Part shown: positions 1 to 64,000 of the stretch, piece by piece | Layout of the letters: every line of letters starts with the position of its first letter | Numbering within the stretch: position 1 is the first letter of the stretch | Assembly: GCA_965222115.1 (NCBI GenBank) | Contig: CBDCTJ010000007.1 | Coordinates: 160,001-224,000 of the forward strand | Reading direction: 5' to 3' | DNA: 64,000 nt | From: Planctomycetota bacterium | GTDB lineage: Bacteria; Planctomycetota; PLA2; JAEUHO01 | The notes under the pieces: generated by a model | The model's database searches: none | Told to the model about the DNA's origin: nothing | Seen by the model: the letters and a program-made list of their open reading frames with translations, nothing else | Program-made: the position numbers and the translations under genes

Positions 1-545
1 TGTTTGTCGCCGCCGCCGGTGGCGTACACATCAGCGCCGAAGTATTTCGCCAACTGCAGTGCCACGTGCCCAACGCCGCCGGAGCCACCGTGGACCAAAA
101 CCCGCTGGCCCTTGTTGATGCCAGCACGGATCAGTCCTTCATACGCCGTGATCCCCACAAGCGGTAGCGCTGCCGCTTCACGCATGGAAAGGTTCTTTGG
201 CTTGCGAGCAATGAGTCGGTAGTCGGCGGTCATGTAGTCTGCGAGCGTCCCGGGCAGATCGGCCAATCCACCGGCACAACCAAACACTTCGTCGCCTACC
301 TCAAATCCCTGAACATCGTCACCCAAAGCCTCGATTGTGCCTGCGAAGTCCATTCCCAAAATTGCCGGCGTATCCGGCGAGAGCGGCAGCTCCTTGCCCA
401 TCTTGCGAATCATGGTGTCCACCGTATTCACGCTGGACGCTTCTATCTTCACCAGTACGTGCCCCGACCTCGGGTGGGGCGCGGGTACCTCAGTAGCTAC
501 GAATACGGCATCTTCACCGTATTCACGTATGACCATTGCTTTCAT
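1..545 (-). CDS. MDR-family (zinc-binding alcohol dehydrogenase-like) NADPH:quinone oxidoreductase, truncated at the window edge
   Basis: Not in the ORF track. Hand translation from ATG 545: MKAMVIREYG...VLVKIEASSVNTVD...ILGMDFAGTI...GDEVFG...AAALPLVGITAYEGL...VLVHGGSGGVGHVALQLAK. Confidence 0.9.
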   Translation of the reverse strand, partial: MKAMVIREYGEDAVFVATEVPAPHPRSGHVLVKIEASSVNTVDTMIRKMGKELPLSPDTPAILGMDFAGTIEALGDDVQGFEVGDEVFGCAGGLADLPGTLADYMTADYRLIARKPKNLSMREAAALPLVGITAYEGLIRAGINKGQRVLVHGGSGGVGHVALQLAKYFGADVYATGGGDK

Positions 546-667
546 AGCAAATTTCCTTATTGCGATGTGCCGAAGGAGTCCCGCAACAGTGCGAATGCGC
601 GCGCCACATCGGCCGCCGAAAACCGCTCAGAGCGCACGCACTGTCTCCTTCGTAGAGCCCTTCGCCA

Positions 668-1513
668 CTAGTTGATGTCCTGAACCTGCATGACAAGGTC
701 GTTCCAGTTCCTCTGGTTCTCCAAGTTGTTTTGAAATCCACCCTCTTCGGCAACCTGAAAGCGCTTAACGGCAGGCGTCTTGCTCGTGGCTTGATAAAGC
801 CAATACGCCTCCGCGCGCAGTGCATCCTCAATGGGCTTGTCGATTGACTCGTAAACAGCCTGTTTGCATGCATTGATCGACGCAGAAGGGAACTTGGCAA
901 TGCGCTTCGCCAAGCGATCCACGTAGGGACCAATCTCGTCGGGATCGAGCGCCTTATTGATGGTGCCGTAGGCTTCGGCTTCATCGGCATCAAAATCGCG
1001 CGCACTCAAAATGATCTCAAGGGCTCGACCCAAACCGACTTGGCGCGCCATGCGTGACGCGCCGCCACCGCACGGAAGAATTCCCATGCCAACCTCCATC
1101 TGCATGAGCTTGAACTTTCCGCGAGCAGCGAAACGCATATCGCATGCAAGGGCGAATTCATGTCCGCCGCCGCGCGCAAACCCTTCAAGCTTGGCAATCG
1201 TTGCTTGCGGCACCTTGCTAATGCGCTCAAGAATCGCCTGCAGGTCAAGCAGTGTTGCCTCGTCGCGCGCTACTGGCTCCTTGGAGAGATACTGCAAGAG
1301 TTCGGTATCGTAGTGGCACACCCAAATCTCTGGATGGCTCGACTGAAACACAACGACCTTTGTGTCGCGATCTCGTTCGAGTCGCATCGCAAGTGTGTTT
1401 AGGTCGGCCAACATGGGCGCGCCCTGGACGTTCACCGGCTCGTAGTCGAATGTGACTGTGAGCACGCCCTCGCGTTGCTCGGCTTTGAATGTCTTGAATC
1501 CTTCGTAGTTCAT
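668..1513 (-). CDS. Enoyl-CoA hydratase/isomerase (crotonase) family protein
   Basis: IAKLEGFARGGGHEFALACDMRFA, EVGMGILPCGGG, GRALEIILSARDFDADEA crotonase motifs. Confidence 0.92.
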   Translation of the reverse strand: MNYEGFKTFKAEQREGVLTVTFDYEPVNVQGAPMLADLNTLAMRLERDRDTKVVVFQSSHPEIWVCHYDTELLQYLSKEPVARDEATLLDLQAILERISKVPQATIAKLEGFARGGGHEFALACDMRFAARGKFKLMQMEVGMGILPCGGGASRMARQVGLGRALEIILSARDFDADEAEAYGTINKALDPDEIGPYVDRLAKRIAKFPSASINACKQAVYESIDKPIEDALRAEAYWLYQATSKTPAVKRFQVAEEGGFQNNLENQRNWNDLVMQVQDIN

Positions 1514-1618
1514 CTTGCTCCTTCGTGCGTGCGGTTGGACGTGGATCGCCTCGCCGAGAAGGCGACGCGCAGAACCAGCTCGGGGAGCGGGGAGGATCTA
1601 CCATCCGGAATAAAATTC

Positions 1619-1650
1619 AAGTACCCACAATTTTGTAAGTAACCTACATA
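1619..1650. promoter_or_regulatory. Probable HxlR-family operator in the divergent promoter
   Basis: AT-rich imperfect inverted repeat AAGTACCCACAATTTTGTAAGTAACCTACATA between a divergent hxlR-like gene and the crotonase/MDR genes. Confidence 0.5.
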
Positions 1651-1673
1651 TCTGTTTGTATTGGAGATCGCTG

Positions 1674-2027
1674 ATGGCGCGAAACTACTGCTGGAAGACC
1701 GGCTGCGATGTGGAAGCCACCCTGAGTGTGATCGGTGGCAGGTGGAAACCCGTAATCGTGTGCCACTTACTCGATGGGCGAAAGCGATTTGGCGAGTTGC
1801 GCCGCCTCATAGAGAACGCGACAGAGCGGATGATCACATTGCAACTTCGTGAACTCGAAGCAGACGGCGTCGTGAGCCGACACGTTTACGCCGAGGTGCC
1901 GCCCCGCGTGGAGTATGACGTAACCGATTTCGGACGAACACTTGAACCCATACTTACCGTAATGCAAGACTGGGGAAGCGCATTTAAGGCACGGCGCCTC
2001 GCAGCGCTTGAGGGCGAGGACGCGTGA
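1674..2027 (+). CDS. HxlR family winged-helix transcriptional regulator
   Basis: CDVEATLSVIGGRWKPVI...KRFGELRR...LQLRELEADGVVSRHVYAEVPPRVEY; GGAG RBS before ATG 1674. Confidence 0.93.
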   Translation: MARNYCWKTGCDVEATLSVIGGRWKPVIVCHLLDGRKRFGELRRLIENATERMITLQLRELEADGVVSRHVYAEVPPRVEYDVTDFGRTLEPILTVMQDWGSAFKARRLAALEGEDA

Positions 2028-2525
2028 CGCCTACACGTAACGAGTCACTCACACACCTCGCAACCAAGATTCGTGATCTTCCAGCGCGAAGCCCTTTGGA
2101 AGTCACTGGTTAGGGCCGACGGTGAACGGTCGACGCGCTGCGAGGTATTGAAGGCGCCATTAGGGGCATCTTGTTGATGTCCCTTTCGTTTCCCGGCAGA
2201 CTCATGGAAAGGCGTGAACGGCGCGTTCGTCCTCTTTGTGCTCCATGAACGGGGAAGAGGAAGACGTCTCGAAACTAGAAACGGGCATTCGGTCGCCAAA
2301 TTCCAAGTGAACTCATTGGCGGAAGATCCAATCGCAGCCCGTACTGCCGCCGAAAGTGCATACCGCGCTATGCACCTGAGATCCGACGCGGTGCTATTCG
2401 ACCTGTATGAAAACGGCGTGATGCACAGGTGGAAATCGGATCGTAGATCCGTCGGTTTGCCAACGTACAAAGATATAATGGCGTGTACAGCACTCGCACA
2501 TCGGGCGAGTGCATTCGGAGGACGC

Positions 2526-3029
2526 GTGACGCCCACACGCAAATCTCTCTTGGCCATCGCGCTTGGCATTCCCCTTGGCATCGGCATCTTTTCGTTTCAC
2601 TACGCCGGTGGCACGTCGTACCTAAGTAGCAACCCCACCGCCTGTGCCAATTGCCACATCATGGATCACCACTACGATTCGTGGCAGAAGGGGAGCCATC
2701 ATGGCGTTGCTACGTGCGTGGATTGCCACTTGCCCGCATCGGGCATCGAAAAGTACGTGGCCAAAGCCATCAACGGCTACAACCACTCCAAGGCCTTCAC
2801 GCTACAGAATTTTCATGAACCCATCATGATTGGCGAGGCCAACAGCAAGATCTTGCAGGAGAACTGCGTGCGCTGTCACGGCGATCTCTTGCACGAAACC
2901 ATGACGGGATCGTCCACACGCTACGAACCCGGTCGATGTGTCCATTGCCATCGTTCCGTTGGACACGGGCAATGGCTTGGCGTCGGCGGACCCGATCGCG
3001 GCGCTGCCAAGGAAAGTGAGGCTCGATAA
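2526..3029 (+). CDS. nrfH: Cytochrome c nitrite reductase small subunit (tetrahaem, NapC/NirT family)
   Basis: N-terminal TM helix and four haem motifs CANCH, CVDCH, CVRCH, CVHCH. GGAGGA RBS before GTG 2526. Stop overlaps the nrfA start. Confidence 0.93.
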
Positions 3030-4471
3030 TGGAATCCGAGAAGGCGCACACCAACAAGCAGCGCGGAGGCGGCTGGTGGTGGTTGATTCTCCTTGCGACA
3101 ATGATTGTGACGGCGCTCGTTACGGCGTTGCTCGTCAACATCATGGAGCGCAAGCAAGAGGCGAAGACGCCCTTTGTGCGTGTGGTAGAGGTGGATGAAG
3201 ACACCACCGACGCTGCCGAATGGGGTAAGAACTGGCCGCGGCAATATGACGGCTACCTGCGCACCGCGCAGGCAACCCGCACGCGTTTTGGAGGTCATGG
3301 CGGCAGTGAGGCCATGCCCGAAGAGAAAATCGAGCGCGACCCGTGGCTCAAGCGCATGTTCTTAGGCTATGCGTTCTCGATTGACTACCGCGATCGACGA
3401 GGCCACGCCTATATGCTCCACGATCAGGAGCAAACCGAACGATTGACGAAACCTCAGTCAGGCTCATGCCTTCACTGCCACGCGTCCATCATGCCTGTGT
3501 ATCGCGAGCTTGGCGACGGCGATGCCGCAAAGGGCTTCGCCAAGACGTACTCGATGTCATACAAGGAACTCAATGCCAAGTTGCACGAGAGTGGACACGG
3601 CCATCCTGTGTCCTGCGTTGACTGCCACGATCCCAAAACGCTTGAGATTCGCGTGACCCGTCCGGGCTTCATTGAAGGCATTCAAGCGCTGGCGGCAGGC
3701 AACGCCCCGGTGCCCCATATTCCCTCCATCGAGCTCTGGCGCAAAGGGGACCGCAAGACGCCCTACGACCCGAACCGAGACGCGAGTCGCAATGAGATGC
3801 GCTCCTTTGTGTGTGGGCAGTGCCATGTGGAGTACTACTGCTCGAGCGACTTCAAGTTGACCTTTCCGTGGGGCGAAGGGCTCAGCGTAGAGCAGACCGA
3901 GAGTTTCTGGAACAACACCAAACTCTCGTCGGGCGAGCGCTTCTTTGATTACAAGCACAAGGAAACCGGTGCAGCGATTTTGAAAGCGCAACACCCCGAG
4001 TACGAACTCTGGAGTCAAGGTATTCACGCTCGCAGTGGCGTGTCGTGCGCCGACTGCCATATGCCCTACATGCGCGAGGGTGCGTCCAAGATATCCGATC
4101 ACTGGGTTCGAAGTCCCCTGCTCAACATCAATCGTGCGTGTCAGACTTGCCACCACGTTGCTGAATCTGAACTCAAAGCACGCGTCGACTCCATTCAGGA
4201 CAAGAATCGCGCGCTCATGTTACGTGCAGGCGCCGCACTCATGGACCAGCTCGACGCTATCGTGAAAGCGCGGAAGGAGGGCGCTACTGATGAGCAGTTG
4301 GCCGAGGCCCTGGAGTTTCAGCGCAAGGCACAGTGGCGCCTCGATTTCATTGCCGCAGAAAACTCGATGGGCTTTCACGCGCCACAAGAAGCGGCACGCA
4401 TCTTGGGCGAAGCCGCCCACATGGCGCGCGAAGGCCAGATCGCGGCCATGAAATGGAACGAGGCAAAATAG
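3029..4471 (+). CDS. nrfA: Ammonia-forming pentahaem cytochrome c552 nitrite reductase (CXXCH variant at haem 1)
   Basis: [16 protein letters not shown], haem motifs [29 protein letters not shown], plus KAQHPEYE and [10 protein letters not shown]. Confidence 0.96.
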
Positions 4472-4531
4472 ACCGCGGCGGAGCGCGGGGATTGAGTCGC
4501 TCGGCGGGCGACTGGCCATAGACTGCCCGCC

Positions 4532-4966
4532 ATGAAATCACTCCGCTCGCTCATCCTTGTTCCGACTCTTTCCATCTTGACGATTGCCTGCGGTGGCACC
4601 GACACCAAGTCAGCCACCAAAGAGGAACGAACCAAGGCCACTATCTTGAAGCTGCTCGAGCTCGCCAAGTCGGGCGACGCCAAGGCTGCTGCGCCACTTG
4701 TTGTTTACCGCGGAGGTGACAAGACCCGCAAGTGGAAAGATGTGATCAACCCGAACAACGAAGATGAACTCAAACGCCTGAAGATGAATCTGGGTGAGCT
4801 TAAGGAACTCGCCGGTGATGCCACCCCTGCCTTTGTCGAATTTACTACCAACAAGGAAAGCGAAGGGCAGTGGCTCGTTTGGAAAACGAAGATCGACGGC
4901 AAAGACATCATGTTCGCGTGCCTTGAGATTAATGGACAAATCGCACTGGCTGATCTCGACACGTAG
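4532..4966 (+). CDS. Hypothetical lipoprotein
   Basis: Signal peptide with lipobox LTIA-C; Lys/Glu-rich globular body. Confidence 0.7.
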   Translation: MKSLRSLILVPTLSILTIACGGTDTKSATKEERTKATILKLLELAKSGDAKAAAPLVVYRGGDKTRKWKDVINPNNEDELKRLKMNLGELKELAGDATPAFVEFTTNKESEGQWLVWKTKIDGKDIMFACLEINGQIALADLDT

Positions 4967-4992
4967 ATTCGCCAGTCGGCGTCCCGATGCGC

Positions 4993-6207
4993 TTACTTGC
5001 TCGTACCGTAGGTCGATGACGCAGTAACACTCGATGCCCATTGGCCGCCTAACGCATCGATGAGCTGTACGGCATCGATTTCATTCCAACCGGACGCGCG
5101 ATGGGTATCGAGCGTTAATCGAATCGTCCGCGTGAGTAGCCCTCGGTCGTTGAGTGCAAGATCGAGCCAGCGTATGGCGGCGCCATTTGAATCGACGTGC
5201 CCCTCCCACAGGAGTTCCCAATCGCCGCCCACACCCTTGCCTTCCACACGCACCACGGCTCCGGGATTGTATGTTTCGTGAATCCGAATGCGGGAGGGGT
5301 ACACCGCACGCTCAAACGTCATGTCTAGCGTCACGTTGCCCATATCGGCGTACTTGCTGGCCCATGCGGTTACATGATCGCCACCCTCAAACGTATCGGG
5401 CTCGCCTGTGGCTTGAACGGCACCCCAGTTGGCACCTTTTGCCCGTGCAAGCTTTGCAGTCAACGCTCTTCGCTCGCTAGGGGAAATGGCGTTGCCATGC
5501 GTCAGGGCCGTTCGACGCAGCGCAGTCAACTCGGTATCCTCAAAAGGAAGCCCGCGAAGTGCATCGATCGCTATAGGACGCTCATCGTCCGACTCGAGCA
5601 ATGCGCCGATCTCTTTGCGCGCCTCCGCCCCGCCGCCGATGCGATGCGCAAGTTGCAGCACACTCGAACGCGTGCTTCCCAGCGATCCACGATCTCGCGC
5701 CATCTCCACCAGCAAGGGGAGCGCAGCCGCGGGCATGCGAGCATCGGGCTGCTTCAAAATGTCGAACACGGCAATCAAGAGCTGGCCTTCGAGTTGGCCG
5801 CTCATGAGGAGTTCGCCTGCCATCTCTTGTGCGAGCAAGCGTTCGCGCAATGCAAGCGAACGAAGCGCCGCCGCACGTTCCGCCAGCGATTTGCTCGTGT
5901 CGCGCACGATGGAGTAATCCGAAGCGCCGCGCGTGCGTCTCGCTTGCTCTACGTTCGAAAACGCAGGATGTTCATCGCCTGAACGCTTATCACTACGACT
6001 TTGGGTTTCGAGGTTGTCTCCCTGGAGCTGCTGTTGGGGCGGTTGTAAACCAGGACTTCCCCGAGCCCCATGATCTCGCGATGGGAGCACCAACATCGAT
6101 GAGTCGCTAGCTACAAGTCGCGGTGCGGGGGTACTGGGTTCAAGGAGCACCATAAGCGTGGCACCGAGAGCAAGTCCCAACAAGAATGACCACCAATGTC
6201 GATTCAT
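4993..6207 (-). CDS. Membrane-anchored protein with HEAT-like helical region and C-terminal jelly-roll (FBXL4/pappalysin-like) domain
   Basis: N-terminal TM; Ala/Leu-rich helical repeats; WGAVQATGEPDT...AWAS...IHETYNPGAVVRVE...WNEIDAVQL motifs. Confidence 0.65.
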   Translation of the reverse strand: MNRHWWSFLLGLALGATLMVLLEPSTPAPRLVASDSSMLVLPSRDHGARGSPGLQPPQQQLQGDNLETQSRSDKRSGDEHPAFSNVEQARRTRGASDYSIVRDTSKSLAERAAALRSLALRERLLAQEMAGELLMSGQLEGQLLIAVFDILKQPDARMPAAALPLLVEMARDRGSLGSTRSSVLQLAHRIGGGAEARKEIGALLESDDERPIAIDALRGLPFEDTELTALRRTALTHGNAISPSERRALTAKLARAKGANWGAVQATGEPDTFEGGDHVTAWASKYADMGNVTLDMTFERAVYPSRIRIHETYNPGAVVRVEGKGVGGDWELLWEGHVDSNGAAIRWLDLALNDRGLLTRTIRLTLDTHRASGWNEIDAVQLIDALGGQWASSVTASSTYGTSK

Positions 6208-6328
6208 GATTGCCTAGCTTGCCTCTTCGACGTGTCCCTTCGAGGGACGCGCGGATGCACATCATAGCCCAAATCGATAGGCCGGAAATGGTGCTGCCCA
6301 CGGGCGATGTGTAATCGAACAAAGCCCC

Positions 6329-6673
6329 TTACCGCATGTTCGTCGCGTCGTAAAATGATGTTATCGCCGCAATTTTTCCGTCGCGCACATGCACCCAATC
6401 GCAGCACGGCACTTCGCCGCTGGGAAGCGTGAGGTCGTACCACACGACCGCTTCATCTTCGCCGCCCAGAACTTTGACGATCTTCATGGGGGGTGAGCCG
6501 CGCTCAAGCATCGGCTTCATCCACTCGAAGTACGTATCGCGACCTTCGATGGTCCCGAACGGGCTCGAATGCGTAAATGACTCGGCCAGTGGTAGCTTAT
6601 GAGGTGTTCCGGCAATCCACGCCTCGATCCATTCACGGGCAAGGGCGGCTGCTCCCTGACTTGCGGTACTCAT
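6329..6673 (-). CDS. SnoaL-like / NTF2 family protein
   Basis: LAESFTHSSPFGTIEGRD...CCDWVHVRDGKIAAITSFYD; GGAGG RBS before ATG 6673. Confidence 0.8.
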   Translation of the reverse strand: MSTASQGAAALAREWIEAWIAGTPHKLPLAESFTHSSPFGTIEGRDTYFEWMKPMLERGSPPMKIVKVLGGEDEAVVWYDLTLPSGEVPCCDWVHVRDGKIAAITSFYDATNMR

Positions 6674-6786
6674 AGTGCCTCCTGTCGATGTCAAGTGCAC
6701 GCGCAGAGTCTAACGTGCTCCATACGGAATGCGGGGTCGGCGTACGGACTGAGGAATCGAAGGAGCAAAACGGACGACGCGGGAGG

Positions 6787-7599
6787 CTACATCTCGTCAA
6801 TCACCTCCCGCCAGAGGTCACGCGCGACGGTTGCCGCGTCGGCAACTACGCCTTGGCGCACAAAGTAGTTGGTGAGCCGCGTGACATCGCGCACGAACAG
6901 TTCAAAGCCCTGCGGATGTTTGAGCGCGTCCACCGCCTGCGGGAAGTCGATCAGAATGCCTTCGCCTTGCCAGTAGAGCACATTGAAGGGTGACAAGTCG
7001 CCGTGCACAACATACTCGCTGAGCATGGTGCGTACGTCGGCCATGGTTGAATCAAACAATCGATACGCCTCATCGCGATCCAGCCGTACGGCGTGCAACG
7101 TGGGCGCGCCCTGCACCTCGTCGCCCAGAAACTCCATGAGGATCGCATTGCTTGAGTTGGTGAGTACCCGCGGGACACGCACGCCCACGCGATGCATATG
7201 CTCCAACATACTCACTTCATACTTGCACCACGCTCCGGCATCGAGCGCCCGGCCGTAGCGCGACCGTTTCTTTAGGGCTCGCGTGGTGCGCGAGTCGGGA
7301 TAGTTACCTTCCCCGGATCGAATAAGCCGCCCCGTCTTATAGAGCGAGTCATTCTTCATGGCGCGAAACATGCGCGGACGAAACACCTTCGCCGCAATGA
7401 ACTCGTGCCCGGTTGCCGGATGGGCTTTGCAACAGTAAACCGTTGCCTCCTTGCCTCCTTTCACACGAAAGAGCACGTCGGTAAACCACTCATCCATGTA
7501 GAAGCCGCCAAGCGACTTCAGTATCCACTTCATTTCCTGACGCCCACCGTTGAACGACGGATGGAACGCACTTGATAGATCATGCTTTTGCTGACTCAA
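6787..7599 (-). CDS. RIO1 family atypical protein kinase/ATPase
   Basis: VKGGKEATVY, AAKVFRP, ILMEFLG, VHGDLSPFNVLY, LIDFPQAVD. Start uncertain; TTG 7599 has a GGAG RBS. Confidence 0.9.
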   Translation of the reverse strand: MSQQKHDLSSAFHPSFNGGRQEMKWILKSLGGFYMDEWFTDVLFRVKGGKEATVYCCKAHPATGHEFIAAKVFRPRMFRAMKNDSLYKTGRLIRSGEGNYPDSRTTRALKKRSRYGRALDAGAWCKYEVSMLEHMHRVGVRVPRVLTNSSNAILMEFLGDEVQGAPTLHAVRLDRDEAYRLFDSTMADVRTMLSEYVVHGDLSPFNVLYWQGEGILIDFPQAVDALKHPQGFELFVRDVTRLTNYFVRQGVVADAATVARDLWREVIDEM

Positions 7600-7775
7600 T
7601 GCCAAACTCCAAGAGGGTTGCGCGAGAGACCGATCCCATGAACTCGCTATCAACGGCAGCGTTGGCTGCCGAAGGGCGAAACGCAATACGAGACGACGTA
7701 GTGCAATGTGGACAGGGCACCTCGCTCACAACCCAAAAGGCAGCGAAAGCAGCTAGCGCGCGCGCCGCGCGCTAA

Positions 7776-7816
7776 GCGACGGGTGACACGCGACGGGTGA
7801 CACGCGACGGGTGGAC
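7776..7816. repeat. 14-bp tandem repeat GCGACGGGTGACAC, about 3 copies, in the RIO kinase leader
   Basis: gcgacgggtgacac gcgacgggtgacac gcgacgggtggac read directly. Confidence 0.85.
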
Positions 7817-7819
7817 GCG

Positions 7820-7894
7820 CTAGATGGCGATCCCAGCAGCGCGAGGCGCCTGATTCGTATCTGTATTTGAATTCGTATTCGTGTTGACTTTCAT
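7820..7894 (-). CDS. Putative 24-aa leader peptide MKVNTNTNSNTDTNQAPRAAGIAI
   Basis: Strong SD AGAAAGGAGG 6 nt before ATG 7894, stop TAG 7820; upstream of and co-oriented with the RIO kinase. Confidence 0.55.
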   Translation of the reverse strand: MKVNTNTNSNTDTNQAPRAAGIAI

Positions 7895-8156
7895 TGGACG
7901 CCTCCTTTCTGCGCTGGGGCAATGGGTGTTGATCTGTTGTGTGCAAGCTTACACCGACGCAACGCGACGGGAACTAGAAAATTCACGCGCCGTGGACGAT
8001 CCCATGCGTCGCGAAGACGACACGCTTGGCCTGAAACGACGCTCTTGGACGAAGTCGAAAAACACAGCTCGGTAGAAGCCCACTTGAACATTCGGGGAAC
8101 ATTCGCTGACGGAAGTCGGCGCCATTGGGCCCAGGCGCTTCAAATCAACCGACGAG

Positions 8157-8588
8157 CTACTTGGCTGACTTCTCCTTGCTGTCATCGTCATCATCATCAT
8201 CGTCATCATCTTCACCATCGTCATCATCTTCACCATCGTCGTCCTCGTCCTCGACGATGATCTTGCCTGACTTGGCGTCGATCTCGATTTCACGGAGCTC
8301 GGGCTTCTTGCCTGGGATCAAGACTACGATCTCATACACCAGCTTGCCATCATCTACTTCGAATTCACCACGTACGGCCGAGCCTTTGCTCGCCGCCTCA
8401 GCGATAGCCAGTGCATTGCAAAGCGTTACGCGCGCTTGCTTAACAAGCTTGGCCATGGTCTGCGCCTTGGTCTCGGGCGTCTTGGCCTTCGGCGCTGCCT
8501 TGTCCGCGTGCGCAGGCATCGAAATGGCGAAGGCCGCAACCAGAATGGCGAGCGCGAATATCGTCCAGCGTGAAAGAAAGTTCTTCAT
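8157..8588 (-). CDS. Secreted PepSY-domain protein with poly-Asp tail
   Basis: Signal peptide (AHA-D); ARVTLCNALAIA...EFEVDDGKLVYEI...EIEIDAKSGKI; DEDDDDGEDDDD tail. Confidence 0.8.
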   Translation of the reverse strand: MKNFLSRWTIFALAILVAAFAISMPAHADKAAPKAKTPETKAQTMAKLVKQARVTLCNALAIAEAASKGSAVRGEFEVDDGKLVYEIVVLIPGKKPELREIEIDAKSGKIIVEDEDDDGEDDDDGEDDDDDDDDDDSKEKSAK

Positions 8589-8682
8589 GGCGTTCTCCTC
8601 GTCCTCAGTGTATCGCGATACGAGCAACTGCGTACATTGGACTGAGCCGGACTTAGGAACGACTTACGATCTTCGATACGGA

Positions 8683-10389
8683 CTAGTGATCGACATACTT
8701 CTTCTCAAGCGTCGATCGCCCCACGTCGATCACATCGTCGCGCGAAGCACCCGAGCCAAAGTTCACGCGAACCCGGTAGCGCCCGGGCACGAGATAGCCA
8801 AGCCACTGGTGTGGGTTCTCTCGATCGTCTAGGCTGCGCCACCGCGACTGCCCCATCATCAGGCGTTCATGGTTCGTCACCGAGATCGTCGCGTTGGCGT
8901 CACTCCTCTTGCCATCGACGAGCGCATGAAGCGTGACGGCGGTTCGGGGCACGACCCCTTCAAAGCGAATGGCCGCCGGCGTATCAGCAACCAACGTCAC
9001 GGTCTTGGTCATGGGTGGGCCGTATCGGTTGTACGTAAGTGTATCGCCCTCACGAACGTCTTCGAGTGAAGCAGCGACTTCACCCAAGAGAACACCGTCA
9101 AAGATAAGTGGCGACCTGATGTGCCCACCCTTTGACGGCGGCAGCCTGCCGTGGAATGTGCGACCTGTCGTAGTATGACGAATTGCAGGCCGACCCACGC
9201 GACTAAAGTGAATCTCCTTGCCCGATACGTTGAGCAACGTCACAGACACGCGGGTAGCGGGGTCCAACGCAAACTGGAGCTCCCGGTGCAGCGCGCTTGA
9301 AGAAAGTTCAAAGGTCTGAGACAACGAATCAGCGAATCCCTTGGCGGTCACAAACGCTGAGAGCCGCGCCAAGGGAAGATCGAAGAACGAAACCCGGCCC
9401 AACGCATCCGTGGTCTTGGAGGCCGGCTCACCGTCGCGCCCACGAGACTTCAAGTCGATGATTACGCGCGCGTTCTTGACGACTGCGTCGTTGTCACGCC
9501 TTCGGACGATGCACGTCACCGACGATCCAGCAAGTATCAGGTCCTTGGTTACCTTGTGAGATCCCGCACCGATAGCAACAACGTGTTTAAGCGCAGCGGG
9601 CCCACTTCCCCCTTTTTGCCACCACGTGTAGTTCCATCGCCCCCCTCGGAAATCGCATGGCGCGCCGTCCACCCTCAACGTGTACTCGCCGGGCGTCAGC
9701 ACCGCCTGATAGCGCCCCTCCGCGGATGTCGTTACACTGAACCAGCTTCGCGGAGTAGATCGCGCGAGACCTGTGCCTGTGACGCGGCGATTCGCAACGG
9801 GGGCACCATTTCGCAGCACGCGGCCCGTGAGCCAAACGAGTCCCACTGGACTTCGCAACGTCACCACGTTGTGCTGGCGGGGCAGGACATCAACTACCTT
9901 CGATACGGACATATGCGAGAATCCGACCTCGCAATACACCCTTCCGGGCTTTAGCTCGTTCACGTGAACTTCGCCATCTGCGTCGGTCACGGATTTGGCG
10001 AGCGAATCATTCGTGGGTTGATCGCCATGCATGGCCCGCACGCGCGTACCAAATCCGGGGAGCGGAGTACCGTCGGGCATCAAGACGCGAATCAATAGTT
10101 CGCACGTGCCCTGTTCTTCGCCAGATGAGACCCGCGCAGACACATCCCCTTGCGGATCACGTTGCGGAGCTCCGATCAACATCGGCTGCTCTACAGCGCC
10201 CTTCCGTTCATCTTCGTCGCCTTGAACGTCTGGCAACGAGTTGCTTTGATCTAAATGGTAGAGCGCAACCGCAAGCAGGCCGGCAAGACAGCACGCAATC
10301 GGAAGCAACCAGCGAGTCGTAGTTGAATTTCGTCGCGCGCGTTTATCGCCGGCCAAACGACGCTCCGCCTTGTATGGACTGAATCGCAT
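8683..10389 (-). CDS. Membrane-anchored carboxypeptidase-regulatory-like (Ig/transthyretin-like) repeat protein
   Basis: TM segment followed by repeated xTDAxGx...LxPG beta modules (VTDADGEV, TTSAEGRY, TTDALGRV). Confidence 0.65.
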   Translation of the reverse strand: MRFSPYKAERRLAGDKRARRNSTTTRWLLPIACCLAGLLAVALYHLDQSNSLPDVQGDEDERKGAVEQPMLIGAPQRDPQGDVSARVSSGEEQGTCELLIRVLMPDGTPLPGFGTRVRAMHGDQPTNDSLAKSVTDADGEVHVNELKPGRVYCEVGFSHMSVSKVVDVLPRQHNVVTLRSPVGLVWLTGRVLRNGAPVANRRVTGTGLARSTPRSWFSVTTSAEGRYQAVLTPGEYTLRVDGAPCDFRGGRWNYTWWQKGGSGPAALKHVVAIGAGSHKVTKDLILAGSSVTCIVRRRDNDAVVKNARVIIDLKSRGRDGEPASKTTDALGRVSFFDLPLARLSAFVTAKGFADSLSQTFELSSSALHRELQFALDPATRVSVTLLNVSGKEIHFSRVGRPAIRHTTTGRTFHGRLPPSKGGHIRSPLIFDGVLLGEVAASLEDVREGDTLTYNRYGPPMTKTVTLVADTPAAIRFEGVVPRTAVTLHALVDGKRSDANATISVTNHERLMMGQSRWRSLDDRENPHQWLGYLVPGRYRVRVNFGSGASRDDVIDVGRSTLEKKYVDH

Positions 10390-11308
10390 TCGAGGCCGCT
10401 TCCTTTACATGCTGCGACGTTTCGGACTGAAGTGACTGCTCCAAGTCTTCAATGACGGCCTTTCGCTTCGTGTGGCCCAGCCCCCTCGCTGCTGCGGCTC
10501 GTGCACGCGCCAGCTTGTCGCTGAACAGCGCGTCTTTGAGACGCTCCACGGCGTCGTCGGTATTGAGATAGCCAATCGCTTCCAACGATGCCGAACGAAT
10601 ACTGTCCTTCTTGTGGCGGGAGTACTTCATCAACGTCTTGATGACGGCCTTACGTGTAGGCGCGCACTTCGCCACCGCCAAGGCGCACTCAGACACCACT
10701 TCGGCCTTGGTACGCTTGGAGGTCATGACGTCGAGTAACGGTATGGCAGCATCCCATGACTTAGTACGCCCTAGCGCTTGAGCGGCGGAATGCGCAATTA
10801 AAAACGCCTTGTGCTTCAGCGCATCCTTACCGCACAGGAATTGAACAGCGGCAAGATTGCCGATCTCCGCCAGCGCATCAAACGCATGCTTGACGTATTC
10901 ATGATTCTTATTCTTGGTGGCAAATTTTATAAGCGCGTCGCGTTCGGCACGCTTTCCGGATGTACCCATACGGCGGATCTTGCGCTCGACCTCCACGCGG
11001 CTCTTGGTCTTGTGGAGGTCCTTGACGAGCACCTTGACTTCGCGCTTGTGCGCTTTGAGTGCATCTCCTTTGAGTTCAGGCTCGGGCTTCTCGTCGGCCT
11101 TCTTCTTTGACGACTCCCCATCGTTTCCGGCACCCACCGAAGGATCATCGGCAAAGGGATCCTTCTCGTCTTCGTTTTCAGGCGCGCTCTTGGGCGTGTC
11201 GGTCTTTTCATCGGGCATCGCGTACGAAGTACCCCACCACGCAAAGAGCATGGCGATCGTCAACATCCATAACGCCGGGCAACAGATCCGATTGTGGTCG
11301 TGACTCAT
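10343..11308 (-). CDS. Secreted HEAT/PBS-lyase repeat protein
   Basis: Signal peptide from ATG 11308 (GGAG RBS); AHSAAQALG, IRSASLEAIG, ARAAAARGLG HEAT repeats. Confidence 0.75.
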   Translation of the reverse strand: MSHDHNRICCPALWMLTIAMLFAWWGTSYAMPDEKTDTPKSAPENEDEKDPFADDPSVGAGNDGESSKKKADEKPEPELKGDALKAHKREVKVLVKDLHKTKSRVEVERKIRRMGTSGKRAERDALIKFATKNKNHEYVKHAFDALAEIGNLAAVQFLCGKDALKHKAFLIAHSAAQALGRTKSWDAAIPLLDVMTSKRTKAEVVSECALAVAKCAPTRKAVIKTLMKYSRHKKDSIRSASLEAIGYLNTDDAVERLKDALFSDKLARARAAAARGLGHTKRKAVIEDLEQSLQSETSQHVKEAASNAIQSIQGGASFGRR

Positions 11309-11411
11309 CGTTTGCTCCCTTTCAGCGAGGTCTCGCGGACGCCCTAACGATAGTCTGGAATCGAACGGCCCACCGACGGCAGTCAATGGGGGCTGAGACG
11401 AAGAACGAGCG

Positions 11412-13019
11412 CTACGTACCGCTTGCTTCCGGATGTTCGTCGCTGTCGGACGTCGTCGCTTCCGCCTCACCGCCATCATCGGGAATCGTTCCGAGCACTG
11501 CGGGCAAGTCCACGCCTGCTTGTTTGGCAAGCTGGTGGACCGGCGGGAGCGAGCCAATCAAACCGCGCAGAAATCCGGCGGTCGCGCCGTTCTCGCCATT
11601 GCCTGCACCGGAGTCCCAGACGGTAACCTTGTCGATCTGAAGATTTTGCACGGCCTTAACTTGTTCGGCCACCAGTTGGGGCAGCACTTCCACCATCAGC
11701 AACGTGGGCGCCATGTCGGGGCGCTCGCCACAAATCTTCAAGAGGTCTTCGTACCCCTTCGCCTTTGCTTCGAGCACGCGCTGGCGGCCTTCCGCCTCGG
11801 CGTTGTACTTGGCAAGAATCGAGTCGGCTTCACCCTTGGCGATGCGGCGGATCTTCTCTGCCTCGGCTTCCGCCTCGATCTCAATCATCTCGCGTTCGAT
11901 CTGTTTCTGAACGATTTCTTCCTTTTGTAGTCTGGCGAGTTCTTGTTCACGCTCCGCCATGAGTACATCGCGCCGCGCGTTGGCTAACGCCACTTCACCG
12001 CGACGCCGCGCATCTGCCTGTCGCTCTTCCAACGTCGCGGTGTAGTCGGCGATTTGAGCCTTGGATGTGTTCTCCCCCTCTACAGCACTGGCTTCCAACG
12101 TTGCAATTTCGATACGCTGCTTCGCTTCGGCCGCCTTGGCACCCTGAATAGCAAGCGCCTTTTGCTCCGCAACCGACACATCCTGCTCACGACTCGCCTC
12201 GGCCTCGCCCGCAATACCCTCGGCCTCCAGGGCGGAAACGCGCACACGTTGATCGCGCTCCGCTTCTTTACGACCCATCGCCGCCTGCGCAAGCTGTTCT
12301 GCAACCTTGACCTCTTGATCGCGCTTGGCCGTGGCTTCACCAATAGCGCCTTCGCGCAACGCTTCGGCCACTTCGATCTTCGCTTTGTTGATGGCGTCGG
12401 CAGCGGCCTTCTTACCAATCGCGTCGATGTAGCCGGAGTCATCCGTGATGTCACGGATGTTTACGTTGATGACGTCGAGCCCAATTTTGTTGAGCTCAAT
12501 GCCGACGTTCTTGTTCACGAGGTCGAGGAAAGTCTCACGGTCTTGGTTGATCTGCTCAATGGTGAGCGTGGCGATGACGAGGCGCATCTGACCAAGAATG
12601 ATGTCTCGCGCCTGGGCTGCGATGTCGCGCGTTTCGAGTCCCAACAGACGCTCGGCGGCATTGGCCATGATGTTTGGACTCGTCGATACACCAATCGTAA
12701 ACGTGGACGGCACATCCACACGAATGTTCTTCTTGGAGAGCGCGCCCGTGAGCTCAATGTCAATGGTCAGCGGTTCAAGCGATATGTAGGCGTAATCCTG
12801 AATGACCGGCCACACCATCACGCCGCCACCGTGGATACAGCGTGCCGCCTGATTGTCGCCCACCTTGCCATACACCACCAACACGCGGTTGGAAGGGCAG
12901 CGCTTGTAGCGTTTGACAAAGAAGATGATCAGAAACAGGACCAGCAGAAAAACAATACCGATCAGAATCGGTCCCAAGCTGCTGTCCGGCATCTCAAGGG
13001 CTAATGGAAGCTGCGTCAT
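11412..13019 (-). CDS. Flotillin family SPFH/band-7 protein
   Basis: TM + KRYKRCPSNRVLVVYG, SPFH domain, AEA-rich coiled coil, IDKVTVWDSG. Confidence 0.93.
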   Translation of the reverse strand: MTQLPLALEMPDSSLGPILIGIVFLLVLFLIIFFVKRYKRCPSNRVLVVYGKVGDNQAARCIHGGGVMVWPVIQDYAYISLEPLTIDIELTGALSKKNIRVDVPSTFTIGVSTSPNIMANAAERLLGLETRDIAAQARDIILGQMRLVIATLTIEQINQDRETFLDLVNKNVGIELNKIGLDVINVNIRDITDDSGYIDAIGKKAAADAINKAKIEVAEALREGAIGEATAKRDQEVKVAEQLAQAAMGRKEAERDQRVRVSALEAEGIAGEAEASREQDVSVAEQKALAIQGAKAAEAKQRIEIATLEASAVEGENTSKAQIADYTATLEERQADARRRGEVALANARRDVLMAEREQELARLQKEEIVQKQIEREMIEIEAEAEAEKIRRIAKGEADSILAKYNAEAEGRQRVLEAKAKGYEDLLKICGERPDMAPTLLMVEVLPQLVAEQVKAVQNLQIDKVTVWDSGAGNGENGATAGFLRGLIGSLPPVHQLAKQAGVDLPAVLGTIPDDGGEAEATTSDSDEHPEASGT

Positions 13020-13091
13020 CACGCTCTCCTCGTTGCTCTGTAGTCCAAATGCGGACAAAGCGCGCGGCCTTGCCAGCGTAAGAAACGTCCG

Positions 13092-13751
13092 CTACGCGGG
13101 TTCAACTATTAGCGTTTCGCCTTCAAGCACATCCACGACTTTGACGGCAGTAAACGAATCGATAGGACCCGACGTACTCACTGCCGGCAGGACCTTTTGA
13201 TTGCCGTCGATGTCTACTTGGATCTGCCCCTCGCCCTTTCCGCGTTCCGGGATGCGAAGATAGACGCGCGCAATCTTGCCGATGGCGTTTTTGGGATTGT
13301 AACCCCCTGCGACATTCATGCGACGCATCTGGAACAGACCAAATGAAGAGATGAACATAAGAAACGTCCCGAAGACAAACGCCGCGAAGAAGGCGGCCAC
13401 GCTACTCATGCCCCATTCGGCCCGGCAGGCAAGCCCCATCCACCCTGCGCCCATCAGAAACGAAATGACGGAGAGGATTGAGAACATGGAGAAGTCGCCG
13501 GTATGTGCCTCTAACCCGCCGTCCATATCGGCGTCGAAATCGGCGTCGGCGTCAATGCCCACAAACAGTGTGAGCAAAAGCTTGACCACGAAGATCGCCG
13601 TTCCAAATACGGCCATCACCCCATAGATTGTGATGTCGGAAAACTTCGTGAAATCGAGCACATCGGTCCACGAGAAAGCCAACGGAGTAATGAGCGAGCC
13701 AATCCCCGCGATCTGGGTTTCTATCAGCACCGTCGCTGCCATCATTTCCAA
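13092..13751 (-). CDS. NfeD-like membrane partner of flotillin (C-terminal OB fold)
   Basis: 3 TM helices and IGKIARVYLRIP..GEGQIQV...VKVVDV..ETLIVEP; directly upstream of flotillin. Confidence 0.85.
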   Translation of the reverse strand: MEMMAATVLIETQIAGIGSLITPLAFSWTDVLDFTKFSDITIYGVMAVFGTAIFVVKLLLTLFVGIDADADFDADMDGGLEAHTGDFSMFSILSVISFLMGAGWMGLACRAEWGMSSVAAFFAAFVFGTFLMFISSFGLFQMRRMNVAGGYNPKNAIGKIARVYLRIPERGKGEGQIQVDIDGNQKVLPAVSTSGPIDSFTAVKVVDVLEGETLIVEPA

Positions 13752-13941
13752 CCTCGTACTCCGCAGATTGGCGACGCTGCCTCCTGCGTTGATAGACTTT
13801 ACTCGACCGTCACGGGTACGTCATGCTCGTGCTGCCCGCCATTCTGCTCGGCCGACACGCCATAACTCGCTTTCGAGTTGCGGTCGGTTCGAGATGGAGC
13901 CGCGTGTTCAATCCGCAAACGAACATGACTCGTGAGCCACT

Positions 13942-14787
13942 CTAGCTGACAGGATCAAACCAGATCTCAATCTCATCCGTCAGCGGTCGATACCCAATCG
14001 CGGGATAAATCTTGTTGGTGGTCTTGTTGGCGAGATCGGTATATAGCGTCGTAAACGACTTTCCGCTATCCAACATTCGCGCGGTAAGCGCTGCCGTCAC
14101 GTTGGACGCATAGCCCCGTCCGCGATGCCTCGGTGGGGTGTACACAAGTGAAACCGAGGCGCCGCGCGGCGTTTTGCGTGACGTCATGGCGGTGCTCACG
14201 GGTTCACCGTCTACGTCCCAGAGAATCATGGCGCCGACACTGAGGGCGCGGTCTACATACGCCTCTACGTTGGTGGGCGCCTCGGACGCAACGTCCACCA
14301 TGAACGCCCGACACCAATCAATCAACAACAGACGGTCGTCAACTGTCGCTGGACGCATCGCGCCGTGAGTCGGCTGTGGTTCGATGACTTTATGACACAC
14401 GTAGATGCGCTGTGCCCGGCCTTCGCGCATGGTCACGGATCGCGAGCCTGACCACAACGCCGCGAACGCACGTGCGCGCGTGAGCTCGCCCTGAACGCCA
14501 GGAACCGCGTCGAGTCGCTCTGCAATGGAATGCGCGAGCGGAGCGATGGCGTCCATGGGGAGATCCGACAACAAGACCTTATGCCCGGGTGTGCGCATGG
14601 TGACGCCAACGATGTCGTCGGCTTCTTGCACGGTGGCGAATACAAACTCTTCGCCCTGGGCCTGTTCGCCCGCAAAACGCCTCGCAAGGCCGAGCAGTAG
14701 ACCATAGCGCTCTTCATCGGCTTCAAGAAACGGTGCAACGTGTCTAAGGAACGACGCGGCATCCTCATGGTGATGGACGGAGATCAT
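13942..14787 (-). CDS. GNAT family N-acetyltransferase
   Basis: VYTPPRHRGRGYAS, LYTDLANKTTNKIYPAIGY; ATGA overlap with DUF899. Confidence 0.9.
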   Translation of the reverse strand: MISVHHHEDAASFLRHVAPFLEADEERYGLLLGLARRFAGEQAQGEEFVFATVQEADDIVGVTMRTPGHKVLLSDLPMDAIAPLAHSIAERLDAVPGVQGELTRARAFAALWSGSRSVTMREGRAQRIYVCHKVIEPQPTHGAMRPATVDDRLLLIDWCRAFMVDVASEAPTNVEAYVDRALSVGAMILWDVDGEPVSTAMTSRKTPRGASVSLVYTPPRHRGRGYASNVTAALTARMLDSGKSFTTLYTDLANKTTNKIYPAIGYRPLTDEIEIWFDPVS

Positions 14788-15491
14788 GCGTAGAGATCGT
14801 GGTGCTTGACCCACGCCATCGAGAATGGCAAGCCGGCCTCGTCACGTCCATTGGGCACTAGGTCGAGCAAGTTGTAGATGCCGAGAATGTTCTCTAGCCC
14901 ACGAGCATAGGCGGAGTACGTGTGGTACACGGCATCGTCTTCACCCTTGGCAAACGCACTAATACCCGGCGCTTCCTCACCCATCGTTGCACGGCCTTGC
15001 TTGTAGTTGTAATAGACCTGCCCGGCGCGAACGTCTTCATCAGCAAACGACACATGGAAGTCCTGATTAAACGTGGTCTTGAGGGATGAAAACCACGGGA
15101 AGGACCACCCCATACGTTTCTTGAACGTCTCAAGCGCATGAACCGGCGCACGAGAAATCGTCACCATGGACACGTCTCGCTGCGCCAAGTGTTGCACAAG
15201 CGGGTTGTAGTGATCGGCACACATCGAACAAATCTTGCACCCCGATGGCCAGTCAGGCGCGAACATGAAGTGGTACACCAGCAACTGCGAATGTTGCCCG
15301 AACAACTCCGAGAGGCGCACATCGCCGCCGGGACCTTGAAACACATAGTCCTCTTCGACTCGCACCCAGGGCAACGCCTGCCGCGCCGCCGTCAGCGCCT
15401 CACGGGCCTTCGAAAACGCCTTCTCCTTGGCCAGCAACTCCTTGCGCGCTTCCGTCCACGCTTCACGGGTCACAACGGTGGGTTGATTCAT
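14784..15491 (-). CDS. DUF899 family thioredoxin-like protein
   Basis: ARKELLAKEK, LPWVRVEEDYVF, QLLVYHFMF, GCKICS, RMGWSFPWFSS, YHTYSAYARG. Confidence 0.92.
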   Translation of the reverse strand: MNQPTVVTREAWTEARKELLAKEKAFSKAREALTAARQALPWVRVEEDYVFQGPGGDVRLSELFGQHSQLLVYHFMFAPDWPSGCKICSMCADHYNPLVQHLAQRDVSMVTISRAPVHALETFKKRMGWSFPWFSSLKTTFNQDFHVSFADEDVRAGQVYYNYKQGRATMGEEAPGISAFAKGEDDAVYHTYSAYARGLENILGIYNLLDLVPNGRDEAGLPFSMAWVKHHDLYA

Positions 15492-15616
15492 GGCGGGCCT
15501 TTCGTTGAACGTCCGCCGAGAAATCTACCGCCTCCATTGCGCCGGGCCTGCTTTCGCAGGGACCGCAAAAGAGCAATCCGGCTTGGCGTGTCGCCGTTGA
15601 TGGCATTCGCGAAGCT

Positions 15617-17347
15617 CTAATCACCAAGTCCCATGGATCGAATGAATGGATTGGCCAAGGCCCATCGCGCCTCTGCGCTAGGCAACCACTGCCTGCGGGC
15701 AATGAGCCACTGCTTGTGTCCAAGCCCCAATCGAGCCTTGGCCCGCTCGTTATTCCACGCATACATTTTGCCAGGGTGAATCGCATGATCAATGTCACTG
15801 GCGTGGAGTGCGTCCCACCACGCGTCGTAGAATCTCTGCATACGACTGCAGTTGATTCCATCGACCTCAAAAACGCACGTGATGGGAAATCGTGTACACC
15901 CAGCATAGGCGCTTCCCCCTTTTACGAAGCGCATAGCCATGGCACCCGGAATCGGCCGTTCGTCCGTCAGGGCACGAAGGGCAAGATCCAGAACGGCGAC
16001 GGAATCCTTCGCCGCGACCGCAACAGCGGAGCTCGCAATCTTTCCTTTGGTGTCTGTCGGACCAAAAATGCAGGCAGGCGTGCCAATGCTTGTGTGGTTG
16101 GGCGGGAATCGTTCCTTTAGGAGTCGCGTAATCAGCTCGGGAATCGCGGCGTCCCAAAACTTTCGTTTGACCCAACCTCGGTCCAACGAATCAAACCGGC
16201 ATGTGAGTTCTACAAGGAGATCATTGGCATCTGGAACGTCAGGAAGCAACCCCGCGTTTTCGAGTTTCTTCATTGCCGCCTGAGTACTGAGTGACTGAAG
16301 GCAACCTGCCGCCTCCGCGCCTTGATCGCCTCCCCACGACTTGAGCATACGTGCCAAGGTCCGACTTACTTGAACCAATGGCGTAATGTGATCCTTCGTT
16401 GTGCATGTGGGCGAGGCACCCGATGTGTCCTCGTGCATCAACGTCACAAGTGTCTGATCATCGGCGCCGGGCGCGTAGGGGTTAATTAGAACTTCGAAGT
16501 GATACGGCGTCTTACCTGCATTAGGGTGACTCAATCCGGAGGGTTCACCCGCGCGCATGGCCTGCCTCATTGATTCATCTAACGGTAATGGATGACGGCG
16601 AACGGAAAGCAAGTACGGATCGCGAACTTTGATCATGACCGCCAAAATCACGCCGAATGAACCCAGTGAAACACGTGCGGCGTCGAAGTGGTCGGCCCGT
16701 TTAATGCGTTCAGCGCCTCCCAGCTCTCTCAACAGAGCATCGGTTGCAACCGGTCTATGCTCGGACTCAAGCCACCTTGTCTTGCCCGATCCGGTGGCGA
16801 TGTGAAGCCCCACGACGTAATCCTGCATGGATCCATCGTGAAGCGCCGCGCCATGAACACCGGTTGAGATCGCGCCCGCGATACTCTGACCGTCGCTAGC
16901 CCCTGAAACAACTAGGCTAGCCTTGCGTTTCGGGTCGGCTGCCAAGATCGAATTAATCGTGTTTACGGTTGTGCCGGCACGAAACAAGCGAAGGTGTGGG
17001 TCATGTACACCTACGTTCGTAAGGGGCAACTCGCCCGAGAAATCGTTATCTATTAACTGAATACCCGGCACCGCGGCAACCTTTGAGAACGACCACGTGC
17101 TTCCAATTGTGCGAAACTCAGTTCCCTGGGCAACCGCATCGGCAAGGAATTTCTGGATTCGAGCCGCGCCTACGCGGTGACGCTCGTATGCATCGCCATG
17201 CGCAGCGTCTACGAGCGTGAGCTTCGCCGAGCACACCTGTTTAAACGTTTTACAGTAGTTCCACCAACTTGTAGGACTGTCTGAGTTGCAATCGCTAGAC
17301 TGCGCATTCGGCTTAGATTGCGTATTCGGCTTGTCTTCGACAGTCAT
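15617..17347 (-). CDS. FAD-binding oxidoreductase (VAO/PCMH, aldonolactone oxidase-like)
   Basis: IGSTWSFS, AGTTV, GASDGQSIAGAISTGVHG, RVSLGSFGVI, C-terminal HPGK. Confidence 0.8.
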   Translation of the reverse strand: MTVEDKPNTQSKPNAQSSDCNSDSPTSWWNYCKTFKQVCSAKLTLVDAAHGDAYERHRVGAARIQKFLADAVAQGTEFRTIGSTWSFSKVAAVPGIQLIDNDFSGELPLTNVGVHDPHLRLFRAGTTVNTINSILAADPKRKASLVVSGASDGQSIAGAISTGVHGAALHDGSMQDYVVGLHIATGSGKTRWLESEHRPVATDALLRELGGAERIKRADHFDAARVSLGSFGVILAVMIKVRDPYLLSVRRHPLPLDESMRQAMRAGEPSGLSHPNAGKTPYHFEVLINPYAPGADDQTLVTLMHEDTSGASPTCTTKDHITPLVQVSRTLARMLKSWGGDQGAEAAGCLQSLSTQAAMKKLENAGLLPDVPDANDLLVELTCRFDSLDRGWVKRKFWDAAIPELITRLLKERFPPNHTSIGTPACIFGPTDTKGKIASSAVAVAAKDSVAVLDLALRALTDERPIPGAMAMRFVKGGSAYAGCTRFPITCVFEVDGINCSRMQRFYDAWWDALHASDIDHAIHPGKMYAWNNERAKARLGLGHKQWLIARRQWLPSAEARWALANPFIRSMGLGD

Positions 17348-17477
17348 TGCGTCCTCCTCTCACCATGCTTGCATTCACGTTAAGGTGTACGCGATGTATC
17401 GAATTTCCACAACCAGAATGCGCACAGTCCGACCAAATTTCGAAGGCTACAGGACCTTGCCGGCCCAAGATGGGGGC

Positions 17478-17840
17478 ATGATGAACTCCGGTAACCGCCC
17501 ATGGACCGACAAGCACTGCGTTCCCGCCAAGACATTGAAAGCGCCCATGGCCGCCGACGCCATTGCAACCGCGCTTGGCGACATTCACGAGGCGTGGCAA
17601 CTCTCAAGCGACGGGACGTGGATCTCGCGTCGTTATAGGTTTCGCAACTACTACGAGACCGTCTCGTTCGTCAACGCGGTGGCCTGGATTGCCCACACCG
17701 AAGATCACCACCCCGATATCGAATTTGGCTATCGCACGTGCACGATTCGCTATACGACGCACGCAGTGGATGGCATTACGGAGAATGACGTCACTTGCGC
17801 CGCAAAGATTGATGCGCTGATAACGCGCGACGAGGGATAA
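17478..17840 (+). CDS. phhB: Pterin-4-alpha-carbinolamine dehydratase
   Basis: YRFRNYYETVSFVNAVAWIAHTEDHHPDI...YTTHAVDGITENDVTCAAKID. Confidence 0.92.
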   Translation: MMNSGNRPWTDKHCVPAKTLKAPMAADAIATALGDIHEAWQLSSDGTWISRRYRFRNYYETVSFVNAVAWIAHTEDHHPDIEFGYRTCTIRYTTHAVDGITENDVTCAAKIDALITRDEG

Positions 17841-17845
17841 CCGGA

Positions 17846-19162
17846 TCACGGAGGCGTGGGCTGTGTCGCGGCGTCCAAGTCGAGGCGCCCGTGCCCGAGC
17901 AAACCCTCGTACTCCGGGTTGAGGAACAACATGAACTCGTCGGCGCCCTGCTGTATCGCCTGGACAACTTCTGATTGCCCACCGGGCCCCGAGGCCAGTT
18001 CCAACTCGCGCACGAGGGCATAGCACCCGGTAACAATCGCCGCGCTAAAGGACGTTCCCGACCACTTGCACGCTTTATCGTCTTCGACCGGGTAAGCACC
18101 GAGTAGCTCAAAGCCCGGCGCTGCTACGTCTACGCTCTCGCCATAGCTAGCAAAATCGCACTTGATGTCGCCTGGATCACCGGACGTGACCGACAGCGCA
18201 ATGCCGATTGTTGCGGGAAACGTAATTTCCTGATTGCCGGTGTTGCCCGCCGACGCGATCACAAGCACGGCATTGTCACGCGCATAGGCAATCGCTTGGC
18301 CAACAACGTAGGCTTGGTGCTCCATGCCGAGCGAGAGATTGATCACGTCTACACCGGCATCGGTCGCGCGCGTAATGGCTTCGGCCACGTGACTTGTGAG
18401 CCCCACATTGTCTGAGTTGAGAACGCGATAGGGAAGAATCTGCGCATTGGGCGCTAGGGCGAGAATCAAGCTGCTGACGAATGTGCCGTGGCCAAATCCC
18501 TCGTCGATGTATCCATCGTTGTCGTCGTCTACACCATTCATGACGTCGCTGGGATCGTCGTCATCGTCCACAAAGTCCCAACCGCCGGGCTCAATCTTTC
18601 CCTGCATGGCCACATGCGTCATCACCACGCCGGAGTCAATTACGGCCACGCGCACACCTGCGCCCGTTGCTCGCGAGCGCGCCTCCATGGCACCGATGCG
18701 AAGCAGTTCGGGTTGATCTTGAACGACCGCAAAGTCAAACAACTCCTCTCCGGCCGGTAACGTGGCGCCACCACCTTCCGGTGCCGACACAATGCGATCC
18801 AATTCACGATCCAAAACTCGGGTATCGCCTTCGATCTGATCGATGAAATCGTTTGCGGTGTCACTATCAGGAAATTCAACGACGAAGAAGTTGGTCTTGG
18901 GCACTTCTTTGATGGCCGTACTGCCGGTGCCATCGGCAATCTCCGTAACATCTTCGCCCGCCGCAGGCCGCACCAGCACGCGTGTGGGCTCTACGTTGGT
19001 ATCAAATGCACCGCCCCCGGTCGTGGGTTGAGGGTTGTTGCCACCGCCGCAAGCACCGAGGGTCATGCTCATCGCCAGCACACCCATGGCCAGCACACCC
19101 ATGGACACTGTCGTACCAGCGAACCAAAGCTTGCCCATCCGAACCAGTCGCACCGGGTTCAT
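17846..19162 (-). CDS. S8 (subtilisin-like) serine peptidase, lipoprotein
   Basis: Lipobox LGA-C; triad VAVIDSG / GHGTFV / SGTSFS; oxyanion ASAGN; ATGA overlap with the CHAT gene. Confidence 0.93.
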   Translation of the reverse strand: MNPVRLVRMGKLWFAGTTVSMGVLAMGVLAMSMTLGACGGGNNPQPTTGGGAFDTNVEPTRVLVRPAAGEDVTEIADGTGSTAIKEVPKTNFFVVEFPDSDTANDFIDQIEGDTRVLDRELDRIVSAPEGGGATLPAGEELFDFAVVQDQPELLRIGAMEARSRATGAGVRVAVIDSGVVMTHVAMQGKIEPGGWDFVDDDDDPSDVMNGVDDDNDGYIDEGFGHGTFVSSLILALAPNAQILPYRVLNSDNVGLTSHVAEAITRATDAGVDVINLSLGMEHQAYVVGQAIAYARDNAVLVIASAGNTGNQEITFPATIGIALSVTSGDPGDIKCDFASYGESVDVAAPGFELLGAYPVEDDKACKWSGTSFSAAIVTGCYALVRELELASGPGGQSEVVQAIQQGADEFMLFLNPEYEGLLGHGRLDLDAATQPTPP

Positions 19163-21957
19163 GGCATTCCTCCAGACAAGCGAAACGGCAATAGCCGCGC
19201 CGCCGTACGTTGATCATCCGCAACCATCGATAGTGCGTGCCCAAACGCACCCGGCACGTCCATTGTACCGGGCTCTGCATCGTCAAATTGTGCCGTACCC
19301 AGGCGGGCATAAAGCGCGGCCATAAGATCGGCGGTACTTTCATCATCGACGTCGCCCGAAGTCCACAGCACCCATCGAACGCCCGCTCGCAATAGTGTTC
19401 TCGGAAGCGCCCCCCAAGCCTCGGCCGCTGGCCCTGGCGGTGCGCCGGTTTGACAAGCCGCCAGACAAACGAGTTGTGTCGAGAGCCGCGCGGGCACATC
19501 GGCCGATGTAAGCCACCCATCGTGCAAGCGCACACCACCTAACGCGGGCGCGTCGGTTGATGCAACACCGTGCATAGCAAAGTGAACTGCATCTCGCTCG
19601 CCCAGCGCGCGAACGGCGGCGTCGAGCGTGGCGCCACGACCGGTGAACACATCACCATAGGCTCGCAGTGCGCGCGCTTCACGACGCGCCCCGTCGAGCC
19701 CCGCTTCACCCGCCACAATCGCCGCCAGACCACGGCCCACCTTGGTACGCGTTGAACGGGTGCGCGTTGAACGGCGCGGCAATCGCAGCGCTGGAACGCG
19801 GGCAACCGCTCGCGACGCCGCGAGGAGTCGGCCACCCACAGGCAGTAGTTCCCACGGCAAATCACCGAGCCGTTCATCGAGCACAAAGTAAAGATCTGCA
19901 CGAGGCGTGTCATGTCCCAGCGCTTCACGCCGCACGATCGGTGCGATCAATGAATCGCCAAGACGTGTCATTGCTCGCGCAAACGCACGCGCACCGGACG
20001 CCGAATCGGATACGCGTACGCGGTGGGCGTGAAACCGGAGCTCGCGTGCCGCTTTGTGGAGCGCGGGAAGCGAAATCAACGTGCCTACATCGACGATTTC
20101 GTGCTGCGTGCGCGTGAGGCAGCGCACGTCGTGACCTTGAACCCACACGTGAACATAGGTCTGATTGCCGACGGGATTACGAGTTGGCGCGTCGGTCGTA
20201 TGCGCGTGCGCGGGGCGCTTACGACGGCGTTCGTCCCGTCGCCACGATTCGGCAACAGCTTGCTCGACGGCACGAATTTCATCGATGAGTGCCATGCGTT
20301 GCGCAGGATTGAGACTGCGCGTGGATCCGCCTTGATCGGCCAGGGCGTCGTAGAGCACCGCAAGGCGTTTGCGTAATGCCGCCATGCGACCCGTTCCTGT
20401 ACGTGGCGACTTACCCGCCATAAAGCGCTTTAGCGCAAGGCCGTCAAGGATGCGCTCCGCCTCCTCACGGTCCGGTGTACGTCCGCGCTGCAACAGGGCA
20501 TCGATCAACAGCAGGTACGGATCCAGTTGCTCCAGCAAGAACTTGGTTCGGAGCCAAGGCCCCGGCAAGTCGCCACGCATGCTTTCGATTCGTGCCGTGA
20601 GCGTTCGCAGACGACGAATGGCGCGTGCGCGTTCGCCGTCCGAGAGTTCCAAACGGGCGCGCGCGGTTTCAGCGGCCACGGCGATCCATGGGTGCCCGGC
20701 CGATGCGCGTGGCAAATCGCTGAGCAGTGCGCGTGCCCGCGCGAGCTGTTGGATTTCAATCGCCACCACGATGCGCAACAGTTGCGTACGCCACACAACT
20801 TCCGATACGCCCGCCGTCTTCGCTCGCCGCCACAAGCGCGCCAAGCGACTGGCGTCGGGCAACGTTCCACTGAGCATATGAAGCTGTTCAAGCATCAGCA
20901 TGCCGCGGAGCACATACTCGGTACGCCCGAGTTCGGTGGCATCGTGAATCGCGCGCTCGAGTTGCGTTCGCGCGCGCTCAAGATCGGTATGAACGAGGCT
21001 TGCGCCTACGAGCCAGCGCGTTTCCACACTTTCCACCCGAGCATCAATGCGCTCAAATGTCTTGAGCGCTGCGCGAGCCTGCTTGACGGCGGAACCGTTG
21101 TCGCCCACGCGCCGCAACGCATCGGCCAAGTCCATCCGACACAAGGCTTCAAGACGCGCACGACCGTGTGACTTCGCGTCGGCAGCAATTTGCTCCAACG
21201 CGACGATGCCCGTGCCCGGTTCGCCCGCACGCACGCGCAGGCATGCCATGTTGTATTGCGCATGAAGTTTGCGAACCGCTTGCCCCGCGTCGCCGAACGT
21301 CTCTTCGGCATGCTCGAATCGTCGTTTCGCGCGCTGAAGGTGACCGGCATACATGAGCGCCACACCCGCATTCATCTTTGCAAGTGCCGCGGATGGCTCT
21401 TGGCCCAGGCGTCGAAATGCGCGCGCGGCCTTATCGCTTTCGTCGGCGGCTTCCTCCAAACGTCCAGCAAGTCGAAGCACGTTGGCGCGATTTGTGCGAA
21501 GAATGGCCCGATACAACGGTGCGCGTTTGCCTCGAATGCGAGACGCAGCGCGCGCGGCACAACGAAGCGCTTCGTCAATTTCGCCGGCCTGCCCCAGCGC
21601 GTCCACCGCCAACAACAGGGACTGCATCGCATGATCATGCTCGCCGTGGGCCGTGAGATCGACCTCGGCTTCCAACATGAGTTTCGATGCGTCGCTAAGC
21701 GAACCGCAGTGACGCAGTGCCATGCCACGCATCAATCGAAGACGGGCAACACCCAATGCATCGTGATTGCGTCGTGAGGCGACTTCCAGCGCATGCACGG
21801 CGCGCTCGCCCTGCTGCGGTTCACGTAACAAGATCTCACTAAAACGCTTGCGCAGTTCGGGCCACGGTACACCACGCTCTACAATTGCGCGCGCGAGCGA
21901 AGCGCGGTCAGCGGCGCTCGCTTTGAGGAGTCGATCGATTGTGGACACCGCCGTCAT
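19159..21957 (-). CDS. TPR-repeat + CHAT (caspase-like) domain protease
   Basis: Long TPR-like helical array; C-terminal LPWELL, VHFAMHG (His) and LAACQTG (Cys), L-DGWL, LLRAG..VL.T..DVDD. Confidence 0.9.
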   Translation of the reverse strand: MTAVSTIDRLLKASAADRASLARAIVERGVPWPELRKRFSEILLREPQQGERAVHALEVASRRNHDALGVARLRLMRGMALRHCGSLSDASKLMLEAEVDLTAHGEHDHAMQSLLLAVDALGQAGEIDEALRCAARAASRIRGKRAPLYRAILRTNRANVLRLAGRLEEAADESDKAARAFRRLGQEPSAALAKMNAGVALMYAGHLQRAKRRFEHAEETFGDAGQAVRKLHAQYNMACLRVRAGEPGTGIVALEQIAADAKSHGRARLEALCRMDLADALRRVGDNGSAVKQARAALKTFERIDARVESVETRWLVGASLVHTDLERARTQLERAIHDATELGRTEYVLRGMLMLEQLHMLSGTLPDASRLARLWRRAKTAGVSEVVWRTQLLRIVVAIEIQQLARARALLSDLPRASAGHPWIAVAAETARARLELSDGERARAIRRLRTLTARIESMRGDLPGPWLRTKFLLEQLDPYLLLIDALLQRGRTPDREEAERILDGLALKRFMAGKSPRTGTGRMAALRKRLAVLYDALADQGGSTRSLNPAQRMALIDEIRAVEQAVAESWRRDERRRKRPAHAHTTDAPTRNPVGNQTYVHVWVQGHDVRCLTRTQHEIVDVGTLISLPALHKAARELRFHAHRVRVSDSASGARAFARAMTRLGDSLIAPIVRREALGHDTPRADLYFVLDERLGDLPWELLPVGGRLLAASRAVARVPALRLPRRSTRTRSTRTKVGRGLAAIVAGEAGLDGARREARALRAYGDVFTGRGATLDAAVRALGERDAVHFAMHGVASTDAPALGGVRLHDGWLTSADVPARLSTQLVCLAACQTGAPPGPAAEAWGALPRTLLRAGVRWVLWTSGDVDDESTADLMAALYARLGTAQFDDAEPGTMDVPGAFGHALSMVADDQRTAARLLPFRLSGGMP

Positions 21958-22565
21958 CCGGAATGAATCTCCAGCGGCGGCGTGCGCCAGGCTTCGCCAA
22001 GCTCGTCGACAACTGCGATCACCAAGGGCTCGTTGGCATCAAGTTCTATCGGTACACTTCCGGTTCCCTCATCGTCTAGCTCAACGTCGATCACTTGAGG
22101 GCCATGAAGGACACGCACCGTTTGAGTAAGTCGCTCACCTAAACTCTGTTCGCTTTCGACTTGTTCACTTTCACGTACGTCGAGGGCAAGTACGAGCGTT
22201 ACGCGGTTGCTTGACGAAGCTTCTTGAACAGCATCCGGTGTGACTTCAACATCGAGCGATCCAAGCGCGTGCTCGAAACGAAAGAGGCGTGCTAGTCCCG
22301 TGCTGCGCGCCGCGGGCGCTAGCGAACCCCACGAATCGAACACGAGTCGCGCCACCGTCTCGAAGATGCTCTCCGGTTGTTGCGCGAAGATGGCTTGGGC
22401 TTTGCGCTTGGCGCGCGAAGGGCACCGTTCATCGTTGTCGTGAGCCGCCATCAGTTCGTGGGCCAGTCCTTCTTCGATTGACAAGTCCGCACGCGCGCGT
22501 CCCGATGCGCTATGCGCCAGGAAGGCAGCGAGCAGTGAATCGATGTTGAGGTTCGGCACGATCAA
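21954..22565 (-). CDS. Hypothetical protein, putative cytoplasmic anti-sigma factor / CHAT substrate
   Basis: Lies between the ECF sigma and CHAT genes, with ATGA coupling to CHAT; ARLVFDSW...ARS...RLFRF...LDVEV segment followed by a beta-rich C-terminus. Function is inferred from context only. Confidence 0.6.
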   Translation of the reverse strand: MIVPNLNIDSLLAAFLAHSASGRARADLSIEEGLAHELMAAHDNDERCPSRAKRKAQAIFAQQPESIFETVARLVFDSWGSLAPAARSTGLARLFRFEHALGSLDVEVTPDAVQEASSSNRVTLVLALDVRESEQVESEQSLGERLTQTVRVLHGPQVIDVELDDEGTGSVPIELDANEPLVIAVVDELGEAWRTPPLEIHSG

Positions 22566-22691
22566 ACACCCTTACAACGCACGACGAAGTCCTTGGATTC
22601 GTCGCCCTTGCCTCAATTGCCTGCCGTGCCTTGCCCATGACGGGTTAGACCGACTGGCTGGTTAGACCGACCGGAGCGGGCGGGTAGCAAC

Positions 22692-23486
22692 TTAGCGCGT
22701 GGAACGAACGGACTTCATCGTGCTAGAGGCGTCTCCGCGACCGCCTGATACATTTCGCCCGGATTTTCGATCCTGGACATCTTGCTTTGAAACAGTGAGT
22801 CTTGATGCAGGATCGAGTCTTGATGCGGGCTCGTCGAAGGGGAAGTTGAGCGCCGCCAACTCCCCCACCATTTTCTCAAGGCAGCGCTTGCGGGTGGGTC
22901 CGATCGAGCCGACCGGCATACCTAACTCCACGCTGAGCGCGCGGTAGTCCTGACTCTCCCTCAAGAAGAGAGCCTCAAGGATACGCCTACACTTTGAGGC
23001 CAACGCGCGCATGGCGCGATGCACCAAATGATGCCGTTCTTCCTGCACCAAGAGGTCTTCTGGAAGCGGCGATGGGCGCCGAAGCGTGTTCTCGCTCGCC
23101 TGTTCGTCGCGTTCGCGGACCGTGCGAATGCGACGTGCTACGCGCCATGATTCACGCCGTGCCGTCATTGCGATCCACCCGCGAACGCGTTCACCGTCTC
23201 GGAGTCGCCGAAGATTTCGAAACAGACGCAGGAACACGTCTTGCACAACGTCTTCTGCCGATGCGCCATCTAGACCTGAGCGCCGTGCAATAGCATGAAT
23301 GAGATCGGCATAGCGCTCGACCAGAGCGTCCCACGCCCCTTGCTCGCGCCCTAAACAACGACGAACCAGCTCGGCATCGTCATGGCGCACGCTGGATGGA
23401 CGATCGCCAATCTTGCTGCGATTCGATTCTCTGCGCTTCGCCTTGCTGCGATTCGAGTGATAGCCGTTGGATGCAGGTGACGTCAT
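22692..23486 (-). CDS. ECF sigma-70 family RNA polymerase sigma factor
   Basis: DAELVRRC..AWDALVERY, AEDVVQDVF, GWIAMTARRES (region 2); CRRILEALF...YRALSVELGMPVGSIGPTRKRCLEKM (region 4). Confidence 0.93.
   Translation of the reverse strand: MTSPASNGYHSNRSKAKRRESNRSKIGDRPSSVRHDDAELVRRCLGREQGAWDALVERYADLIHAIARRSGLDGASAEDVVQDVFLRLFRNLRRLRDGERVRGWIAMTARRESWRVARRIRTVRERDEQASENTLRRPSPLPEDLLVQEERHHLVHRAMRALASKCRRILEALFLRESQDYRALSVELGMPVGSIGPTRKRCLEKMVGELAALNFPFDEPASRLDPASRLTVSKQDVQDRKSGRNVSGGRGDASSTMKSVRSTR
22724..22753 (-). promoter_or_regulatory. Putative ECF promoter ATGTATCAG-N14-GCCTCTA inside the 3' end of the sigma gene
   Basis: Same bipartite motif as at 23646-23674; points at the anti-sigma/CHAT/S8 operon. 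Confidence 0.6.
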
Positions 23487-23645
23487 TGCTCTCTCTTCTA
23501 TAGCGCCATTTGCACGCCTGTGGGACAGGGATTTCCAATTCATACGACGCAAACTGATACACGGCACCTCGGTCGAGGTTTCGAATCGAGAGCAACGGCC
23601 GGGAAGGCGAACCCGCGCCGAAATCGACTGCCCGCGTCACGCGCG

Positions 23646-23674
23646 ATGTATCAGTGCGCGGCGAGCGGCCTCTA
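23646..23674 (+). promoter_or_regulatory. Putative ECF promoter ATGTATCAG-N13-GCCTCTA
   Basis: Ends 36 nt before ATG 23711 (AGGAGG RBS); matches the motif at 22724-22753. Confidence 0.6.
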
Positions 23675-23710
23675 TGCAAGTGGCCAATGGTGGCCCAGGA
23701 GGTCTCCCTG

Positions 23711-25036
23711 ATGAGACAAATCACACGATGGGTCACCCTCTTGCTGCCCACCGCACTGTTGATCGGTTGCGGCGGTGGCGGTGGTGGTGCCCCCAGCGGG
23801 TTGGACGTACTGAATCAATCGGCCAGCCTCGAAGGCGTTGTACTGGATGTGGACGGCGAGTCCGCGCAAGCCGGTGGCGTAGCGTTCACAGTGGAAGAGA
23901 CGGGCGAACAGGCGCTAACAGGCGTTGACGGCGCGTTCTACTTTGACGAACTGCCAGAAGGCGAAGTCAATCTTGTGCTCGATACCGCCAATTCGCTGGC
24001 CCTAAAACCCGATTTGAGCGATGCGTCGGATGATCTCGACGATGCAGATGACGAAAAGGATGAAGAAGAGGCCGACGACGATGACTCGAGTGATGACGAA
24101 GACGAAGCGGCAGACGACAGCGAGCGCGACGATCGTCGCATTCGCATTCGTCGCGTGCGTCGCGGCGAAGTCATCATTATCTACATTCGTATTGTGAATC
24201 GTCGCATTGTTGACATTCGCATCGTTCGCCCCGCGGATGACGACGGCGACGGTTGTGAAATCCATGAGCGCGAACTCGAACTCGAGATGCGCCGCACCGA
24301 TGCCAACACCGATCCCGACATGGAAGGCGAAGTGGAACTCTCCATTGAGTCCAACTGCGATCAGGAGTTTGAAGTCGAAGTTGAAGATGCCACCGTCGGT
24401 GACATTCTCGAGGCCGTCGTCATCAATCCCGAAGACGAAGAAGAGTCATTGGGCTTCCGCGTCGTAGAACTCGATGGCGACGCCGAATGGAAGATCGACA
24501 CCGGCGACGGACAAGCCCTGCCGTTCGGTAAAACACGTATCACTGGGCTCGGTCGGCACCGGGTTGTGGTTCGAGATGCCGAAGGCGTGGATCTCCTGCG
24601 CACGCGCATTCCTCCCTTTGGTGACGGCGATCCCAACTGCTTCTTCCTCTACGGCCGCAATCGCTTGATTCCGCAGGTCGATGACGTTGCCGGTTGGGTT
24701 GGCATCGCCGCCCGCGGGTGCGTACCCAACGATCGCGACCGTCTTGTGCAGCAGCTCTTCCGGGTGTATGGCGAAGGCCTTATCCCTGGGCGCGCCTACA
24801 ACATCTTCCTGGAAGATCCGGATGATCCCGGCACGTTGGTGGAGATTCGTTCGATGACCGCCAATCGCGATGGCGAAGTGGACTTGGCCTACAACACGGC
24901 TGAAGGTGACCGACTTCCGCTTGGCGCAGGCACCATTCGCGTGCTTGTGGGCAAGGAAGTCCAGATTCGCGCCGCGGCCACCGATCGCGTCATCCTGCGC
25001 GGCAAGGTCCCCATGCTCATGGGTGGTGATAGCTAA
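23711..25036 (+). CDS. Lipoprotein with carboxypeptidase-regulatory-like domain, acidic tract and duplicated C-terminal beta domain
   Basis: Lipobox LIG-C; EGVVLDVDG...TGVDGAFYFDELPEG; D/E tract then RRIRIRRVRR; repeated (D/N)TxxGxxLPxG domains. Confidence 0.75.
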   Translation: MRQITRWVTLLLPTALLIGCGGGGGGAPSGLDVLNQSASLEGVVLDVDGESAQAGGVAFTVEETGEQALTGVDGAFYFDELPEGEVNLVLDTANSLALKPDLSDASDDLDDADDEKDEEEADDDDSSDDEDEAADDSERDDRRIRIRRVRRGEVIIIYIRIVNRRIVDIRIVRPADDDGDGCEIHERELELEMRRTDANTDPDMEGEVELSIESNCDQEFEVEVEDATVGDILEAVVINPEDEEESLGFRVVELDGDAEWKIDTGDGQALPFGKTRITGLGRHRVVVRDAEGVDLLRTRIPPFGDGDPNCFFLYGRNRLIPQVDDVAGWVGIAARGCVPNDRDRLVQQLFRVYGEGLIPGRAYNIFLEDPDDPGTLVEIRSMTANRDGEVDLAYNTAEGDRLPLGAGTIRVLVGKEVQIRAAATDRVILRGKVPMLMGGDS

Positions 25037-25066
25037 CTCGCACTCGGCTACTTCCCCATGAACCCC

Positions 25067-25105
25067 TGCACACCGACACACCTCGTGTCGGTGTGCATCT
25101 TTTTT
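25067..25105 (+). terminator. Rho-independent terminator
   Basis: 13-bp perfect stem TGCACACCGACAC-acctc-GTGTCGGTGTGCA followed by TCTTTTTT. Confidence 0.85.
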
Positions 25106-25106
25106 G

Positions 25107-26529
25107 GAGTCTCCTGCTCTTCATGTGGGTCATGGCAACTTCGGATGGAGTTCGATGCCGCCGTTGCACAGGAACAACATAGAGATCAGCGCCTTGGCGC
25201 TGTGAAATCCGTATGCTCGTCGAGCCACCATGCGGAGCCGATTGTTGATGCCTTCCACGATGCCGTTGGTCATGCGGCAACTGATGTAGGCGATGATGCC
25301 ATCGAAGTGCTCCCGAAGCGTTTTGGCCAATCGCACGAACTGTTTGAGTTTGGATCGCGACGCCCAAGCCAGCCACTCACGAAGGGCGCGCCGAGCTCGC
25401 TTCGGTTGAAGGTAATCCAGTGCCGCACCAAGCGACTCCTTTAGGAGATAAGCGCGATACAGCTTCTTGTTCGTCCGCTCGATCTCGCTGAGCTTGGTCC
25501 GCTGCTTCGAATCGAGGTCACAGTAGTTCTTTAGGATTGCGTAACGCGAGTAGAAAATGAACCGACCTTGATCAGTGCCTCGAAGTTCTCGTAGCTGTTC
25601 GCGGCGTACTTCATCGAGTGCCACGCCTGCTAGCTTCTGGATGTGAAAGCGATCGAATACAACTTGGGCTTGAGGGATGTGTGTCGCAATGGCTTTGCGG
25701 TTCCATCCCGCCAGATCCGTCGTTACACCTTCGATCTTGGCAGCGTCCTCCGGCGATATCTCTTCGAAAAACTTGCGTAGCGTCGCTGAATCCTTCCCTT
25801 CGGCTGCCCACACCACGCGGCGACGATCGTGATCGACAACCAACGTAATGAAGTTGTGTCCGCGAAGATGGCTGAACTCATCCATGCCAATCCAGCGCAG
25901 ATTCGAGAGTCGGTCGGGATCCTGGCGTTTCGCGACGACACGCGTGACGATGGAACCAACCGTTCGCCACGTCACGCCCATTTGGACTGAGACCTGCGTC
26001 TTGTCCGTCGTTCGAACTAAGTACGCCACCATTTCCTCGAAATCCTTTGTGAATCGGCTCTGAGCCTCAGCCCACGGCACTTGCTCGGCTCGCACGCCGC
26101 AACGGGAGCAGTTCACGCGACGCGGTGAGTATCTGAACCACACTCGCGTAGAACCGATCCCCAGGTGGCGCCAAAACCTAGATCTCAGCCGATCGTAGCC
26201 CGGGGCCCTTTCCCCACACCCACTGCAACGAGGCAGGCGATGGCGCGGAGACACCGTGGCGATCACGCCACGCAGCGAAAAATCTACCGATCGGACGTAC
26301 ATCCCCGGGACATCGATCATCCGATGCAATAACGTGGTGGCGCGCATGGGGCTCCTCTGTTGATTTGTCGATTTCGTAACCAACAAAGAAACATGAGTCC
26401 CGTGGGCACCTCTAGGTTGTGACAGCCTGTTCTAACAAACATCATTTCTTTTCCTGCCGTCCGCGCCCTCTTAGGGGCGGCAGGACAAGAAATCGCAAAT
26501 GTACGACCCACACAAAGAGCAGTAGAGCC
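25107..26529 (-). mobile_element. Complete ISL3-family insertion sequence (1423 bp)
   Basis: 24-bp imperfect terminal IRs (GAGTCTCCTGCTCTTCATGTGGGT vs GGCTCTACTGCTCTTTGTGTGGGT, 19/24 match); 8-bp target duplication CTTTTTTG at 25099-25106 and 26530-26537. Confidence 0.92.
25130..26347 (-). CDS. ISL3 family transposase
   Basis: Zn finger CSGCG...CSRCG, IGMDEF, VFDRFHI, TNGIVEGINN.LR...RRAYGF. Confidence 0.95.
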   Translation of the reverse strand: MRATTLLHRMIDVPGMYVRSVDFSLRGVIATVSPRHRLPRCSGCGERAPGYDRLRSRFWRHLGIGSTRVWFRYSPRRVNCSRCGVRAEQVPWAEAQSRFTKDFEEMVAYLVRTTDKTQVSVQMGVTWRTVGSIVTRVVAKRQDPDRLSNLRWIGMDEFSHLRGHNFITLVVDHDRRRVVWAAEGKDSATLRKFFEEISPEDAAKIEGVTTDLAGWNRKAIATHIPQAQVVFDRFHIQKLAGVALDEVRREQLRELRGTDQGRFIFYSRYAILKNYCDLDSKQRTKLSEIERTNKKLYRAYLLKESLGAALDYLQPKRARRALREWLAWASRSKLKQFVRLAKTLREHFDGIIAYISCRMTNGIVEGINNRLRMVARRAYGFHSAKALISMLFLCNGGIELHPKLP

Positions 26530-26608
26530 CTTTTTTGGCTCGACGTTGATCCGACGCGAAGCGCCCGGCGCCATACGCTGGTAGCGTGACGCGTGTCGGA
26601 GAGCACGC

Positions 26609-27451
26609 ATGACCGATGTCCTTATCTTCGGCCGCGGCTGGATGGGCCACCAGCTTGCGGATCGAACCCCACAGTCCAAGCTCGTTGCCACGGACATCGC
26701 CGATGAAACGGCGGTGGCGAGCGTCCTCGATGCATACCGCCCAAACCGCGTGATTAACTGCGCAGGCAAGGCAGGCCGCCCGACCGTAGACAGTTGCGAA
26801 GACGATCCCGATGCCACCTACCGATCCAATGTGGTGGGTCCTATTGTGCTCGCGAGCGCATGCAGGCAGCGCGACATTCACTTCACACATTTGGGAAGCG
26901 GCTGTGTGTACGAGGGCGACAACGGCGGTCAGGGATACGCCGAGTCCGATCCGCCCAACTTCTTTGGAAGCCTTTATTCGCGCACGAAGATCCTTTCGGA
27001 AGCTGCGCTGCGCGATGTGGGCGCGCTACAACTTCGTATCCGCATGCCCATTTCGAGTACGCCGCATCCACGCAACCTGCTCACCAAACTCCTGGGCTAT
27101 CGCCACATCGTGAGCGTGCCCAACTCGGTGACCATTCTCGACGACTTCTGGGACGTTGCGACCGAGCTCATGACGCGTCGTGAAACCGGTGTCTGGAACG
27201 TTGTCAGTGATGGCGTGGAGTTGCATGAGACGCTGCTGACGCTGTATCGCGAAACTGTGAATCCGGAACACCGCTTTGAACTTGTGTCCGAACACACGCT
27301 TTCGGAGAGGCTCCGGGCGCGGCGCTCCAACTGTGTACTCAGCACGGCCAAACTACGCGCAGCAGGACTGGCCATGCCCTCGGTCGATGAACGGCTTCCG
27401 CAAATCGTTCGCGCCTATGGCAAACACGTTCAGCCTACTCAAGCCCGCTGA
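26609..27451 (+). CDS. NDP-4-keto-6-deoxyglucose 3,5-epimerase/4-reductase-like (NRS/ER-type, RmlD superfamily)
   Basis: [62 protein letters not shown]. Confidence 0.8.
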
Positions 27452-28308
27452 ACGAGTTGGTGAAGGTAGGCGCCGTACGACGAGCTTTGATACCGCGCCG
27501 CTTGGGCGGCAAGTTGTTCGCAATCAATCCATCCGTTTCGGAATGCAATTTCTTCCAAGCACCCAACCGATATGCGTTGCCGCTGTTCGATAGCATGTAT
27601 GAAGGAACTTGCTTGCAACATGGATTCGTGTGTACCTGTATCCATCCAAGCAATGCCACGTCCTAGCTGGGCCACCGTCAGCGTGCCTGCACCTAGGTAG
27701 GCACGATTGATGTCGGTAATCTCGAGTTCGCCTCGCGCAGACGGCGTGAGGGAGGAAGCAAGCTCAAGCACGCGATTGTCATACACGTAGAGGCCCGTGA
27801 CGGCCCATGGCGAACGCGGCTGCGAGGGCTTTTCCTCAATGGCGAGCGCACACCCCTGCGCGTCCAGGGTTACAACGCCATACCGCTCGGGATCATGCAC
27901 TTGGCAGACGAAAATGGTGGCGCCCGTCTCGCGCGCCGTGGCCGCAAGCAGATGGTCTTCGAGACCCGCACCAAAGAACAGGTTGTCGCCAAGGACAAGC
28001 GCCACGGCGTCGTTCCCGATAAACGCACGGCCGAGAACGAACGCCTGGGCAATGCCTTCGGGGCGTGGCTGCACCGCGTACGAATAGGCAACGCCAAACT
28101 GTGATCCGTCGCCCAACACGTCTTGGATACGCGGCATGTCCTTTGGGGTGCCAATCACCAAAATGTCGCGAATTCCGGCTTGTAGTAGCACACTCAGCGA
28201 GTAATAAATCAACGGCTTGTTGTAGATCGGCAAGAGTTGCTTGCAAACCGCATCGGTGACCGGCGCAAGTCGCGTCCCCGTGCCTCCCGCAAGTACAATC
28301 CCCTTCAT
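27439..28308 (-). CDS. rmlA: Glucose-1-phosphate thymidylyltransferase
   Basis: [15 protein letters not shown]...[44 protein letters not shown]. Confidence 0.96.
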
Positions 28309-28424
28309 GGGAGGATGCTCCATCGACGGACTTAGATTACGCTTGAGGCGCCGAGCGGAGCCGATCCGCTGCGGGGGTCGAATGCTAACGCTAGTAGCAA
28401 TCATCAACGTGAAAGAAGCGAGCG

Positions 28425-29462
28425 ATGACGTCCGTGACACCGCGCGATGAGACCATCGTTGTAACGGGCGGCGCTGGCTTTGTTGGCAGTGCTCTAGTGC
28501 GGCGGCTCTTGCGGCGCGACACCGCGCCGACCGTGATTTCGTTTGATGCACTTTCCTATGCGGGCCACCGCGAGAATTTGAGCGACCTCGACGACCCTTC
28601 GCGGCACACGCTTGTCGTGGGTGATATTGCAAATGCACGAGATGTTCAGCACTTGTTTGACGATACGAAGCCGACGGCACTCATCAATGTGGCTGCCGAA
28701 ACGCATGTCGATCGTAGCAACGTAAGCGCCATCGACTTCGTGCGCACCAACGTTCTGGGCACGCAGACGCTACTCGAGGCGGCTCGGCACGCAGGGATTC
28801 CCATGGTGCACGTTTCGACGGACGAAGTCTATGGGAGTCTGCGTGCGCCCGATCGTGCACGTCCTACATGTCCGCTACGCCCTACAAATCCGTATGCAGC
28901 CAGCAAAGCCGCGGGCGATCTCATGGCGCTCGCCGCACTCAAGACGCATGGCCAAGACGTCCGGATCACACGCTGCACGAACAACTACGGGCCACGCCAG
29001 ATGCCCGAAAAACTGATTCCACTCATGACGTTGCGGGCGCTCGCCGGGCAACCGATGCCGCTCTACGGCGATGGCCTTCACACGCGCGATTGGATTCACG
29101 TGGATGATCATGCCTCGGGCATTGTGGCCGCGCTTGACCGTGGCACGCCAGGCGCGATTTATCACTTCACAGCCAACTGCCCACGCACGAATCTCGACAT
29201 TGTTCGTGAGGTTACGAAGTACACCGGTGCGAGCGAATTGCTGATTCGACACGTCGACGATCGACCCGCACACGACCGGCGATACGCACTGGACGACGAG
29301 TCCACGCGCAGCGAGCTTGGCTGGGCACCCGTTGTTCCCTTTGCCTCAGGTCTTGAAGAGACCGTTCGGTGGTTTGGCGATCACCTCGACTGGTGCCGCG
29401 CCACCGGCTCCGAAAACATGCGCTCGTTTCTAAGAGCAAACTACGAAGCGCGCGGCACCTAA
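28425..29462 (+). CDS. rmlB: dTDP-glucose 4,6-dehydratase
   Basis: [66 protein letters not shown]. Confidence 0.95.
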
Positions 29463-29481
29463 CCACCGACTGGGACCGATC

Positions 29482-30114
29482 ATGGCGTACGACGAGCGGC
29501 TAGCTATTGCTGACATCACAGATGCCCTCGCAGGCATCGACATCTACGTGCTGGATCAGATCATGCGCGGTCGGTTGACGGCCAACCAGCGAGTGTTGGA
29601 TGTCGGGTGTGGCGCGGGAAGGAACGTGTCGCTCTTGATGGCGGCAGGTGCTGATGTGCATGGTGTGGATACGTCGGAGAGCACGATCGACGCGATTCGT
29701 AGGCGTGCGTTGCAGTTCGGCCTGGGCGACGTGGAAGAACGATTTAGGACGGCGGACGCGGCGGACTTGCCCCATGAAGACAACAGCTTTGATGCGGTCA
29801 TCTGCTGCGCGGTGCTTCACTTTGCGAGGGACGAGCTTCACTTTGACAACATGATCACGTCGTTGCGACGGGTATTGAAACCAGGAGGACTCCTTGTTGC
29901 GCGCCTCGCCTCGTCAATCGGCATCAAACAACTTGTTCAGCCTTTAGGAAAGGGGCAGTTTCGTATCCCGGACGGCTCAACGCGCTACCTCGTGAGTGAA
30001 GAGGACCTGCTACACCAGACTGAGCGTATCGGTGGCGAGCTACTCGATCCGATTAAGACCACCAATGTCCAGAATCTGCGCTGCATGACCACGTGGTGTG
30101 TGCGGTTGATGTAA
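29482..30114 (+). CDS. Class I SAM-dependent methyltransferase
   Basis: RVLDVGCGAGRN, FDAVICCAVLHF, RVLKPGG. Confidence 0.9.
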   Translation: MAYDERLAIADITDALAGIDIYVLDQIMRGRLTANQRVLDVGCGAGRNVSLLMAAGADVHGVDTSESTIDAIRRRALQFGLGDVEERFRTADAADLPHEDNSFDAVICCAVLHFARDELHFDNMITSLRRVLKPGGLLVARLASSIGIKQLVQPLGKGQFRIPDGSTRYLVSEEDLLHQTERIGGELLDPIKTTNVQNLRCMTTWCVRLM

Positions 30115-30255
30115 CCGCCATGCGCGGCAGAAGGGCAGCGAATAGCTTCTTGCGCCCAATTGATGTTGGATCGATGACTTCTTCCTGTGCCCACGGCTCT
30201 ACGTGTACACTCCCGGACTTCAACATCGAATTTGATTCAGCACTAAGGAGCTGTT

Positions 30256-30744
30256 ATGCGGACTTTTCTGACTTTGAGCGTGATGGTCGCGGGGCTCACG
30301 CTCGCGAGCTGCGGTGGAACGGCCACGGCGACAGGACCGGTTGGGTCTTGGGTCGTCGATCGCTCACAGACGCAACCACAAATCGAGAAGATGATGGCCG
30401 AGAAGGCGGGCATGCCGGGCGCAACCATGGACGACCTCTACGCAAAAATGCCTGAGGCCGCGCGAGACATGGTCAAAGAGCAGGTCGACAATATGTGGAA
30501 GATGATCGGAAGCGTAAAGGCGAAGCTGGACGCAGACAACACATACGAAATGCGATTCACGGAAGAAGATGGCAAGGCAAAGGTTCGCACTGGCAAGTGG
30601 TCGATCAATGGTGAGAACGTCACATTCACGCCCGACGACAAGGATCATACAGGCGATGTCCCTGACAGCGTCTTGTTTCGTAACGGCATGCTGGAGCTCA
30701 GCGGCAAAGGAATGCCCATTACGGTATTCATGACGCGCGGCTAA
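30256..30744 (+). CDS. Hypothetical lipoprotein (lipocalin-like, GxW motif)
   Basis: Lipobox LAS-C; GPVGSWVVD...TGKWSING. Confidence 0.7.
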   Translation: MRTFLTLSVMVAGLTLASCGGTATATGPVGSWVVDRSQTQPQIEKMMAEKAGMPGATMDDLYAKMPEAARDMVKEQVDNMWKMIGSVKAKLDADNTYEMRFTEEDGKAKVRTGKWSINGENVTFTPDDKDHTGDVPDSVLFRNGMLELSGKGMPITVFMTRG

Positions 30745-30907
30745 CCTATGGCCAAGCGTTCAGTGAACTTTCGCTGACCAAATAGTACATTCGCCGACGC
30801 GCCGCGCGCCCCTGCCACTCCCTGTGACTCGAGATACCTGAGTACGACGGACTGGCGTGTGACGGGTTCGCGGCGCGCGGTCGTTTTGGCGACAGGAAGG
30901 AGCAACC

Positions 30908-31450
30908 ATGCGTACGTTCGCGATGCTGGGTGCAATGGCGCTATCAATATCGCTTACAGCGTGTGGCAGAGATACAACTACGCTAGCTGGACCCGATGGA
31001 GTGTGGGTCCTCAACGTCGCGAGTACCGAGAGAGAGTTCGTTGAGAACCGGGTTGAGATCGCGATGGAACTGATGAAGGAGCAATTTAAAGAAATGCTCG
31101 AAGACATTCCAGAAGCCAATCGGCCAATGGCAGCTGCCAAACTTAGAGAGAAACTTGCGAGTCCCGAATCCGGCGCGCGATTGGAAAAGACACTGAGGCC
31201 CGTACTTGATCGGCTTTCTAACTGTAGGATCGAGCTCAAGCCCGGTGGCGCGTATCGGGCATCGCTCATCAACATGGATGGCATCCCTAGAGAGGATGAG
31301 GGCCAGTGGCGGCTGCGTGGCAACCGGGTCGAATTCAAGTCAGATCAATCAGACGCCTACGAAGGAGAGGTCGACGTCACTTTTGCAAACAATGCGTTGC
31401 GCCTAACCATTAGCAGATTTCCCTTTTCCGTGCACATGCGGCGCAAATAG
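30908..31450 (+). CDS. Hypothetical lipoprotein, paralogue of 30256-30744
   Basis: Lipobox LTA-C; GPDGVWVLN...EGQWRLRG. Confidence 0.7.
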   Translation: MRTFAMLGAMALSISLTACGRDTTTLAGPDGVWVLNVASTEREFVENRVEIAMELMKEQFKEMLEDIPEANRPMAAAKLREKLASPESGARLEKTLRPVLDRLSNCRIELKPGGAYRASLINMDGIPREDEGQWRLRGNRVEFKSDQSDAYEGEVDVTFANNALRLTISRFPFSVHMRRK

Positions 31451-31497
31451 GAAGGCCGTCTAAATGGTCGGGGGCGTCTCGCGCCTGGTCAACCACT

Positions 31498-32646
31498 TTA
31501 CTTCCCAGAATCCGGTTCGTTGGCCTGCCCGCTTCGAGATGGCTCCGCGTCACGCGACTTACTAAGCGCACCTACCAATGCCTTCTCTAGTTTCGCAACA
31601 TCGAAACCACGCGGCCCTCGATCGCCACGAAACGCAACCGTGCCAGCCGGTGCCAAGAGGAAGAGGCGATCCGGATCCGCGGCGTAGGCCTTCGACACCG
31701 TGTCGTTCATGTCGTCCACAAGCACCGGAATGGTGAGTCCGAGGTCCTTGGCGCATTTGCCCGCAACCTTGGAACGCGCTTCAAACGTCTTGGGGTCTTC
31801 CAACTTGATGTGTGATGCGGGGCGGCGCCATCCATCCGTGGGATGCGCTTCGCGTATATAGATCAAATGAAAGTCGGCTTGAGTCTTGTACTTGTTGTAG
31901 AGCGCTTCCAGGCGACCTGCCTGGCGTGTAAAGGGCCCTCAAGTGTGAGAGCCAAAGATCAAGACCGTAAAGCGCGTCGGACGACCGAGATCGATCACTT
32001 GATCACTGCCAAGCCGTTTGGCGGAGACGTTTGGTGCCCTGGACCCTACGGAAGGCGCACCATCACGGACGGCCTTGCCCGACACGGCCGATAACCACTC
32101 CTCGCGATCCAATACGCCGTCACCATTCTTGTCGGACCGCTCGTGAAACGCCTTCCACTCGTCAGCCGAGATCTTCTTGTCGCGGTTGGTGTCTAGTCGC
32201 TGAGCCGAGAGGGTGTTATTCGCACGCCGCGTCGCGCCGCGTTGCCCTTGGCGAGGTGAATTGCCGGCCCGCGACCTCACCGCATCCAAATCCTGCTTGG
32301 AGATGGCACCATCGCCGTCGACGTCGATACGATCAAAGTTGCGCTGCATGCGCCCCTCAACTTCGTCGCGCGTGATCTTTCCATCGCCATTCTTGTCGAA
32401 TCGTTCGGCGAAGCGCTCCCAATTGGGCACGCGGCCACGCATGCGCGCGTCACGGTCACGTCCACGGTTCTTGCGCGGCGGCTGACTCTCGGGCGTGGGT
32501 TCTGACTCAGGAGAATCGGACTGCGGCGACCCAGTTCCCGGCAACTCGCTGCCAGGCGACGGCTCGCCGCCAGGCGGCACGCCATCTTCGGCAAACGCCA
32601 TGCATGAGAATGAGAATGCCAAAATCAGAATCGTGAAGATACGCAT
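31498..32646 (-). CDS. Secreted EF-hand + iodothyronine deiodinase-like selenoprotein (Sec TGA at 31939-31941)
   Basis: Two track ORFs join in frame: ...VLIFGSHT-U-GPFTRQ...LIYIREAHPTDGW...LVDDMNDTVSKAYAADPDRL; four EF hands; SECIS-like hairpin. Confidence 0.88.
31908..31924 (-). promoter_or_regulatory. Bacterial SECIS-like hairpin
   Basis: CCAGGC-AGGTC-GCCTGG starting 14 nt after the UGA. Confidence 0.75.
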
Positions 32647-32688
32647 ATCGCTTGAACCCCAAGGCGCCCCATGAGTTCCGGGGACATA

Positions 32689-33312
32689 CTACCGGCGACG
32701 TTTGAGACTTCCTCGCAGCAGCGTATCGAGAACCTGCTTCGAGTAGACGTCGTGTTCGGTTTCCTCCAAGTCGAGCGGGCGCAGGACCGCCGCCCCCAAT
32801 CCAAGCTGGAGCATCAAAAACCCCGCCGTGGTAGGCGAGAGGCCGCGCCGAAGCGGTGCAGTCGTAAACACTTCGGCCAACCGCTCTCCGAGTGCACGCA
32901 CAACGGCTGCGGCTTCTGCTTGCAGATTTTCGTTGCCATCGGTGGCACGCGAGGCGGCGAGCACGATCCCCAGTTCCGCGCGACGACGATCCAAAAGCGC
33001 GGGTAGCGCATTGGCGAGCGCCCGCATGCGGGTGTGGGAGGTGCGTTTGCCCTCAAGCGCGGCGTCTAACTCCCGAAGTACGCGTGTGCCGGCTTCTTGG
33101 AGCGCGGCAACGAACAGCGCCTCTTTGTCATCGAAATGGCGATAGAGGATGGGTTCGGACACGCCACAGGCCGCAGCAATCTCGCGTGTGCCGGTGGCGG
33201 TAAGTCCCCCGGCAGCAAAGAGTGGTAGCGCGGCGTCAAGGATCTGTTTGCTTCGCTCAGCGGCAGGCAGGCGGCGGGGTGTCGATGACGGGTTGATTTT
33301 TCGGCTGGACAT
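32689..33312 (-). CDS. TetR/AcrR family regulator
   Basis: ILDAALPLFA..G...TGTREIAAACGVSEPILYRHFDDKEALF. Confidence 0.93.
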   Translation of the reverse strand: MSSRKINPSSTPRRLPAAERSKQILDAALPLFAAGGLTATGTREIAAACGVSEPILYRHFDDKEALFVAALQEAGTRVLRELDAALEGKRTSHTRMRALANALPALLDRRRAELGIVLAASRATDGNENLQAEAAAVVRALGERLAEVFTTAPLRRGLSPTTAGFLMLQLGLGAAVLRPLDLEETEHDVYSKQVLDTLLRGSLKRRR

Positions 33313-33377
33313 TTGGTTAGCATACGCTAACTTATGTTGTTAGCAAATGCTAACCACATCAGGAACGGGAGTCAACG

Positions 33378-35978
33378 ATGGACCCCTCCACCGAAAAGAC
33401 GATTCGCCAACTCACTCAGCGCATCGAAGTGCTGGAGCGTGCCGTGGGGATTCAACAGGCTTTTCCGGCGCGCCCCGCGCCAGCTCCTACGGAATCCAAG
33501 AAGTACGTGGCCCCCACCATCAAGCGCGCGCGCCTGGCGATATCGCCTGAGCCGAAGAGGGCTTCTGCGCCCACGCGAAGCAAGCCACTCGCGCTCACAC
33601 CACCCGCTCCCCAAGCCGAGTCTCCCACGAAGGCGCCCGCCCGTCGCGATCTCGAGAATCTCTTGGGTGCCGCCGTGCTCGGTCGCTTGGGTATCGCGGC
33701 AGTCGTCCTCGCCGCAGGCTACTTCGCGCAACTGGCCTATCGACACATGAACGACGTGTCCAAAGTGTTTGCGCTCTACGGGTTGTCTGCACTCTTCTGT
33801 GGGCTTGGCGTCTGGCTCAAGAAGCGCGCGCCGCGTTCTTACGTCGCCTTGATGTGGGGTGGCGCACTCGCGATTGCCTACATTGCGGGCGTAGCGGCGC
33901 GCTTGCGGTATGACCTCGTTTCCATGCCCGTGGGCTTACTGCTCTTGGTGGCAGCATCGTTCTACGGATTGCTACTCGCCTACAAGCTCAAACACAAAAC
34001 GCTCGCTACCGTCGCACTGGCAGGCGCCTTTGCCGCGCCGTTACTCGTGGGCTCAACCTTAAACAAACCGTGGTTCCTCTGTGCCTACCTACTGTTGTTG
34101 CACACCGGCTCGGCGTGGTTCGAACGCAAATGGAAATGGGAAAGCGCACGCATTGTCGGTGTCGTCGGCACGATCCTCGTTGCCCTCGTTTGGCTCAACA
34201 GCCACGGCCGTGTGGATGCGACGACGTATGTGTGTAGCTACCTGTACATCGCCGGGCTGATGGCCCCGGAATGGCTGCGCGCCATGAAGGGCGAGAAACC
34301 AACCGAATCACAATGGGGAGCCATCACGCTGCTGCTCTTGATTGCGTGTGGCGCCTTGTGGATCTACTCAGGGCTAGCAAACCGAATGATGGAATCCACG
34401 TCAATTGCAGGCGGTGTACTCGTGCTGAGCGCGCTCGCCATGCCCCGGCAACGATTTAGAGGCGTTGGCTTGCAGCAGGTCTTCGGCACCATCGGGTTGC
34501 TGCTTCTGGCCATTGGAACGCCGCTGCTACACAAGTCGTTCGGCGTCCAGGCGATATCGGGAAGCGTGTTTACAACCTACGTTGCGGCTACCATCGGCGT
34601 CCTGGCATGGTTGCTGCGCGGACGATTGCGGCTTTCGTACGCCGTGTGTGGTTTTGCAGTCACACTCGCTGTCGTTGCCATTCTCTGGAAGCGTCAAGCG
34701 ACGTTTCAACTTCTTCCGGGACTGGCCGCGGGTGTGCCGATTGCGCTTTTGGTGCTCGCGCGTTCCAGTACCGCCAGCGTGTATGGCATGCTGCTCGGAC
34801 TGTTGCTGCTCTTTGGGTATGGCACGCACTACCGTCAACCCGACTCGCTTTCACTCTTGCTCGCACTTGCCGCGGTATTCACCTCGGCGGTGATGATCGT
34901 TGGTCGAGCACGGCGGTATCGACTTGTCATGAACTACAGCGCGGGCGCGCTCGTCGCTGTATGTGGCGCCTGGATCGTCCTGTGGCTCAAAGGCATGTTT
35001 GGACCCACCACGACCAAGCTCGTTTCGCAACCAAGCCTTGCGGCTTGGACCATCGCAGCAATCACAATCTTCAATCTCACGGTATCCCGCGCATGGCTAC
35101 GCTTGCCACGACTACGACCCAACGCACGGGCTGCCTTGTGGCTGGCAGTCGTTGCGTTGCTCTATGCCGCTGTTCGTCGGGAAGTGGTGGATTGGCGAGT
35201 CTACGACGCAGCATCCAAGGGACTGGCCATCTCATGCACACTCGGCGTGGCCGCGATGGTGCTGGCAGTCTTTGCGCACTTACGCAACGCGCGTTTCGCG
35301 TCCGGACTTTCGCTCGTTTTCTTGGCGTGGGCCGCCGTGCGTGCCTGGCTCGACGTCTCCCTCGAACGATCGGAACTGACCAGCGCGCTGCAACTGGCTT
35401 GCATCGCGATTCCTGTTGTGGCTTCCACCATGCTTATGCCACGCATTGGTAGAGCGCTGTATTGGCTGCTGCCGAGTTCGCTCGTCCTCGCGGGCGTTAC
35501 ATGGTGCGCGGTCGCCATCACTCAAGACCCAACGGCACGTCCACTCAATCCCGTGTTCCTCTCAGGTATTGGTCTGGTCTCCGCATCGAGCGTTTCACTA
35601 CTACGCACGCGCTGGCGCTCCGCGCGCATCGACATCACGGTCGTCCTTATCTTCCTGTTCGCCTACATCGTGGGCGCAACCGAGCTCAAGCTACACACCC
35701 GCAACATCGGCGACTGGAGTCGCGTACTCATGAGCCTCTACACGGCCATATTCGCCGGCATAACGCTCGCCATTGGTTTCGCCAAGCGCATCCCAGCCGC
35801 GCGCTACCTCGCGCTTACGGGCTTCGGCCTTGTTGCACTCAAAGTTGGGCTCTACGACCTCGCCAACTCCCCTACGCCCTTACGCATTCTCGTGACGGGT
35901 GGCCTCGGCGCCGTCTTCTTGGTGGCGGCGTATGCGTATGCGCGCGTCGGAGACGCGTCGAGTAGACGGAGGTCCTGA
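33378..35978 (+). CDS. DUF2339-like polytopic membrane protein
   Basis: LENLLG..VLGRLG N-terminal motif, many TM helices, C-terminal LKVGLYDL...RIL. Confidence 0.8.
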   Translation: MDPSTEKTIRQLTQRIEVLERAVGIQQAFPARPAPAPTESKKYVAPTIKRARLAISPEPKRASAPTRSKPLALTPPAPQAESPTKAPARRDLENLLGAAVLGRLGIAAVVLAAGYFAQLAYRHMNDVSKVFALYGLSALFCGLGVWLKKRAPRSYVALMWGGALAIAYIAGVAARLRYDLVSMPVGLLLLVAASFYGLLLAYKLKHKTLATVALAGAFAAPLLVGSTLNKPWFLCAYLLLLHTGSAWFERKWKWESARIVGVVGTILVALVWLNSHGRVDATTYVCSYLYIAGLMAPEWLRAMKGEKPTESQWGAITLLLLIACGALWIYSGLANRMMESTSIAGGVLVLSALAMPRQRFRGVGLQQVFGTIGLLLLAIGTPLLHKSFGVQAISGSVFTTYVAATIGVLAWLLRGRLRLSYAVCGFAVTLAVVAILWKRQATFQLLPGLAAGVPIALLVLARSSTASVYGMLLGLLLLFGYGTHYRQPDSLSLLLALAAVFTSAVMIVGRARRYRLVMNYSAGALVAVCGAWIVLWLKGMFGPTTTKLVSQPSLAAWTIAAITIFNLTVSRAWLRLPRLRPNARAALWLAVVALLYAAVRREVVDWRVYDAASKGLAISCTLGVAAMVLAVFAHLRNARFASGLSLVFLAWAAVRAWLDVSLERSELTSALQLACIAIPVVASTMLMPRIGRALYWLLPSSLVLAGVTWCAVAITQDPTARPLNPVFLSGIGLVSASSVSLLRTRWRSARIDITVVLIFLFAYIVGATELKLHTRNIGDWSRVLMSLYTAIFAGITLAIGFAKRIPAARYLALTGFGLVALKVGLYDLANSPTPLRILVTGGLGAVFLVAAYAYARVGDASSRRRS

Positions 35979-36125
35979 CAGAAGAAACCAAGAAAGTGCT
36001 CGCGCTGCGAACCCGCATTTCCTAGGGTTCGGTTCTACGTTGATCGCAATGAGGCACGCATACTCCGTGTTTTGGATGGTGAGAGTTCTACGTGCTGGGT
36101 TTGCGAGTATCGTCTAGGAGGCAAA

Positions 36126-36812
36126 ATGACTCATCAACCGCTCGACGTCAATACGATGGTTGAAATCCTGCAAAATGGCGCCGTCGTCGGCTGGGGATTT
36201 GCCACGTCGCTCCCACCGCACGACACTACGCAGTTGAGTCTCCATGAACAGCGATGGCTTCTCAAGTCGAGCTACCAGCACGTTCCCAATATGAGTACGG
36301 AGATGAACTGGCGTCTGGCATCCCATCAATCGGTCATTACGTCGGTAGCCGAGTTCTTGAGCTGGGCGATGTCGCAGTTCAGTGCGGGCGATCGCTATCT
36401 AAAGGCCCTGTCGGCCACCTATGCGGTGCCGTCCAATCCGGTATCGCCCACCGCGGCACCACTCATGGGTCCAGGCTTTCCACAACCACCGGTTCACGCG
36501 AAAAGGGAATTGGACACCGGAACCGTAATCGTGATTTACAACACCCTGCCGTGCGCCAACGTGTATACCGAGTCGTCGTCGAATCAGTCGTCGGAGTTCT
36601 GGGCGTATGGGTCTCAATTCAGTACGCCACAGCAAACGCCGCTTGTCTTCCAACGAAGCAGTGTGCCGTCCCAACCTTCCGCGCATGCATTCGTACAAGA
36701 CGCCGTAATCCATGGGCTGCTAAACGATCAAGGGCTTCGCTTTGCGATGCCAGACTCCTTTGGGTGCGTGATGAGTAACTGGTACGAGTCGGTCCAAGCC
36801 GGTGAATCATAG
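36126..36812 (+). CDS. Hypothetical protein upstream of the kinase
   Basis: AGGAGG RBS before ATG 36126; no recognisable family. Confidence 0.6.
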   Translation: MTHQPLDVNTMVEILQNGAVVGWGFATSLPPHDTTQLSLHEQRWLLKSSYQHVPNMSTEMNWRLASHQSVITSVAEFLSWAMSQFSAGDRYLKALSATYAVPSNPVSPTAAPLMGPGFPQPPVHAKRELDTGTVIVIYNTLPCANVYTESSSNQSSEFWAYGSQFSTPQQTPLVFQRSSVPSQPSAHAFVQDAVIHGLLNDQGLRFAMPDSFGCVMSNWYESVQAGES

Positions 36813-36869
36813 TTTTCACCTACCACTGGTGTTAGTTGCGCGGCTCGGTCTAGCGGCGCAACGCTTTCT

Positions 36870-39491
36870 GTGGGGAGCAGCAGGGAATTGAAGTCCGCTC
36901 TCATCTCGGGCCGCTACCGACTTGAGTCTCAATTGGGACGTGGAAGTTTCGGCGTGGTCTGGCGTGGGCACGACGAGTTGGTGGATGAGCCCGTTGCAGT
37001 CAAGCTCATGCCGCGCGTCACTGGGGAAGACGGTGTTCGGCTTAGGGCCGAGATCTCCGCACTTCGACTCTTACAACTTCCAGGCGCCGTACGACTCATT
37101 GATGAGGGGCAAGCTGAAGATCAGACGTTCATCGTGATGGAAATCGTACCGGGCGAACCCTTCCCAAAGCACGCCTCGGGTGGTTGGGCGGAGATTGGCG
37201 ACACCGTTCTTGCGCTCCTTGAAGCCTTAGCGCGAGTCCACGCCCAGGGCATCGTGCATCAAGATCTAAAACCCGATAACGTTCTGGTTGATGACCGGGG
37301 ACGACCGACCATCTTGGACTTCGGCTTTTCGGCAGGCCGGGCGTTTCGCGCGGGACGGCAGCAAACAGTCCTGGGGACGCCACGGTATGCATCGCCCGAA
37401 CAGATTCTGAACGAAGTCGTCACGGCACGTTCCGATTTGTACTCGGTGGCATTGATGGTCTATCACGCGCTAGCGGGCACATTCCCTCATCCAGCAAGCA
37501 CGTTGTCTGAAATTATTCAATCTCGAACGCGAGACACCTCGCGTCCGTTACGCGAGCGTGCGTCCAATGTGCCGGAACATGTGGCCACCGTCATCGACGC
37601 CATGTTGCAACGTGACCCAGAGAAACGACCGCAAAGCGCAGCTGTTTGTGCCAATCAACTGCGAGGCATGACGCCTTCGGGCCAAGCCAACCCGTTGCGT
37701 GCTCTATGCAAATCGTCGACGAGCACAGACCTCTCGGAGGCTGCACTTCGCGATCTGTTCTCCGGGCCCGATCGGCTCTTTCACTTGCGTGAAGACGGCG
37801 CTCGTGAGCTCTTTCGCCGGACATTGGGCGCGCCGCAACACACGAGCAATGAGGTCGGTGCGTGGGTGCGTGCCGGCCTAGCCGAATGGAACAATGACGT
37901 GCTGGACATCGACCGCCGAGCGCTGGACCGTCTACGAGGGGGACTCCAAGTACTTGTGCCCGGGCACGTGCCAACCACCGAAACTAGTTCGCTAAATGAA
38001 GACCAGGATCGACTGCTTGGTTGGGTGACGTTGGCATGGCCGCAAGCGCGGCTCGATGTGTTGGCCGCCGCAAGCGAGCGAGCAACCTCTGAGTTGAGCA
38101 ACGATTTGGAAGATCTCGTTTCGCGTGGCGCGATTCGTCGTTTCGAGCCGGAGGGGTATCTCGCTGTGGCCTCCTCGCGCTGCCTTGAACGGTCCGACGA
38201 GCGAAGCCGCATGCATCATGCATTGGCGCGTGTGTTGCCAGCGAACCTCCCGGAAAGACTGTTTCACGTGTTGCGGAGCGGCGAGGCGCACCACGTGGCG
38301 GAGCAAGCGTGCCATTCAGCCGATTCGCTAGAGCGCTCTGGGCACCCGAGCGCCGCAGAAGTGGCGCTGGATGCAGCATTCCTCAGGCTCCGCGACGAGC
38401 CGATCGATGATCGGGCGATGCTCGCGTTATGCCAACATCGAGTTCGCGTCGCGGTGGCACAAAACGCACCCGCGGCCCTCGACCGAGCGCTCTACGCAAT
38501 GAGTCGATTGACAGGTTCAGATCCTGAAATCGAACGCTTGACCGAACTTCTGCGTGCCGCAATCGCCGCCATGCAGACGGATAGTGCCCGCGCGCTTGCC
38601 GCGCTCGATGCCGTCGGCGAGTTTGAAGACATTCAAATCGAGCTCGTTCGCCTATCGCTGCGCATGCTCGCTGCACGGTATGGGACGCTTGAGCGCGAAG
38701 ATCGAGTCCTTTCAGATATATCTGCTTCGGCGAATTTGAGAGATCCCGCCACCCATCATGCGGTGCTTTCTTGGAAGGCCCATCTTGCGTATCGACAAGG
38801 GCGATTTGAAGAATCTGCCGCACTTCATCAGCGTGTAGCAGACGGGACCAAGGGAAACGTCCGGTTGGCCGCACTTACCGCTGCGGTGTCGGCGCTGCTT
38901 GAGACGTTCCGTTTCGACGAGGCCTTTGCCCTTGCCACGCGCGCCCGTGAGCAGGCCGCCGCGCGCCGACATCCTTTGCTAGAGGGTCGTGCCACATGGC
39001 TAAGTCGTGCTGCGCTGTACCGATCGGGACAATCGTTGCAGCCTGATGTCGCGCTCGTCGATGCGATGGCTCAAGCGGCCGACCGCAGTCAGGTCGCGTT
39101 GGTGGCATTGACCGAAGCGGCCATCGCGTGGCGCGAGAGTATTCATGATGTTGGGCGTACGTTGGCCATGCGCGCGGCAGGGTTGTGGGCCACGTGTGGC
39201 ATCGACCATGGGAGTGCCCTTGCTACCGCGCTGGCGCTAGTCTGTGGTGAGCCGCGAGACGAGGTCGATGTAGGACGAATTGAGAAAGTCGCACTGCAGT
39301 GCACGATGCCGCGCATTGCTGCTCAGATCGTGGGCCTCCTCGCCGCATCGGGTGAGACCGTGCGCGATGCATGGGCCACGTCCGTGAACGCCTTCACCGA
39401 TCAATGTGCTGAAAGCACCCGCCACCACCGTGCCGACGTGATCTCCGCAAACGAATCGCGTAGCTTTCTTGGCCTTGACGTCGCGCGCTAG
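36870..39491 (+). CDS. Hanks-type Ser/Thr kinase with C-terminal helical/TPR-like region
   Basis: LGRGSFGVVW, VAVK, HQDLKPDN, DFG, GTPRYASPE, SDLYS. Confidence 0.92.
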   Translation: MGSSRELKSALISGRYRLESQLGRGSFGVVWRGHDELVDEPVAVKLMPRVTGEDGVRLRAEISALRLLQLPGAVRLIDEGQAEDQTFIVMEIVPGEPFPKHASGGWAEIGDTVLALLEALARVHAQGIVHQDLKPDNVLVDDRGRPTILDFGFSAGRAFRAGRQQTVLGTPRYASPEQILNEVVTARSDLYSVALMVYHALAGTFPHPASTLSEIIQSRTRDTSRPLRERASNVPEHVATVIDAMLQRDPEKRPQSAAVCANQLRGMTPSGQANPLRALCKSSTSTDLSEAALRDLFSGPDRLFHLREDGARELFRRTLGAPQHTSNEVGAWVRAGLAEWNNDVLDIDRRALDRLRGGLQVLVPGHVPTTETSSLNEDQDRLLGWVTLAWPQARLDVLAAASERATSELSNDLEDLVSRGAIRRFEPEGYLAVASSRCLERSDERSRMHHALARVLPANLPERLFHVLRSGEAHHVAEQACHSADSLERSGHPSAAEVALDAAFLRLRDEPIDDRAMLALCQHRVRVAVAQNAPAALDRALYAMSRLTGSDPEIERLTELLRAAIAAMQTDSARALAALDAVGEFEDIQIELVRLSLRMLAARYGTLEREDRVLSDISASANLRDPATHHAVLSWKAHLAYRQGRFEESAALHQRVADGTKGNVRLAALTAAVSALLETFRFDEAFALATRAREQAAARRHPLLEGRATWLSRAALYRSGQSLQPDVALVDAMAQAADRSQVALVALTEAAIAWRESIHDVGRTLAMRAAGLWATCGIDHGSALATALALVCGEPRDEVDVGRIEKVALQCTMPRIAAQIVGLLAASGETVRDAWATSVNAFTDQCAESTRHHRADVISANESRSFLGLDVAR

Positions 39492-39657
39492 ACACCCAGC
39501 TCCGATTCCACGTGAGACGGCCTTACAGTCAATGTGCTAAGTGAGCCGCCAAGCGCGTCGTGACAGTGCGCCCCTTGACGATCGCTCCGCCGTGGGTGGC
39601 TGGGCACAGCGAGTTGCATAGCTGAATCGTGTGAATTGGGTCCCACTCCGTATGCCT

Positions 39658-40656
39658 CTATTCACGATCCAAATCAATAGTCACTTTCGTGTGGGTGTCT
39701 ATGTAGACCGCACGCTTTCCAAAATATTGCTGTCCCTGTTCGCCGTGGGCGCGCGCTGAGAACGTCCACTCGCCAGGCCAGACTCGAACGACAGAGGAGT
39801 CCGAAACGGAACCGAGCGAAATAGCGCCACTCTTCGCAAGTATGGAGACTGACCTTCGTTGCACGGGCTGTCTTGATAAGACTACGACTCGTACAAGTAT
39901 CGGTTCTACCAGTCGTATCTGAGCGCGACCGTTGCGGGGTTCTTCGCAAATTCCAACGAGGGCACTATCGATGTCGATCCGCCCAATGCCGGAAAAGACT
40001 TCGGCGTGCGCATAGAGCTCGACCGGTTCATCAGGTACCGCGATAGAAAAGTTTCCGCTTGTGTCAATTAGAGACGAGTTTACGAATCCGCCACCGAACG
40101 CGGCGACTCGGCCTCCCCAATGCTGCCACGTCTCTTCCGGCGGAAGCACGACGCGTCCGAAAATCATCCTGCCTGGTCGAAGGGTCACTACTTGTAGGCC
40201 ACGACTAGACCTGGCATCTTGTATCCAGCCGATCTTGGTCTTACCGATCGCTTGAACAAGGATTGTGGCCCGGTGATAGCCACTTGGGAAACGGCCGCTC
40301 CACGGCTCTGGGCCGATGAGATGCTTTCTAGGTGGTGCGATTGGCAATCCTGTGTCTTGTTCTAAGAGGACTATCTCCGCCCATAATCCGGCTTGTACTC
40401 CATCAACACGAATACGAAGTACGTTAGATGTCACGTCGGCTGAGGCAGGCATCTCCCCCGGAACAACTTGCTTGTGGTCGGAGGCCTGAAGCAACGGATG
40501 GGGAGTGTGACCCAGTAAGACGGGCCGCTCGTCGTCCTCATCAGAACTCGCCATCAGCCCTGAGGCGCTGTCATCTTCATCCGCCGGGGTCTCGATACGA
40601 TCCAAAGCAATGCACGCAAGGCAAATGGTCAGGACTATGGCGAGAATCTTGCGCAA
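39658..40656 (-). CDS. Secreted/anchored hypothetical protein with Ig-like beta modules
   Basis: Signal MRKILAIVLTICLAC; IFGRVVLP, IDTSGNFSI, VWPGEWTF. Confidence 0.55.
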   Translation of the reverse strand: MRKILAIVLTICLACIALDRIETPADEDDSASGLMASSDEDDERPVLLGHTPHPLLQASDHKQVVPGEMPASADVTSNVLRIRVDGVQAGLWAEIVLLEQDTGLPIAPPRKHLIGPEPWSGRFPSGYHRATILVQAIGKTKIGWIQDARSSRGLQVVTLRPGRMIFGRVVLPPEETWQHWGGRVAAFGGGFVNSSLIDTSGNFSIAVPDEPVELYAHAEVFSGIGRIDIDSALVGICEEPRNGRAQIRLVEPILVRVVVLSRQPVQRRSVSILAKSGAISLGSVSDSSVVRVWPGEWTFSARAHGEQGQQYFGKRAVYIDTHTKVTIDLDRE

Positions 40657-40721
40657 TAGCGGTCTCCATCACTCCGCCCTTACTAGAGTGATTTGGCAGC
40701 AAGTATAGGCTACATATCTCA

Positions 40722-42077
40722 CTAACCGTTCCGACTGCGCGGTCCATACGGTGCGCTGTCGCCAGAGTGTACATCGGGCTGACGCGCTTCTCCGTCACTT
40801 ACTCTTGTGCCAGTGCCAGAACCGAATCTCGCTGGTCGATTCTGTGAAGGATTAGGCTGCAATGGTGGTCCACCCTTCGGAAACGCAGGCTCGTTGCGTT
40901 GTGCACGATTTGGAGTCCCTCTGGATGGCTGGGGCCATGAATGGAGAAGTTTTACTCCACTTGAACTGACCTCTTGAGCCCATCGAAGTTCGGCCTTCTT
41001 TCCTCCCTTACAGCCACTATATAGTCGGATGACGCCGTACAACTTTCGAGATGCCTCCTTTCCTTCGGACTTCCAAAGACTCCAAAAATTTGGACCGCCG
41101 ATTAGTGCCGGAAAATCACTGTCTGTCGTCTTAGTCAACTTAAGATCCTCGCACCCAACTGAACCGTCCGCACCAGTTCCTCCACCTGCGTCCATAGCCT
41201 CAAGGAAATTCTTCATCTCCCCTTGGGATTGCGATTTTTTTCCACTCTTGACTGGCCAACCCCCCGAGGGCGGCCTCCGCCAAGCCTCGCCAGGCTTCGC
41301 CTTAGGATCAAGGGGATTGACACGCTTGCTCAACTCTGTCCAACTCTCTTTTGGCATATATGAAGGTGATATCAAGGTGCTATATTCCCACCACTGGAAT
41401 TTGCAGGGACAGTACTTCTTGCTAGGCTTCCATCCGAACGAGATTGTTATTCGAACTTCTGACATGTGAGTTCGGCGCGGATCGTCTGGCGGGGGATTGA
41501 ACGTCCCCTTTTTTCCGCTTTTCGTAGAAGGAATCGGCTGAGGCCCAAATTTTACGTGCTCGATCCTGGCATCTTTAATAAAACAACAACAACTCCTCGT
41601 TACACCCGAGCCTGACGACGGACTGCTCGGCATGCTGGGTGCGCTGGATCCAGGTATCGGCTGCTTAGGCTCTTCGGGCTCCTCTTCATCTGGAACCGAT
41701 GTTAGGGGCCCCTTAGGCTTGGGTGGTGGCTTGGGGCTCCCAGGCAGAGTGGTGGGCGCAGGGGGGCTTGAAGGTGGAGTATTTACGCTACCTTCTTCGC
41801 AGTCAGAAAGACCGCGCACAACTGCATACTCAAATCGAGAAGGGTTTATTGAGTCACCTAGCATGCTTCCAGCGTCGGCAGTAGCCCCAACTAGTGCGGA
41901 CAACACTTCGTCGTCTGGTTCGTGGCCAACTCCTCGCCTGAAGTTATCCGCGGTCCTCATCACTCTCCAAAACGGACTCATACCAGCATCGCACGACGCT
42001 TCGCGTATGCTCCAGTTTAAAGCACGGTGCGAGTGCGTATCTGAATCTAGCCCACAAGATTGACAGCCACAAGCCAT
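40722..42077 (-). CDS. Cys- and Pro-rich hypothetical protein
   Basis: 451-aa ORF with MACGCQSCG N-terminus, Pro-rich linker, RSCCCF and YCPCKF; GGAG RBS. Confidence 0.6.
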   Translation of the reverse strand: MACGCQSCGLDSDTHSHRALNWSIREASCDAGMSPFWRVMRTADNFRRGVGHEPDDEVLSALVGATADAGSMLGDSINPSRFEYAVVRGLSDCEEGSVNTPPSSPPAPTTLPGSPKPPPKPKGPLTSVPDEEEPEEPKQPIPGSSAPSMPSSPSSGSGVTRSCCCFIKDARIEHVKFGPQPIPSTKSGKKGTFNPPPDDPRRTHMSEVRITISFGWKPSKKYCPCKFQWWEYSTLISPSYMPKESWTELSKRVNPLDPKAKPGEAWRRPPSGGWPVKSGKKSQSQGEMKNFLEAMDAGGGTGADGSVGCEDLKLTKTTDSDFPALIGGPNFWSLWKSEGKEASRKLYGVIRLYSGCKGGKKAELRWAQEVSSSGVKLLHSWPQPSRGTPNRAQRNEPAFPKGGPPLQPNPSQNRPARFGSGTGTRVSDGEARQPDVHSGDSAPYGPRSRNG

Positions 42078-42099
42078 TCGACCACTCCGTTATCATTCA

Positions 42100-42429
42100 C
42101 TAGTATGGCCGCCAGGACGGCGCCTGCATCAAGAAGTGAACGCCAGAAGACGATGAACCACCGCCAATAACATATTTGATGCGGACGATCTCCAAGAGAG
42201 CGGATAGGTCAAGTTGCTCGGTGCCCACCGCAGTAATAGATGAGAAACTCCCTAAGTCCGTCCAAGTTGTATCTTCAGAATTTCGGTGCTGTATGGTGAT
42301 ACTAAGGCTTGCACCGGTATCCACGTGGCTAACATCCGCGGAAAATGTTGCAGATAGTCCCGCTCTGGGAAACTGTGGACTATAATAGGGATTCCCGTCA
42401 AGTTTTAGCAATGTAGTTCCGACAACCAT
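42100..42429 (-). CDS. Small beta-rich hypothetical protein
   Basis: AGGAGG RBS; alternating beta-strand pattern. Confidence 0.65.
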   Translation of the reverse strand: MVVGTTLLKLDGNPYYSPQFPRAGLSATFSADVSHVDTGASLSITIQHRNSEDTTWTDLGSFSSITAVGTEQLDLSALLEIVRIKYVIGGGSSSSGVHFLMQAPSWRPY

Positions 42430-42549
42430 CTTATCCTCCTGACTCTTGTCAACTTTATTACGGCGCGCGGAATTTGAACCGCGCCCAATTCTTTTTTCTG
42501 GCCGCGAGCGCAGGCAACAACCAGAGGAGCGAACTGTTCAAGTTACTCG

Positions 42550-43176
42550 CTACGATCGTGCTTGTTCATCAGCACTCAAGCCTTGCTCTTCTACATGTCC
42601 CAAAACCGGCAAAGGGGTCAGGGTCCAAGGGTTTTTCTTCGTATTTCGCTGACCAACAACGGTGTCTAGCGGCTCTCCGGCCGATATGCGCGTAAGCATG
42701 TGGCGTGCGTCTCGAAGTATGCGCTTTGCGCGACCCGGCTTGCCAGGACGAGCGTCGCAGAGGATGTGGTCCATCTGTGCGTACGTAAGACGCTGCGCCT
42801 TCCACAGGAGTACATGACGGTATGGCGGCGGGAGACTGTCGATGAGTGAAAGTTCTTCATTGATGATCAGTTGACGACTTGGAGAGTCGCGTTTGTCTTG
42901 GTAAAGGCGCATGTGGACATTGGACTTTGGACGCCTGGCGCGCTCTCTGTAATGCTCCTGCAAACGCCGCTTGGATACGCCCGTAGTCCATGCCCCAATG
43001 GAGCACGAAACCTCGGAAAGTCGCCTACGACCCCTCCGAATGCGCAAAACGACGTCTTCTGCGAGATCGCGTTGACCTTGCTGTAGTCGCGATGCCATGT
43101 ACGCGAGCGACGTGTCATATACAATTTTGTACGCTACACCGGGATCGCGTTGCTCCAACACAAGCCATTCGCGCAT
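42550..43176 (-). CDS. Divergent ECF sigma-like protein
   Basis: DLAEDVVL, GAWTTGVSKRRLQEHYR (region 2-like); IDSLPPPYRHVLL...LTYAQM (region 4-like). Confidence 0.55.
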   Translation of the reverse strand: MREWLVLEQRDPGVAYKIVYDTSLAYMASRLQQGQRDLAEDVVLRIRRGRRRLSEVSCSIGAWTTGVSKRRLQEHYRERARRPKSNVHMRLYQDKRDSPSRQLIINEELSLIDSLPPPYRHVLLWKAQRLTYAQMDHILCDARPGKPGRAKRILRDARHMLTRISAGEPLDTVVGQRNTKKNPWTLTPLPVLGHVEEQGLSADEQARS

Positions 43177-43439
43177 GGCTAGACGATCATTCGGCCCTGA
43201 ATGTGCGGGGGGGGGGCTCTGCGACCATGGACGCTTCTTTCATTCCGAGAGGGTCATCCACCGTAGACGACAAAACGTTTCCGTCAACGGGTGCAACGAC
43301 TTGCGTTCGCAAGCGAGATATCGGAATGAGCGATTTGCATGGTGACACAGTGGTGAGTGTTTCGTGACGAGAGACGCGCACAGCGATTCGGACGTAGACT
43401 GTCGTTCAAGAGGGTCAGGAAAAGTCTTCAGATTAAGAT

Positions 43440-44414
43440 TCAGTGTTGAGGATAGAGGATCTTACACACCACACTCGCCCCATCGGCGTCGTAGCCAAGC
43501 AATACGTGCATGCCATCCAGTGACCAATCGAGCGCTTCCCAGTTGCGACCGGCGCGATACTTTTGCCAGGCTTGTTTGTAGCGCGGCATGGCTTCGAGTT
43601 TGAGCGGAGTGCCCGCCCTTTTGCCGGAGAGGTCGAAGCGTTGAATCCAGGTGTGGCTGTAGGGTGCTTTGCCGTGTTTGGAGGTTGCGCCCAAGAGAAC
43701 CGAAACGCCATCGCCGTGCCAAATGATGTCGGTGGCGCGGAAGCGTTGACCCTTGCTGGGAACGGGAATGTCGAGTTCGATCACTTTGGTGGGCTTGTTA
43801 GCTTTGCTGCCGCGAGTCCAAGGCAAGAAAAGTGCGACGCGAGCGTTGCTCCAGCCGTCTTTGCTCTGGTTGAAACCGCCTTCCCACACCACGGCCACAT
43901 CCCACATGTCGGGCCTACTTGCGGGGCGCGCCGCGACGCCTTCGATGCCGCGGTTGTGACGCTCTTTGAAGTTTTTCTTGTCGAGTACACAAACGCCACC
44001 GTCACTGTCGCGCACGGTGTGTAAGTCTTCGCTGATGGCGAATACGAGGGGCATCTTGCCGGCAGCCATGCCGATGTCGATCGATTCGCAATCAGGCATG
44101 TAGTGGGGCAGTTGCCAGATCCCGCCACTCGGCCACTGAAAGCCGTAGTCGGGTTGCTCGTCTCCTACAACAATCACGCCGGAAGGATGCGCGGCCAGAC
44201 CGCTGACTTCCTTGGGTCGATCAATGCGAATCTCGGTCACGCCGGGCGGCGGTGCGGGAAACGAAGACGTTGTTTTGGCTGGTACAGGCGCGCGTCCGCA
44301 GCCAGCGAACAGAAGCGCAGCGAGCATGAGCGCACAAAACGAATCGCGCGCGCCCGTCCAGGGAAAGACGAGCGCGCGTGAGGGCCAAGCGTGTTGTCGA
44401 TTCACCATGGGCAC
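43440..44414 (-). CDS. Hypothetical lipoprotein, probable beta-propeller
   Basis: LFAG-C lipobox; blade-like EVSGLA, CESID, GIEGVA, NWEALD. Confidence 0.6.
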   Translation of the reverse strand: MPMVNRQHAWPSRALVFPWTGARDSFCALMLAALLFAGCGRAPVPAKTTSSFPAPPPGVTEIRIDRPKEVSGLAAHPSGVIVVGDEQPDYGFQWPSGGIWQLPHYMPDCESIDIGMAAGKMPLVFAISEDLHTVRDSDGGVCVLDKKNFKERHNRGIEGVAARPASRPDMWDVAVVWEGGFNQSKDGWSNARVALFLPWTRGSKANKPTKVIELDIPVPSKGQRFRATDIIWHGDGVSVLLGATSKHGKAPYSHTWIQRFDLSGKRAGTPLKLEAMPRYKQAWQKYRAGRNWEALDWSLDGMHVLLGYDADGASVVCKILYPQH

Positions 44415-44440
44415 AGTGAATCGGACATGCTCGTTGGGTG

Positions 44441-46501
44441 CTATGGAATCCCGAGGGCCGTCTTAATGTCGGCGGTGCGGAAAACCTGAATGCGGTAGTT
44501 GCCTTGGTCGGCAATCGCTACCAGCGTGCCATCGGCATTGACGGCAACACCGTCGGCCGAGAGGAACTCGCCGGGCGCATTGCCCTGCACGCCGAACGCG
44601 CCAAGGAACGCGTAATCCTCGCCGTCATCGAAAAGGTCTTCGCTATCTGCGGCACTCAAGTCGTGAACCATGTAACGACCGTTGCGCTCGTCCGACATGT
44701 AGAGCAACTGATTCACCTTGTCGGCGGTGATGCCTTCGATGTCGTCATTGAAACGACCTGGTTGCGGAATCACGCCCACTTGCGGCTCGCCCACTTGCTC
44801 ACCCAAGTAGTCACCGGTTGAGAGTTGGAACACCTCGGCCAACGACTCGTCTTCGCTCGACGCGTAGAGCAGGTCGCGCGCCTCATCGATGGCAAGCGTC
44901 TCGGTCTTAACAAGAATCGACTCGCCGTCATCCGTGGCCTGGCACGTAAACACGTGATTGAGCTGCGACCCGTCAAACGTGAACTTGTGAATCAAGTCGG
45001 TTCCTTGGTCTGCGATGAAGATTGCGTCGTTGGAGTCAATCACCATGCCCGTGGGATCGTCGAACGTGATAGTGGGCGAGGTAAACGAACCGATGGTGGC
45101 GCGCGTGGTGGCGTTGTAGACATTGACGCGATCACCGCCGCGGTCAATTACCCACATGCGCCCCTGGCTGTCGATCTTGATGGCTTCAGGGCCTCCCTTG
45201 CCGGTCGCAGGATCAACAAATTGGCCCGCACCACTGCCGGAACCACCGACCACTCCGATGAAGGCGCCCGTCGAATCGTAGATTTGCACCCGCAAGTTAA
45301 AGACGTCGCCCGCCCAGAGATTGCCGTTTTGATCGAAGCCAAGCTCATTGGGCTCGTCAAACTCGGTGCCCGGCGCAGAACCCTGCACTCCGCCTGCGAT
45401 CCACGTAGGCGTAACAATGGGGAATACGGGAAAGTCGTACTCAGTGAATATTGACGGATCCGTGCACTTCTTCTTCAAACTGTGAACGGAGGCGCGGTAA
45501 TTGCCGTTGTCGGCAATCACGAACGTGTTGCGGCGCTTGTCGATGAAGAACTCGTCCGCGTTTTCTTGTTGGTCGGGATCAAATCCGCGCGCACCGAAGG
45601 CAGCAGCGAAGGTGCCGTCTTCTGAGAAAGCTAGGAAGCGATCACCGGATTCATCACGACCATAGACAAGCCCTTTCTTGTCTACGCCAACGCCCTCGAC
45701 CTGCTCCAAGAACTGATCGGGCCCACTCCCCTGACTACCGAAGGTGCGAATTACATCACCATCGGGACTCACCTTGATAATGCGCCCCACGTCTTTGTCG
45801 GCTACATAGATGTTGCCATCCTTGTCTGTGTCTACGGCCTTCATGCGGTCGGCTTCGATGCCCTCGACGACGCCCAACGTCGCGGTTCCATTGTCGCCAA
45901 AGGTGGTGTCAAGCGCGGTCCCAGACGGGTTGAGTACCTGAATCACTCCCTCTCGCTCGGAAACCACAATGCGACCCCACCGGTCAAGAACCAGATCTTC
46001 GGCACGCTCTGCGAAGTCTGTGAACGCAAGTTGTTCCCACGTCTGATCGCTCAATGACTCTCGGTAGAGAATGCGAACTTGGGGATCCCGGCTGCTGTCG
46101 CGATCCAAGATGTAGAGCTCGGTGTTGTCCTTCTTGTCTTTGAACGACCCCGTCGCAATCGCTTCAATATCCCCAAGCGGCCCAAGTCCGCTGGCTTCGA
46201 TATCTGCGCTTGAGATGATGTCGATCACATCGCCCGTCGTCGTGTCTGACGGATATACCTTAATGAGCCCCTGCACATCATCCACAACATAGATGTTCCC
46301 GGCGTTGTCGCCCTCAATGGTGTCTGCACCAGCGAGCTGATTATCGCCCTGGCCAAAGCCACCGACTTGAAGGAGGGGTGCAGTGTGAAAGTACTGTCCC
46401 TCGTCGAGGTAGATGAGTTCATCGTCACACTGGGATCCCAGCGCTGGGGATCCGAGCATGGCCACGGTCACAATGACAGCCGACCGAAAGAGCATTCGCA
46501 T
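44441..46501 (-). CDS. Secreted NHL-repeat (double beta-propeller) protein
   Basis: GGAGG RBS; repeats GNIYVAD, FGSQGSGPDQF, FDEPNELGFDQNGNLW, ADQGNYRIQVF. Confidence 0.88.
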   Translation of the reverse strand: MRMLFRSAVIVTVAMLGSPALGSQCDDELIYLDEGQYFHTAPLLQVGGFGQGDNQLAGADTIEGDNAGNIYVVDDVQGLIKVYPSDTTTGDVIDIISSADIEASGLGPLGDIEAIATGSFKDKKDNTELYILDRDSSRDPQVRILYRESLSDQTWEQLAFTDFAERAEDLVLDRWGRIVVSEREGVIQVLNPSGTALDTTFGDNGTATLGVVEGIEADRMKAVDTDKDGNIYVADKDVGRIIKVSPDGDVIRTFGSQGSGPDQFLEQVEGVGVDKKGLVYGRDESGDRFLAFSEDGTFAAAFGARGFDPDQQENADEFFIDKRRNTFVIADNGNYRASVHSLKKKCTDPSIFTEYDFPVFPIVTPTWIAGGVQGSAPGTEFDEPNELGFDQNGNLWAGDVFNLRVQIYDSTGAFIGVVGGSGSGAGQFVDPATGKGGPEAIKIDSQGRMWVIDRGGDRVNVYNATTRATIGSFTSPTITFDDPTGMVIDSNDAIFIADQGTDLIHKFTFDGSQLNHVFTCQATDDGESILVKTETLAIDEARDLLYASSEDESLAEVFQLSTGDYLGEQVGEPQVGVIPQPGRFNDDIEGITADKVNQLLYMSDERNGRYMVHDLSAADSEDLFDDGEDYAFLGAFGVQGNAPGEFLSADGVAVNADGTLVAIADQGNYRIQVFRTADIKTALGIP

Positions 46502-46698
46502 GGCACGCCTCCGTAAGTGTGGGCCGAACTCCCAGCCCCGAACGGGGGGAACGGGCCCTAGCCGCGAGTATGTCCGCGCGACGATTCGCAGTGCAAGCTC
46601 AGTCCGAGATCGAATGCAAAGTCGGGCGAATCTGATGTCCATTATTCTAAACACAGCGCCGCTTCACGTCAGACGCAGTCCAACACTGGGTGTGCGGG

Positions 46699-48468
46699 CT
46701 ACTCGAATTCCACGTCGTCGATGTCTTCTCCGCGGCGGAAGACGCGACGATCGCGAAGTTGGAGCCGTACGTTGCAGTCGGCGAGCGTTGTGAGGCGGTG
46801 CGCAATCATGAACGTCGTACGTCCCTTCATGAGGCGCTCCAGAGCTTCCATGACTTGCTCTTCGGTGCCCGTATCGAGTGCGCTCGTGGGTTCATCCAGT
46901 ATCAGAATCGGGGAATCGCGTAAGAACGCACGGGCCAAGGATACGCGTTGACGCTCGCCGCCAGAAAGTCGAGCGCCACGCTCCCCCACCTCGGTGTTGT
47001 AGCCGTCGGGCAACGCCGAAATGAACTCGTGGGCCGCGGCGTTCTTGGCGGCCTGTTCAATCTCGGCCTGCGTTGCACCGGGGCGGCCGTATGCAATGTT
47101 CTCGCCGATGGTGGTTGAGAACAGCACCGCCTCTTGCAGCACAATGCCAAACTGATCCCGCAAGTCCTTGATGGCGTACTGCCGTATGTCGACGCCGTCG
47201 AGCAGAATCGTGCCCTGTTGTGGATCGTAGAAACGCGGCAGCAAACTCAAGATGGTGCTCTTGCCCGATCCCGTTTTGCCGGCAATGCCTACGCGCGAGC
47301 CCGCCGGAATGTCCTCGTTGACATCAATCAGGATCGGTTCGTCCTCTACGTAGGCAAAATGAACGCCGCGATACTCCACATGACCCTTGGCGCGTGTCAG
47401 GGGAACTGGATGTTCAGGATCTTGCGCATCGGGTCGTTCATCGAGGATGGCAAAGACGCGTTCCGCGCTCGCAAGGGACGACTGCATGCTTGCCAAGCGC
47501 GTTCCGACTTCGCGCAGCGGCTGGAAGAGTTGCGAAAGATAAGCCATGATCAACAGTAGATTGCCGAGCGTGAGCTTGTCTTGCATCACGTGCTGCGCGC
47601 CGACATAGAGAATGGCCGCGCCGCAGCCGCCCACCACAACACCAACAATCAAATCGAACGATCCATGCACCGTGGCCGCGCGAATGCTGGCGTTCATGGT
47701 GCGGGTGGCATGATCGCGAAACCGAGCCGTCTCCCGTGCTTCTTGGCCAAAGGCCTTGACGACACGAACGGCTGAAAGCGATTCGTGAACAACACCCATG
47801 GCGGTGCTCTCGTACTCACGCACCGCCGACCATCGACGACGGAGTTTCTTCCGATAGAGCTCCGTGATGCCAAAGAGGAGCGGACCGCCCAAGAGCGCAA
47901 TGAGCGCCAGCTGCCAATCGATAATCAATGTGACAATGACAAGCACGATCACCTTGACCAGCGCCGTAGCGAACGGAATCACGCCGTCGATGGCAACGGA
48001 CTGAATCGAAGGGGCATCGAACTGGAGTCGATAAATCGAATCGGCGGTGCCTTTGACGTAGTGAAATCCCAATGACAGGCGCTGCATGTGATCGAAGAGC
48101 CGCGCGCGAAAGCCAAGCTTGAGTCGCTCACCGATCCACGTCTTGTAGACCCAGGCCGCAAGATCTTGCACTTGGATCAAGAACGCCGCAAGCATGACCA
48201 GCGCACACGCAAACCACAACATGGACGTGGGTGAACCCTGCACGCCATCGGGGACGAACGTGGCAAGCATCGGATGGAGCGCCTTGCCCCCCAACACATG
48301 ATCCACGACGATTTTGACAGGCAGGGGCATCAACAACGAAATGGGCGCGGCAAGCAAACTCAAGAAGAAGAGGCCCACCAAGTGACCATGCACGTGCTTG
48401 GACTCTCGATAGAGTCGGCGATAGAGCGTGGCATCGCCGTAGCGCGGCTTGGGCTTGGAGGAAGTCAT
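46699..48468 (-). CDS. ABC exporter, fused permease/ATP-binding protein (MsbA-like)
   Basis: TM domain plus GKTGSGKST, LSGGERQR, ILILDEPTSALD, IAHRL. Confidence 0.95.
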   Translation of the reverse strand: MTSSKPKPRYGDATLYRRLYRESKHVHGHLVGLFFLSLLAAPISLLMPLPVKIVVDHVLGGKALHPMLATFVPDGVQGSPTSMLWFACALVMLAAFLIQVQDLAAWVYKTWIGERLKLGFRARLFDHMQRLSLGFHYVKGTADSIYRLQFDAPSIQSVAIDGVIPFATALVKVIVLVIVTLIIDWQLALIALLGGPLLFGITELYRKKLRRRWSAVREYESTAMGVVHESLSAVRVVKAFGQEARETARFRDHATRTMNASIRAATVHGSFDLIVGVVVGGCGAAILYVGAQHVMQDKLTLGNLLLIMAYLSQLFQPLREVGTRLASMQSSLASAERVFAILDERPDAQDPEHPVPLTRAKGHVEYRGVHFAYVEDEPILIDVNEDIPAGSRVGIAGKTGSGKSTILSLLPRFYDPQQGTILLDGVDIRQYAIKDLRDQFGIVLQEAVLFSTTIGENIAYGRPGATQAEIEQAAKNAAAHEFISALPDGYNTEVGERGARLSGGERQRVSLARAFLRDSPILILDEPTSALDTGTEEQVMEALERLMKGRTTFMIAHRLTTLADCNVRLQLRDRRVFRRGEDIDDVEFE

Positions 48469-48539
48469 GGCGCGCGAGACTACTCTGCCCGCGCAATCGG
48501 CGAGTACACTTTCACTTTCCACCTGCCTGGAGATTCGTC

Positions 48540-49694
48540 ATGACTCGTTTCAAGCTGCACTACGCGGGAATCGTCTTGGCATTGGGTCTCGCAACCCTGC
48601 CCGTCGATACGGCGCGTGCAAAGGGCAAGGAGAAAACGCCCAAGGTGGACACCAAGGAAGTCCACGAAACGATCAAGAAGGGGCGCGAGTTTCTGCTGAA
48701 TCAGTTCGCGGACGGCATTCACGTCGAAAAATGGCACGACACCGGTGAGTTGGTGATGCTCACACTGGCCCACGCCAAGGTCGATCGCACGCACAAGGTG
48801 TTTAAGGATGGGATTACGGCACTCAAGAAGAGTGAGCTTCGAACAACCTATCGAGTGGCGTGCATGGCGATGGCGCTGAGTGAAATCAACCCCTTTGCGC
48901 ATCGGGAAAAACTGGCCCACTGCGCGCAGTGGCTGGTGGACATGCAGCAAGCCGACGGCTCGTGGGGCTATCCCGGGCATATCAAAGGACCGAAGGATCG
49001 ACCGCTTGCCGAAACCGTGAAGCCGCCCGAGATGCCTGAGTCTCATAAGCAACCTGTCATCATTCTGAGGCGACGTTCTTCATCTGAGGCGTTGCCGACA
49101 CCGCGCGGCGATTTTAGTAATACGCAGTTTGCGATCCTTGGCTTGCGTGCGTGTCTTGCTGCCCGCATTCAGATTCCCAAAGAAACGTGGCAGGACGCAT
49201 TGAAGTACACGTTGGCGAGCCAACGCAAAGACGGCGGGTGGGGCTACATCATTGGCAAAGAACAAGACATGGCGAGCTACGCGAGTTTGACGTGTGCCGG
49301 TGCGTGCGGTGCGGCCATTTGTCTTTACCAGCTCGGGAAGAAGTCGCCCAAGAGCAACGGCAATGTGAAGAAGGCCCTCAAGTGGCTGAACGAACATTGG
49401 GACGAGAGCAACAACGTGGGCATGAACGAGAGTTCGATCATTGGACCCAGTTCGTGGCAGTACTACCACCTCTATTCACTCGAACGCGTGGGCCGCGTCT
49501 TGGGTCTCAAGAAAGTCGGCAAGCGCCCGTGGTTTGACGTGGGTGCGCGATGGATCATGGACCAACAGCGTGGTGACGGCAGTTGGCGCGACCCCGGTGC
49601 CGATAGCCGCACACCGAAGTACATGCGCATCGCCGATACGTGCTTCGCGATTCTGTTTCTGACGCTGTCTACGCCCCCGCTTACGGGTGGTTAG
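48540..49694 (+). CDS. Secreted prenyltransferase/squalene-cyclase repeat (alpha/alpha toroid) protein
   Basis: QQADGSWGY, DFSNTQFAILGL, QRKDGGWGY, YYHLYSLER, QRGDGSW, DTCFAILFL. Confidence 0.85.
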   Translation: MTRFKLHYAGIVLALGLATLPVDTARAKGKEKTPKVDTKEVHETIKKGREFLLNQFADGIHVEKWHDTGELVMLTLAHAKVDRTHKVFKDGITALKKSELRTTYRVACMAMALSEINPFAHREKLAHCAQWLVDMQQADGSWGYPGHIKGPKDRPLAETVKPPEMPESHKQPVIILRRRSSSEALPTPRGDFSNTQFAILGLRACLAARIQIPKETWQDALKYTLASQRKDGGWGYIIGKEQDMASYASLTCAGACGAAICLYQLGKKSPKSNGNVKKALKWLNEHWDESNNVGMNESSIIGPSSWQYYHLYSLERVGRVLGLKKVGKRPWFDVGARWIMDQQRGDGSWRDPGADSRTPKYMRIADTCFAILFLTLSTPPLTGG

Positions 49695-49732
49695 CAGCCG
49701 AAGATAACGAATCGCGCTTACGAGTTGGCGGG

Positions 49733-50089
49733 CTACTTGCCGCCACCGCAGGAGCCGCCGCCACACGAGTCGTCGGGGGCAAAGTCTTCGAACCCACCAT
49801 CGGGACTACCTGACCCCGAATCGAGGGAGCCGCCGCCGTCGCCATCCGGGCTACCGGAACCGGAGTCCCTTGGTTCTTCGCGACGTTCCTCACGGCGCTC
49901 TTCGCGCTTCTTTCGCCGGCGGGGCGCGGGCTCGAAATCGGAATCGTCGCGACGCGAGGTCGAGTCGTCGTCGGAGGCGCATCCCGTGGAGACGGCCGCC
50001 ATACCCACAAGGCCGGTGGCGAGGACCACGGCTGAGAACGCTGGGGCTCCGAGCATCGCAACGATGACGGCATAGGCTGCAGTACGCAT
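49733..50089 (-). CDS. Small secreted/lipo-protein ending SCGGGSCGGGK
   Basis: GGAG RBS, long hydrophobic leader, STG-C lipobox-like site, disordered body. Confidence 0.6.
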   Translation of the reverse strand: MRTAAYAVIVAMLGAPAFSAVVLATGLVGMAAVSTGCASDDDSTSRRDDSDFEPAPRRRKKREERREERREEPRDSGSGSPDGDGGGSLDSGSGSPDGGFEDFAPDDSCGGGSCGGGK

Positions 50090-50318
50090 TGGCGTGACTC
50101 CCGATCGAACAAAGGGCACCCTACAACTGCCCCGCCCCCAGAGCAAGAGTCGATAGCAAGCATCCCGATAACTGTCATGAACCTGTAAGCTGGGTCGCAC
50201 CCATCGCCTGGTCTACGCGCGGAACGCGTTCCCCGGAACCGCGCGTTGATCTCGGAGGATCCGTCGAGGACCCACTGCTTGGCGGTAACAATGGCATATC
50301 CCTGGCAAGGAGGCCCCG

Positions 50319-52523
50319 ATGACCGCGTTCGCCCGCTCCCGTCACCCCCTGACTGGCATCCTCCTTATTGCGCTCTGTGCGCTGCCTGCTGAGGCACGTC
50401 CCGATGACCGCGACCGCGGTTTGCCGTTTCCGCCCGGCGGGGCGCCCCTCGCCACCAAAGCTTCCGCCTTGCTGGGTACATGGTCGGGCGACATGAAAGA
50501 AGCCGTGGGCGCGGGTGAGGTGGTTTCCTATCCACTCAGCATCACCATCACCCAGACCACGCCCGGCGCGTTTCATGTCGACATTCGGGTAGATGCCAAT
50601 GTGAAGATGCGCGCGGGAACGACGTCGCTCATGGTGCACCATCGCATGCGAGGCACAATGCGCGGCAACACGCTGGTCGCGCAAGGATATGAAAAGCGCG
50701 TACGCGTGAATGGTAGTGAGCGCGCCGAAGCGCCAGACCAAGGCGAGTTCACTGTCGTTGGGGGTCGCTTGCGAGGCAAGTTTGGAAAGCCTGCATCGCA
50801 AAACAGTCCCGCCCGTTGGAGCACGGTCGATTTTCGGAAAGCAGCGGGAACGCAGCCCGTGGTTGTTTCGCCGCCCTTTAAGCGCATCGATGTTGTGGGT
50901 CGTTGGGCGGGGAAGTTGAGTGAGCAGTTGGAAGACGGTACCAAACTCACCTATCCCGCACGCATTCACGTGGGTCCCAACAAGGACGGAAGCGGTCACC
51001 CGGTGCGCATCACCATGAAAATGAAGTACCCCGTCAAAGGAGTAGAGACTACCGTTGCGATCGAACACGAAATGATAGGGACCTACAACGAAGACCGACT
51101 CACATGCAAAGGACTGTCAAAGGTCGTGCGCGTCAACGGCAAGGCATCGCAAGAAGCGCCGGAAGAAGCGCTCATGCGCGTCGTGGACGGACGGCTCGTG
51201 GGCCGTTTCGGTTATGGACATCTGGGATGGAGCTCGTTTCGCTTCCAACGGGAGACCGGTGCTTTGGACGCGCCCACGATCGAACGGGGTACCGGATTGC
51301 CATCCACAGGTCCCGGCACAACGGACGCGCCGTCCTCGCGCGAAACAGACCTTCATGGCACCTGGGCAGGAACCATGCAAGAGACCTTGCCCAGTGGCGA
51401 GCGCGTCTCCTACCCCGTGCACATCACGGTGGATCGACCCAACGCGTTGGGCATCTACACCATTAAGTTGGTGATTGAAGCCAACATTCGCGACGCACAA
51501 GGCGCGTCCCAAAACGTCGTGATCGAACAAGTCATGCGCGGCCCGCGCGCACGCAACACAATTAACGCTAAGGGCATGTCCAAGTTCATCGTTGAAGGCG
51601 GCGTTCGACGCGAAGATACGCCCGACAATGGCGAGTTCGAGCGACTGGACGACGGCTCCCTGCGCGGGAGATTTGGCACCGATGCCGAGGGGTGGAGCGC
51701 CTTTCACTACGAACCCGGTACGACAAACGGCAGTACATCGTCTCTGCCCGCAAGCATGTACGTCGGAGCGTGGCAAGGGATGCTCACGGAAGTTGGAGAG
51801 GATGGTTCAAAGCGCACCGTACCCGTAACGCTATCCATTGTCCGGTCGCAAGAAGGAAACGGTTTATCTATCACCATGCGCGTCCAGTCCTCGGTCAAGG
51901 GCGCGAACGGTCCCCTACCGCAAACCGTGATCGAGTCGTTTGAGGGCCAGGAGATTGACGGCGGCATCCAGGCGCGCGGTGTTAAGAAGTCGGTGACGAT
52001 TGACGGAAAACCAGAAAACGCGACCCTCGACACGTTGACACTCGCGTATCAAAATGACCGCCTTGCGGGCCGTGTTGGCAATGACATAGAAGGCTACAAC
52101 ACGCTGTCGATGCGCAACGTGGGTGGCGGTGCCATTGACGGGGCGCAGGCAGCGACGGAAAACTTCGCCGGCACGTGGCGCGGCGAGGTTCGCGAGACGA
52201 TCGACGGGCGACCGGTCACTTACCCCATTGCGCTCATTGTGACCAAGACCAGCACCGGGTACTCGGTGCAAATGGGAGCGGAAGCGCAAGTTCCAAACAG
52301 GCAGGGCAAAACGCAAGTCATTGAGATTCGCGAGACGTTCACCGGGAGCGCCTCACTAGGCGTACTACGGCTGCAGGGCACACGCAAAGACATGCATGTG
52401 GATGGCGTACGCCAAGACGTTCAAGTGGATCGCGCCGAACTTCGGTTCCAACAGGGAGCGCTAGTGGGTGAACTTGGCAATGACTTGGAAGGTATGGTTC
52501 CCGTGCGGCTTGTGAAGCAGTAG
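50319..52523 (+). CDS. Secreted protein with five tandem ~125-aa beta-barrel-like repeats
   Basis: Repeats begin GTWSG, GRWAG, GTWAG, GAWQG, GTWRG and end LxGxxG. Confidence 0.75.
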   Translation: MTAFARSRHPLTGILLIALCALPAEARPDDRDRGLPFPPGGAPLATKASALLGTWSGDMKEAVGAGEVVSYPLSITITQTTPGAFHVDIRVDANVKMRAGTTSLMVHHRMRGTMRGNTLVAQGYEKRVRVNGSERAEAPDQGEFTVVGGRLRGKFGKPASQNSPARWSTVDFRKAAGTQPVVVSPPFKRIDVVGRWAGKLSEQLEDGTKLTYPARIHVGPNKDGSGHPVRITMKMKYPVKGVETTVAIEHEMIGTYNEDRLTCKGLSKVVRVNGKASQEAPEEALMRVVDGRLVGRFGYGHLGWSSFRFQRETGALDAPTIERGTGLPSTGPGTTDAPSSRETDLHGTWAGTMQETLPSGERVSYPVHITVDRPNALGIYTIKLVIEANIRDAQGASQNVVIEQVMRGPRARNTINAKGMSKFIVEGGVRREDTPDNGEFERLDDGSLRGRFGTDAEGWSAFHYEPGTTNGSTSSLPASMYVGAWQGMLTEVGEDGSKRTVPVTLSIVRSQEGNGLSITMRVQSSVKGANGPLPQTVIESFEGQEIDGGIQARGVKKSVTIDGKPENATLDTLTLAYQNDRLAGRVGNDIEGYNTLSMRNVGGGAIDGAQAATENFAGTWRGEVRETIDGRPVTYPIALIVTKTSTGYSVQMGAEAQVPNRQGKTQVIEIRETFTGSASLGVLRLQGTRKDMHVDGVRQDVQVDRAELRFQQGALVGELGNDLEGMVPVRLVKQ

Positions 52524-52553
52524 CGTGGACACACCCCGGCAAGAAGGGAACCC

Positions 52554-53306
52554 GTGTCAATGATTCGTTTGCAAACGATCGTGCCGATATTGATCGGCGT
52601 ACCTCTCCTGCTGAGCATGGCACCCAACGCCCATGCCGACGGCTATGCCGTGGATGGTTCGGCCGTGCTGTATGAGGTCTCGACCAAGAAAAAGAAGACG
52701 CGCCGCATCGGCAAGGTGCAAGTACCTCGTCGCGAAGGCAAGCCCGAGAAACCCATCTTGACCGACTTGGCGCTCTCGCCGGAAAAGGGGATGTACGGCA
52801 TCTCCTACAGCACGCTCTACAAGATCGACGTGACGGCGCCGGAGCGCTCCAAGCGCGTCGGTGCACTGCGCGTACCCACCGTGAACGCACTCTGTTTCGA
52901 CGGTGAGGACCGCCTGTGGGCCGCAGGCGGAAACACACTGTACCGGGTAGATTTGACGACCGGTCGCGCGACGAGCGTGGGGCGCTTTGGTGTAAGCGGT
53001 ACGAGCGATGGCGATCTCGTCATGCTTGACGGCGCGCTCTACTTAACGCTCTCTACGCGCACGGGAAGTACGCTGGTGCGTATCGACCCCAAGACGGCAC
53101 GCGCCAAAGTCGTGGGCGTGATTCGCAGCGGCGCGCGCGGCGCGCTTCCCAACGTGTGGGGGCTTATCCTCGATGGAAGCACGCTCTACGCGCTAACGCC
53201 CATGGGCGAAGTGTATGTCTTGGACCCAAAAACGGCGGTCGCTACAGCGCACTTCAAAACGACGGGACGCAACTATTACGGTGCATGTCCGAGGTTGCGG
53301 TTGTAG
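52554..53306 (+). CDS. Secreted beta-propeller protein
   Basis: Signal (AHA-D); LTDLALSP, LYKID, NALCFD, LYRVDLTTG, SDGDL. Confidence 0.7.
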   Translation: MSMIRLQTIVPILIGVPLLLSMAPNAHADGYAVDGSAVLYEVSTKKKKTRRIGKVQVPRREGKPEKPILTDLALSPEKGMYGISYSTLYKIDVTAPERSKRVGALRVPTVNALCFDGEDRLWAAGGNTLYRVDLTTGRATSVGRFGVSGTSDGDLVMLDGALYLTLSTRTGSTLVRIDPKTARAKVVGVIRSGARGALPNVWGLILDGSTLYALTPMGEVYVLDPKTAVATAHFKTTGRNYYGACPRLRL

Positions 53307-53312
53307 ACGACT

Positions 53313-54329
53313 TTACCCACCGGGCGCGGCCGCGGGCGTCTTTGCCATGGCGTCGAGTTCAGCCTTGAGCTTTGTGATGGCGGTCTGCATGGCCTTGTTG
53401 GACCGCACGCGTGGCTTGGCTTGCAAGCGCTGAATCCACTGGCGACTTGTGGCGATTTGCCCCATGCACTTGTACTGCACGGCAAGACGGAACGCGCCGC
53501 CAAAGAACGTCTCGTCGCTCATATGCTTGCCCCGCGTTAACACACGCTCCACACCCACCCAGTTCTTAGCATCCAGGAAGTCGAAAAGCTGGTTGGCCTC
53601 CTCAAAGGCCAAGACGTGGGTCAAGAGGCCATTTTGATTCTTTGGATCAAGGCGTCGAATCGCTTTGTGCACCCATGCATACGGCGGGTATTCAAAGAAC
53701 TGACTGTTGCGCAGCGCCACAACCGATGACTTCAATATCGGCAAGGTGACCTTCTTTTCGCCCGCAAGCAACAAGGGCTTGATGCGACGGCCATTGGCAT
53801 GGTGCGCGCCCAACGTCTTTAGGAACGCCGACACCGCTCCGCCTTGATAGTTGCCAATCGAGTACGGCGATCCATCGGCACTCGTCATTACGAACGTGGG
53901 AAATCCCTCGACCAAGAACTCCTGGCGCAGCTGCTCATTCACTCTCGGATCCACGACGCGCTCCTTGGCGGCCTTGTCGCTATCGGGGAAATCGAGATAG
54001 AGAAACACAAAGTGTTTGGTGGCTTCCTTTTGGAACGTGGCATCGGAAAACACCTTCTCGTCCATGACCTTGCAGTAGTGACACCAATCACTTCCCGTAA
54101 AGTGAATAAAGATGTCTTTTCCACTTGCGCTCGCCTTCTTTTTGGCGACGTCGTAGTTGGTTTCCCAAGGAAATGTAGATGCCTTGGCGTCCCCGGCGCC
54201 GCCTTCTGCAAAGGCGGGTACGCCCATCACAACTAGCAACACAAGCGTCGACAACACGCCGGAGGCCCAGCGACAAAGGCTCGACGTACGTGGAAGCGCG
54301 ACGATTGAGGAGGGCAACGTTGTCGTCAT
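53313..54329 (-). CDS. Secreted thioredoxin family protein
   Basis: WETNYDVAKKKA...FTGSDWCHYC...LYLDFP...VEGFPT. Confidence 0.88.
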   Translation of the reverse strand: MTTTLPSSIVALPRTSSLCRWASGVLSTLVLLVVMGVPAFAEGGAGDAKASTFPWETNYDVAKKKASASGKDIFIHFTGSDWCHYCKVMDEKVFSDATFQKEATKHFVFLYLDFPDSDKAAKERVVDPRVNEQLRQEFLVEGFPTFVMTSADGSPYSIGNYQGGAVSAFLKTLGAHHANGRRIKPLLLAGEKKVTLPILKSSVVALRNSQFFEYPPYAWVHKAIRRLDPKNQNGLLTHVLAFEEANQLFDFLDAKNWVGVERVLTRGKHMSDETFFGGAFRLAVQYKCMGQIATSRQWIQRLQAKPRVRSNKAMQTAITKLKAELDAMAKTPAAAPGG

Positions 54330-54556
54330 GGCACAAAACTCCTTGGTCGGACGTGGGGTCATGAGGTCACGCCCAATCGGATCTTCTCACTGGATAGGCG
54401 CACGCCGCGAGAAATGTCTACGCAAGTGACAGAGCCGAGACGCGCGGTCACGCGCCCAACCCCACGGGATCCACAAAAGGCAACGAGCCCCCAGCGATAC
54501 CGCCGGAGGCTCGAGCCGTTTCCGTACAACCCCCGGCGAACCGCCGGGGAAAGTGA

Positions 54557-55528
54557 TTACTGTCAGGTGAAGCAGACGCCACCGTAGAGATCGTTGTAGC
54601 TGGGCGCTCCGGCCGGATACGTCGAGTAACACGACGAACTACTGCTCGAATACGTGCTTGGGCCGGTTGAGTAGGAATACCCACTGGAGGAGCCGCTGTA
54701 GACGATAGGAGCAACAGGCTTGGCGGCTGAGGGGCTCGATGAAAGGCCGTCGCTCTTAGAAGCCATCACACCATCGCGAGCGGTCGGGGTTGCTGTAGCA
54801 CCCGACTTGGATGAGCGCGTGGCCGAAACACTACTGCTGCTAGACGCCCGGTACGGCGAACTGGCCATGGCCCGCGGATAGTAGGTCGATGACCCCGAGC
54901 TCACGTAACGCGGCGCGGGGCGCGTGGTGTAGGTGTAGCTACTGCTGGGGTAGTACGAACTCCCACTTGAGTAGTACCTCGAAGCGCTCGAAGAATACGT
55001 AGTGCTTGGCGCATACGCGTAGCTTGAGCTTGGATACGTCGATGCATACGTGGTGCTGCTCGAATAGGGCGTGCTTGAATAAGGTGTCGTATAGGACGAA
55101 CTCGAACGACTCGCGTAGCTGTAGCTGGGCGTGGTGTAGGAATAGCTAGGCGTCGTATAGGAGTAGCTCGGCGTGCTGTATGCGTAACTCGGTGTGGAGT
55201 ACGCGTAGTTTGTGGATGACGAGTACCTGGGATACGAATACGACGTGCTCGTTGATGGGTACGAATAACTTGACGTCGTGTAGCTTGATATCGGGGATGC
55301 GTAGCTCGAAGGATACGAGTACGAATAACTAGGCGTCGAGTAGCTTGTCGTTGGGGTGTAGGCATACGACGGCGTGGACCGGTAGTAGGTATAGGCCCGT
55401 TGCGCGCACTGCGGTGAGCAGGAGCGACGGCAGCGGTAGCGAGCAGCGTTCGCGTCCAGCGTATCGGCCGTGACCCAGGTAGTTAAGGTGAGGCCCAAAA
55501 GTGCCAGACCGATCGTAAGCTTCCTCAT
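54557..55528 (-). CDS. Secreted Ser/Tyr/Thr-rich protein, candidate selenoprotein ending GGVCFT-U-Q (ends at 54563 if TGA is a stop)
   Basis: GGAGG RBS, signal peptide, YSTPSY-type repeats; C-x-x-TGA-CAG-TAA followed by a SECIS-like hairpin. Confidence 0.7.
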
Positions 55529-55765
55529 AACGCCCTCCCATGGGCCTCGTCACCGATTCGATGCACGATCGAAGATTCACGATCGAACAGGTGTCCAAGG
55601 AAGTCAGGTCGAGCACGCGCGCATGTGCCTTTAGAAGCTGTTGCCACGAACTGTGCGCGTTGGTGTTTTGCTCGTACAGACGAAGTACTGAGGACGGACG
55701 ATTCCCTGCTACTTGAGTCTAAGGGACCCTATCGAGCACCTTACGGGGTGTTCGCTGAAGGTGCG

Positions 55766-56656
55766 CTAACCACCGCAAGCAACTGCATTTCCGTGGTTCT
55801 TCTTGAAGATGGCCGTGACGTGCTCGCGCTCGCCTTCACTCAAACCGGAACTCGCCAAGTCGTGTTTGAGCTGGGTCAGCGAACCGTAGCCACTGAGGTA
55901 CCCATTGAGTTTGGCCGCGAGGGTGGAATCGCGAAGCGCTGCTTCATTTCCAACCTTCTTCAGCAATGCACTCGTCAAACGCTTCACCTGACGCAGGCGG
56001 TACTTTTGGTGATAGTCCTCGGCGACATAGAACTTCGTAAACGGGGCAATCTCCGTCTTGACCTCTGCGCCCAAGGTCTTGGCCAACGCGTCGCGGGAAG
56101 CCAACGCGGCTTTCTTTTGCTCGTCACCGTGCGTCCACAGAATCGCCTTGTATTGAACGTAACTCCCTGGGTGCAGCGGATTGTGGGCGCGCCAGAAATA
56201 CTTGAGCAGTGCGTCAAAGGAGAGGACGCTAGGATCGAAGTCGACTTGAATGGCTTCGGTGTGATCGCCCATCTTGCGATAGGTGGGCGCCTTGCTTGTG
56301 CCGCCGCAATAGCCGACGCGCGTACGAATTACGCCAGGAACACTGCCCAACTGGGCGTCCGGTGTCCAAAATCAGCCAACGGCAAAGGTAGCCGTTTGCA
56401 CGCGCGTCTTTGACGCCACCGCTGAATCGGACGACGCGTCTTCGTTTGAAGCGGTCGACTTCGCTGGGGAGGGATGCTCAGAATCTTTGTTCACGGCAGT
56501 TGCTCCTTGGGGCGTATTCGATGACGGCTTAACCTTCGCATCGCCGTCGGCTGCTTGCTCCGCGATTGCAAACGTAGCGCACGCAAGAACAATACAAACG
56601 CCAGTAGCTATCCATGACAGTCGATGGGAAGGGCCGGAATCACTAACTCGAGGCAT
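55766..56656 (-). CDS. msrA: Peptide methionine sulfoxide reductase A, selenocysteine form, N-terminal export/anchor signal (Sec TGA at 56372-56374)
   Basis: In-frame join [31 protein letters not shown]...PTYR..GDHTEA...QY...[11 protein letters not shown]; GUFW replaces GCFW. Confidence 0.92.
56345..56356 (-). promoter_or_regulatory. SECIS-like hairpin of msrA
   Basis: GCCC-AGTT-GGGC starting 15 nt after the UGA, on a lower GGACAC/GTGTTC stem. Confidence 0.6.
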
Positions 56657-57731
56657 CAGAGTCGTTTCCAGACGCCTTGGGCGTCGCCTCGTCCGCTGCG
56701 GCACGAAGGAGGCGCGTTAGGGGTCTTATCAATGGCGGCAAGCGCTGCAACGCAGCCACTTGACGCATAGTGTCGCGAAGGGGAAAGGCCGGTGTGCCCC
56801 CCACGGTATCACCAGATGGAACGTCTCGCATGAGCCCCGAACTCGCGGCCACGTGACAGCCCTTGCCAATCCGAATGTGATCGGCAACGCCGACTTGCGC
56901 ACCGAGCGCACTCCCAGCGCCCACACGAGAGGAACCCGCCAGGCCCGTTTGGGCCGCGATGACGCAGTGTTCGCCCATATGTACGTTGTGCGCAACCTGA
57001 ACGAGGTTGTCAATTTTGCACCCCGTACCAATGACGGTGCTGCCGAACTTGGCTCGGTCCACGCATGTATGTGCACCGACTTCTACGTCGCTCGCAATCC
57101 GCACGTCACCGATGTGGGGCACGCGTTCAAGGCCACCGTGCTCTGAATGGGGCAGGAACCCAAAGCCCTCGCCACCAATGACGGCACCGGCATGCAAAAC
57201 AACGCGATCACCCAAGGTACACCGTTCCCGAATGACGGCACCGGCATGAATACGCCCATCCGCGCCCACCGTCACGTGGGGATAGATCGAAGCACCGGCA
57301 TAGATCCACGTTCCATCGCCAACAACCGCATGGGCACCGATCCACACGCGCGGGCCCAATCGAACGCCCACGCCAATGACGGCGGTCGGATCCACCACGG
57401 CCGTGTCGTGAATCGCTTCATCCGGCGGTAACTCATCGGGAGCATAGGCACATAACACCGTAGTCATCGCGTGTTCGGGACGATCAACAACGATGCGCGC
57501 CGAGGGAGAGAGGTCGTCCCAGGATTCGGCTCCTTTGGGCACAAGCAAGGTTCCGGCAGAAGAAGCGGCCGCCTGTGAGCGCATGCGTTCATCACGAACA
57601 AAAGCAACTTCGTCGGGTGATGCATCGTTCAGTGCGCTGGGGGCGCGAACCGGTTGACTCGCGTTACCAATCAAACGTCCATGTACGAGCGCGGCTATGT
57701 CGCCTGCGGTCTTGGGCTGTCTTTGTGTCAT
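56643..57731 (-). CDS. lpxD: UDP-3-O-(3-hydroxyacyl)glucosamine N-acyltransferase
   Basis: Hexapeptide repeats, [38 protein letters not shown]. Confidence 0.93.
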
Positions 57732-57793
57732 GGGTCGCCTCCGAGCGGATGGAGGCGTACGTTACGCGAGACGAATCCTTGGAACGGCGCGAT

Positions 57794-58630
57794 TTACCGA
57801 AGTCGGAACCGAACGGGCAAGTTCGCAGTGCCGCTGATGCCCGATCCAAAGCGATACATATAGGCCACGCGCAAGGCCGCCTCATCCAATATGCGATAGC
57901 CGCTGCTGGTTGCCACAATGGCATCAGAAACAACGCCGGTCGGCTCGACCGTGATGCGAATAATGGTGGTGCCCTCAATGCCGTTTGCGCGCGCATCCCA
58001 TGGGTAGTACTTCTCAACGTTGGGACGATTGGCGACGCGAAGTTTGGAACGCGCCGCGCGCTTCTGTATGGGCCGCCTTGCTTTCCGAGGATTCACACGA
58101 ATCGGCGGGCTGATGATCTCCTGCACAGGCTCCACGGGATCGATGTGCATGGGGACATCGGGAAGCGTTTCAATCACAAGGGGCTCTTCCGGAATCGCTT
58201 CGGCTACCACGTCATTGACCGGCAGGTATTCCATGGGCTGAAGTTCTTCCGGCACGATCTGTTCGGGGGGCGCCACCTGCCGATCCACGAAATGAATGCG
58301 GGACTCGGACACCTGCTTCACGTCCACCGAAGGCACCACAGGTTCTGTGACGAAGTAATAGAGCATCGCCCCGACGGCGACGTGCAACACGATCGCCACA
58401 ACGAACGAAACGGGCATAGTCGATCGCGGACGACGGGGCGCGACGCGCACAGCAGGCAGGGAGGTGGCAGTTGTTGGCGTCACGGACGACACGGCAGGCA
58501 AGTCCTCAGTCCGGCCGGACGCCGGGCGCTTCAGTCTATTCGACGTTGAACCCGTGTGGCGGTTCGGTTTCACCCTTGGCGAGCGCGTCGTACGCATTCT
58601 TTTGGGCTTCGGGACCACTTGAATCCCCAT
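57794..58630 (-). CDS. tonB: Energy transducer TonB
   Basis: TM with A..LH motif, P/E-rich linker, YP..AR..GIEG...SSGY.ILDEAA; TAATG overlap with the receptor. Confidence 0.85.
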   Translation of the reverse strand: MGIQVVPKPKRMRTTRSPRVKPNRHTGSTSNRLKRPASGRTEDLPAVSSVTPTTATSLPAVRVAPRRPRSTMPVSFVVAIVLHVAVGAMLYYFVTEPVVPSVDVKQVSESRIHFVDRQVAPPEQIVPEELQPMEYLPVNDVVAEAIPEEPLVIETLPDVPMHIDPVEPVQEIISPPIRVNPRKARRPIQKRAARSKLRVANRPNVEKYYPWDARANGIEGTTIIRITVEPTGVVSDAIVATSSGYRILDEAALRVAYMYRFGSGISGTANLPVRFRLR

Positions 58631-61047
58631 TACAGGTCCATTTCCATGCCTATGACCACGTGTCGGCGCGCACCGGCAAAGATGCCACGCGGCGCGCGAC
58701 TCGTGATGTAGTCCTCGTCGAGCAGATTCCCCACGTTGGCAAACAGTGATGTGCGCGTGCGAGGTACACGCCACCGAATGGTTGCATCCAATACCCAATG
58801 CTCGGGGATTTCGCCCACGGTGCCGTCATTGCTGGCTGCGACAGTGTTGGCTTGATCCGAAAACTGCTCGCCCACATACGACGCCCACAGCGACGCCGTC
58901 AATCCATAGCGTGGAAGCTCTGCGCGCAGGCCCACGTGCCCAACCAGATTGGGTGCATACGGAAGTTCGTTTCCTTCAAAGATCCCACCCGACGTGACGT
59001 TCTCCGTCTCCACCCACGTCCACGCCGTATCGAGCCAAAGCTTGGGCGCGCACTCATGCGTGGCGCCACAACCCCCACGGGTACGAAGCGCGGCCAGCAC
59101 GTCCACCGCCGCCGAAAACTCCACGCCATAGTTGCGCGTTTCACCGGCGTTGGTGTTGGTTGTGCTCGCGCCACCCGACTCGTTCGCCGGCACGACCTGG
59201 TTATCAAAGTCAATCAAGAAGCCGGTTACGCCGTAGCGCAACCAGTCACGGGGCTCTCCACGAATGCCGACCTCATAGTTCCAACTGCGCTCAGCCTCCA
59301 AATCCAAATCGGTACCCGTACTGTCAATTGCCTGGGATGTGCGCGGTGGTGCAAACCCTCGGTGAACGCCAGCATGAACGGTGTGTGCCTTGTCAAGATC
59401 AACTTCCACACCCGCAGCAGGTAGCACTTCGGTGTTCTCGGTGTCACCGGAGACATCAACCGGCGCTGCGCCTTGAACGGAGAATCGTCGCTCGGACACA
59501 TAGTGCTCCACGCGAACACCGGCCTGCACGCGAAGACGCTTGGACACGTGCATGGTGTCATGTACATAACCCGACAACGCCCAGAGATCGGTGGTGTCGC
59601 GATCGCGCGTAAACGGAGCGGCATTGGGGTTCACGCGGTTGTGTCGCGTGTTGATAAACAGCTCTTCGTGGTAGCGGGCACCCATTTGAAACTCGTGCTT
59701 GAACCCACTCAACCACCACGTGCCGCGCAAGCGCTCTTCGATGCCGTAACGACGAAACGTACGATCACGCGACCCGTAGCTCTCGCGTAGATAAATCGCT
59801 CCGCCATCCACAGTGGGATCCCCCACGGTGGCGACGGTGTTGGCTGGTGGTGCCGCGAACCCGTTGTTGCGAGCAAAGTCCTGCCGGTTCCAGTTACGAA
59901 AGCCACTACCGTAGTAAAGGCTTGTCTCGGACGTCAAACACGTCGAGAACTCGTGACGCAACCGAAACAGACCGGAGAGCCACTCCACATCAAACTCATC
60001 GTGGCGCGCTGGATTCTGGTGCGGATCGTCGCGGAACATGCCCTCGGTCAAGCCGAGGTACGTTGAATCGGATCGTTGGCGATAGTAGCCAAACTTTCCA
60101 AGCACGGTCGTGCGTGGTCCGAGATCGTGACTCACCTTTGCCATGATGTCGGACACCTCAAATCCGGTGTGATCGCGATAGCCATCGCCACGTTTGTAGA
60201 GCGCGGAAATAAGCGCACCGGTTGCGCCGCGACGTCCGCCGTAGTGAATCGAACTCGTCGCGTAGCCGTCGGTGCCGCCCGCCACACGAAACAGGCCGCC
60301 CTGTGTGTCCGGAATGCGATGCGTACGCAAGTTGAGTACACCGCCCACGGTATGCGGCCCGTGGATGATTTGTCCCGGTCCCTGAATCACATCAATGGTC
60401 TGCAAGCGTTCGAGCGGGGGCATGAAGTAGGACGCGTTGACGGCGTAAGGCGCCAAACTTGCCGGAACGCCATCTTCTAAGATCAACACGCTTTCTGAAC
60501 GATCGGGATTCAATCCACGAAAGCCAATGTTGGGAATCAATCCACCGGTCGCCTCGCCACGAACATGCACGCCCGGTTGTCCACGCAGCGCTTCCTGCAC
60601 GCTCTTTGGCGTTCGCACCAACACAACGTCACGGGCATCCAATTCATAAGACGAGGCTTGAATCGGCACGTTGGCGGTACTGGGCGGCGTAGTGGCATTG
60701 GAAGACGGCGTTGCGGGTGGTGTCGGAGGTGACGGCGGCGTCGGAGTAGGTTGCGGCGGTGTGGGCTGCGGCGTAGGCATCGACGGCGGAGGCAGTTGAT
60801 AGGGCGTCTGCGGGTAGGGATCCACTGGCGCCTGGGGTATGGGTTGAGGAATTGGTATCCGCGGGGCCTCGACTTCGGCAGAAAGGGGTTTACCTGTGTC
60901 GTCCTCGAGCTCGAGCGTGGGTTCTTCCGGCGCCGCCACGTCATCACCTTCTTCGGCTTGAACGTGGGATCCCCAAGCAATCAACAAGACCACGGCCATG
61001 GGGACCGCCCACTGAAACAGCCACCGTACGCCCGTTGTAATTCGCAT
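58630..61047 (-). CDS. TonB-dependent receptor (FecA-like, probable iron uptake)
   Basis: Plug NIGFRGL.P.RS...LEDGVP...IDVIQG...GGVLN; AERSWNYEVG, NAGET..YGVE, GNELPYAP, NLLDEDY. Confidence 0.92.
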   Translation of the reverse strand: MRITTGVRWLFQWAVPMAVVLLIAWGSHVQAEEGDDVAAPEEPTLELEDDTGKPLSAEVEAPRIPIPQPIPQAPVDPYPQTPYQLPPPSMPTPQPTPPQPTPTPPSPPTPPATPSSNATTPPSTANVPIQASSYELDARDVVLVRTPKSVQEALRGQPGVHVRGEATGGLIPNIGFRGLNPDRSESVLILEDGVPASLAPYAVNASYFMPPLERLQTIDVIQGPGQIIHGPHTVGGVLNLRTHRIPDTQGGLFRVAGGTDGYATSSIHYGGRRGATGALISALYKRGDGYRDHTGFEVSDIMAKVSHDLGPRTTVLGKFGYYRQRSDSTYLGLTEGMFRDDPHQNPARHDEFDVEWLSGLFRLRHEFSTCLTSETSLYYGSGFRNWNRQDFARNNGFAAPPANTVATVGDPTVDGGAIYLRESYGSRDRTFRRYGIEERLRGTWWLSGFKHEFQMGARYHEELFINTRHNRVNPNAAPFTRDRDTTDLWALSGYVHDTMHVSKRLRVQAGVRVEHYVSERRFSVQGAAPVDVSGDTENTEVLPAAGVEVDLDKAHTVHAGVHRGFAPPRTSQAIDSTGTDLDLEAERSWNYEVGIRGEPRDWLRYGVTGFLIDFDNQVVPANESGGASTTNTNAGETRNYGVEFSAAVDVLAALRTRGGCGATHECAPKLWLDTAWTWVETENVTSGGIFEGNELPYAPNLVGHVGLRAELPRYGLTASLWASYVGEQFSDQANTVAASNDGTVGEIPEHWVLDATIRWRVPRTRTSLFANVGNLLDEDYITSRAPRGIFAGARRHVVIGMEMDL

Positions 61048-61102
61048 CGCTGATCCCTCCGCCCCAGCGAGTTCTTGCCGGTGGCGTGGGAATCCTATCT
61101 AT

Positions 61103-61117
61103 TGAGAATGATTATCA
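61103..61117. promoter_or_regulatory. Fur box (7-1-7)
   Basis: TGAGAAT-G-ATTATCA, one mismatch to TGATAAT-N-ATTATCA, about 55 nt upstream of the receptor start. Confidence 0.8.
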
Positions 61118-61124
61118 GAACGAT

Positions 61125-61718
61125 TTACATAGCGTAGCCCATGTCGCCTGACTGCCTCAATCGATCTTCATAAAATCCTTCAGGCACTTCACTTACGCCG
61201 GAACCATCGATCCATCGGTTGAAAAAATTGAAGATGGCGCACACCGTCAATGCGTCAAAAATCGCGCTTTCCGACCAACCCGCCGCCTTCGCGCGGTCCA
61301 CGTCGGCCTGCTCGACCGATGCCGGAGCGTCATTCACTTTGGCGAGGTAGCGAAAGAGCGCCTTTTCGTTCTCCGGCAAGGCGGAGGCTTCAAAGTCGTA
61401 GCAGACCGAACGGACGAACGGATCGTCGTCAAGAAGGTGCGCCGCGACCGCGGCGTGCGCTGACGTTCAGAATCGACAGTCGTTGCGCGCAGAAATAAAC
61501 GATGCAATAAGCTCTCGGAAACCGGGCGATAGGTCGCTAGGACCACGCATGACGTCTTCCATGAAATTACTCAAGTGTTTGGCGGCAAGGGGGCGCTGCG
61601 CAAAGAGATAATAGATACCCGGCGGTTCCGTGCCCTGCTCGCGGCAGTGCGCAATCACACGCCCATAGCGACCCGATGCTTCGGGCGGCTCACGTTGCTC
61701 GATCTCTTGGAGATACAT
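61125..61718 (-). CDS. AhpD/carboxymuconolactone decarboxylase-family peroxidase-like selenoprotein (CxxU, Sec TGA at 61467-61469)
   Basis: In-frame join RELIASFISARNDCRF-U-TSAH...EKALFRY...KAAGWS...FNFFNRW. Confidence 0.9.
61440..61455 (-). promoter_or_regulatory. SECIS-like hairpin of the AhpD-like gene
   Basis: CGCCGC-GGTC-GCGGCG starting 11 nt after the UGA. Confidence 0.75.
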
Positions 61719-61745
61719 GGCTCGCCTTTCGTTGTTGAGGAGTCA

Positions 61746-62747
61746 TTACCCACCCGCGTTGTACGGCCATCCGGGCATCTCCGTCAACCGCCACATGGCC
61801 CATGCGCCCAAACTTCGAACGGGTCGAAACCGGTCGCCCATCGACTCTGCCTCTGACGCAGATGGTGTCTCGATACCGTGAAGACGACCGAGGCCATTGC
61901 GGACACCGAGGTCCAGCACGGGCCACACATCCAGGCGTCCCAGCGCGAACATCAACTGCATCTGGGCGCTCCACGGCCCAATGCCCCGCACTTCCGTCAG
62001 TGCAGCAATGACCTCGTCGTTGCCCTTGTGACGCAGTGCACCGAGCTTTAGCCGTCGCGAGGCAACGTGATCGGCAAGATCGAGCAGTGCCAAGGTCTTG
62101 GCGCGCGATAGCCCTGCAGAACGCAGACGCGCCTTAGAGGTTGCAAGTACTGCTTTTGGATTCATGCGCTCGCCGGGCATCAGTGCACGGGTGCGCGCCC
62201 AAATGGTCCCTGCTGCGCGCCCACTGAGTTGCTGAAACACGATGGAGCGTGCGATCGATGCGAAACCAAATGGCGATACGCCCAGTTGTGGAGGTCCAGA
62301 AAGCGTAATGACCTTGCGGAACGCGGCATCGCGCCTCATCAACGCCATGGTCGCGTCCCAAACCGGCCCGCTGCCCTTCATGTTCGACATACGCCACACG
62401 AGATAGCGCTTTACTTCTTTCGCGTACGCACCAATGGAAATGTCAAGGCGGCCTGATGTTGACGTGAGCGCCACACGCAGGGCTTCCATAGCACTAGGAA
62501 ACACGCGCATCGAGAGTGAACGCTGGCGAGCTAGCGTCATGAGGTGTCGGCCCACGCTTGGCGTAGCAATCAGGACGTGTGCACTCTGTTGCCATGCACG
62601 CACATCGCCATGAGAGGCGTCCATCGTCTTCCAGCGATCCGACGTTGCGATCACGGTACGCGGACGGGCGCGGACGGGCCACGCGGACGTGCTCTCACGC
62701 TGCGTTAGAAGCGCGATGGACCTGCGACCGACGGAAAACGCCTGCAT
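61746..62747 (-). CDS. alkA: DNA-3-methyladenine glycosylase II (AlkA/HhH-GPD); start uncertain, may be near 62390
   Basis: IARSIVFQQLSG.AA, LRSAGLSRAK, LTEVRGIGPWSA, DVWPVLDLGVR, RPVRS. Confidence 0.85.
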   Translation of the reverse strand: MQAFSVGRRSIALLTQRESTSAWPVRARPRTVIATSDRWKTMDASHGDVRAWQQSAHVLIATPSVGRHLMTLARQRSLSMRVFPSAMEALRVALTSTSGRLDISIGAYAKEVKRYLVWRMSNMKGSGPVWDATMALMRRDAAFRKVITLSGPPQLGVSPFGFASIARSIVFQQLSGRAAGTIWARTRALMPGERMNPKAVLATSKARLRSAGLSRAKTLALLDLADHVASRRLKLGALRHKGNDEVIAALTEVRGIGPWSAQMQLMFALGRLDVWPVLDLGVRNGLGRLHGIETPSASEAESMGDRFRPVRSLGAWAMWRLTEMPGWPYNAGG

Positions 62748-62849
62748 GCTTCCTCGCGTTGCTCCCTCATGAATAGTCCGGGATAGACGTCGTACACCGC
62801 CTACGTCAGACTACCCGCAACGCGGCCACGTCGTTACGCTGGAGGACCC

Positions 62850-63728
62850 ATGAGCAACACATTCTCGGCAGAGATCGGCCTCATTGGGGGCAGCGGCCTC
62901 TACACGCTGGACGGTGTTGATCGCGTTGAATCGGTGTCGCTGGACACGCCCTTCGGCACACCATCCGGCGATCTCCATGTGGGCACGCTGCACGGTCGTC
63001 GCGTTGCGTTTCTTGCCCGTCACGGCACAGGCCACCGACTCTCGCCCAGTGAAATTCCGTATCGCGCCAACGTCTACGCGCTCAAGTTGCTCGGCGTTTC
63101 GAAAGTCTTGGCCACCGGCGCCGTCGGCAGCCTACGGGAGGAACTCGCTCCACGGTCGTTGGTCATTCCCGATCAGTTCTTTGATCGCACCCGCGGTCGA
63201 CGCAATACGTTTTATGGCGATGGCATTGTCGTACACGTGGCGTTTGGAGATCCGGTATCGCCCGCGCTATGTACTGCACTTGAAACCGCGGCAAACACGG
63301 AAGGCGCCATGGTTCATCGGGGCGGAACCTACGTGTGCATGGAAGGGCCGCAGTTTTCGACGCGTGCGGAAAGCATGCACTACAAGAAACTCGGCGGTGA
63401 CGTTATTGGCATGACCAACGTCACCGAGGCGCGCCTCTGCCGCGAAGCCGAAATCGCGTATGCCACGCTGAATCTTGTCACCGACTACGACGCGTGGCGC
63501 CCCCACGCCCACGCCACGGGTCCCGAAGAAATCTTGGCGGTCCTGCGCGAAAACGCGTCGATGGCCAATCGCGTCCTGGGCGAGGCGGTGCGCCATGTAC
63601 CGACGGACCCGCTCCCCGCCGAATACGCCCTGAAATACGCGATACTCACGCCACTCGACAAGGTCCCGCCCCAAACGCTCACCCGCCTGGAGGCGCTGCT
63701 AAGGCCCTACCGATCGAGTTCCGCGTAG
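62850..63728 (+). CDS. mtnP: S-methyl-5'-thioadenosine phosphorylase
   Basis: IGLIGGSGLY, TPFGTPS, FLARHG, YRANVYAL, CMEGPQFSTRAES, IGMT, VTDYD. Confidence 0.95.
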   Translation: MSNTFSAEIGLIGGSGLYTLDGVDRVESVSLDTPFGTPSGDLHVGTLHGRRVAFLARHGTGHRLSPSEIPYRANVYALKLLGVSKVLATGAVGSLREELAPRSLVIPDQFFDRTRGRRNTFYGDGIVVHVAFGDPVSPALCTALETAANTEGAMVHRGGTYVCMEGPQFSTRAESMHYKKLGGDVIGMTNVTEARLCREAEIAYATLNLVTDYDAWRPHAHATGPEEILAVLRENASMANRVLGEAVRHVPTDPLPAEYALKYAILTPLDKVPPQTLTRLEALLRPYRSSSA

Positions 63729-63881
63729 CCGGCGTGCGGCGAACCCCACCGCAACTTTGCCGCGACGGCGCGGTTTACCATAGTTGACCGGTCGGCGATC
63801 CCACCGCACGACCGCCACGTGCCGATCGAACATCAGCCAATCGAACATCATTCGAGCGGCGCCATGAAGGAAGAGATTCGT

Positions 63882-64000
63882 ATGCGCAACGCGAAACCCT
63901 CGTCGGTATCTGAATCAACGGGATTCACCCGCTGGTTGCCCGGTGTCTTTGGTGCCCTCGTACTCACGCTTGGTCTTACATCACTCGCGCCACAGATTGA
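63882..64000 (+). CDS. 5' end of a secreted/membrane protein, truncated
   Basis: MRNAKPSS...WLPGVFGALVLTLGLTSLAPQI, open to the window edge. Confidence 0.5.
   Translation, partial: MRNAKPSSVSESTGFTRWLPGVFGALVLTLGLTSLAPQI

Follow-up and report, generated by a model that had tools for sequence, protein, structure and literature searches.

How might an ECF sigma factor be controlled when its neighbours are a small soluble protein of no known family, a caspase-like protease and an exported subtilase? This question is raised by a locus in a 64,000-nt stretch of planctomycete DNA (positions 160,001 to 224,000 of contig CBDCTJ010000007.1; hereafter the window). An initial annotation had described four co-oriented genes (sigma, partner, CHAT and S8), the last three coupled by ATGA overlaps, together with a divergent lipoprotein gene. 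All four ORFs do lie on the minus strand, the overlaps at 21954-57 (partner/CHAT) and 19159-62 (CHAT/S8) are present in the sequence, and the divergent gene was found in an ORF spanning 23654-25036 that encodes a lipobox. The features of this five-gene cassette, comprising an ECF sigma, a small soluble partner, a TPR-CHAT protease, an S8 subtilase lipoprotein and a divergent lipoprotein, are as follows.

17846..19162, minus strand: S8 subtilase, last gene of the operon (Peptidase_S8, E 3.6e-38)
19159..21957, minus strand: cytoplasmic TPR-CHAT caspase-like protease, 932 aa (CHAT, E 6.4e-28)
21954..22559, minus strand: small soluble partner, candidate anti-sigma, 201 aa from GTG 22559 (203 aa from TTG 22565)
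22643..22672, minus strand: two copies of a 12-nt direct repeat in the sigma-partner spacer, seen in the sequence
22692..23390, minus strand: ECF sigma, 232 aa from GTG 23390 (alternative ATG 23486; longest ORF to 23567)
22725..22752, minus strand: P_int, promoter-like TGTATC-N-GCCTCT within the sigma ORF at its 3' end, directed towards partner-CHAT-S8
23647..23673, plus strand: P_lipo, TGTATC-N16-CCTCT, 38 nt before ATG 23711 and followed by AGGAGG
23711..25036, plus strand: divergent acidic lipoprotein, 441 aa, with an LLIGC lipobox

These genes form a genuine, conserved five-gene signalling cassette. All of the 18 window-family loci have CHAT and 16 have the sigma; 13 have S8 and 13 the lipoprotein. 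Gene order and orientation are alike across the loci, and both sigma misses and most of the others fall at contig ends or in masked DNA. The cassette is carried by 14 of 24 genomes of the family, mostly in single copy. Deeper planctomycete families keep the sigma, a partner-like gene, CHAT and S8 in rearranged order, and all five large ORFs from these families carry CHAT by Pfam. None of 80 generic ECF loci taken as a control had homologues of CHAT, S8, the partner or the lipoprotein. A related-locus search using CHAT alone recovered no relative. The co-occurrence that the initial annotation had proposed to check in other genomes is thus borne out, the genes occurring as a unit both in relatives and across phyla. 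The cassette flanks encode GNAT, DUF899, FAD oxidase and sugar-nucleotide enzymes. An ISL3 transposase adjoins the cassette.

The sigma matches Sigma70_r2 (PF04542, E 4.6e-13) and TIGR02937 (74.1 bits, cut-off 42.9; residues 78-234 in long-ORF numbering), and a region 4 motif is visible in the sigma alignment; with sigma2 and sigma4 only and a family-model match, it belongs to the ECF (group 4) sigma-70 family. Translation most likely starts at GTG 23390 (232 aa), the same start as in 14 aligned relatives. The window sigma is 37-54% identical to 14 cassette sigmas, those of the relatives begin 5-10 residues ahead of region 2 and have no pro-sequence, and the longer N-terminal extension of the window ORF holds a 15-nt sequence repeated three times in tandem. 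A sigma-partner spacer of 126-132 nt was found in the window genome alone; in relatives there is either a 4-nt overlap, joining the sigma stop with the partner start in five of them, or a gap of at most 40 nt.

The CHAT domain (PF12770) of the predicted protease occupies residues 662-888. The motifs HFAMHG and LAACQTG, given in the initial annotation for the intact dyad, are present. The TPR matches fell below Pfam cut-offs. The dyad, His796/Cys835, is kept in 13 of 13 cassette homologues, and together with the PF12770 match it identifies the 19159..21957 product as a CHAT protease. This protein has no transmembrane or signal segment, with no 19-residue hydrophobic window above 1.6, and no sequence relative was found among solved structures at E<=1. 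The S8 protein begins with a lipoprotein-type signal peptide ending in TLGAC, containing a hydrophobic window and followed by a pro-region. Its Asp/His/Ser triad is intact as first described (D176/H225/S371) and is kept in all 11 cassette homologues aligned, so that domain match and triad together place the 17846..19162 product in Peptidase S8. The divergent lipoprotein, whose most likely start is ATG 23711, preceded by AGGAGG, combines an N-terminal CarboxypepD_reg-like domain with a poly-acidic tract, and sub-threshold CarboxypepD_reg matches were obtained for all six lipoprotein homologues scanned.

The partner had been described as a soluble 203-aa protein of no known family. Its solubility and lack of a family stand, given that no 19-residue hydrophobic window exceeds 1.6 and that no Pfam, NCBIfam or PADLOC match was found; its length in the protein collection is 201 aa (GTG 22559). 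As judged from sequence comparison, the partner family (201-203 aa) is narrow and without annotation: a search of 1.84 billion proteins gave no more than 25 cluster representatives at E<=1e-3. It was found in 22 of 400 Planctomycetota genomes and 28 of 401 sampled Actinomycetota, and the one match among 241 sampled Myxococcota was marginal (E 7e-4) and treated as noise. The AF2 model (pLDDT 82) predicts four helices, a low-confidence linker at residues 80-86 and a beta-sandwich at 91-192, corresponding to a helical N-half, an invariant D-S...R...R linker (D75, S76, R85 and R91) and a CarboxypepD_reg-like sandwich, for which 10 of 14 partner homologues gave matches, all sub-threshold.

No recognised anti-sigma signature was detected in the window partner: its single Cys, C46, is part of an invariant C-P, it lacks HxxxCxxC, the zinc motif of class I anti-sigmas, and it matched neither zf-HC2 nor other anti-sigma families. 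The HxxxCxxC pattern does occur in one sister-family partner, as HLASCARC, and one actinobacterial partner gave a weak zf-HC2 match below the cut-off (E 0.027). Comparison of the partner sequence, including that of an actinobacterial homologue, with solved structures returned chance-level rows only. Folded alone, the N-domain was predicted to form four helices (pLDDT 69.6), and a Foldseek search with this model matched no solved anti-sigma fold (best E 1.1). ESM Atlas scores for the N-half were at most 0.82, providing leads only, and in one row 17% of the members carried zf-HC2. Fold matches to the whole partner were generic Ig-like/CBM-like sandwiches (best VIA Z 9.3, rmsd 2.9, 92 aligned) and were set aside as having no functional meaning.

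In Actinomycetota, an ECF sigma lies directly upstream of the partner, on the same strand, in 18 of 20 fetched loci. No CHAT gene was found within ~5 kb of 7 of the 20 actinobacterial sigma-partner pairs, implying that CHAT beside the pair is frequent but not obligatory. The D-S...R...R linker motif is retained in these seven pairs, so its presence does not depend on CHAT being adjacent.

A bipartite motif, GTATC-N16/17-CCTCT, lies ahead of the lipoprotein gene and again within the 3' end of the sigma gene, ahead of partner-CHAT-S8. It was found at 30 sites, compared to 3.9 +/- 2.1 expected in shuffles (maximum 11), and all 30 have one of two spacings and occupy just two kinds of position. P_int recurs in this position in 15 of the 17 family loci holding the sigma 3' end, the P_lipo motif precedes the lipoprotein gene in 12 of the approximately 15 family loci holding that region, and at the family level the motif precedes the lipoprotein and partner genes, with none before the sigma gene. 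It also occurs ahead of partner-like genes in distant planctomycete loci, and a looser, uncontrolled pattern was found between sigma and partner in 8 of 20 actinobacterial loci. A whole-genome scan with the strict motif gave 12 matches, about the hand-estimated chance number, and indicated no wider regulon, only the two cassette sites properly preceding genes. An invariant 'VS...AS' in the sigma tail, considered as a peptide signal, was rejected as such, because it is the DNA motif GTA TCn ... GCC TCT read in frame; with a promoter-like motif inside a sigma coding end, a DNA signal can mimic a conserved protein tail. The motif appears to be a new observation and would be the promoter of this sigma. 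With a promoter-like motif shared by the lipoprotein gene and partner-CHAT-S8, the arrangement fits the earlier suggestion that an exported protease and a lipoprotein are induced by the sigma.

Huang et al. 2015 is reportedly a source for the ECF54 group and its conserved neighbourhood. The cassette sigma appears to be of the ECF54 type, an assignment based on context and similarity. Section 3.3 of PMC8999054 gives the ECF54 context as "carboxypeptidase, subtilase, CHAT" and describes proteolysis as proposed and no anti-sigma as known, and SFT86700.1 is an example named in that article; likewise, the ECF54 entry of PMC7826278 (Casas-Pastor et al. 2021) lists no anti-sigma and gives the distribution as actinobacterial. 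The guess that ECF surveys might already catalogue such neighbourhoods was therefore right: the gene combination is in those surveys (PMC8999054, PMC7826278), where its working is a proposal only. Like ECF54, the cassette places an ECF sigma that lacks any recognised anti-sigma beside CHAT, subtilase and 'carboxypeptidase' (CarboxypepD_reg-like) proteins, CHAT and S8 scoring above Pfam cut-offs and the CarboxypepD_reg-like matches sub-threshold. The actinobacterial loci also have the sigma (31-46% identical to that of the window), the partner family and the motif, the last in its looser pattern (8 of 20). In contrast with the actinobacterial distribution given for ECF54, the window genome shares its GTDB phylum, Planctomycetota, with a Tepidisphaeraceae MAG and has no WhiB. 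The ECF54 passages of PMC7826278 and PMC8999054 mention neither a +1 partner family nor a promoter, although their supplements may list a motif or a +1 gene.

Three further systems offer points of comparison. CalpL-CalpT-CalpS consists of a type III CRISPR Lon protease, an anti-sigma and an ECF sigma. As in the mechanism proposed below, an ECF sigma is freed when its soluble anti-sigma is cut by a cytoplasmic protease dedicated to the task; unlike the cassette, the protease is of the Lon rather than the CHAT type and the activator is cyclic oligoadenylate, for which no sensor domain was found in the cassette. PMC10028731, which refers to this system as CRISPR-T with a Lon protease, also provides, in its account of Csx29-Csx30-CASP-sigma, a precedent for a protease cutting a soluble anti-sigma. 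The cassette resembles this craspase in that Csx29 is a cytoplasmic TPR-CHAT protease, in having a soluble two-domain protein (the N-part of Csx30 binds an ECF-type sigma), and in sigma-dependent promoters within its own locus, here predicted from the motif. It differs in having no Cas7-11, CRISPR array or Csx31 and is not associated with type III-E; RNA-guided activation is impossible. In agreement with the initial annotation, the window contains no CRISPR-like array, and the genome encodes no Cas1 nearer to the cassette than ~76 kb. Csx30 is moreover far larger than the 201-aa partner, which has no detected similarity to any family, and the cassette outputs are an S8 lipoprotein and a CarboxypepD_reg lipoprotein. 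In the DdvA-DdvS system of Myxococcus xanthus, as described in PMC11506125, an ECF sigma is likewise under an anti-sigma associated with a TPR-CHAT having a His/Cys dyad, and CHAT-mediated cleavage, by self-cleavage of DdvA, is proposed as the releasing step. According to the same account, however, DdvA is a single membrane-spanning protein whose zinc anti-sigma domain lies inside and whose TPR-CHAT is periplasmic, and it depends on RseP, whereas the cassette partner and CHAT are separate genes with cytoplasmic products, the partner lacking a zinc motif, and are thus not of the DdvA type.

Our leading reading, to which we assign a probability of roughly 0.45, is a self-contained ECF54-type cassette in which the partner holds the sigma, a signal-activated CHAT removes the partner, and the sigma fires its own promoters. 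The partner, as a degenerate, zinc-less soluble anti-sigma, would keep the sigma inactive, and TPR-CHAT would be the signal-activated protease that removes it, possibly by cutting its conserved flexible linker near the invariant Arg85. Freed sigma would then read the two copies of GTATC-N16/17-CCTCT, one driving the divergent lipoprotein gene and the other, in the sigma 3' end, partner-CHAT-S8. With two such promoter copies, the envelope would receive a lipid-anchored subtilase and a CarboxypepD_reg-like lipoprotein as the outputs, while partner made anew would provide a reset and extra CHAT an amplification. Binding of the sigma by the partner, its anti-sigma role and its cleavage by CHAT are what we infer from this arrangement. 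Counting against this reading are the partner's lack of a recognised anti-sigma signature, the retention of its linker motif in pairs with no CHAT found within ~5 kb, and the family-level placement of the promoter-like motif ahead of the lipoprotein and partner genes rather than the sigma gene.

Since CHAT and S8 lie behind a sigma-type promoter, they could instead be outputs only. The partner would then be an ordinary soluble anti-sigma answering a cytoplasmic cue without CHAT, and CHAT, S8 and the lipoprotein a regulon for envelope or extracellular proteolysis, e.g., protein feeding or surface remodelling. The position of P_int ahead of partner-CHAT-S8, the 7 of 20 actinobacterial sigma-partner pairs that lack a nearby CHAT, and the predicted export of S8 and the lipoprotein are all consistent with this, but a cytoplasmic 932-aa TPR-CHAT with its dyad kept in 13 of 13 homologues is hard to picture as an envelope effector, ATGA couples its translation to that of the partner, and it is present in 18 of 18 family loci; we consider this alternative unlikely. 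It is distinctly improbable that CHAT processes or degrades the sigma itself, with the partner serving as an adaptor or CHAT regulator rather than an anti-sigma. A proposal of this kind is reported in section 3.3 of PMC8999054, the ECF54 listing of PMC7826278 includes no anti-sigma, and the partner has no recognisable anti-sigma domain; however, the 'tail motif' at the sigma C terminus is a DNA rather than a peptide motif, relatives' sigmas have no pro-sequence, and in two phyla partner-like genes lie directly downstream of the sigma, the classic anti-sigma position. A stand-alone anti-phage or abortive-infection system, with the caspase-like protease as killing or alarm effector like CRISPR-linked CHAT proteases, is very improbable: the closest mechanistic precedents for CHAT with an ECF sigma are defence systems (PMC10028731, PMC11506125 and, reportedly, bioRxiv 10.1101/2023.06.23.546230), and an ISL3 transposase lies alongside, but PADLOC was blank for sigma, partner, CHAT and lipoprotein and returned only a generic subtilase model for S8, the flanks listed above include no defence genes, the cassette is mostly single copy in the 14 of 24 family genomes that have it, and the closest Cas1 is distant.

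Returning to the self-contained cassette, a narrower and rather doubtful proposal is that the partner family is the ECF54 regulator, a new zinc-less soluble anti-sigma class with a helical head and a CarboxypepD_reg-like sandwich that is destroyed by a stand-alone TPR-CHAT at the invariant A-x-R-[G/S] linker. ECF54 is one of the ECF groups without a listed anti-sigma, for which 'proteolysis' has been guessed, and the locus supplies concrete parts: a +1 partner family that spans two or more phyla and has a linker as candidate cleavage site, a caspase-like protease of the cytoplasm whose dyad is intact, and a promoter motif marking the outputs. If the partner is a CHAT-cut ECF54 anti-sigma, the cassette would be the CRISPR-free equivalent of the craspase sigma arm and might be its forerunner, and a sigma-dependent promoter hidden in the sigma coding end would have reset and amplification built in. 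Cleavage of the partner by CHAT, if it occurs, would make the control of sigma factors by caspase-fold proteases a signalling device of bacteria in general rather than of CRISPR alone.

In line with the initial annotation, the list of open reading frames, together with Pfam and NCBIfam searches, placed four co-oriented genes and a divergent gene at the following positions:

17846-19162, minus strand: S8 subtilase (Pfam Peptidase_S8, E 3.6e-38)
19159-21957, minus strand: TPR-CHAT protein (Pfam CHAT, E 6.4e-28, residues 662-888)
21954-22559 or 22565, minus strand: partner, a small protein of 201-203 aa (ORF list; no Pfam match)
within 22692-23567, minus strand: ECF sigma factor (Pfam Sigma70_r2, E 4.6e-13; NCBIfam TIGR02937 over its cut-off)
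23654-25036, plus strand: ORF of the divergent lipoprotein gene (ORF list; no Pfam match)

Both ATGA overlaps among the partner, CHAT and S8 genes are real, and the CHAT dyad motifs (HFAMHG and LAACQTG) and the S8 D/H/S triad motifs are present, the dyad being kept in 13/13 homologues and the triad in 11/11. The partner, proposed to be soluble, contains no membrane-like segment, nor does CHAT, and both S8 and the divergent protein carry lipoprotein-type signal peptides. A PADLOC search of the cassette proteins returned a generic subtilase model as its sole match. The reported absence of CRISPR or cas genes nearby also held: the window contains no CRISPR-like array, and about 76 kb separates the cassette from the closest Cas1 in the genome. 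About 37 kb past the window end, at L154 (G000:C7:259864-263604), a Cas1 match lies within a 998-aa open frame, far longer than the usual Cas1 and possibly a fusion.

Alignment with 14 relatives indicates GTG 23390 as the most likely start of the sigma gene. If translation began at ATG 23486, the resulting N-extension would include a 15-nt unit present three times at 23412-23456 (TRF score 55); this translates as SNRSK repeats, which favours the downstream start. For the lipoprotein, the most likely start is ATG 23711, preceded by AGGAGG. The protein encoded from there (23711-25036, plus strand) has 101 acidic and 45 basic residues, and a tract of about 45 residues, nearly all Asp or Glu (residues about 95-140), separates a CarboxypepD_reg-like head from the remainder. 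Convergent with this gene and about 90 nt past its end is a complete ISL3-family transposase (25130-26386, minus strand; DDE_Tnp_ISL3, E 9.8e-69; HTH and zinc-ribbon domains also present). Just past the S8 gene lie a DUF899/thioredoxin-like protein (14784-15491, minus strand) and a 576-aa FAD-linked oxidase (15617-17347, minus strand; FAD_binding_4 sub-threshold). The flanks of the cassette are not common to relatives: the DUF899 and FAD-oxidase genes are not kept beside it, and the oxidase query found no match in any of the 18 loci fetched from the family.

To survey the neighbourhoods of partner homologues, we searched with the partner itself. A word-indexed search recovered only the query and one protein at 55% identity; when 1.84 billion cluster representatives were searched exhaustively, 25 matched at E<=1e-3 (179-201 aa). 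The partner was found in 16 of 41 genomes, a set made up of 40 relatives and the genome of the window, and in 14 of the 24 belonging to the window's own family. Eighteen partner-bearing loci were fetched and compared with the window's proteins, and the genes were found to co-occur as a unit: CHAT in 18/18, sigma in 16/18, and S8 and the lipoprotein in 13/18 each, with the order invariably lipoprotein, divergently followed by sigma-partner-CHAT-S8. Missing genes correspond to short contigs or masked DNA, except in locus L012, which has a different gene upstream of sigma. In a control, none of 80 loci around unrelated ECF sigmas contained any of the four other cassette genes. These five genes very probably constitute a conserved cassette of the ECF54 type. 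The suspicion that similar neighbourhoods had already been catalogued proved correct, as the passage on ECF54 in PMC8999054, with Casas-Pastor et al. 2021 and Huang et al. 2015 as its sources, names carboxypeptidase, subtilase and CHAT domains as conserved neighbours and on that basis proposes control by proteolysis. PMC7826278, where it treats these groups, calls ECF54 actinobacterial, sets it next to ECF58, a planctomycete group, and assigns neither a putative anti-sigma.

Two residue pairs stand out in the otherwise variable C-terminal tail of sigma: 'VS', which is invariant, and 'AS', which is nearly so. At the DNA level they read GTA TCn ... GCC TCT. This bipartite motif, [CT]GTATC-N16/17-CCTCT, recurs 30-70 nt upstream of the lipoprotein start codon, in the same direction as the gene. 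The motif scan placed two sites in the window:

22725-22752, minus strand: P_int, in the 3' end of the sigma gene and facing partner-CHAT-S8
23647-23673, plus strand: P_lipo, before the lipoprotein gene

Across 243,219 bases (window 13001-30000 and the 18 loci), a loose pattern detected 30 sites, every one with one of two spacings, compared to 3.9 +/- 2.1 (maximum 11) in 50 block shuffles. The motif is present in the sigma 3' end in 15/17 loci and before the lipoprotein gene in about 12/15, and three loci have a second copy 270-380 nt farther upstream of the lipoprotein gene in the same direction (L017 10392-10419, L019 4546-4573, L024 10050-10077). The sigma-partner spacer of the window, at 126-132 nt, holds a 12-nt direct repeat (two copies, about 22643-22672, minus strand). 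Relatives lack this spacer, their two genes overlapping by 4 nt or lying at most 40 nt apart, so that the distance from P_int to the partner start is about 160 nt in the window and about 30-40 nt in relatives. Applied to the entire 4.55-Mb genome, a strict pattern returned 12 sites, approximately the number expected by chance on a rough estimate, of which only the two cassette sites properly precede genes. The simplest reading is that the motif is the target promoter to which this sigma would bind, and that its regulon is the cassette itself.

In a 401-genome sample of the window's phylum, profile A1, built on the partner family, had matches in 15, and the broader profile A5 matched 22 of 400 in a sample centred on a Tepidisphaeraceae MAG. 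The second sample recovered contigs and coordinates identical to those of the window's relatives, which assigns the window to Planctomycetota. WhiB was not found in the window's genome. The five components recur in rearranged form in sister families and in planctomycete families farther away, where sigma can diverge from partner-CHAT-S8 and the lipoprotein can share their strand; the large ORF of these loci is a CHAT protein in 5/5. Among the distant loci, the motif precedes a partner-like gene in two and the sigma gene in another. An Actinoplanes-centred sample of Actinomycetota yielded matches in 28/401 genomes (27/400 without one unpublished genome, G591), a Chloroflexota-centred sample in 4/241, and a Myxococcota-centred sample a single, marginal match in 241. 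Eighteen of 20 fetched actinobacterial loci have an ECF sigma directly upstream of the partner on the same strand, 31-46% identical to that of the window. A looser pattern, run without shuffles as a control, placed the motif between sigma and partner in 8/20 of these loci and at most 250 nt upstream of sigma in about 5/20. Of 130 candidate ORFs there, 97 were scanned against Pfam; these had 330 aa or more, lay no farther away than about 5.2 kb and passed a codon-position GC filter. CHAT was found within about 5 kb in 13/20 (12 by Pfam, L126 by tblastn) and S8 in 12/20 (11 by Pfam, L129 by tblastn), counts from which smaller or farther genes could be missing because of the size and distance filter. 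An adenylate/guanylate cyclase-AAA_16 protein adjoins the sigma-partner pair in two of the actinobacterial loci (L132:5650-7533 and L141:7549-9294); in L132 it occupies the expected place of CHAT and no CHAT ORF was found, while L141 also has a CHAT ORF nearby.

In an AlphaFold2 model of the partner (26 homologues, pLDDT 82), predicted helices at 6-16, 28-41, 48-59 and 65-84 are followed by a beta-sandwich at 91-192; confidence is low at 80-86. D75, S76, R85 and R91 are invariant across the family; D75, R85 and R91 remain so when distant members are added, and actinobacterial partners share the pattern ...DS...[GA]-x-R-[GS]...R-x-L-x-F. The sandwich is generic, Ig- or CBM-like (best VIA match Z 9.3, rmsd 2.9, 92 residues aligned), with sub-threshold CarboxypepD_reg matches in 10/14 homologues. 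The helical half has no Pfam match and no relative among solved structures; folded alone it reached pLDDT 69.6, with nothing better than E 1.1 in Foldseek and only low scores in an Atlas look-up. An HLASCARC sequence in one sister-family homologue and a zf-HC2 match below cut-off (E 0.027) in one actinobacterial homologue are the only hints of a possible anti-sigma ancestry. On gene position, coupling and analogy, the partner is a candidate anti-sigma, and it is probably the cognate regulator of this sigma.

The initial annotation had interpreted these genes as a CRISPR-independent module in which CHAT cleaves the partner to free sigma. This interpretation is partly supported. The conserved cassette, with its sigma-type motif before both the lipoprotein gene and partner-CHAT-S8, argues for a module; the part assigned to CHAT is weakened by the 7/20 actinobacterial sigma-partner pairs without a nearby CHAT. 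Those pairs, and the position of CHAT and S8 behind a promoter-like motif, favour the main rival explanation, in which both proteases are outputs only. In the full model, to which we assign a probability of about 0.45, the soluble partner would hold sigma, the cytoplasmic TPR-CHAT protease would remove the partner on some cue, and sigma would then drive the lipoprotein gene and partner-CHAT-S8, giving exported outputs, reset and amplification. That CHAT cuts the partner is rather doubtful as a step of its own. CalpL/T/S offers a mechanistic precedent for this model. Two others are Csx29/Csx30/CASP-sigma and DdvA/DdvS, as outlined in PMC10028731 and PMC11506125, respectively. The cassette differs from all three in having no CRISPR link, separate genes for a cytoplasmic partner and protease, and no zinc motif.

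Full-text literature searches on CHAT together with ECF and anti-sigma factors, on ECF54, on ECF58, and on ECF and CHAT in Planctomycetes turned up no experimental work on a cassette of this kind. The cassette is a Planctomycetota member of a kind already catalogued, to which the present analysis adds a partner family that crosses phyla with an invariant linker, a promoter-like motif embedded in the coding end of the sigma gene, and a cassette that appears to be its own regulon.

Follow-up and report, generated by a model that had tools for sequence, protein, structure and literature searches.

A candidate selenoprotein ending in Cys-Phe-Thr-Sec-Gln and a recurrent Cys-x-Thr-TGA tail on exported proteins in an order of Planctomycetota

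Animal thioredoxin reductase carries its selenocysteine (Sec) in a flexible Gly-Cys-Sec-Gly-COOH tail, SelS and SelK are disordered proteins with a C-terminal Sec, and eukaryotes insert Sec by means of a SECIS that lies far off in the 3' UTR and is of a type other than the bacterial one. Bacterial selenoproteins are usually detected from an in-frame TGA that aligns with Cys in a folded redox domain. Families with a C-terminal Sec are already known, namely SaoC, KCU-star and UXX-star. SaoC (the CD2366 family, NF040734) consists of lipoproteins with a Cys-Cys-COOH or Cys-Sec-COOH end and is described (bioRxiv 10.1101/2022.07.06.499078) as a single homologous family of about 158 aa that ends in C-U and lies in a conserved nine-gene neighbourhood of anaerobes. 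According to PMC13188914, KCU-star (NF033934, DUF466-related), UXX-star, GUXX-star and UXPK-star also have Sec within the last few residues, with the motifs K-C-U, U-x-x and G-U-x-x each tied to one protein family, and Cys and Sec stand two residues apart in the CxxU of thioredoxin-fold selenoproteins such as the SelW-like and AhpD-like ones.

The gene described here, and the tail that it shares with nine other genes of its order, show features of several of these systems. As in SaoC, the predicted proteins are exported with a signal or lipoprotein peptide, Sec would lie at the extreme C-terminus near a Cys, a second stop follows the UGA, the SECIS with its G-containing loop is in the 3' UTR, and the genes are shortened by gene callers. 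Unlike SaoC, the planctomycete tail reads C-x-T-U-G/Q and is found on unrelated proteins that have no common neighbourhood. The position of Sec within the last few residues is shared with the star families, and because of it the SECIS in both cases falls beyond the true stop; by their named motifs and Table 1 of PMC13188914, none of the star families is described as a tag on unrelated exported disordered proteins. The spacing of Cys and Sec is that of CxxU, while a penultimate Sec followed by Gly on a flexible end recalls the thioredoxin reductase tail, but both of these motifs are in or on a folded redox enzyme, whereas the Ser/Tyr-rich protein studied here is without a folded domain. In contrast to the eukaryotic element, the bacterial SECIS has to lie 10-14 nt past the UGA.

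The window, that is, the whole 64,000-nt stretch of DNA analysed, carries the gene on its minus strand (Table 1). The preliminary description had proposed an ORF of 321 aa that ends ...DLYGGVCFT-TGA-CAG-TAA, and our reading, which places the 321 codons at 55528..54563, agrees with it letter for letter; CRRSCSPQC, noted near the N-terminus, is likewise found in the translation. Ser, Tyr, Thr and Pro together make up 0.67 of the residues. The neighbouring gene is thioredoxin-like and has homologues in 12 of 28 genomes of the family (31-41% identity), and none of 11 loci around these homologues has an adjacent Ser/Tyr-rich gene or a Cys-containing TGA tail.

Table 1. Coordinates in the window of the Ser/Tyr-rich gene, its flanking elements and three selenoprotein genes used for comparison
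Feature	Position	Strand	Details and basis
Putative CDS of exported Ser/Tyr/Thr/Pro-rich protein, UGA read through	54560..55528	-	323 residues, end ...GGVCFT-U-Q
Shine-Dalgarno-like GGGAGGG	55533..55539	-	4 nt 5' of ATG; sequence reading
Probable signal peptide MRKLTIGLALLGLTLTTWVTA	55466..55528	-	translation; putative cleavage site placed by eye
UGA, proposed Sec codon, residue 322	54563..54565	-	Cys319-Phe-Thr-Sec322; tail comparison
CAG (Gln; 54562..54560), then true stop TAA (54559..54557)	54557..54562	-	sequence
SECIS-type hairpin CCCCGGC-GGUUC-GCCGGGG, in 3' UTR	54531..54549	-	stem 13 nt past UGA
Separate terminator-like hairpin, 13 pairs (G-T allowed), then TTGCCTTTTG	54474..54513	-	17 nt beyond SECIS-type hairpin
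Deiodinase-family selenoprotein gene	UGA 31941		loop AGGTC, spacing 20
MsrA selenoprotein gene	UGA 56374		loop AGTT, spacing 19
AhpD-like selenoprotein gene	UGA 61469		loop GGTC, spacing 17

The hairpin that follows the UGA has a stem of 7-8 bp, all G-C, and the loop GGUUC; RNAfold gives it -16.0 kcal/mol with 8 pairs and the loop GUU. Its distances, claimed earlier as 13 nt from the TGA to the stem and about 20 nt from the UGA to the loop, were measured as 13 and 20 nt. The bSECIS model, in the Fig. 2 legend of PMC13188914, allows loops of 3-9 nt on stems of 4-16 bp and requires a G within the first two loop positions that is usually followed by G or U, 16-37 nt from UGA to apical loop and an MFE of at most -7.5 kcal/mol. 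The hairpin, which had been called SECIS-like, lies inside every one of these published limits, but it differs from that consensus in being in the 3' UTR and free of coding constraint. The loops and spacings of the three selenoprotein genes in the window are also as claimed (Table 1), and the likeness in geometry holds. In the genome as a whole, nine in-ORF selenoprotein genes have NCBIfam matches spanning the U, and their validated SECIS show spacings of 16-24 nt and the loops AGUUC, AGGUC, AGGUU, GGUC, AGUU, CGUGU and CGUGC. Compared with these in-ORF elements, whose stems are of 4-6 bp, the stem studied here is stronger, and the stems of the tail genes in general (7-9 bp) are longer and all-G-C; such a strong stem could also slow or stop transcription.

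As stated before, no U-tract comes after the hairpin, which is followed by GUUGUACGG. The intrinsic terminator test was negative for it (GUUGUACGGA after the stem, 3 T in 10 nt), and a terminator scan listed, instead of this hairpin, a site at 54513..54484. The latter belongs to the separate terminator-like structure, which is a consensus match only, with one site found against 1.3 expected in shuffled sequences. Comparison places the hairpin in the SECIS type and not in the terminator type, and it is predicted to recruit SelB. With a covariance model derived from three SECIS of the genome, those of the deiodinase family, it scored 10.3 bits (E = 7.2, rank 14 of 17); this model has no power, and we set it aside because it missed all six of the other family-validated SECIS in the searched sequences at E up to 10. 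The Rfam scan of the window gave no matches at gathering thresholds.

Of the Sec machinery that the preliminary description had named for confirmation, three parts are present and intact in the genome: tRNA-Sec (ARAGORN), SelA (416 bits) and SelB, a 651-aa open frame with the wing-3 domain. The fourth, selD, is there but frameshifted in the assembly. Its match (150.6 bits) is of the Sec type (GG-U-AAK), has five TGA and one TAA inside and at least five frame changes, and lies within 1.2 kb of a contig end. If it is a real pseudogene, Sec could not be made, and this counts against a Sec codon. SelA occurs in 38 of 40 genomes of the order, among them all seven that have the tail.

Since the Ser/Tyr-rich protein has no detectable homologue, the case for Sec is carried entirely by its tail. 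We scanned the genome for Cys-x-Thr-TGA at the end of ORFs of 80 codons or more, allowing up to 6 codons of extension, and found 10 matches, four of them signal-peptide proteins with a SECIS-like hairpin, which end in CFT-U-G (twice), CFT-U-Q (the Ser/Tyr-rich gene) and CKT-U-SR. A TAA or TAG at the UGA position, named beforehand as a finding that would speak against a selenoprotein, was seen in the same scan of this genome one time for each codon; the two ORFs, of 86 and 90 codons, do not resemble genes, so that this check came out in favour of the earlier proposal. In the 40 genomes of the order, the pattern TGYTTYACNTGANNNTAR gave six matches in four genomes, five with TGA-GGC-TAG and one with TGA-CAG-TAA (the Ser/Tyr-rich gene), all at the ends of long ORFs that open with a signal or lipoprotein peptide. 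A looser pattern at the middle residue brought in three further genomes, with CGT-U-G, CAT-U-G and CPT-U-G; two of these have GGG for Gly, a synonymous change just after the UGA.

Altogether the tail is found in four genes of this genome and in six genes of six other genomes, hence in 7 of the 40 searched. It takes the form Cys-x-Thr-TGA-(Gly/Gln/Ser-Arg)-stop on upstream proteins unrelated to each other, of which 8 of the 9 complete ones start with a signal or lipoprotein peptide. Gly is encoded directly behind the UGA in 8 of 10 (GGC and GGG); the Ser/Tyr-rich gene departs from this consensus, with Gln + TAA versus Gly + TAG. The search for homologues with an aligned TGA, as suggested earlier, thus has its answer in nine other genes that end in C-x-T-TGA, one or two codons and a stop, an alignment that covers the tail only, the upstream proteins being otherwise unrelated. 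When the stop-to-stop ORFs of this genome with 150 codons or more were surveyed, a SECIS-like hairpin together with an extension of at most 6 codons was observed at 4 of the 97 TGA ends that have Cys at -3, compared with 20 of 3279 other TGA, 14 of 2894 TAG and 6 of 1293 TAA ends, and at none of the 54 TAG or TAA ends with Cys at -3. The combination of Cys, TGA and hairpin is more frequent than expected by chance.

The hairpins also recur with the tail. In each of the ten tail genes the stem comprises 7 bp or more, 5 or more of them G-C, and the G[G/U] loop lies 16-22 nt past the UGA, the loop starts counted for such stems falling at 17-22 nt; the hairpin sequence differs among all ten. Six inner pairs are kept paired in every one, with 2-4 pair types each (counted in a gapless register; the MAFFT alignments A1 and A2 of the 3' regions put three hairpins out of register), while arms exchanged between tail genes pair in 285 of 630 cells. 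The conserved hairpin that had been anticipated is therefore present, in covarying form, in nine further tail genes. Comparison of the ten genes shows that tail and hairpin are conserved as one unit, and that the codon after the UGA is conserved as an amino acid.

A tail in which Cys takes the place of Sec is suggested by tiny lipoproteins of 29-30 aa ending in GGGCSTCG-stop in three genomes of the order, one other genome (G009) having ...GGGCGT-U-G-stop. These three are the real genes among eight matches to C-x-T-C-G-stop, and CFTCG-stop occurs in none of the 40 genomes. The two ends form a Sec/Cys pair over 8 residues, which is too short to prove homology. After the Cys-form genes we found U-tract terminators with stems of about 11-17 bp that start 16-27 nt past the stop, and after none of the three a SECIS-type hairpin.

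A TGCTTCACSTGAGGCTAG scan of genome contigs gave six loci, of which two are Planctomycetota MAGs already found, one is a Chloroflexota radical SAM gene and three are chance matches. Among 13 loci from metagenome contigs, none was a planctomycete-type tail gene. In a phylum sample of 401 genomes, 26 of the 36 pattern matches outside the order were examined, and none combined an upstream ORF of at least 100 codons with a hairpin. Within the order, 63 ORFs on either side of eight of the tail genes were compared with Pfam, and these neighbourhoods have no common partner. One gene of this genome (C7:1882321) and the tail gene of G015 are positional orthologues with DUF309, ThiF-TusA and T2SSF as common neighbours, and their proteins have diverged while both kept CFTUG; this pair is the only syntenic one among the eight loci.

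The foremost alternative, which we consider improbable, is that translation ends at the TGA in the ordinary way and gives a protein with the end ...VCFT, with the hairpin as a U-tract-less terminator or mRNA-stabilising stem and CAG-TAA as a chance tandem stop. TGA does end 975 of 3247 crudely called genes of the genome, and G+C-rich stems of at least 7 bp are common after stops, being found within 45 nt of 183 of 2272 TAG or TAA gene ends. Of these 183 control hairpins, 37 start at 16-22 nt and 30 have the G[G/U] loop motif, whereas in the tail genes the loop is always G[G/U] and the distance that it keeps, 16-22 nt, is to the TGA and not to the final stop. An ordinary stop also leaves unexplained why Cys-x-Thr precedes the TGA in ten unrelated genes and why synonymous Gly codons so often follow it; moreover, the hairpin of the Cys form is of another kind, with a U-tract, and at the Ser/Tyr-rich gene a separate terminator-like site lies just 3' of the hairpin.

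It is far less probable that the ORF is a low-complexity open frame and no real gene, with a coincidental likeness to the tail. Its codon-usage score is slightly negative (-6.7), which counts against the selenoprotein reading too, the crude gene caller missed it, and no homologues or domains were found. In NCBIfam 20.0, hmmscan with E up to 1 gave no family for the read-through protein, neither NF040734 (SaoC), NF033934 (KCU-star), NF041114 and NF041211 (UXX-star) nor the other NCBIfam selenoprotein models matched, and Pfam gave none either, in line with the earlier remark that the protein belongs to no recognised selenoprotein family. Whole-protein homologues were absent from the 40 relatives, the genome itself aside, and in a set of 5.8 billion proteins none of 8000 scored candidates reached E <= 0.01, low complexity probably blunting both searches. 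Yet the frame is by far the best of six (the rest score -22 to -215), its GC3 is 0.69, a ribosome-binding site precedes the ATG and a hydrophobic signal-like segment follows it, and the unit of pentapeptide and hairpin at its end is common to nine other genes. Over tail and hairpin the DNA is identical wherever covered by contigs of four sequencing runs, which represent two samples of one study and possibly the source of the assembly itself.

No more credible is a recoding or stalling signal unrelated to Sec, made of TGA-GGC-TAG and the hairpin (near-cognate read-through or regulated termination, for instance): the bases that flank the UGA are well conserved, 22 of them being identical between two of the genes of this genome, but the synonymous variation TGC/TGT, ACC/ACG and GGC/GGG points to selection on amino acids, the hairpins match validated SECIS of the same genome down to the specific CGUGU loop, the tail genomes all have SelA, and the Cys form has a Cys codon in place of the TGA.

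We consider it very probable, then, that the TGA at 54565..54563 is a Sec codon and that the gene encodes an exported protein with a C-terminal Cys-Phe-Thr-Sec-Gln. The proposal of a new selenoprotein with a terminal CxxU draws support from the machinery apart from selD, the SECIS properties of the hairpin, the recurrence of the tail and the Cys form. At the UGA, the hairpin 13 nt downstream would recruit SelB carrying Sec-tRNA(Sec); Sec would be inserted, Gln added, and translation would stop at the TAA, although for a fraction of ribosomes the UGA may still act as a stop. The hairpin lies in the 3' UTR because one codon only remains after the UGA. The product would be a largely disordered, exported Ser/Tyr/Thr/Pro-rich protein of some 300 residues with the end -Cys-Phe-Thr-Sec-Gln-COOH, and this pentapeptide is probably one copy of a portable tail of the order, Cys-x-Thr-Sec-(Gly, rarely Gln or Ser-Arg)-COOH.

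Neither the alignment approach nor gene callers that stop at TGA will detect a Sec that lies two residues before the end of a disordered orphan protein, and such genes add to the evidence that the selenoproteomes of uncultured lineages are under-counted. If the Sec reading holds, the costly Sec machinery is used, in an order of Planctomycetota, for the ends of exported proteins that are not enzymes, and a minimal 3'-UTR hairpin suffices to mark the Sec site. The unit of about 15 nt coding sequence and a 19-nt hairpin is compact enough for studies of Sec insertion outside an ORF in bacteria, and might also be used to place a selenol at the C-terminus of other proteins. In the literature, nothing relevant to 'CFTU' appeared among the matches listed, the BSepDB and deep-Sep papers do not mention 'Planctomycet' or 'C-terminal', and Rv1681 with selenocysteine gave no match.

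By analogy with the CxxU motifs of other selenoproteins, a Cys and a Sec separated by two residues at a flexible terminus may form a selenylsulfide redox or metal-binding centre. The planctomycetal envelope is rich in cystine. More tentatively, and rather doubtfully, Cys-x-Thr-Sec-Gly-COOH might be a portable Sec tag which, with a 3'-UTR SECIS of its own, is attached to exported proteins that are unrelated to each other, instead of being the active site of one enzyme family; like a sorting signal it would mark cargo, offering a reactive selenol handle for, e.g., selenylsulfide tethering or cross-linking to the envelope or to a common partner. The carriers of the tail comprise disordered proteins rich in Ser/Tyr or in Pro/Lys, one helical protein, a lipoprotein with a CAP domain and perhaps a lipopeptide of few residues.

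The preliminary description had the ORF of the candidate gene, its TGA-CAG-TAA end and the details of its hairpin right in every respect, as re-reading of the sequence shows. The encoded protein has a hydrophobic signal-like segment (MRKLTIGLALLGLTLTTWVTA) at its N-terminus, 67% of its residues are Ser, Tyr, Thr or Pro, and neither Pfam nor NCBIfam gives a match. By a crude codon-usage score the ORF is slightly negative (-6.7, against -22 to -215 for the other five frames), with a GC3 of 0.69, and we take it to be a real gene whose product is probably exported and disordered. The gene lies between those for a Sec-type MsrA and an exported thioredoxin-like protein, with intergenic gaps of 237 and 194 nt. 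The proposal that it encodes a selenoprotein is supported by a recurring tail, a SECIS-type hairpin and the Sec machinery of the genome, and its UGA very probably encodes Sec.

Positions of the candidate gene, the other tail genes and related loci (G000, source genome; other G-numbers, genomes of the same order; C, contig; L-numbers, fetched loci; plain numbers, window positions)
Feature	Position	Strand	Remark
Candidate ORF	ATG 55528 to TGA 54565..54563	minus	321 codons; sequence reading
CAG and TAA directly after TGA	TAA 54559..54557	minus	sequence reading
Ribosome-binding site GGGAGGG	4 nt 5' of candidate ATG	minus	sequence reading
Hairpin CCCCGGC-GGUUC-GCCGGGG	54549..54531	minus	7 bases past TAA
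Terminator-like second stem	54513..54484		then TTGCCTTTTG; consensus match only, 1.3 expected in shuffles
Deiodinase-family selenoprotein gene	31501-32646, UGA 31941	minus	NCBIfam match spans U
MsrA selenoprotein gene	55769-56704, UGA 56374	minus	NCBIfam match spans U
AhpD-like selenoprotein gene	61128-61718, UGA 61469	minus	NCBIfam match spans U
TonB-dependent receptor gene	58633-61047	minus	between LpxD plus MsrA and the AhpD-like gene
CAP/SCP-domain lipoprotein gene	G000:C7:1198372-1199694 (L006:1372-2694)	plus	ends RRCSPSPVPPECKT-U-SR-stop
selD	G000:C1:654443-655201 (L096)		<1.2 kb from contig end
G009 tail gene			CGT-U-G; 46-codon ORF
G014 tail gene			CAT-U-G; cut by contig end
G028 tail gene			CPT-U-G; signal peptide present
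Cys-form lipoprotein gene	L100:70-159 (G017)	minus	
Cys-form lipoprotein gene	L101:1429-1515 (G044)	plus	
Cys-form lipoprotein gene	L102:1504-1590 (G001)	minus	
Rv1681-family radical SAM gene, Ardenticatenia MAG	L078:640-1515	plus	also L084, L090

A first search of the source genome with a strict set of SECIS loops recovered a second gene, a CAP-domain lipoprotein ending PPECKT-TGA-AGT-CGC-TAA, whose hairpin has the same GGUUC loop as the candidate gene, 16 nt past the UGA. This lipoprotein has a long Pro/Ser-rich tail, and its R-R-C-S-P stretch resembles RRSCSPQC near the N-terminus of the candidate protein. A genome scan for Cys-x-Thr-TGA, allowing no more than six further codons and requiring 80 or more ORF codons upstream, produced ten matches. 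Four of these encode a signal peptide and are followed by a hairpin, namely C3:48719 (QYECFT-U-G), C7:1882321 (GGSTCFT-U-G), the candidate (GGVCFT-U-Q) and the CKT-U-SR gene. With TAG or TAA in place of TGA, a single match was obtained for each, in ORFs (86 and 90 codons) that do not resemble genes. A further comparison took in every stop-to-stop ORF of 150 or more codons and asked for a SECIS-like hairpin plus an extension of no more than six codons. The combination occurs at 4 of the 97 TGA ends that have Cys at -3 and at 20 of 3279 other TGA ends; for TAG the figure is 14 of 2894 ends and for TAA 6 of 1293, with none among the 54 such ends (TAG or TAA) that have Cys at -3. At the sequence level, we regard this recurrence of the tail as the decisive evidence for the Sec reading.

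In the published bacterial SECIS model (legend to Fig. 2 of PMC13188914), a stem of 4-16 bp carries a 3-9 nt loop with a G among its first two positions, the loop lies 16-37 nt past the UGA, and the MFE does not exceed -7.5 kcal/mol. The candidate hairpin fits this model (loop GGUUC, 7-8 bp, spacing 20 nt, -16.0 kcal/mol by RNAfold), and its UGA-to-stem distance of 13 nt resembles the 11-16 nt of nine validated selenoprotein genes of the source genome. The SECIS elements of these nine are spaced at 16-24 nt, and their loops are AGUUC, AGGUC, AGGUU, GGUC, AGUU, CGUGU and CGUGC. As for a role as terminator, the hairpin is not among the sites of a simple terminator scan. Control hairpins (stems of 7 bp or more, five or more of the pairs G-C, no more than 45 nt past TAG or TAA gene ends) follow 183 of 2272 such ends and are widely scattered in loop position; their loops start at 16-22 nt in 37 of the 183, and only 30 have a G[G/U] loop. 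The crude set of 3247 genes has TAG as its commonest stop (1563), followed by TGA (975) and TAA (709). Assignment of the tail-gene hairpins to the SECIS type is supported by comparison.

The tail is also present elsewhere in the order. The pattern TGYTTYACNTGANNNTAR has six matches in 40 genomes (three in the source genome and one each in G015, G022 and G027), five of them with TGA-GGC-TAG, and the reversed-pattern control has two. Each of the matches in the three relatives ends a long ORF starting with a signal or lipoprotein peptide and is followed by a G+C hairpin (loops GUC, GUU and CGUGU) 18-21 nt past the UGA. Relaxing the second residue (TGYNNNACNTGAGGNTAG) adds G009, G014 and G028, two of which use GGG as the Gly codon. 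With the CKT-U-SR gene, the tail genes number 10, in 7 of the 40 genomes. Eight of the nine complete ones start with a signal or lipoprotein peptide, and the ninth (G009, 46 codons) has only a hydrophobic stretch before the tail. The tails differ synonymously (TGC/TGT, ACC/ACG, GGC/GGG), which shows that selection acts on their amino acids, including the residue past the UGA. The hairpins differ in sequence, with 2-4 pair types per position, and their six inner pairs form in all ten genes; when arms are exchanged between genes, pairing occurs in only 285 of 630 cells, and a slid partner column gives 37-54%. Moreover, the G015 gene is the positional orthologue of the C7:1882321 gene, with DUF309, ThiF-TusA and T2SSF as common neighbours; the protein bodies have diverged and the CFTUG end is kept. 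The view that tail and hairpin form one conserved unit is supported by these comparisons.

The window is C7:160001-224000 of the source assembly (4.55 Mb, 7 contigs), which contains tRNA-Sec, SelA (416 bits) and SelB. The selD match of this assembly (150.6 bits), itself of Sec type with GG-U-AAK, is crossed by five TGA and one TAA, and by eye its reading frame changes at least five times, all within 1.2 kb of the contig end; the broken frame may stem from an assembly error or mark a pseudogene. In nine other genes the reading frame stays open and matches a protein family both before and after an in-frame UGA (three deiodinase-family, two ResA-like, and one each AhpD-like, MsrA, ArsC/Spx-like and Trx/DsbH-like), which argues that Sec decoding is in use. 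Among them are the three window genes previously proposed as selenoproteins, all of which were borne out; ordinary ORF calling splits each at its UGA. SelA is found in 38 of the 40 genomes, all seven tail carriers among them.

In the candidate mRNA, SelB would bind the hairpin loop with the UGA in the A site, Sec and then Gln would be added, and the TAA would end translation. We only infer that Cys and Sec two residues apart, on a flexible and often Gly/Ser-rich end, could form a selenylsulfide redox or soft-metal-binding centre; no partner was found in the tail-gene neighbourhoods. C-terminal Sec with a SECIS past the true stop is already known from SaoC (C-U-COOH) and KCU-star (10.1101/2022.07.06.499078), and UXX-star and related families appear in Table 1 of PMC13188914, a review whose list also includes an FCYXU-type motif. 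None of the SaoC, KCU-star and UXX-star models matches the candidate protein, and the parts of the literature on these families considered here describe neither a C-x-T-U-G tail nor a tail common to unrelated exported proteins, so that the C-x-T-U tail appears to be a new variant. New here are the candidate locus, the genome-wide and order-wide tail family, the controls and a Cys form.

For this Cys form, CFTCG-stop is absent from all 40 genomes of the order, and C-x-T-C-G-stop has eight matches, three of which represent one conserved lipoprotein while the other five look like chance. The lipoprotein (29-30 aa, MRRIFLAL...GTAAC-TGGGCSTCG-stop) has good ribosome-binding sites and no NCBIfam match below E = 0.05; past the stops of its three genes there is no SECIS-type hairpin, and long-stem U-tract terminators start at 16-27 nt. 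The mature product would be a lipopeptide of about 10 residues ending C-S-T-C-G. Compared with its GGGCSTCG-stop, the G009 Sec gene ends ...LLGGGCGT-U-G-stop, and the two may be the Sec and Cys versions of one tail, but a stretch of eight residues is too short to prove homology.

Outside the order, the CFT pattern has 36 more matches in a sample of 401 Planctomycetota genomes, where the reversed-pattern control has about 16 (17 with one in the source genome), and none of the 26 inspected combines an upstream ORF of at least 100 codons with a hairpin. Six loci came from an exact 18-mer scan of the genomes of 185,579 species (G015, G022, three by chance and one Chloroflexota radical SAM gene), and 13 loci from a metagenome scan include no planctomycete-type tail gene. 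So far, among the genomes and metagenomes searched, the exported-protein tail is confined to this order. The Rv1681-family protein of L078 scores 308.6 bits against NF049973, covering this profile as far as position 325 of 326. Its gene ends ...ERACFT-TGA-GGC-TAG, and a hairpin GGCCUC-CGGGA-GAGGCC lies 20 nt past the UGA. Of its best 120 database homologues, all 40 listed end in -FT (one in -FS), and counts of the C-terminal octamers show the same for nearly all the others. An x-F-T-Sec-Gly end may therefore be concealed behind the stops called in this Chloroflexota clade. We found no literature joining Rv1681 with selenocysteine. The metagenome contigs L083, L087, L089, L092 and L094 are nearly identical over one stretch (...AGGTGCTTCACCTGAGGCTAGGCCTCAAACCAGA...), and the ORF ahead of its TGA has just 33 codons; this is a conserved element unrelated to the tail genes.
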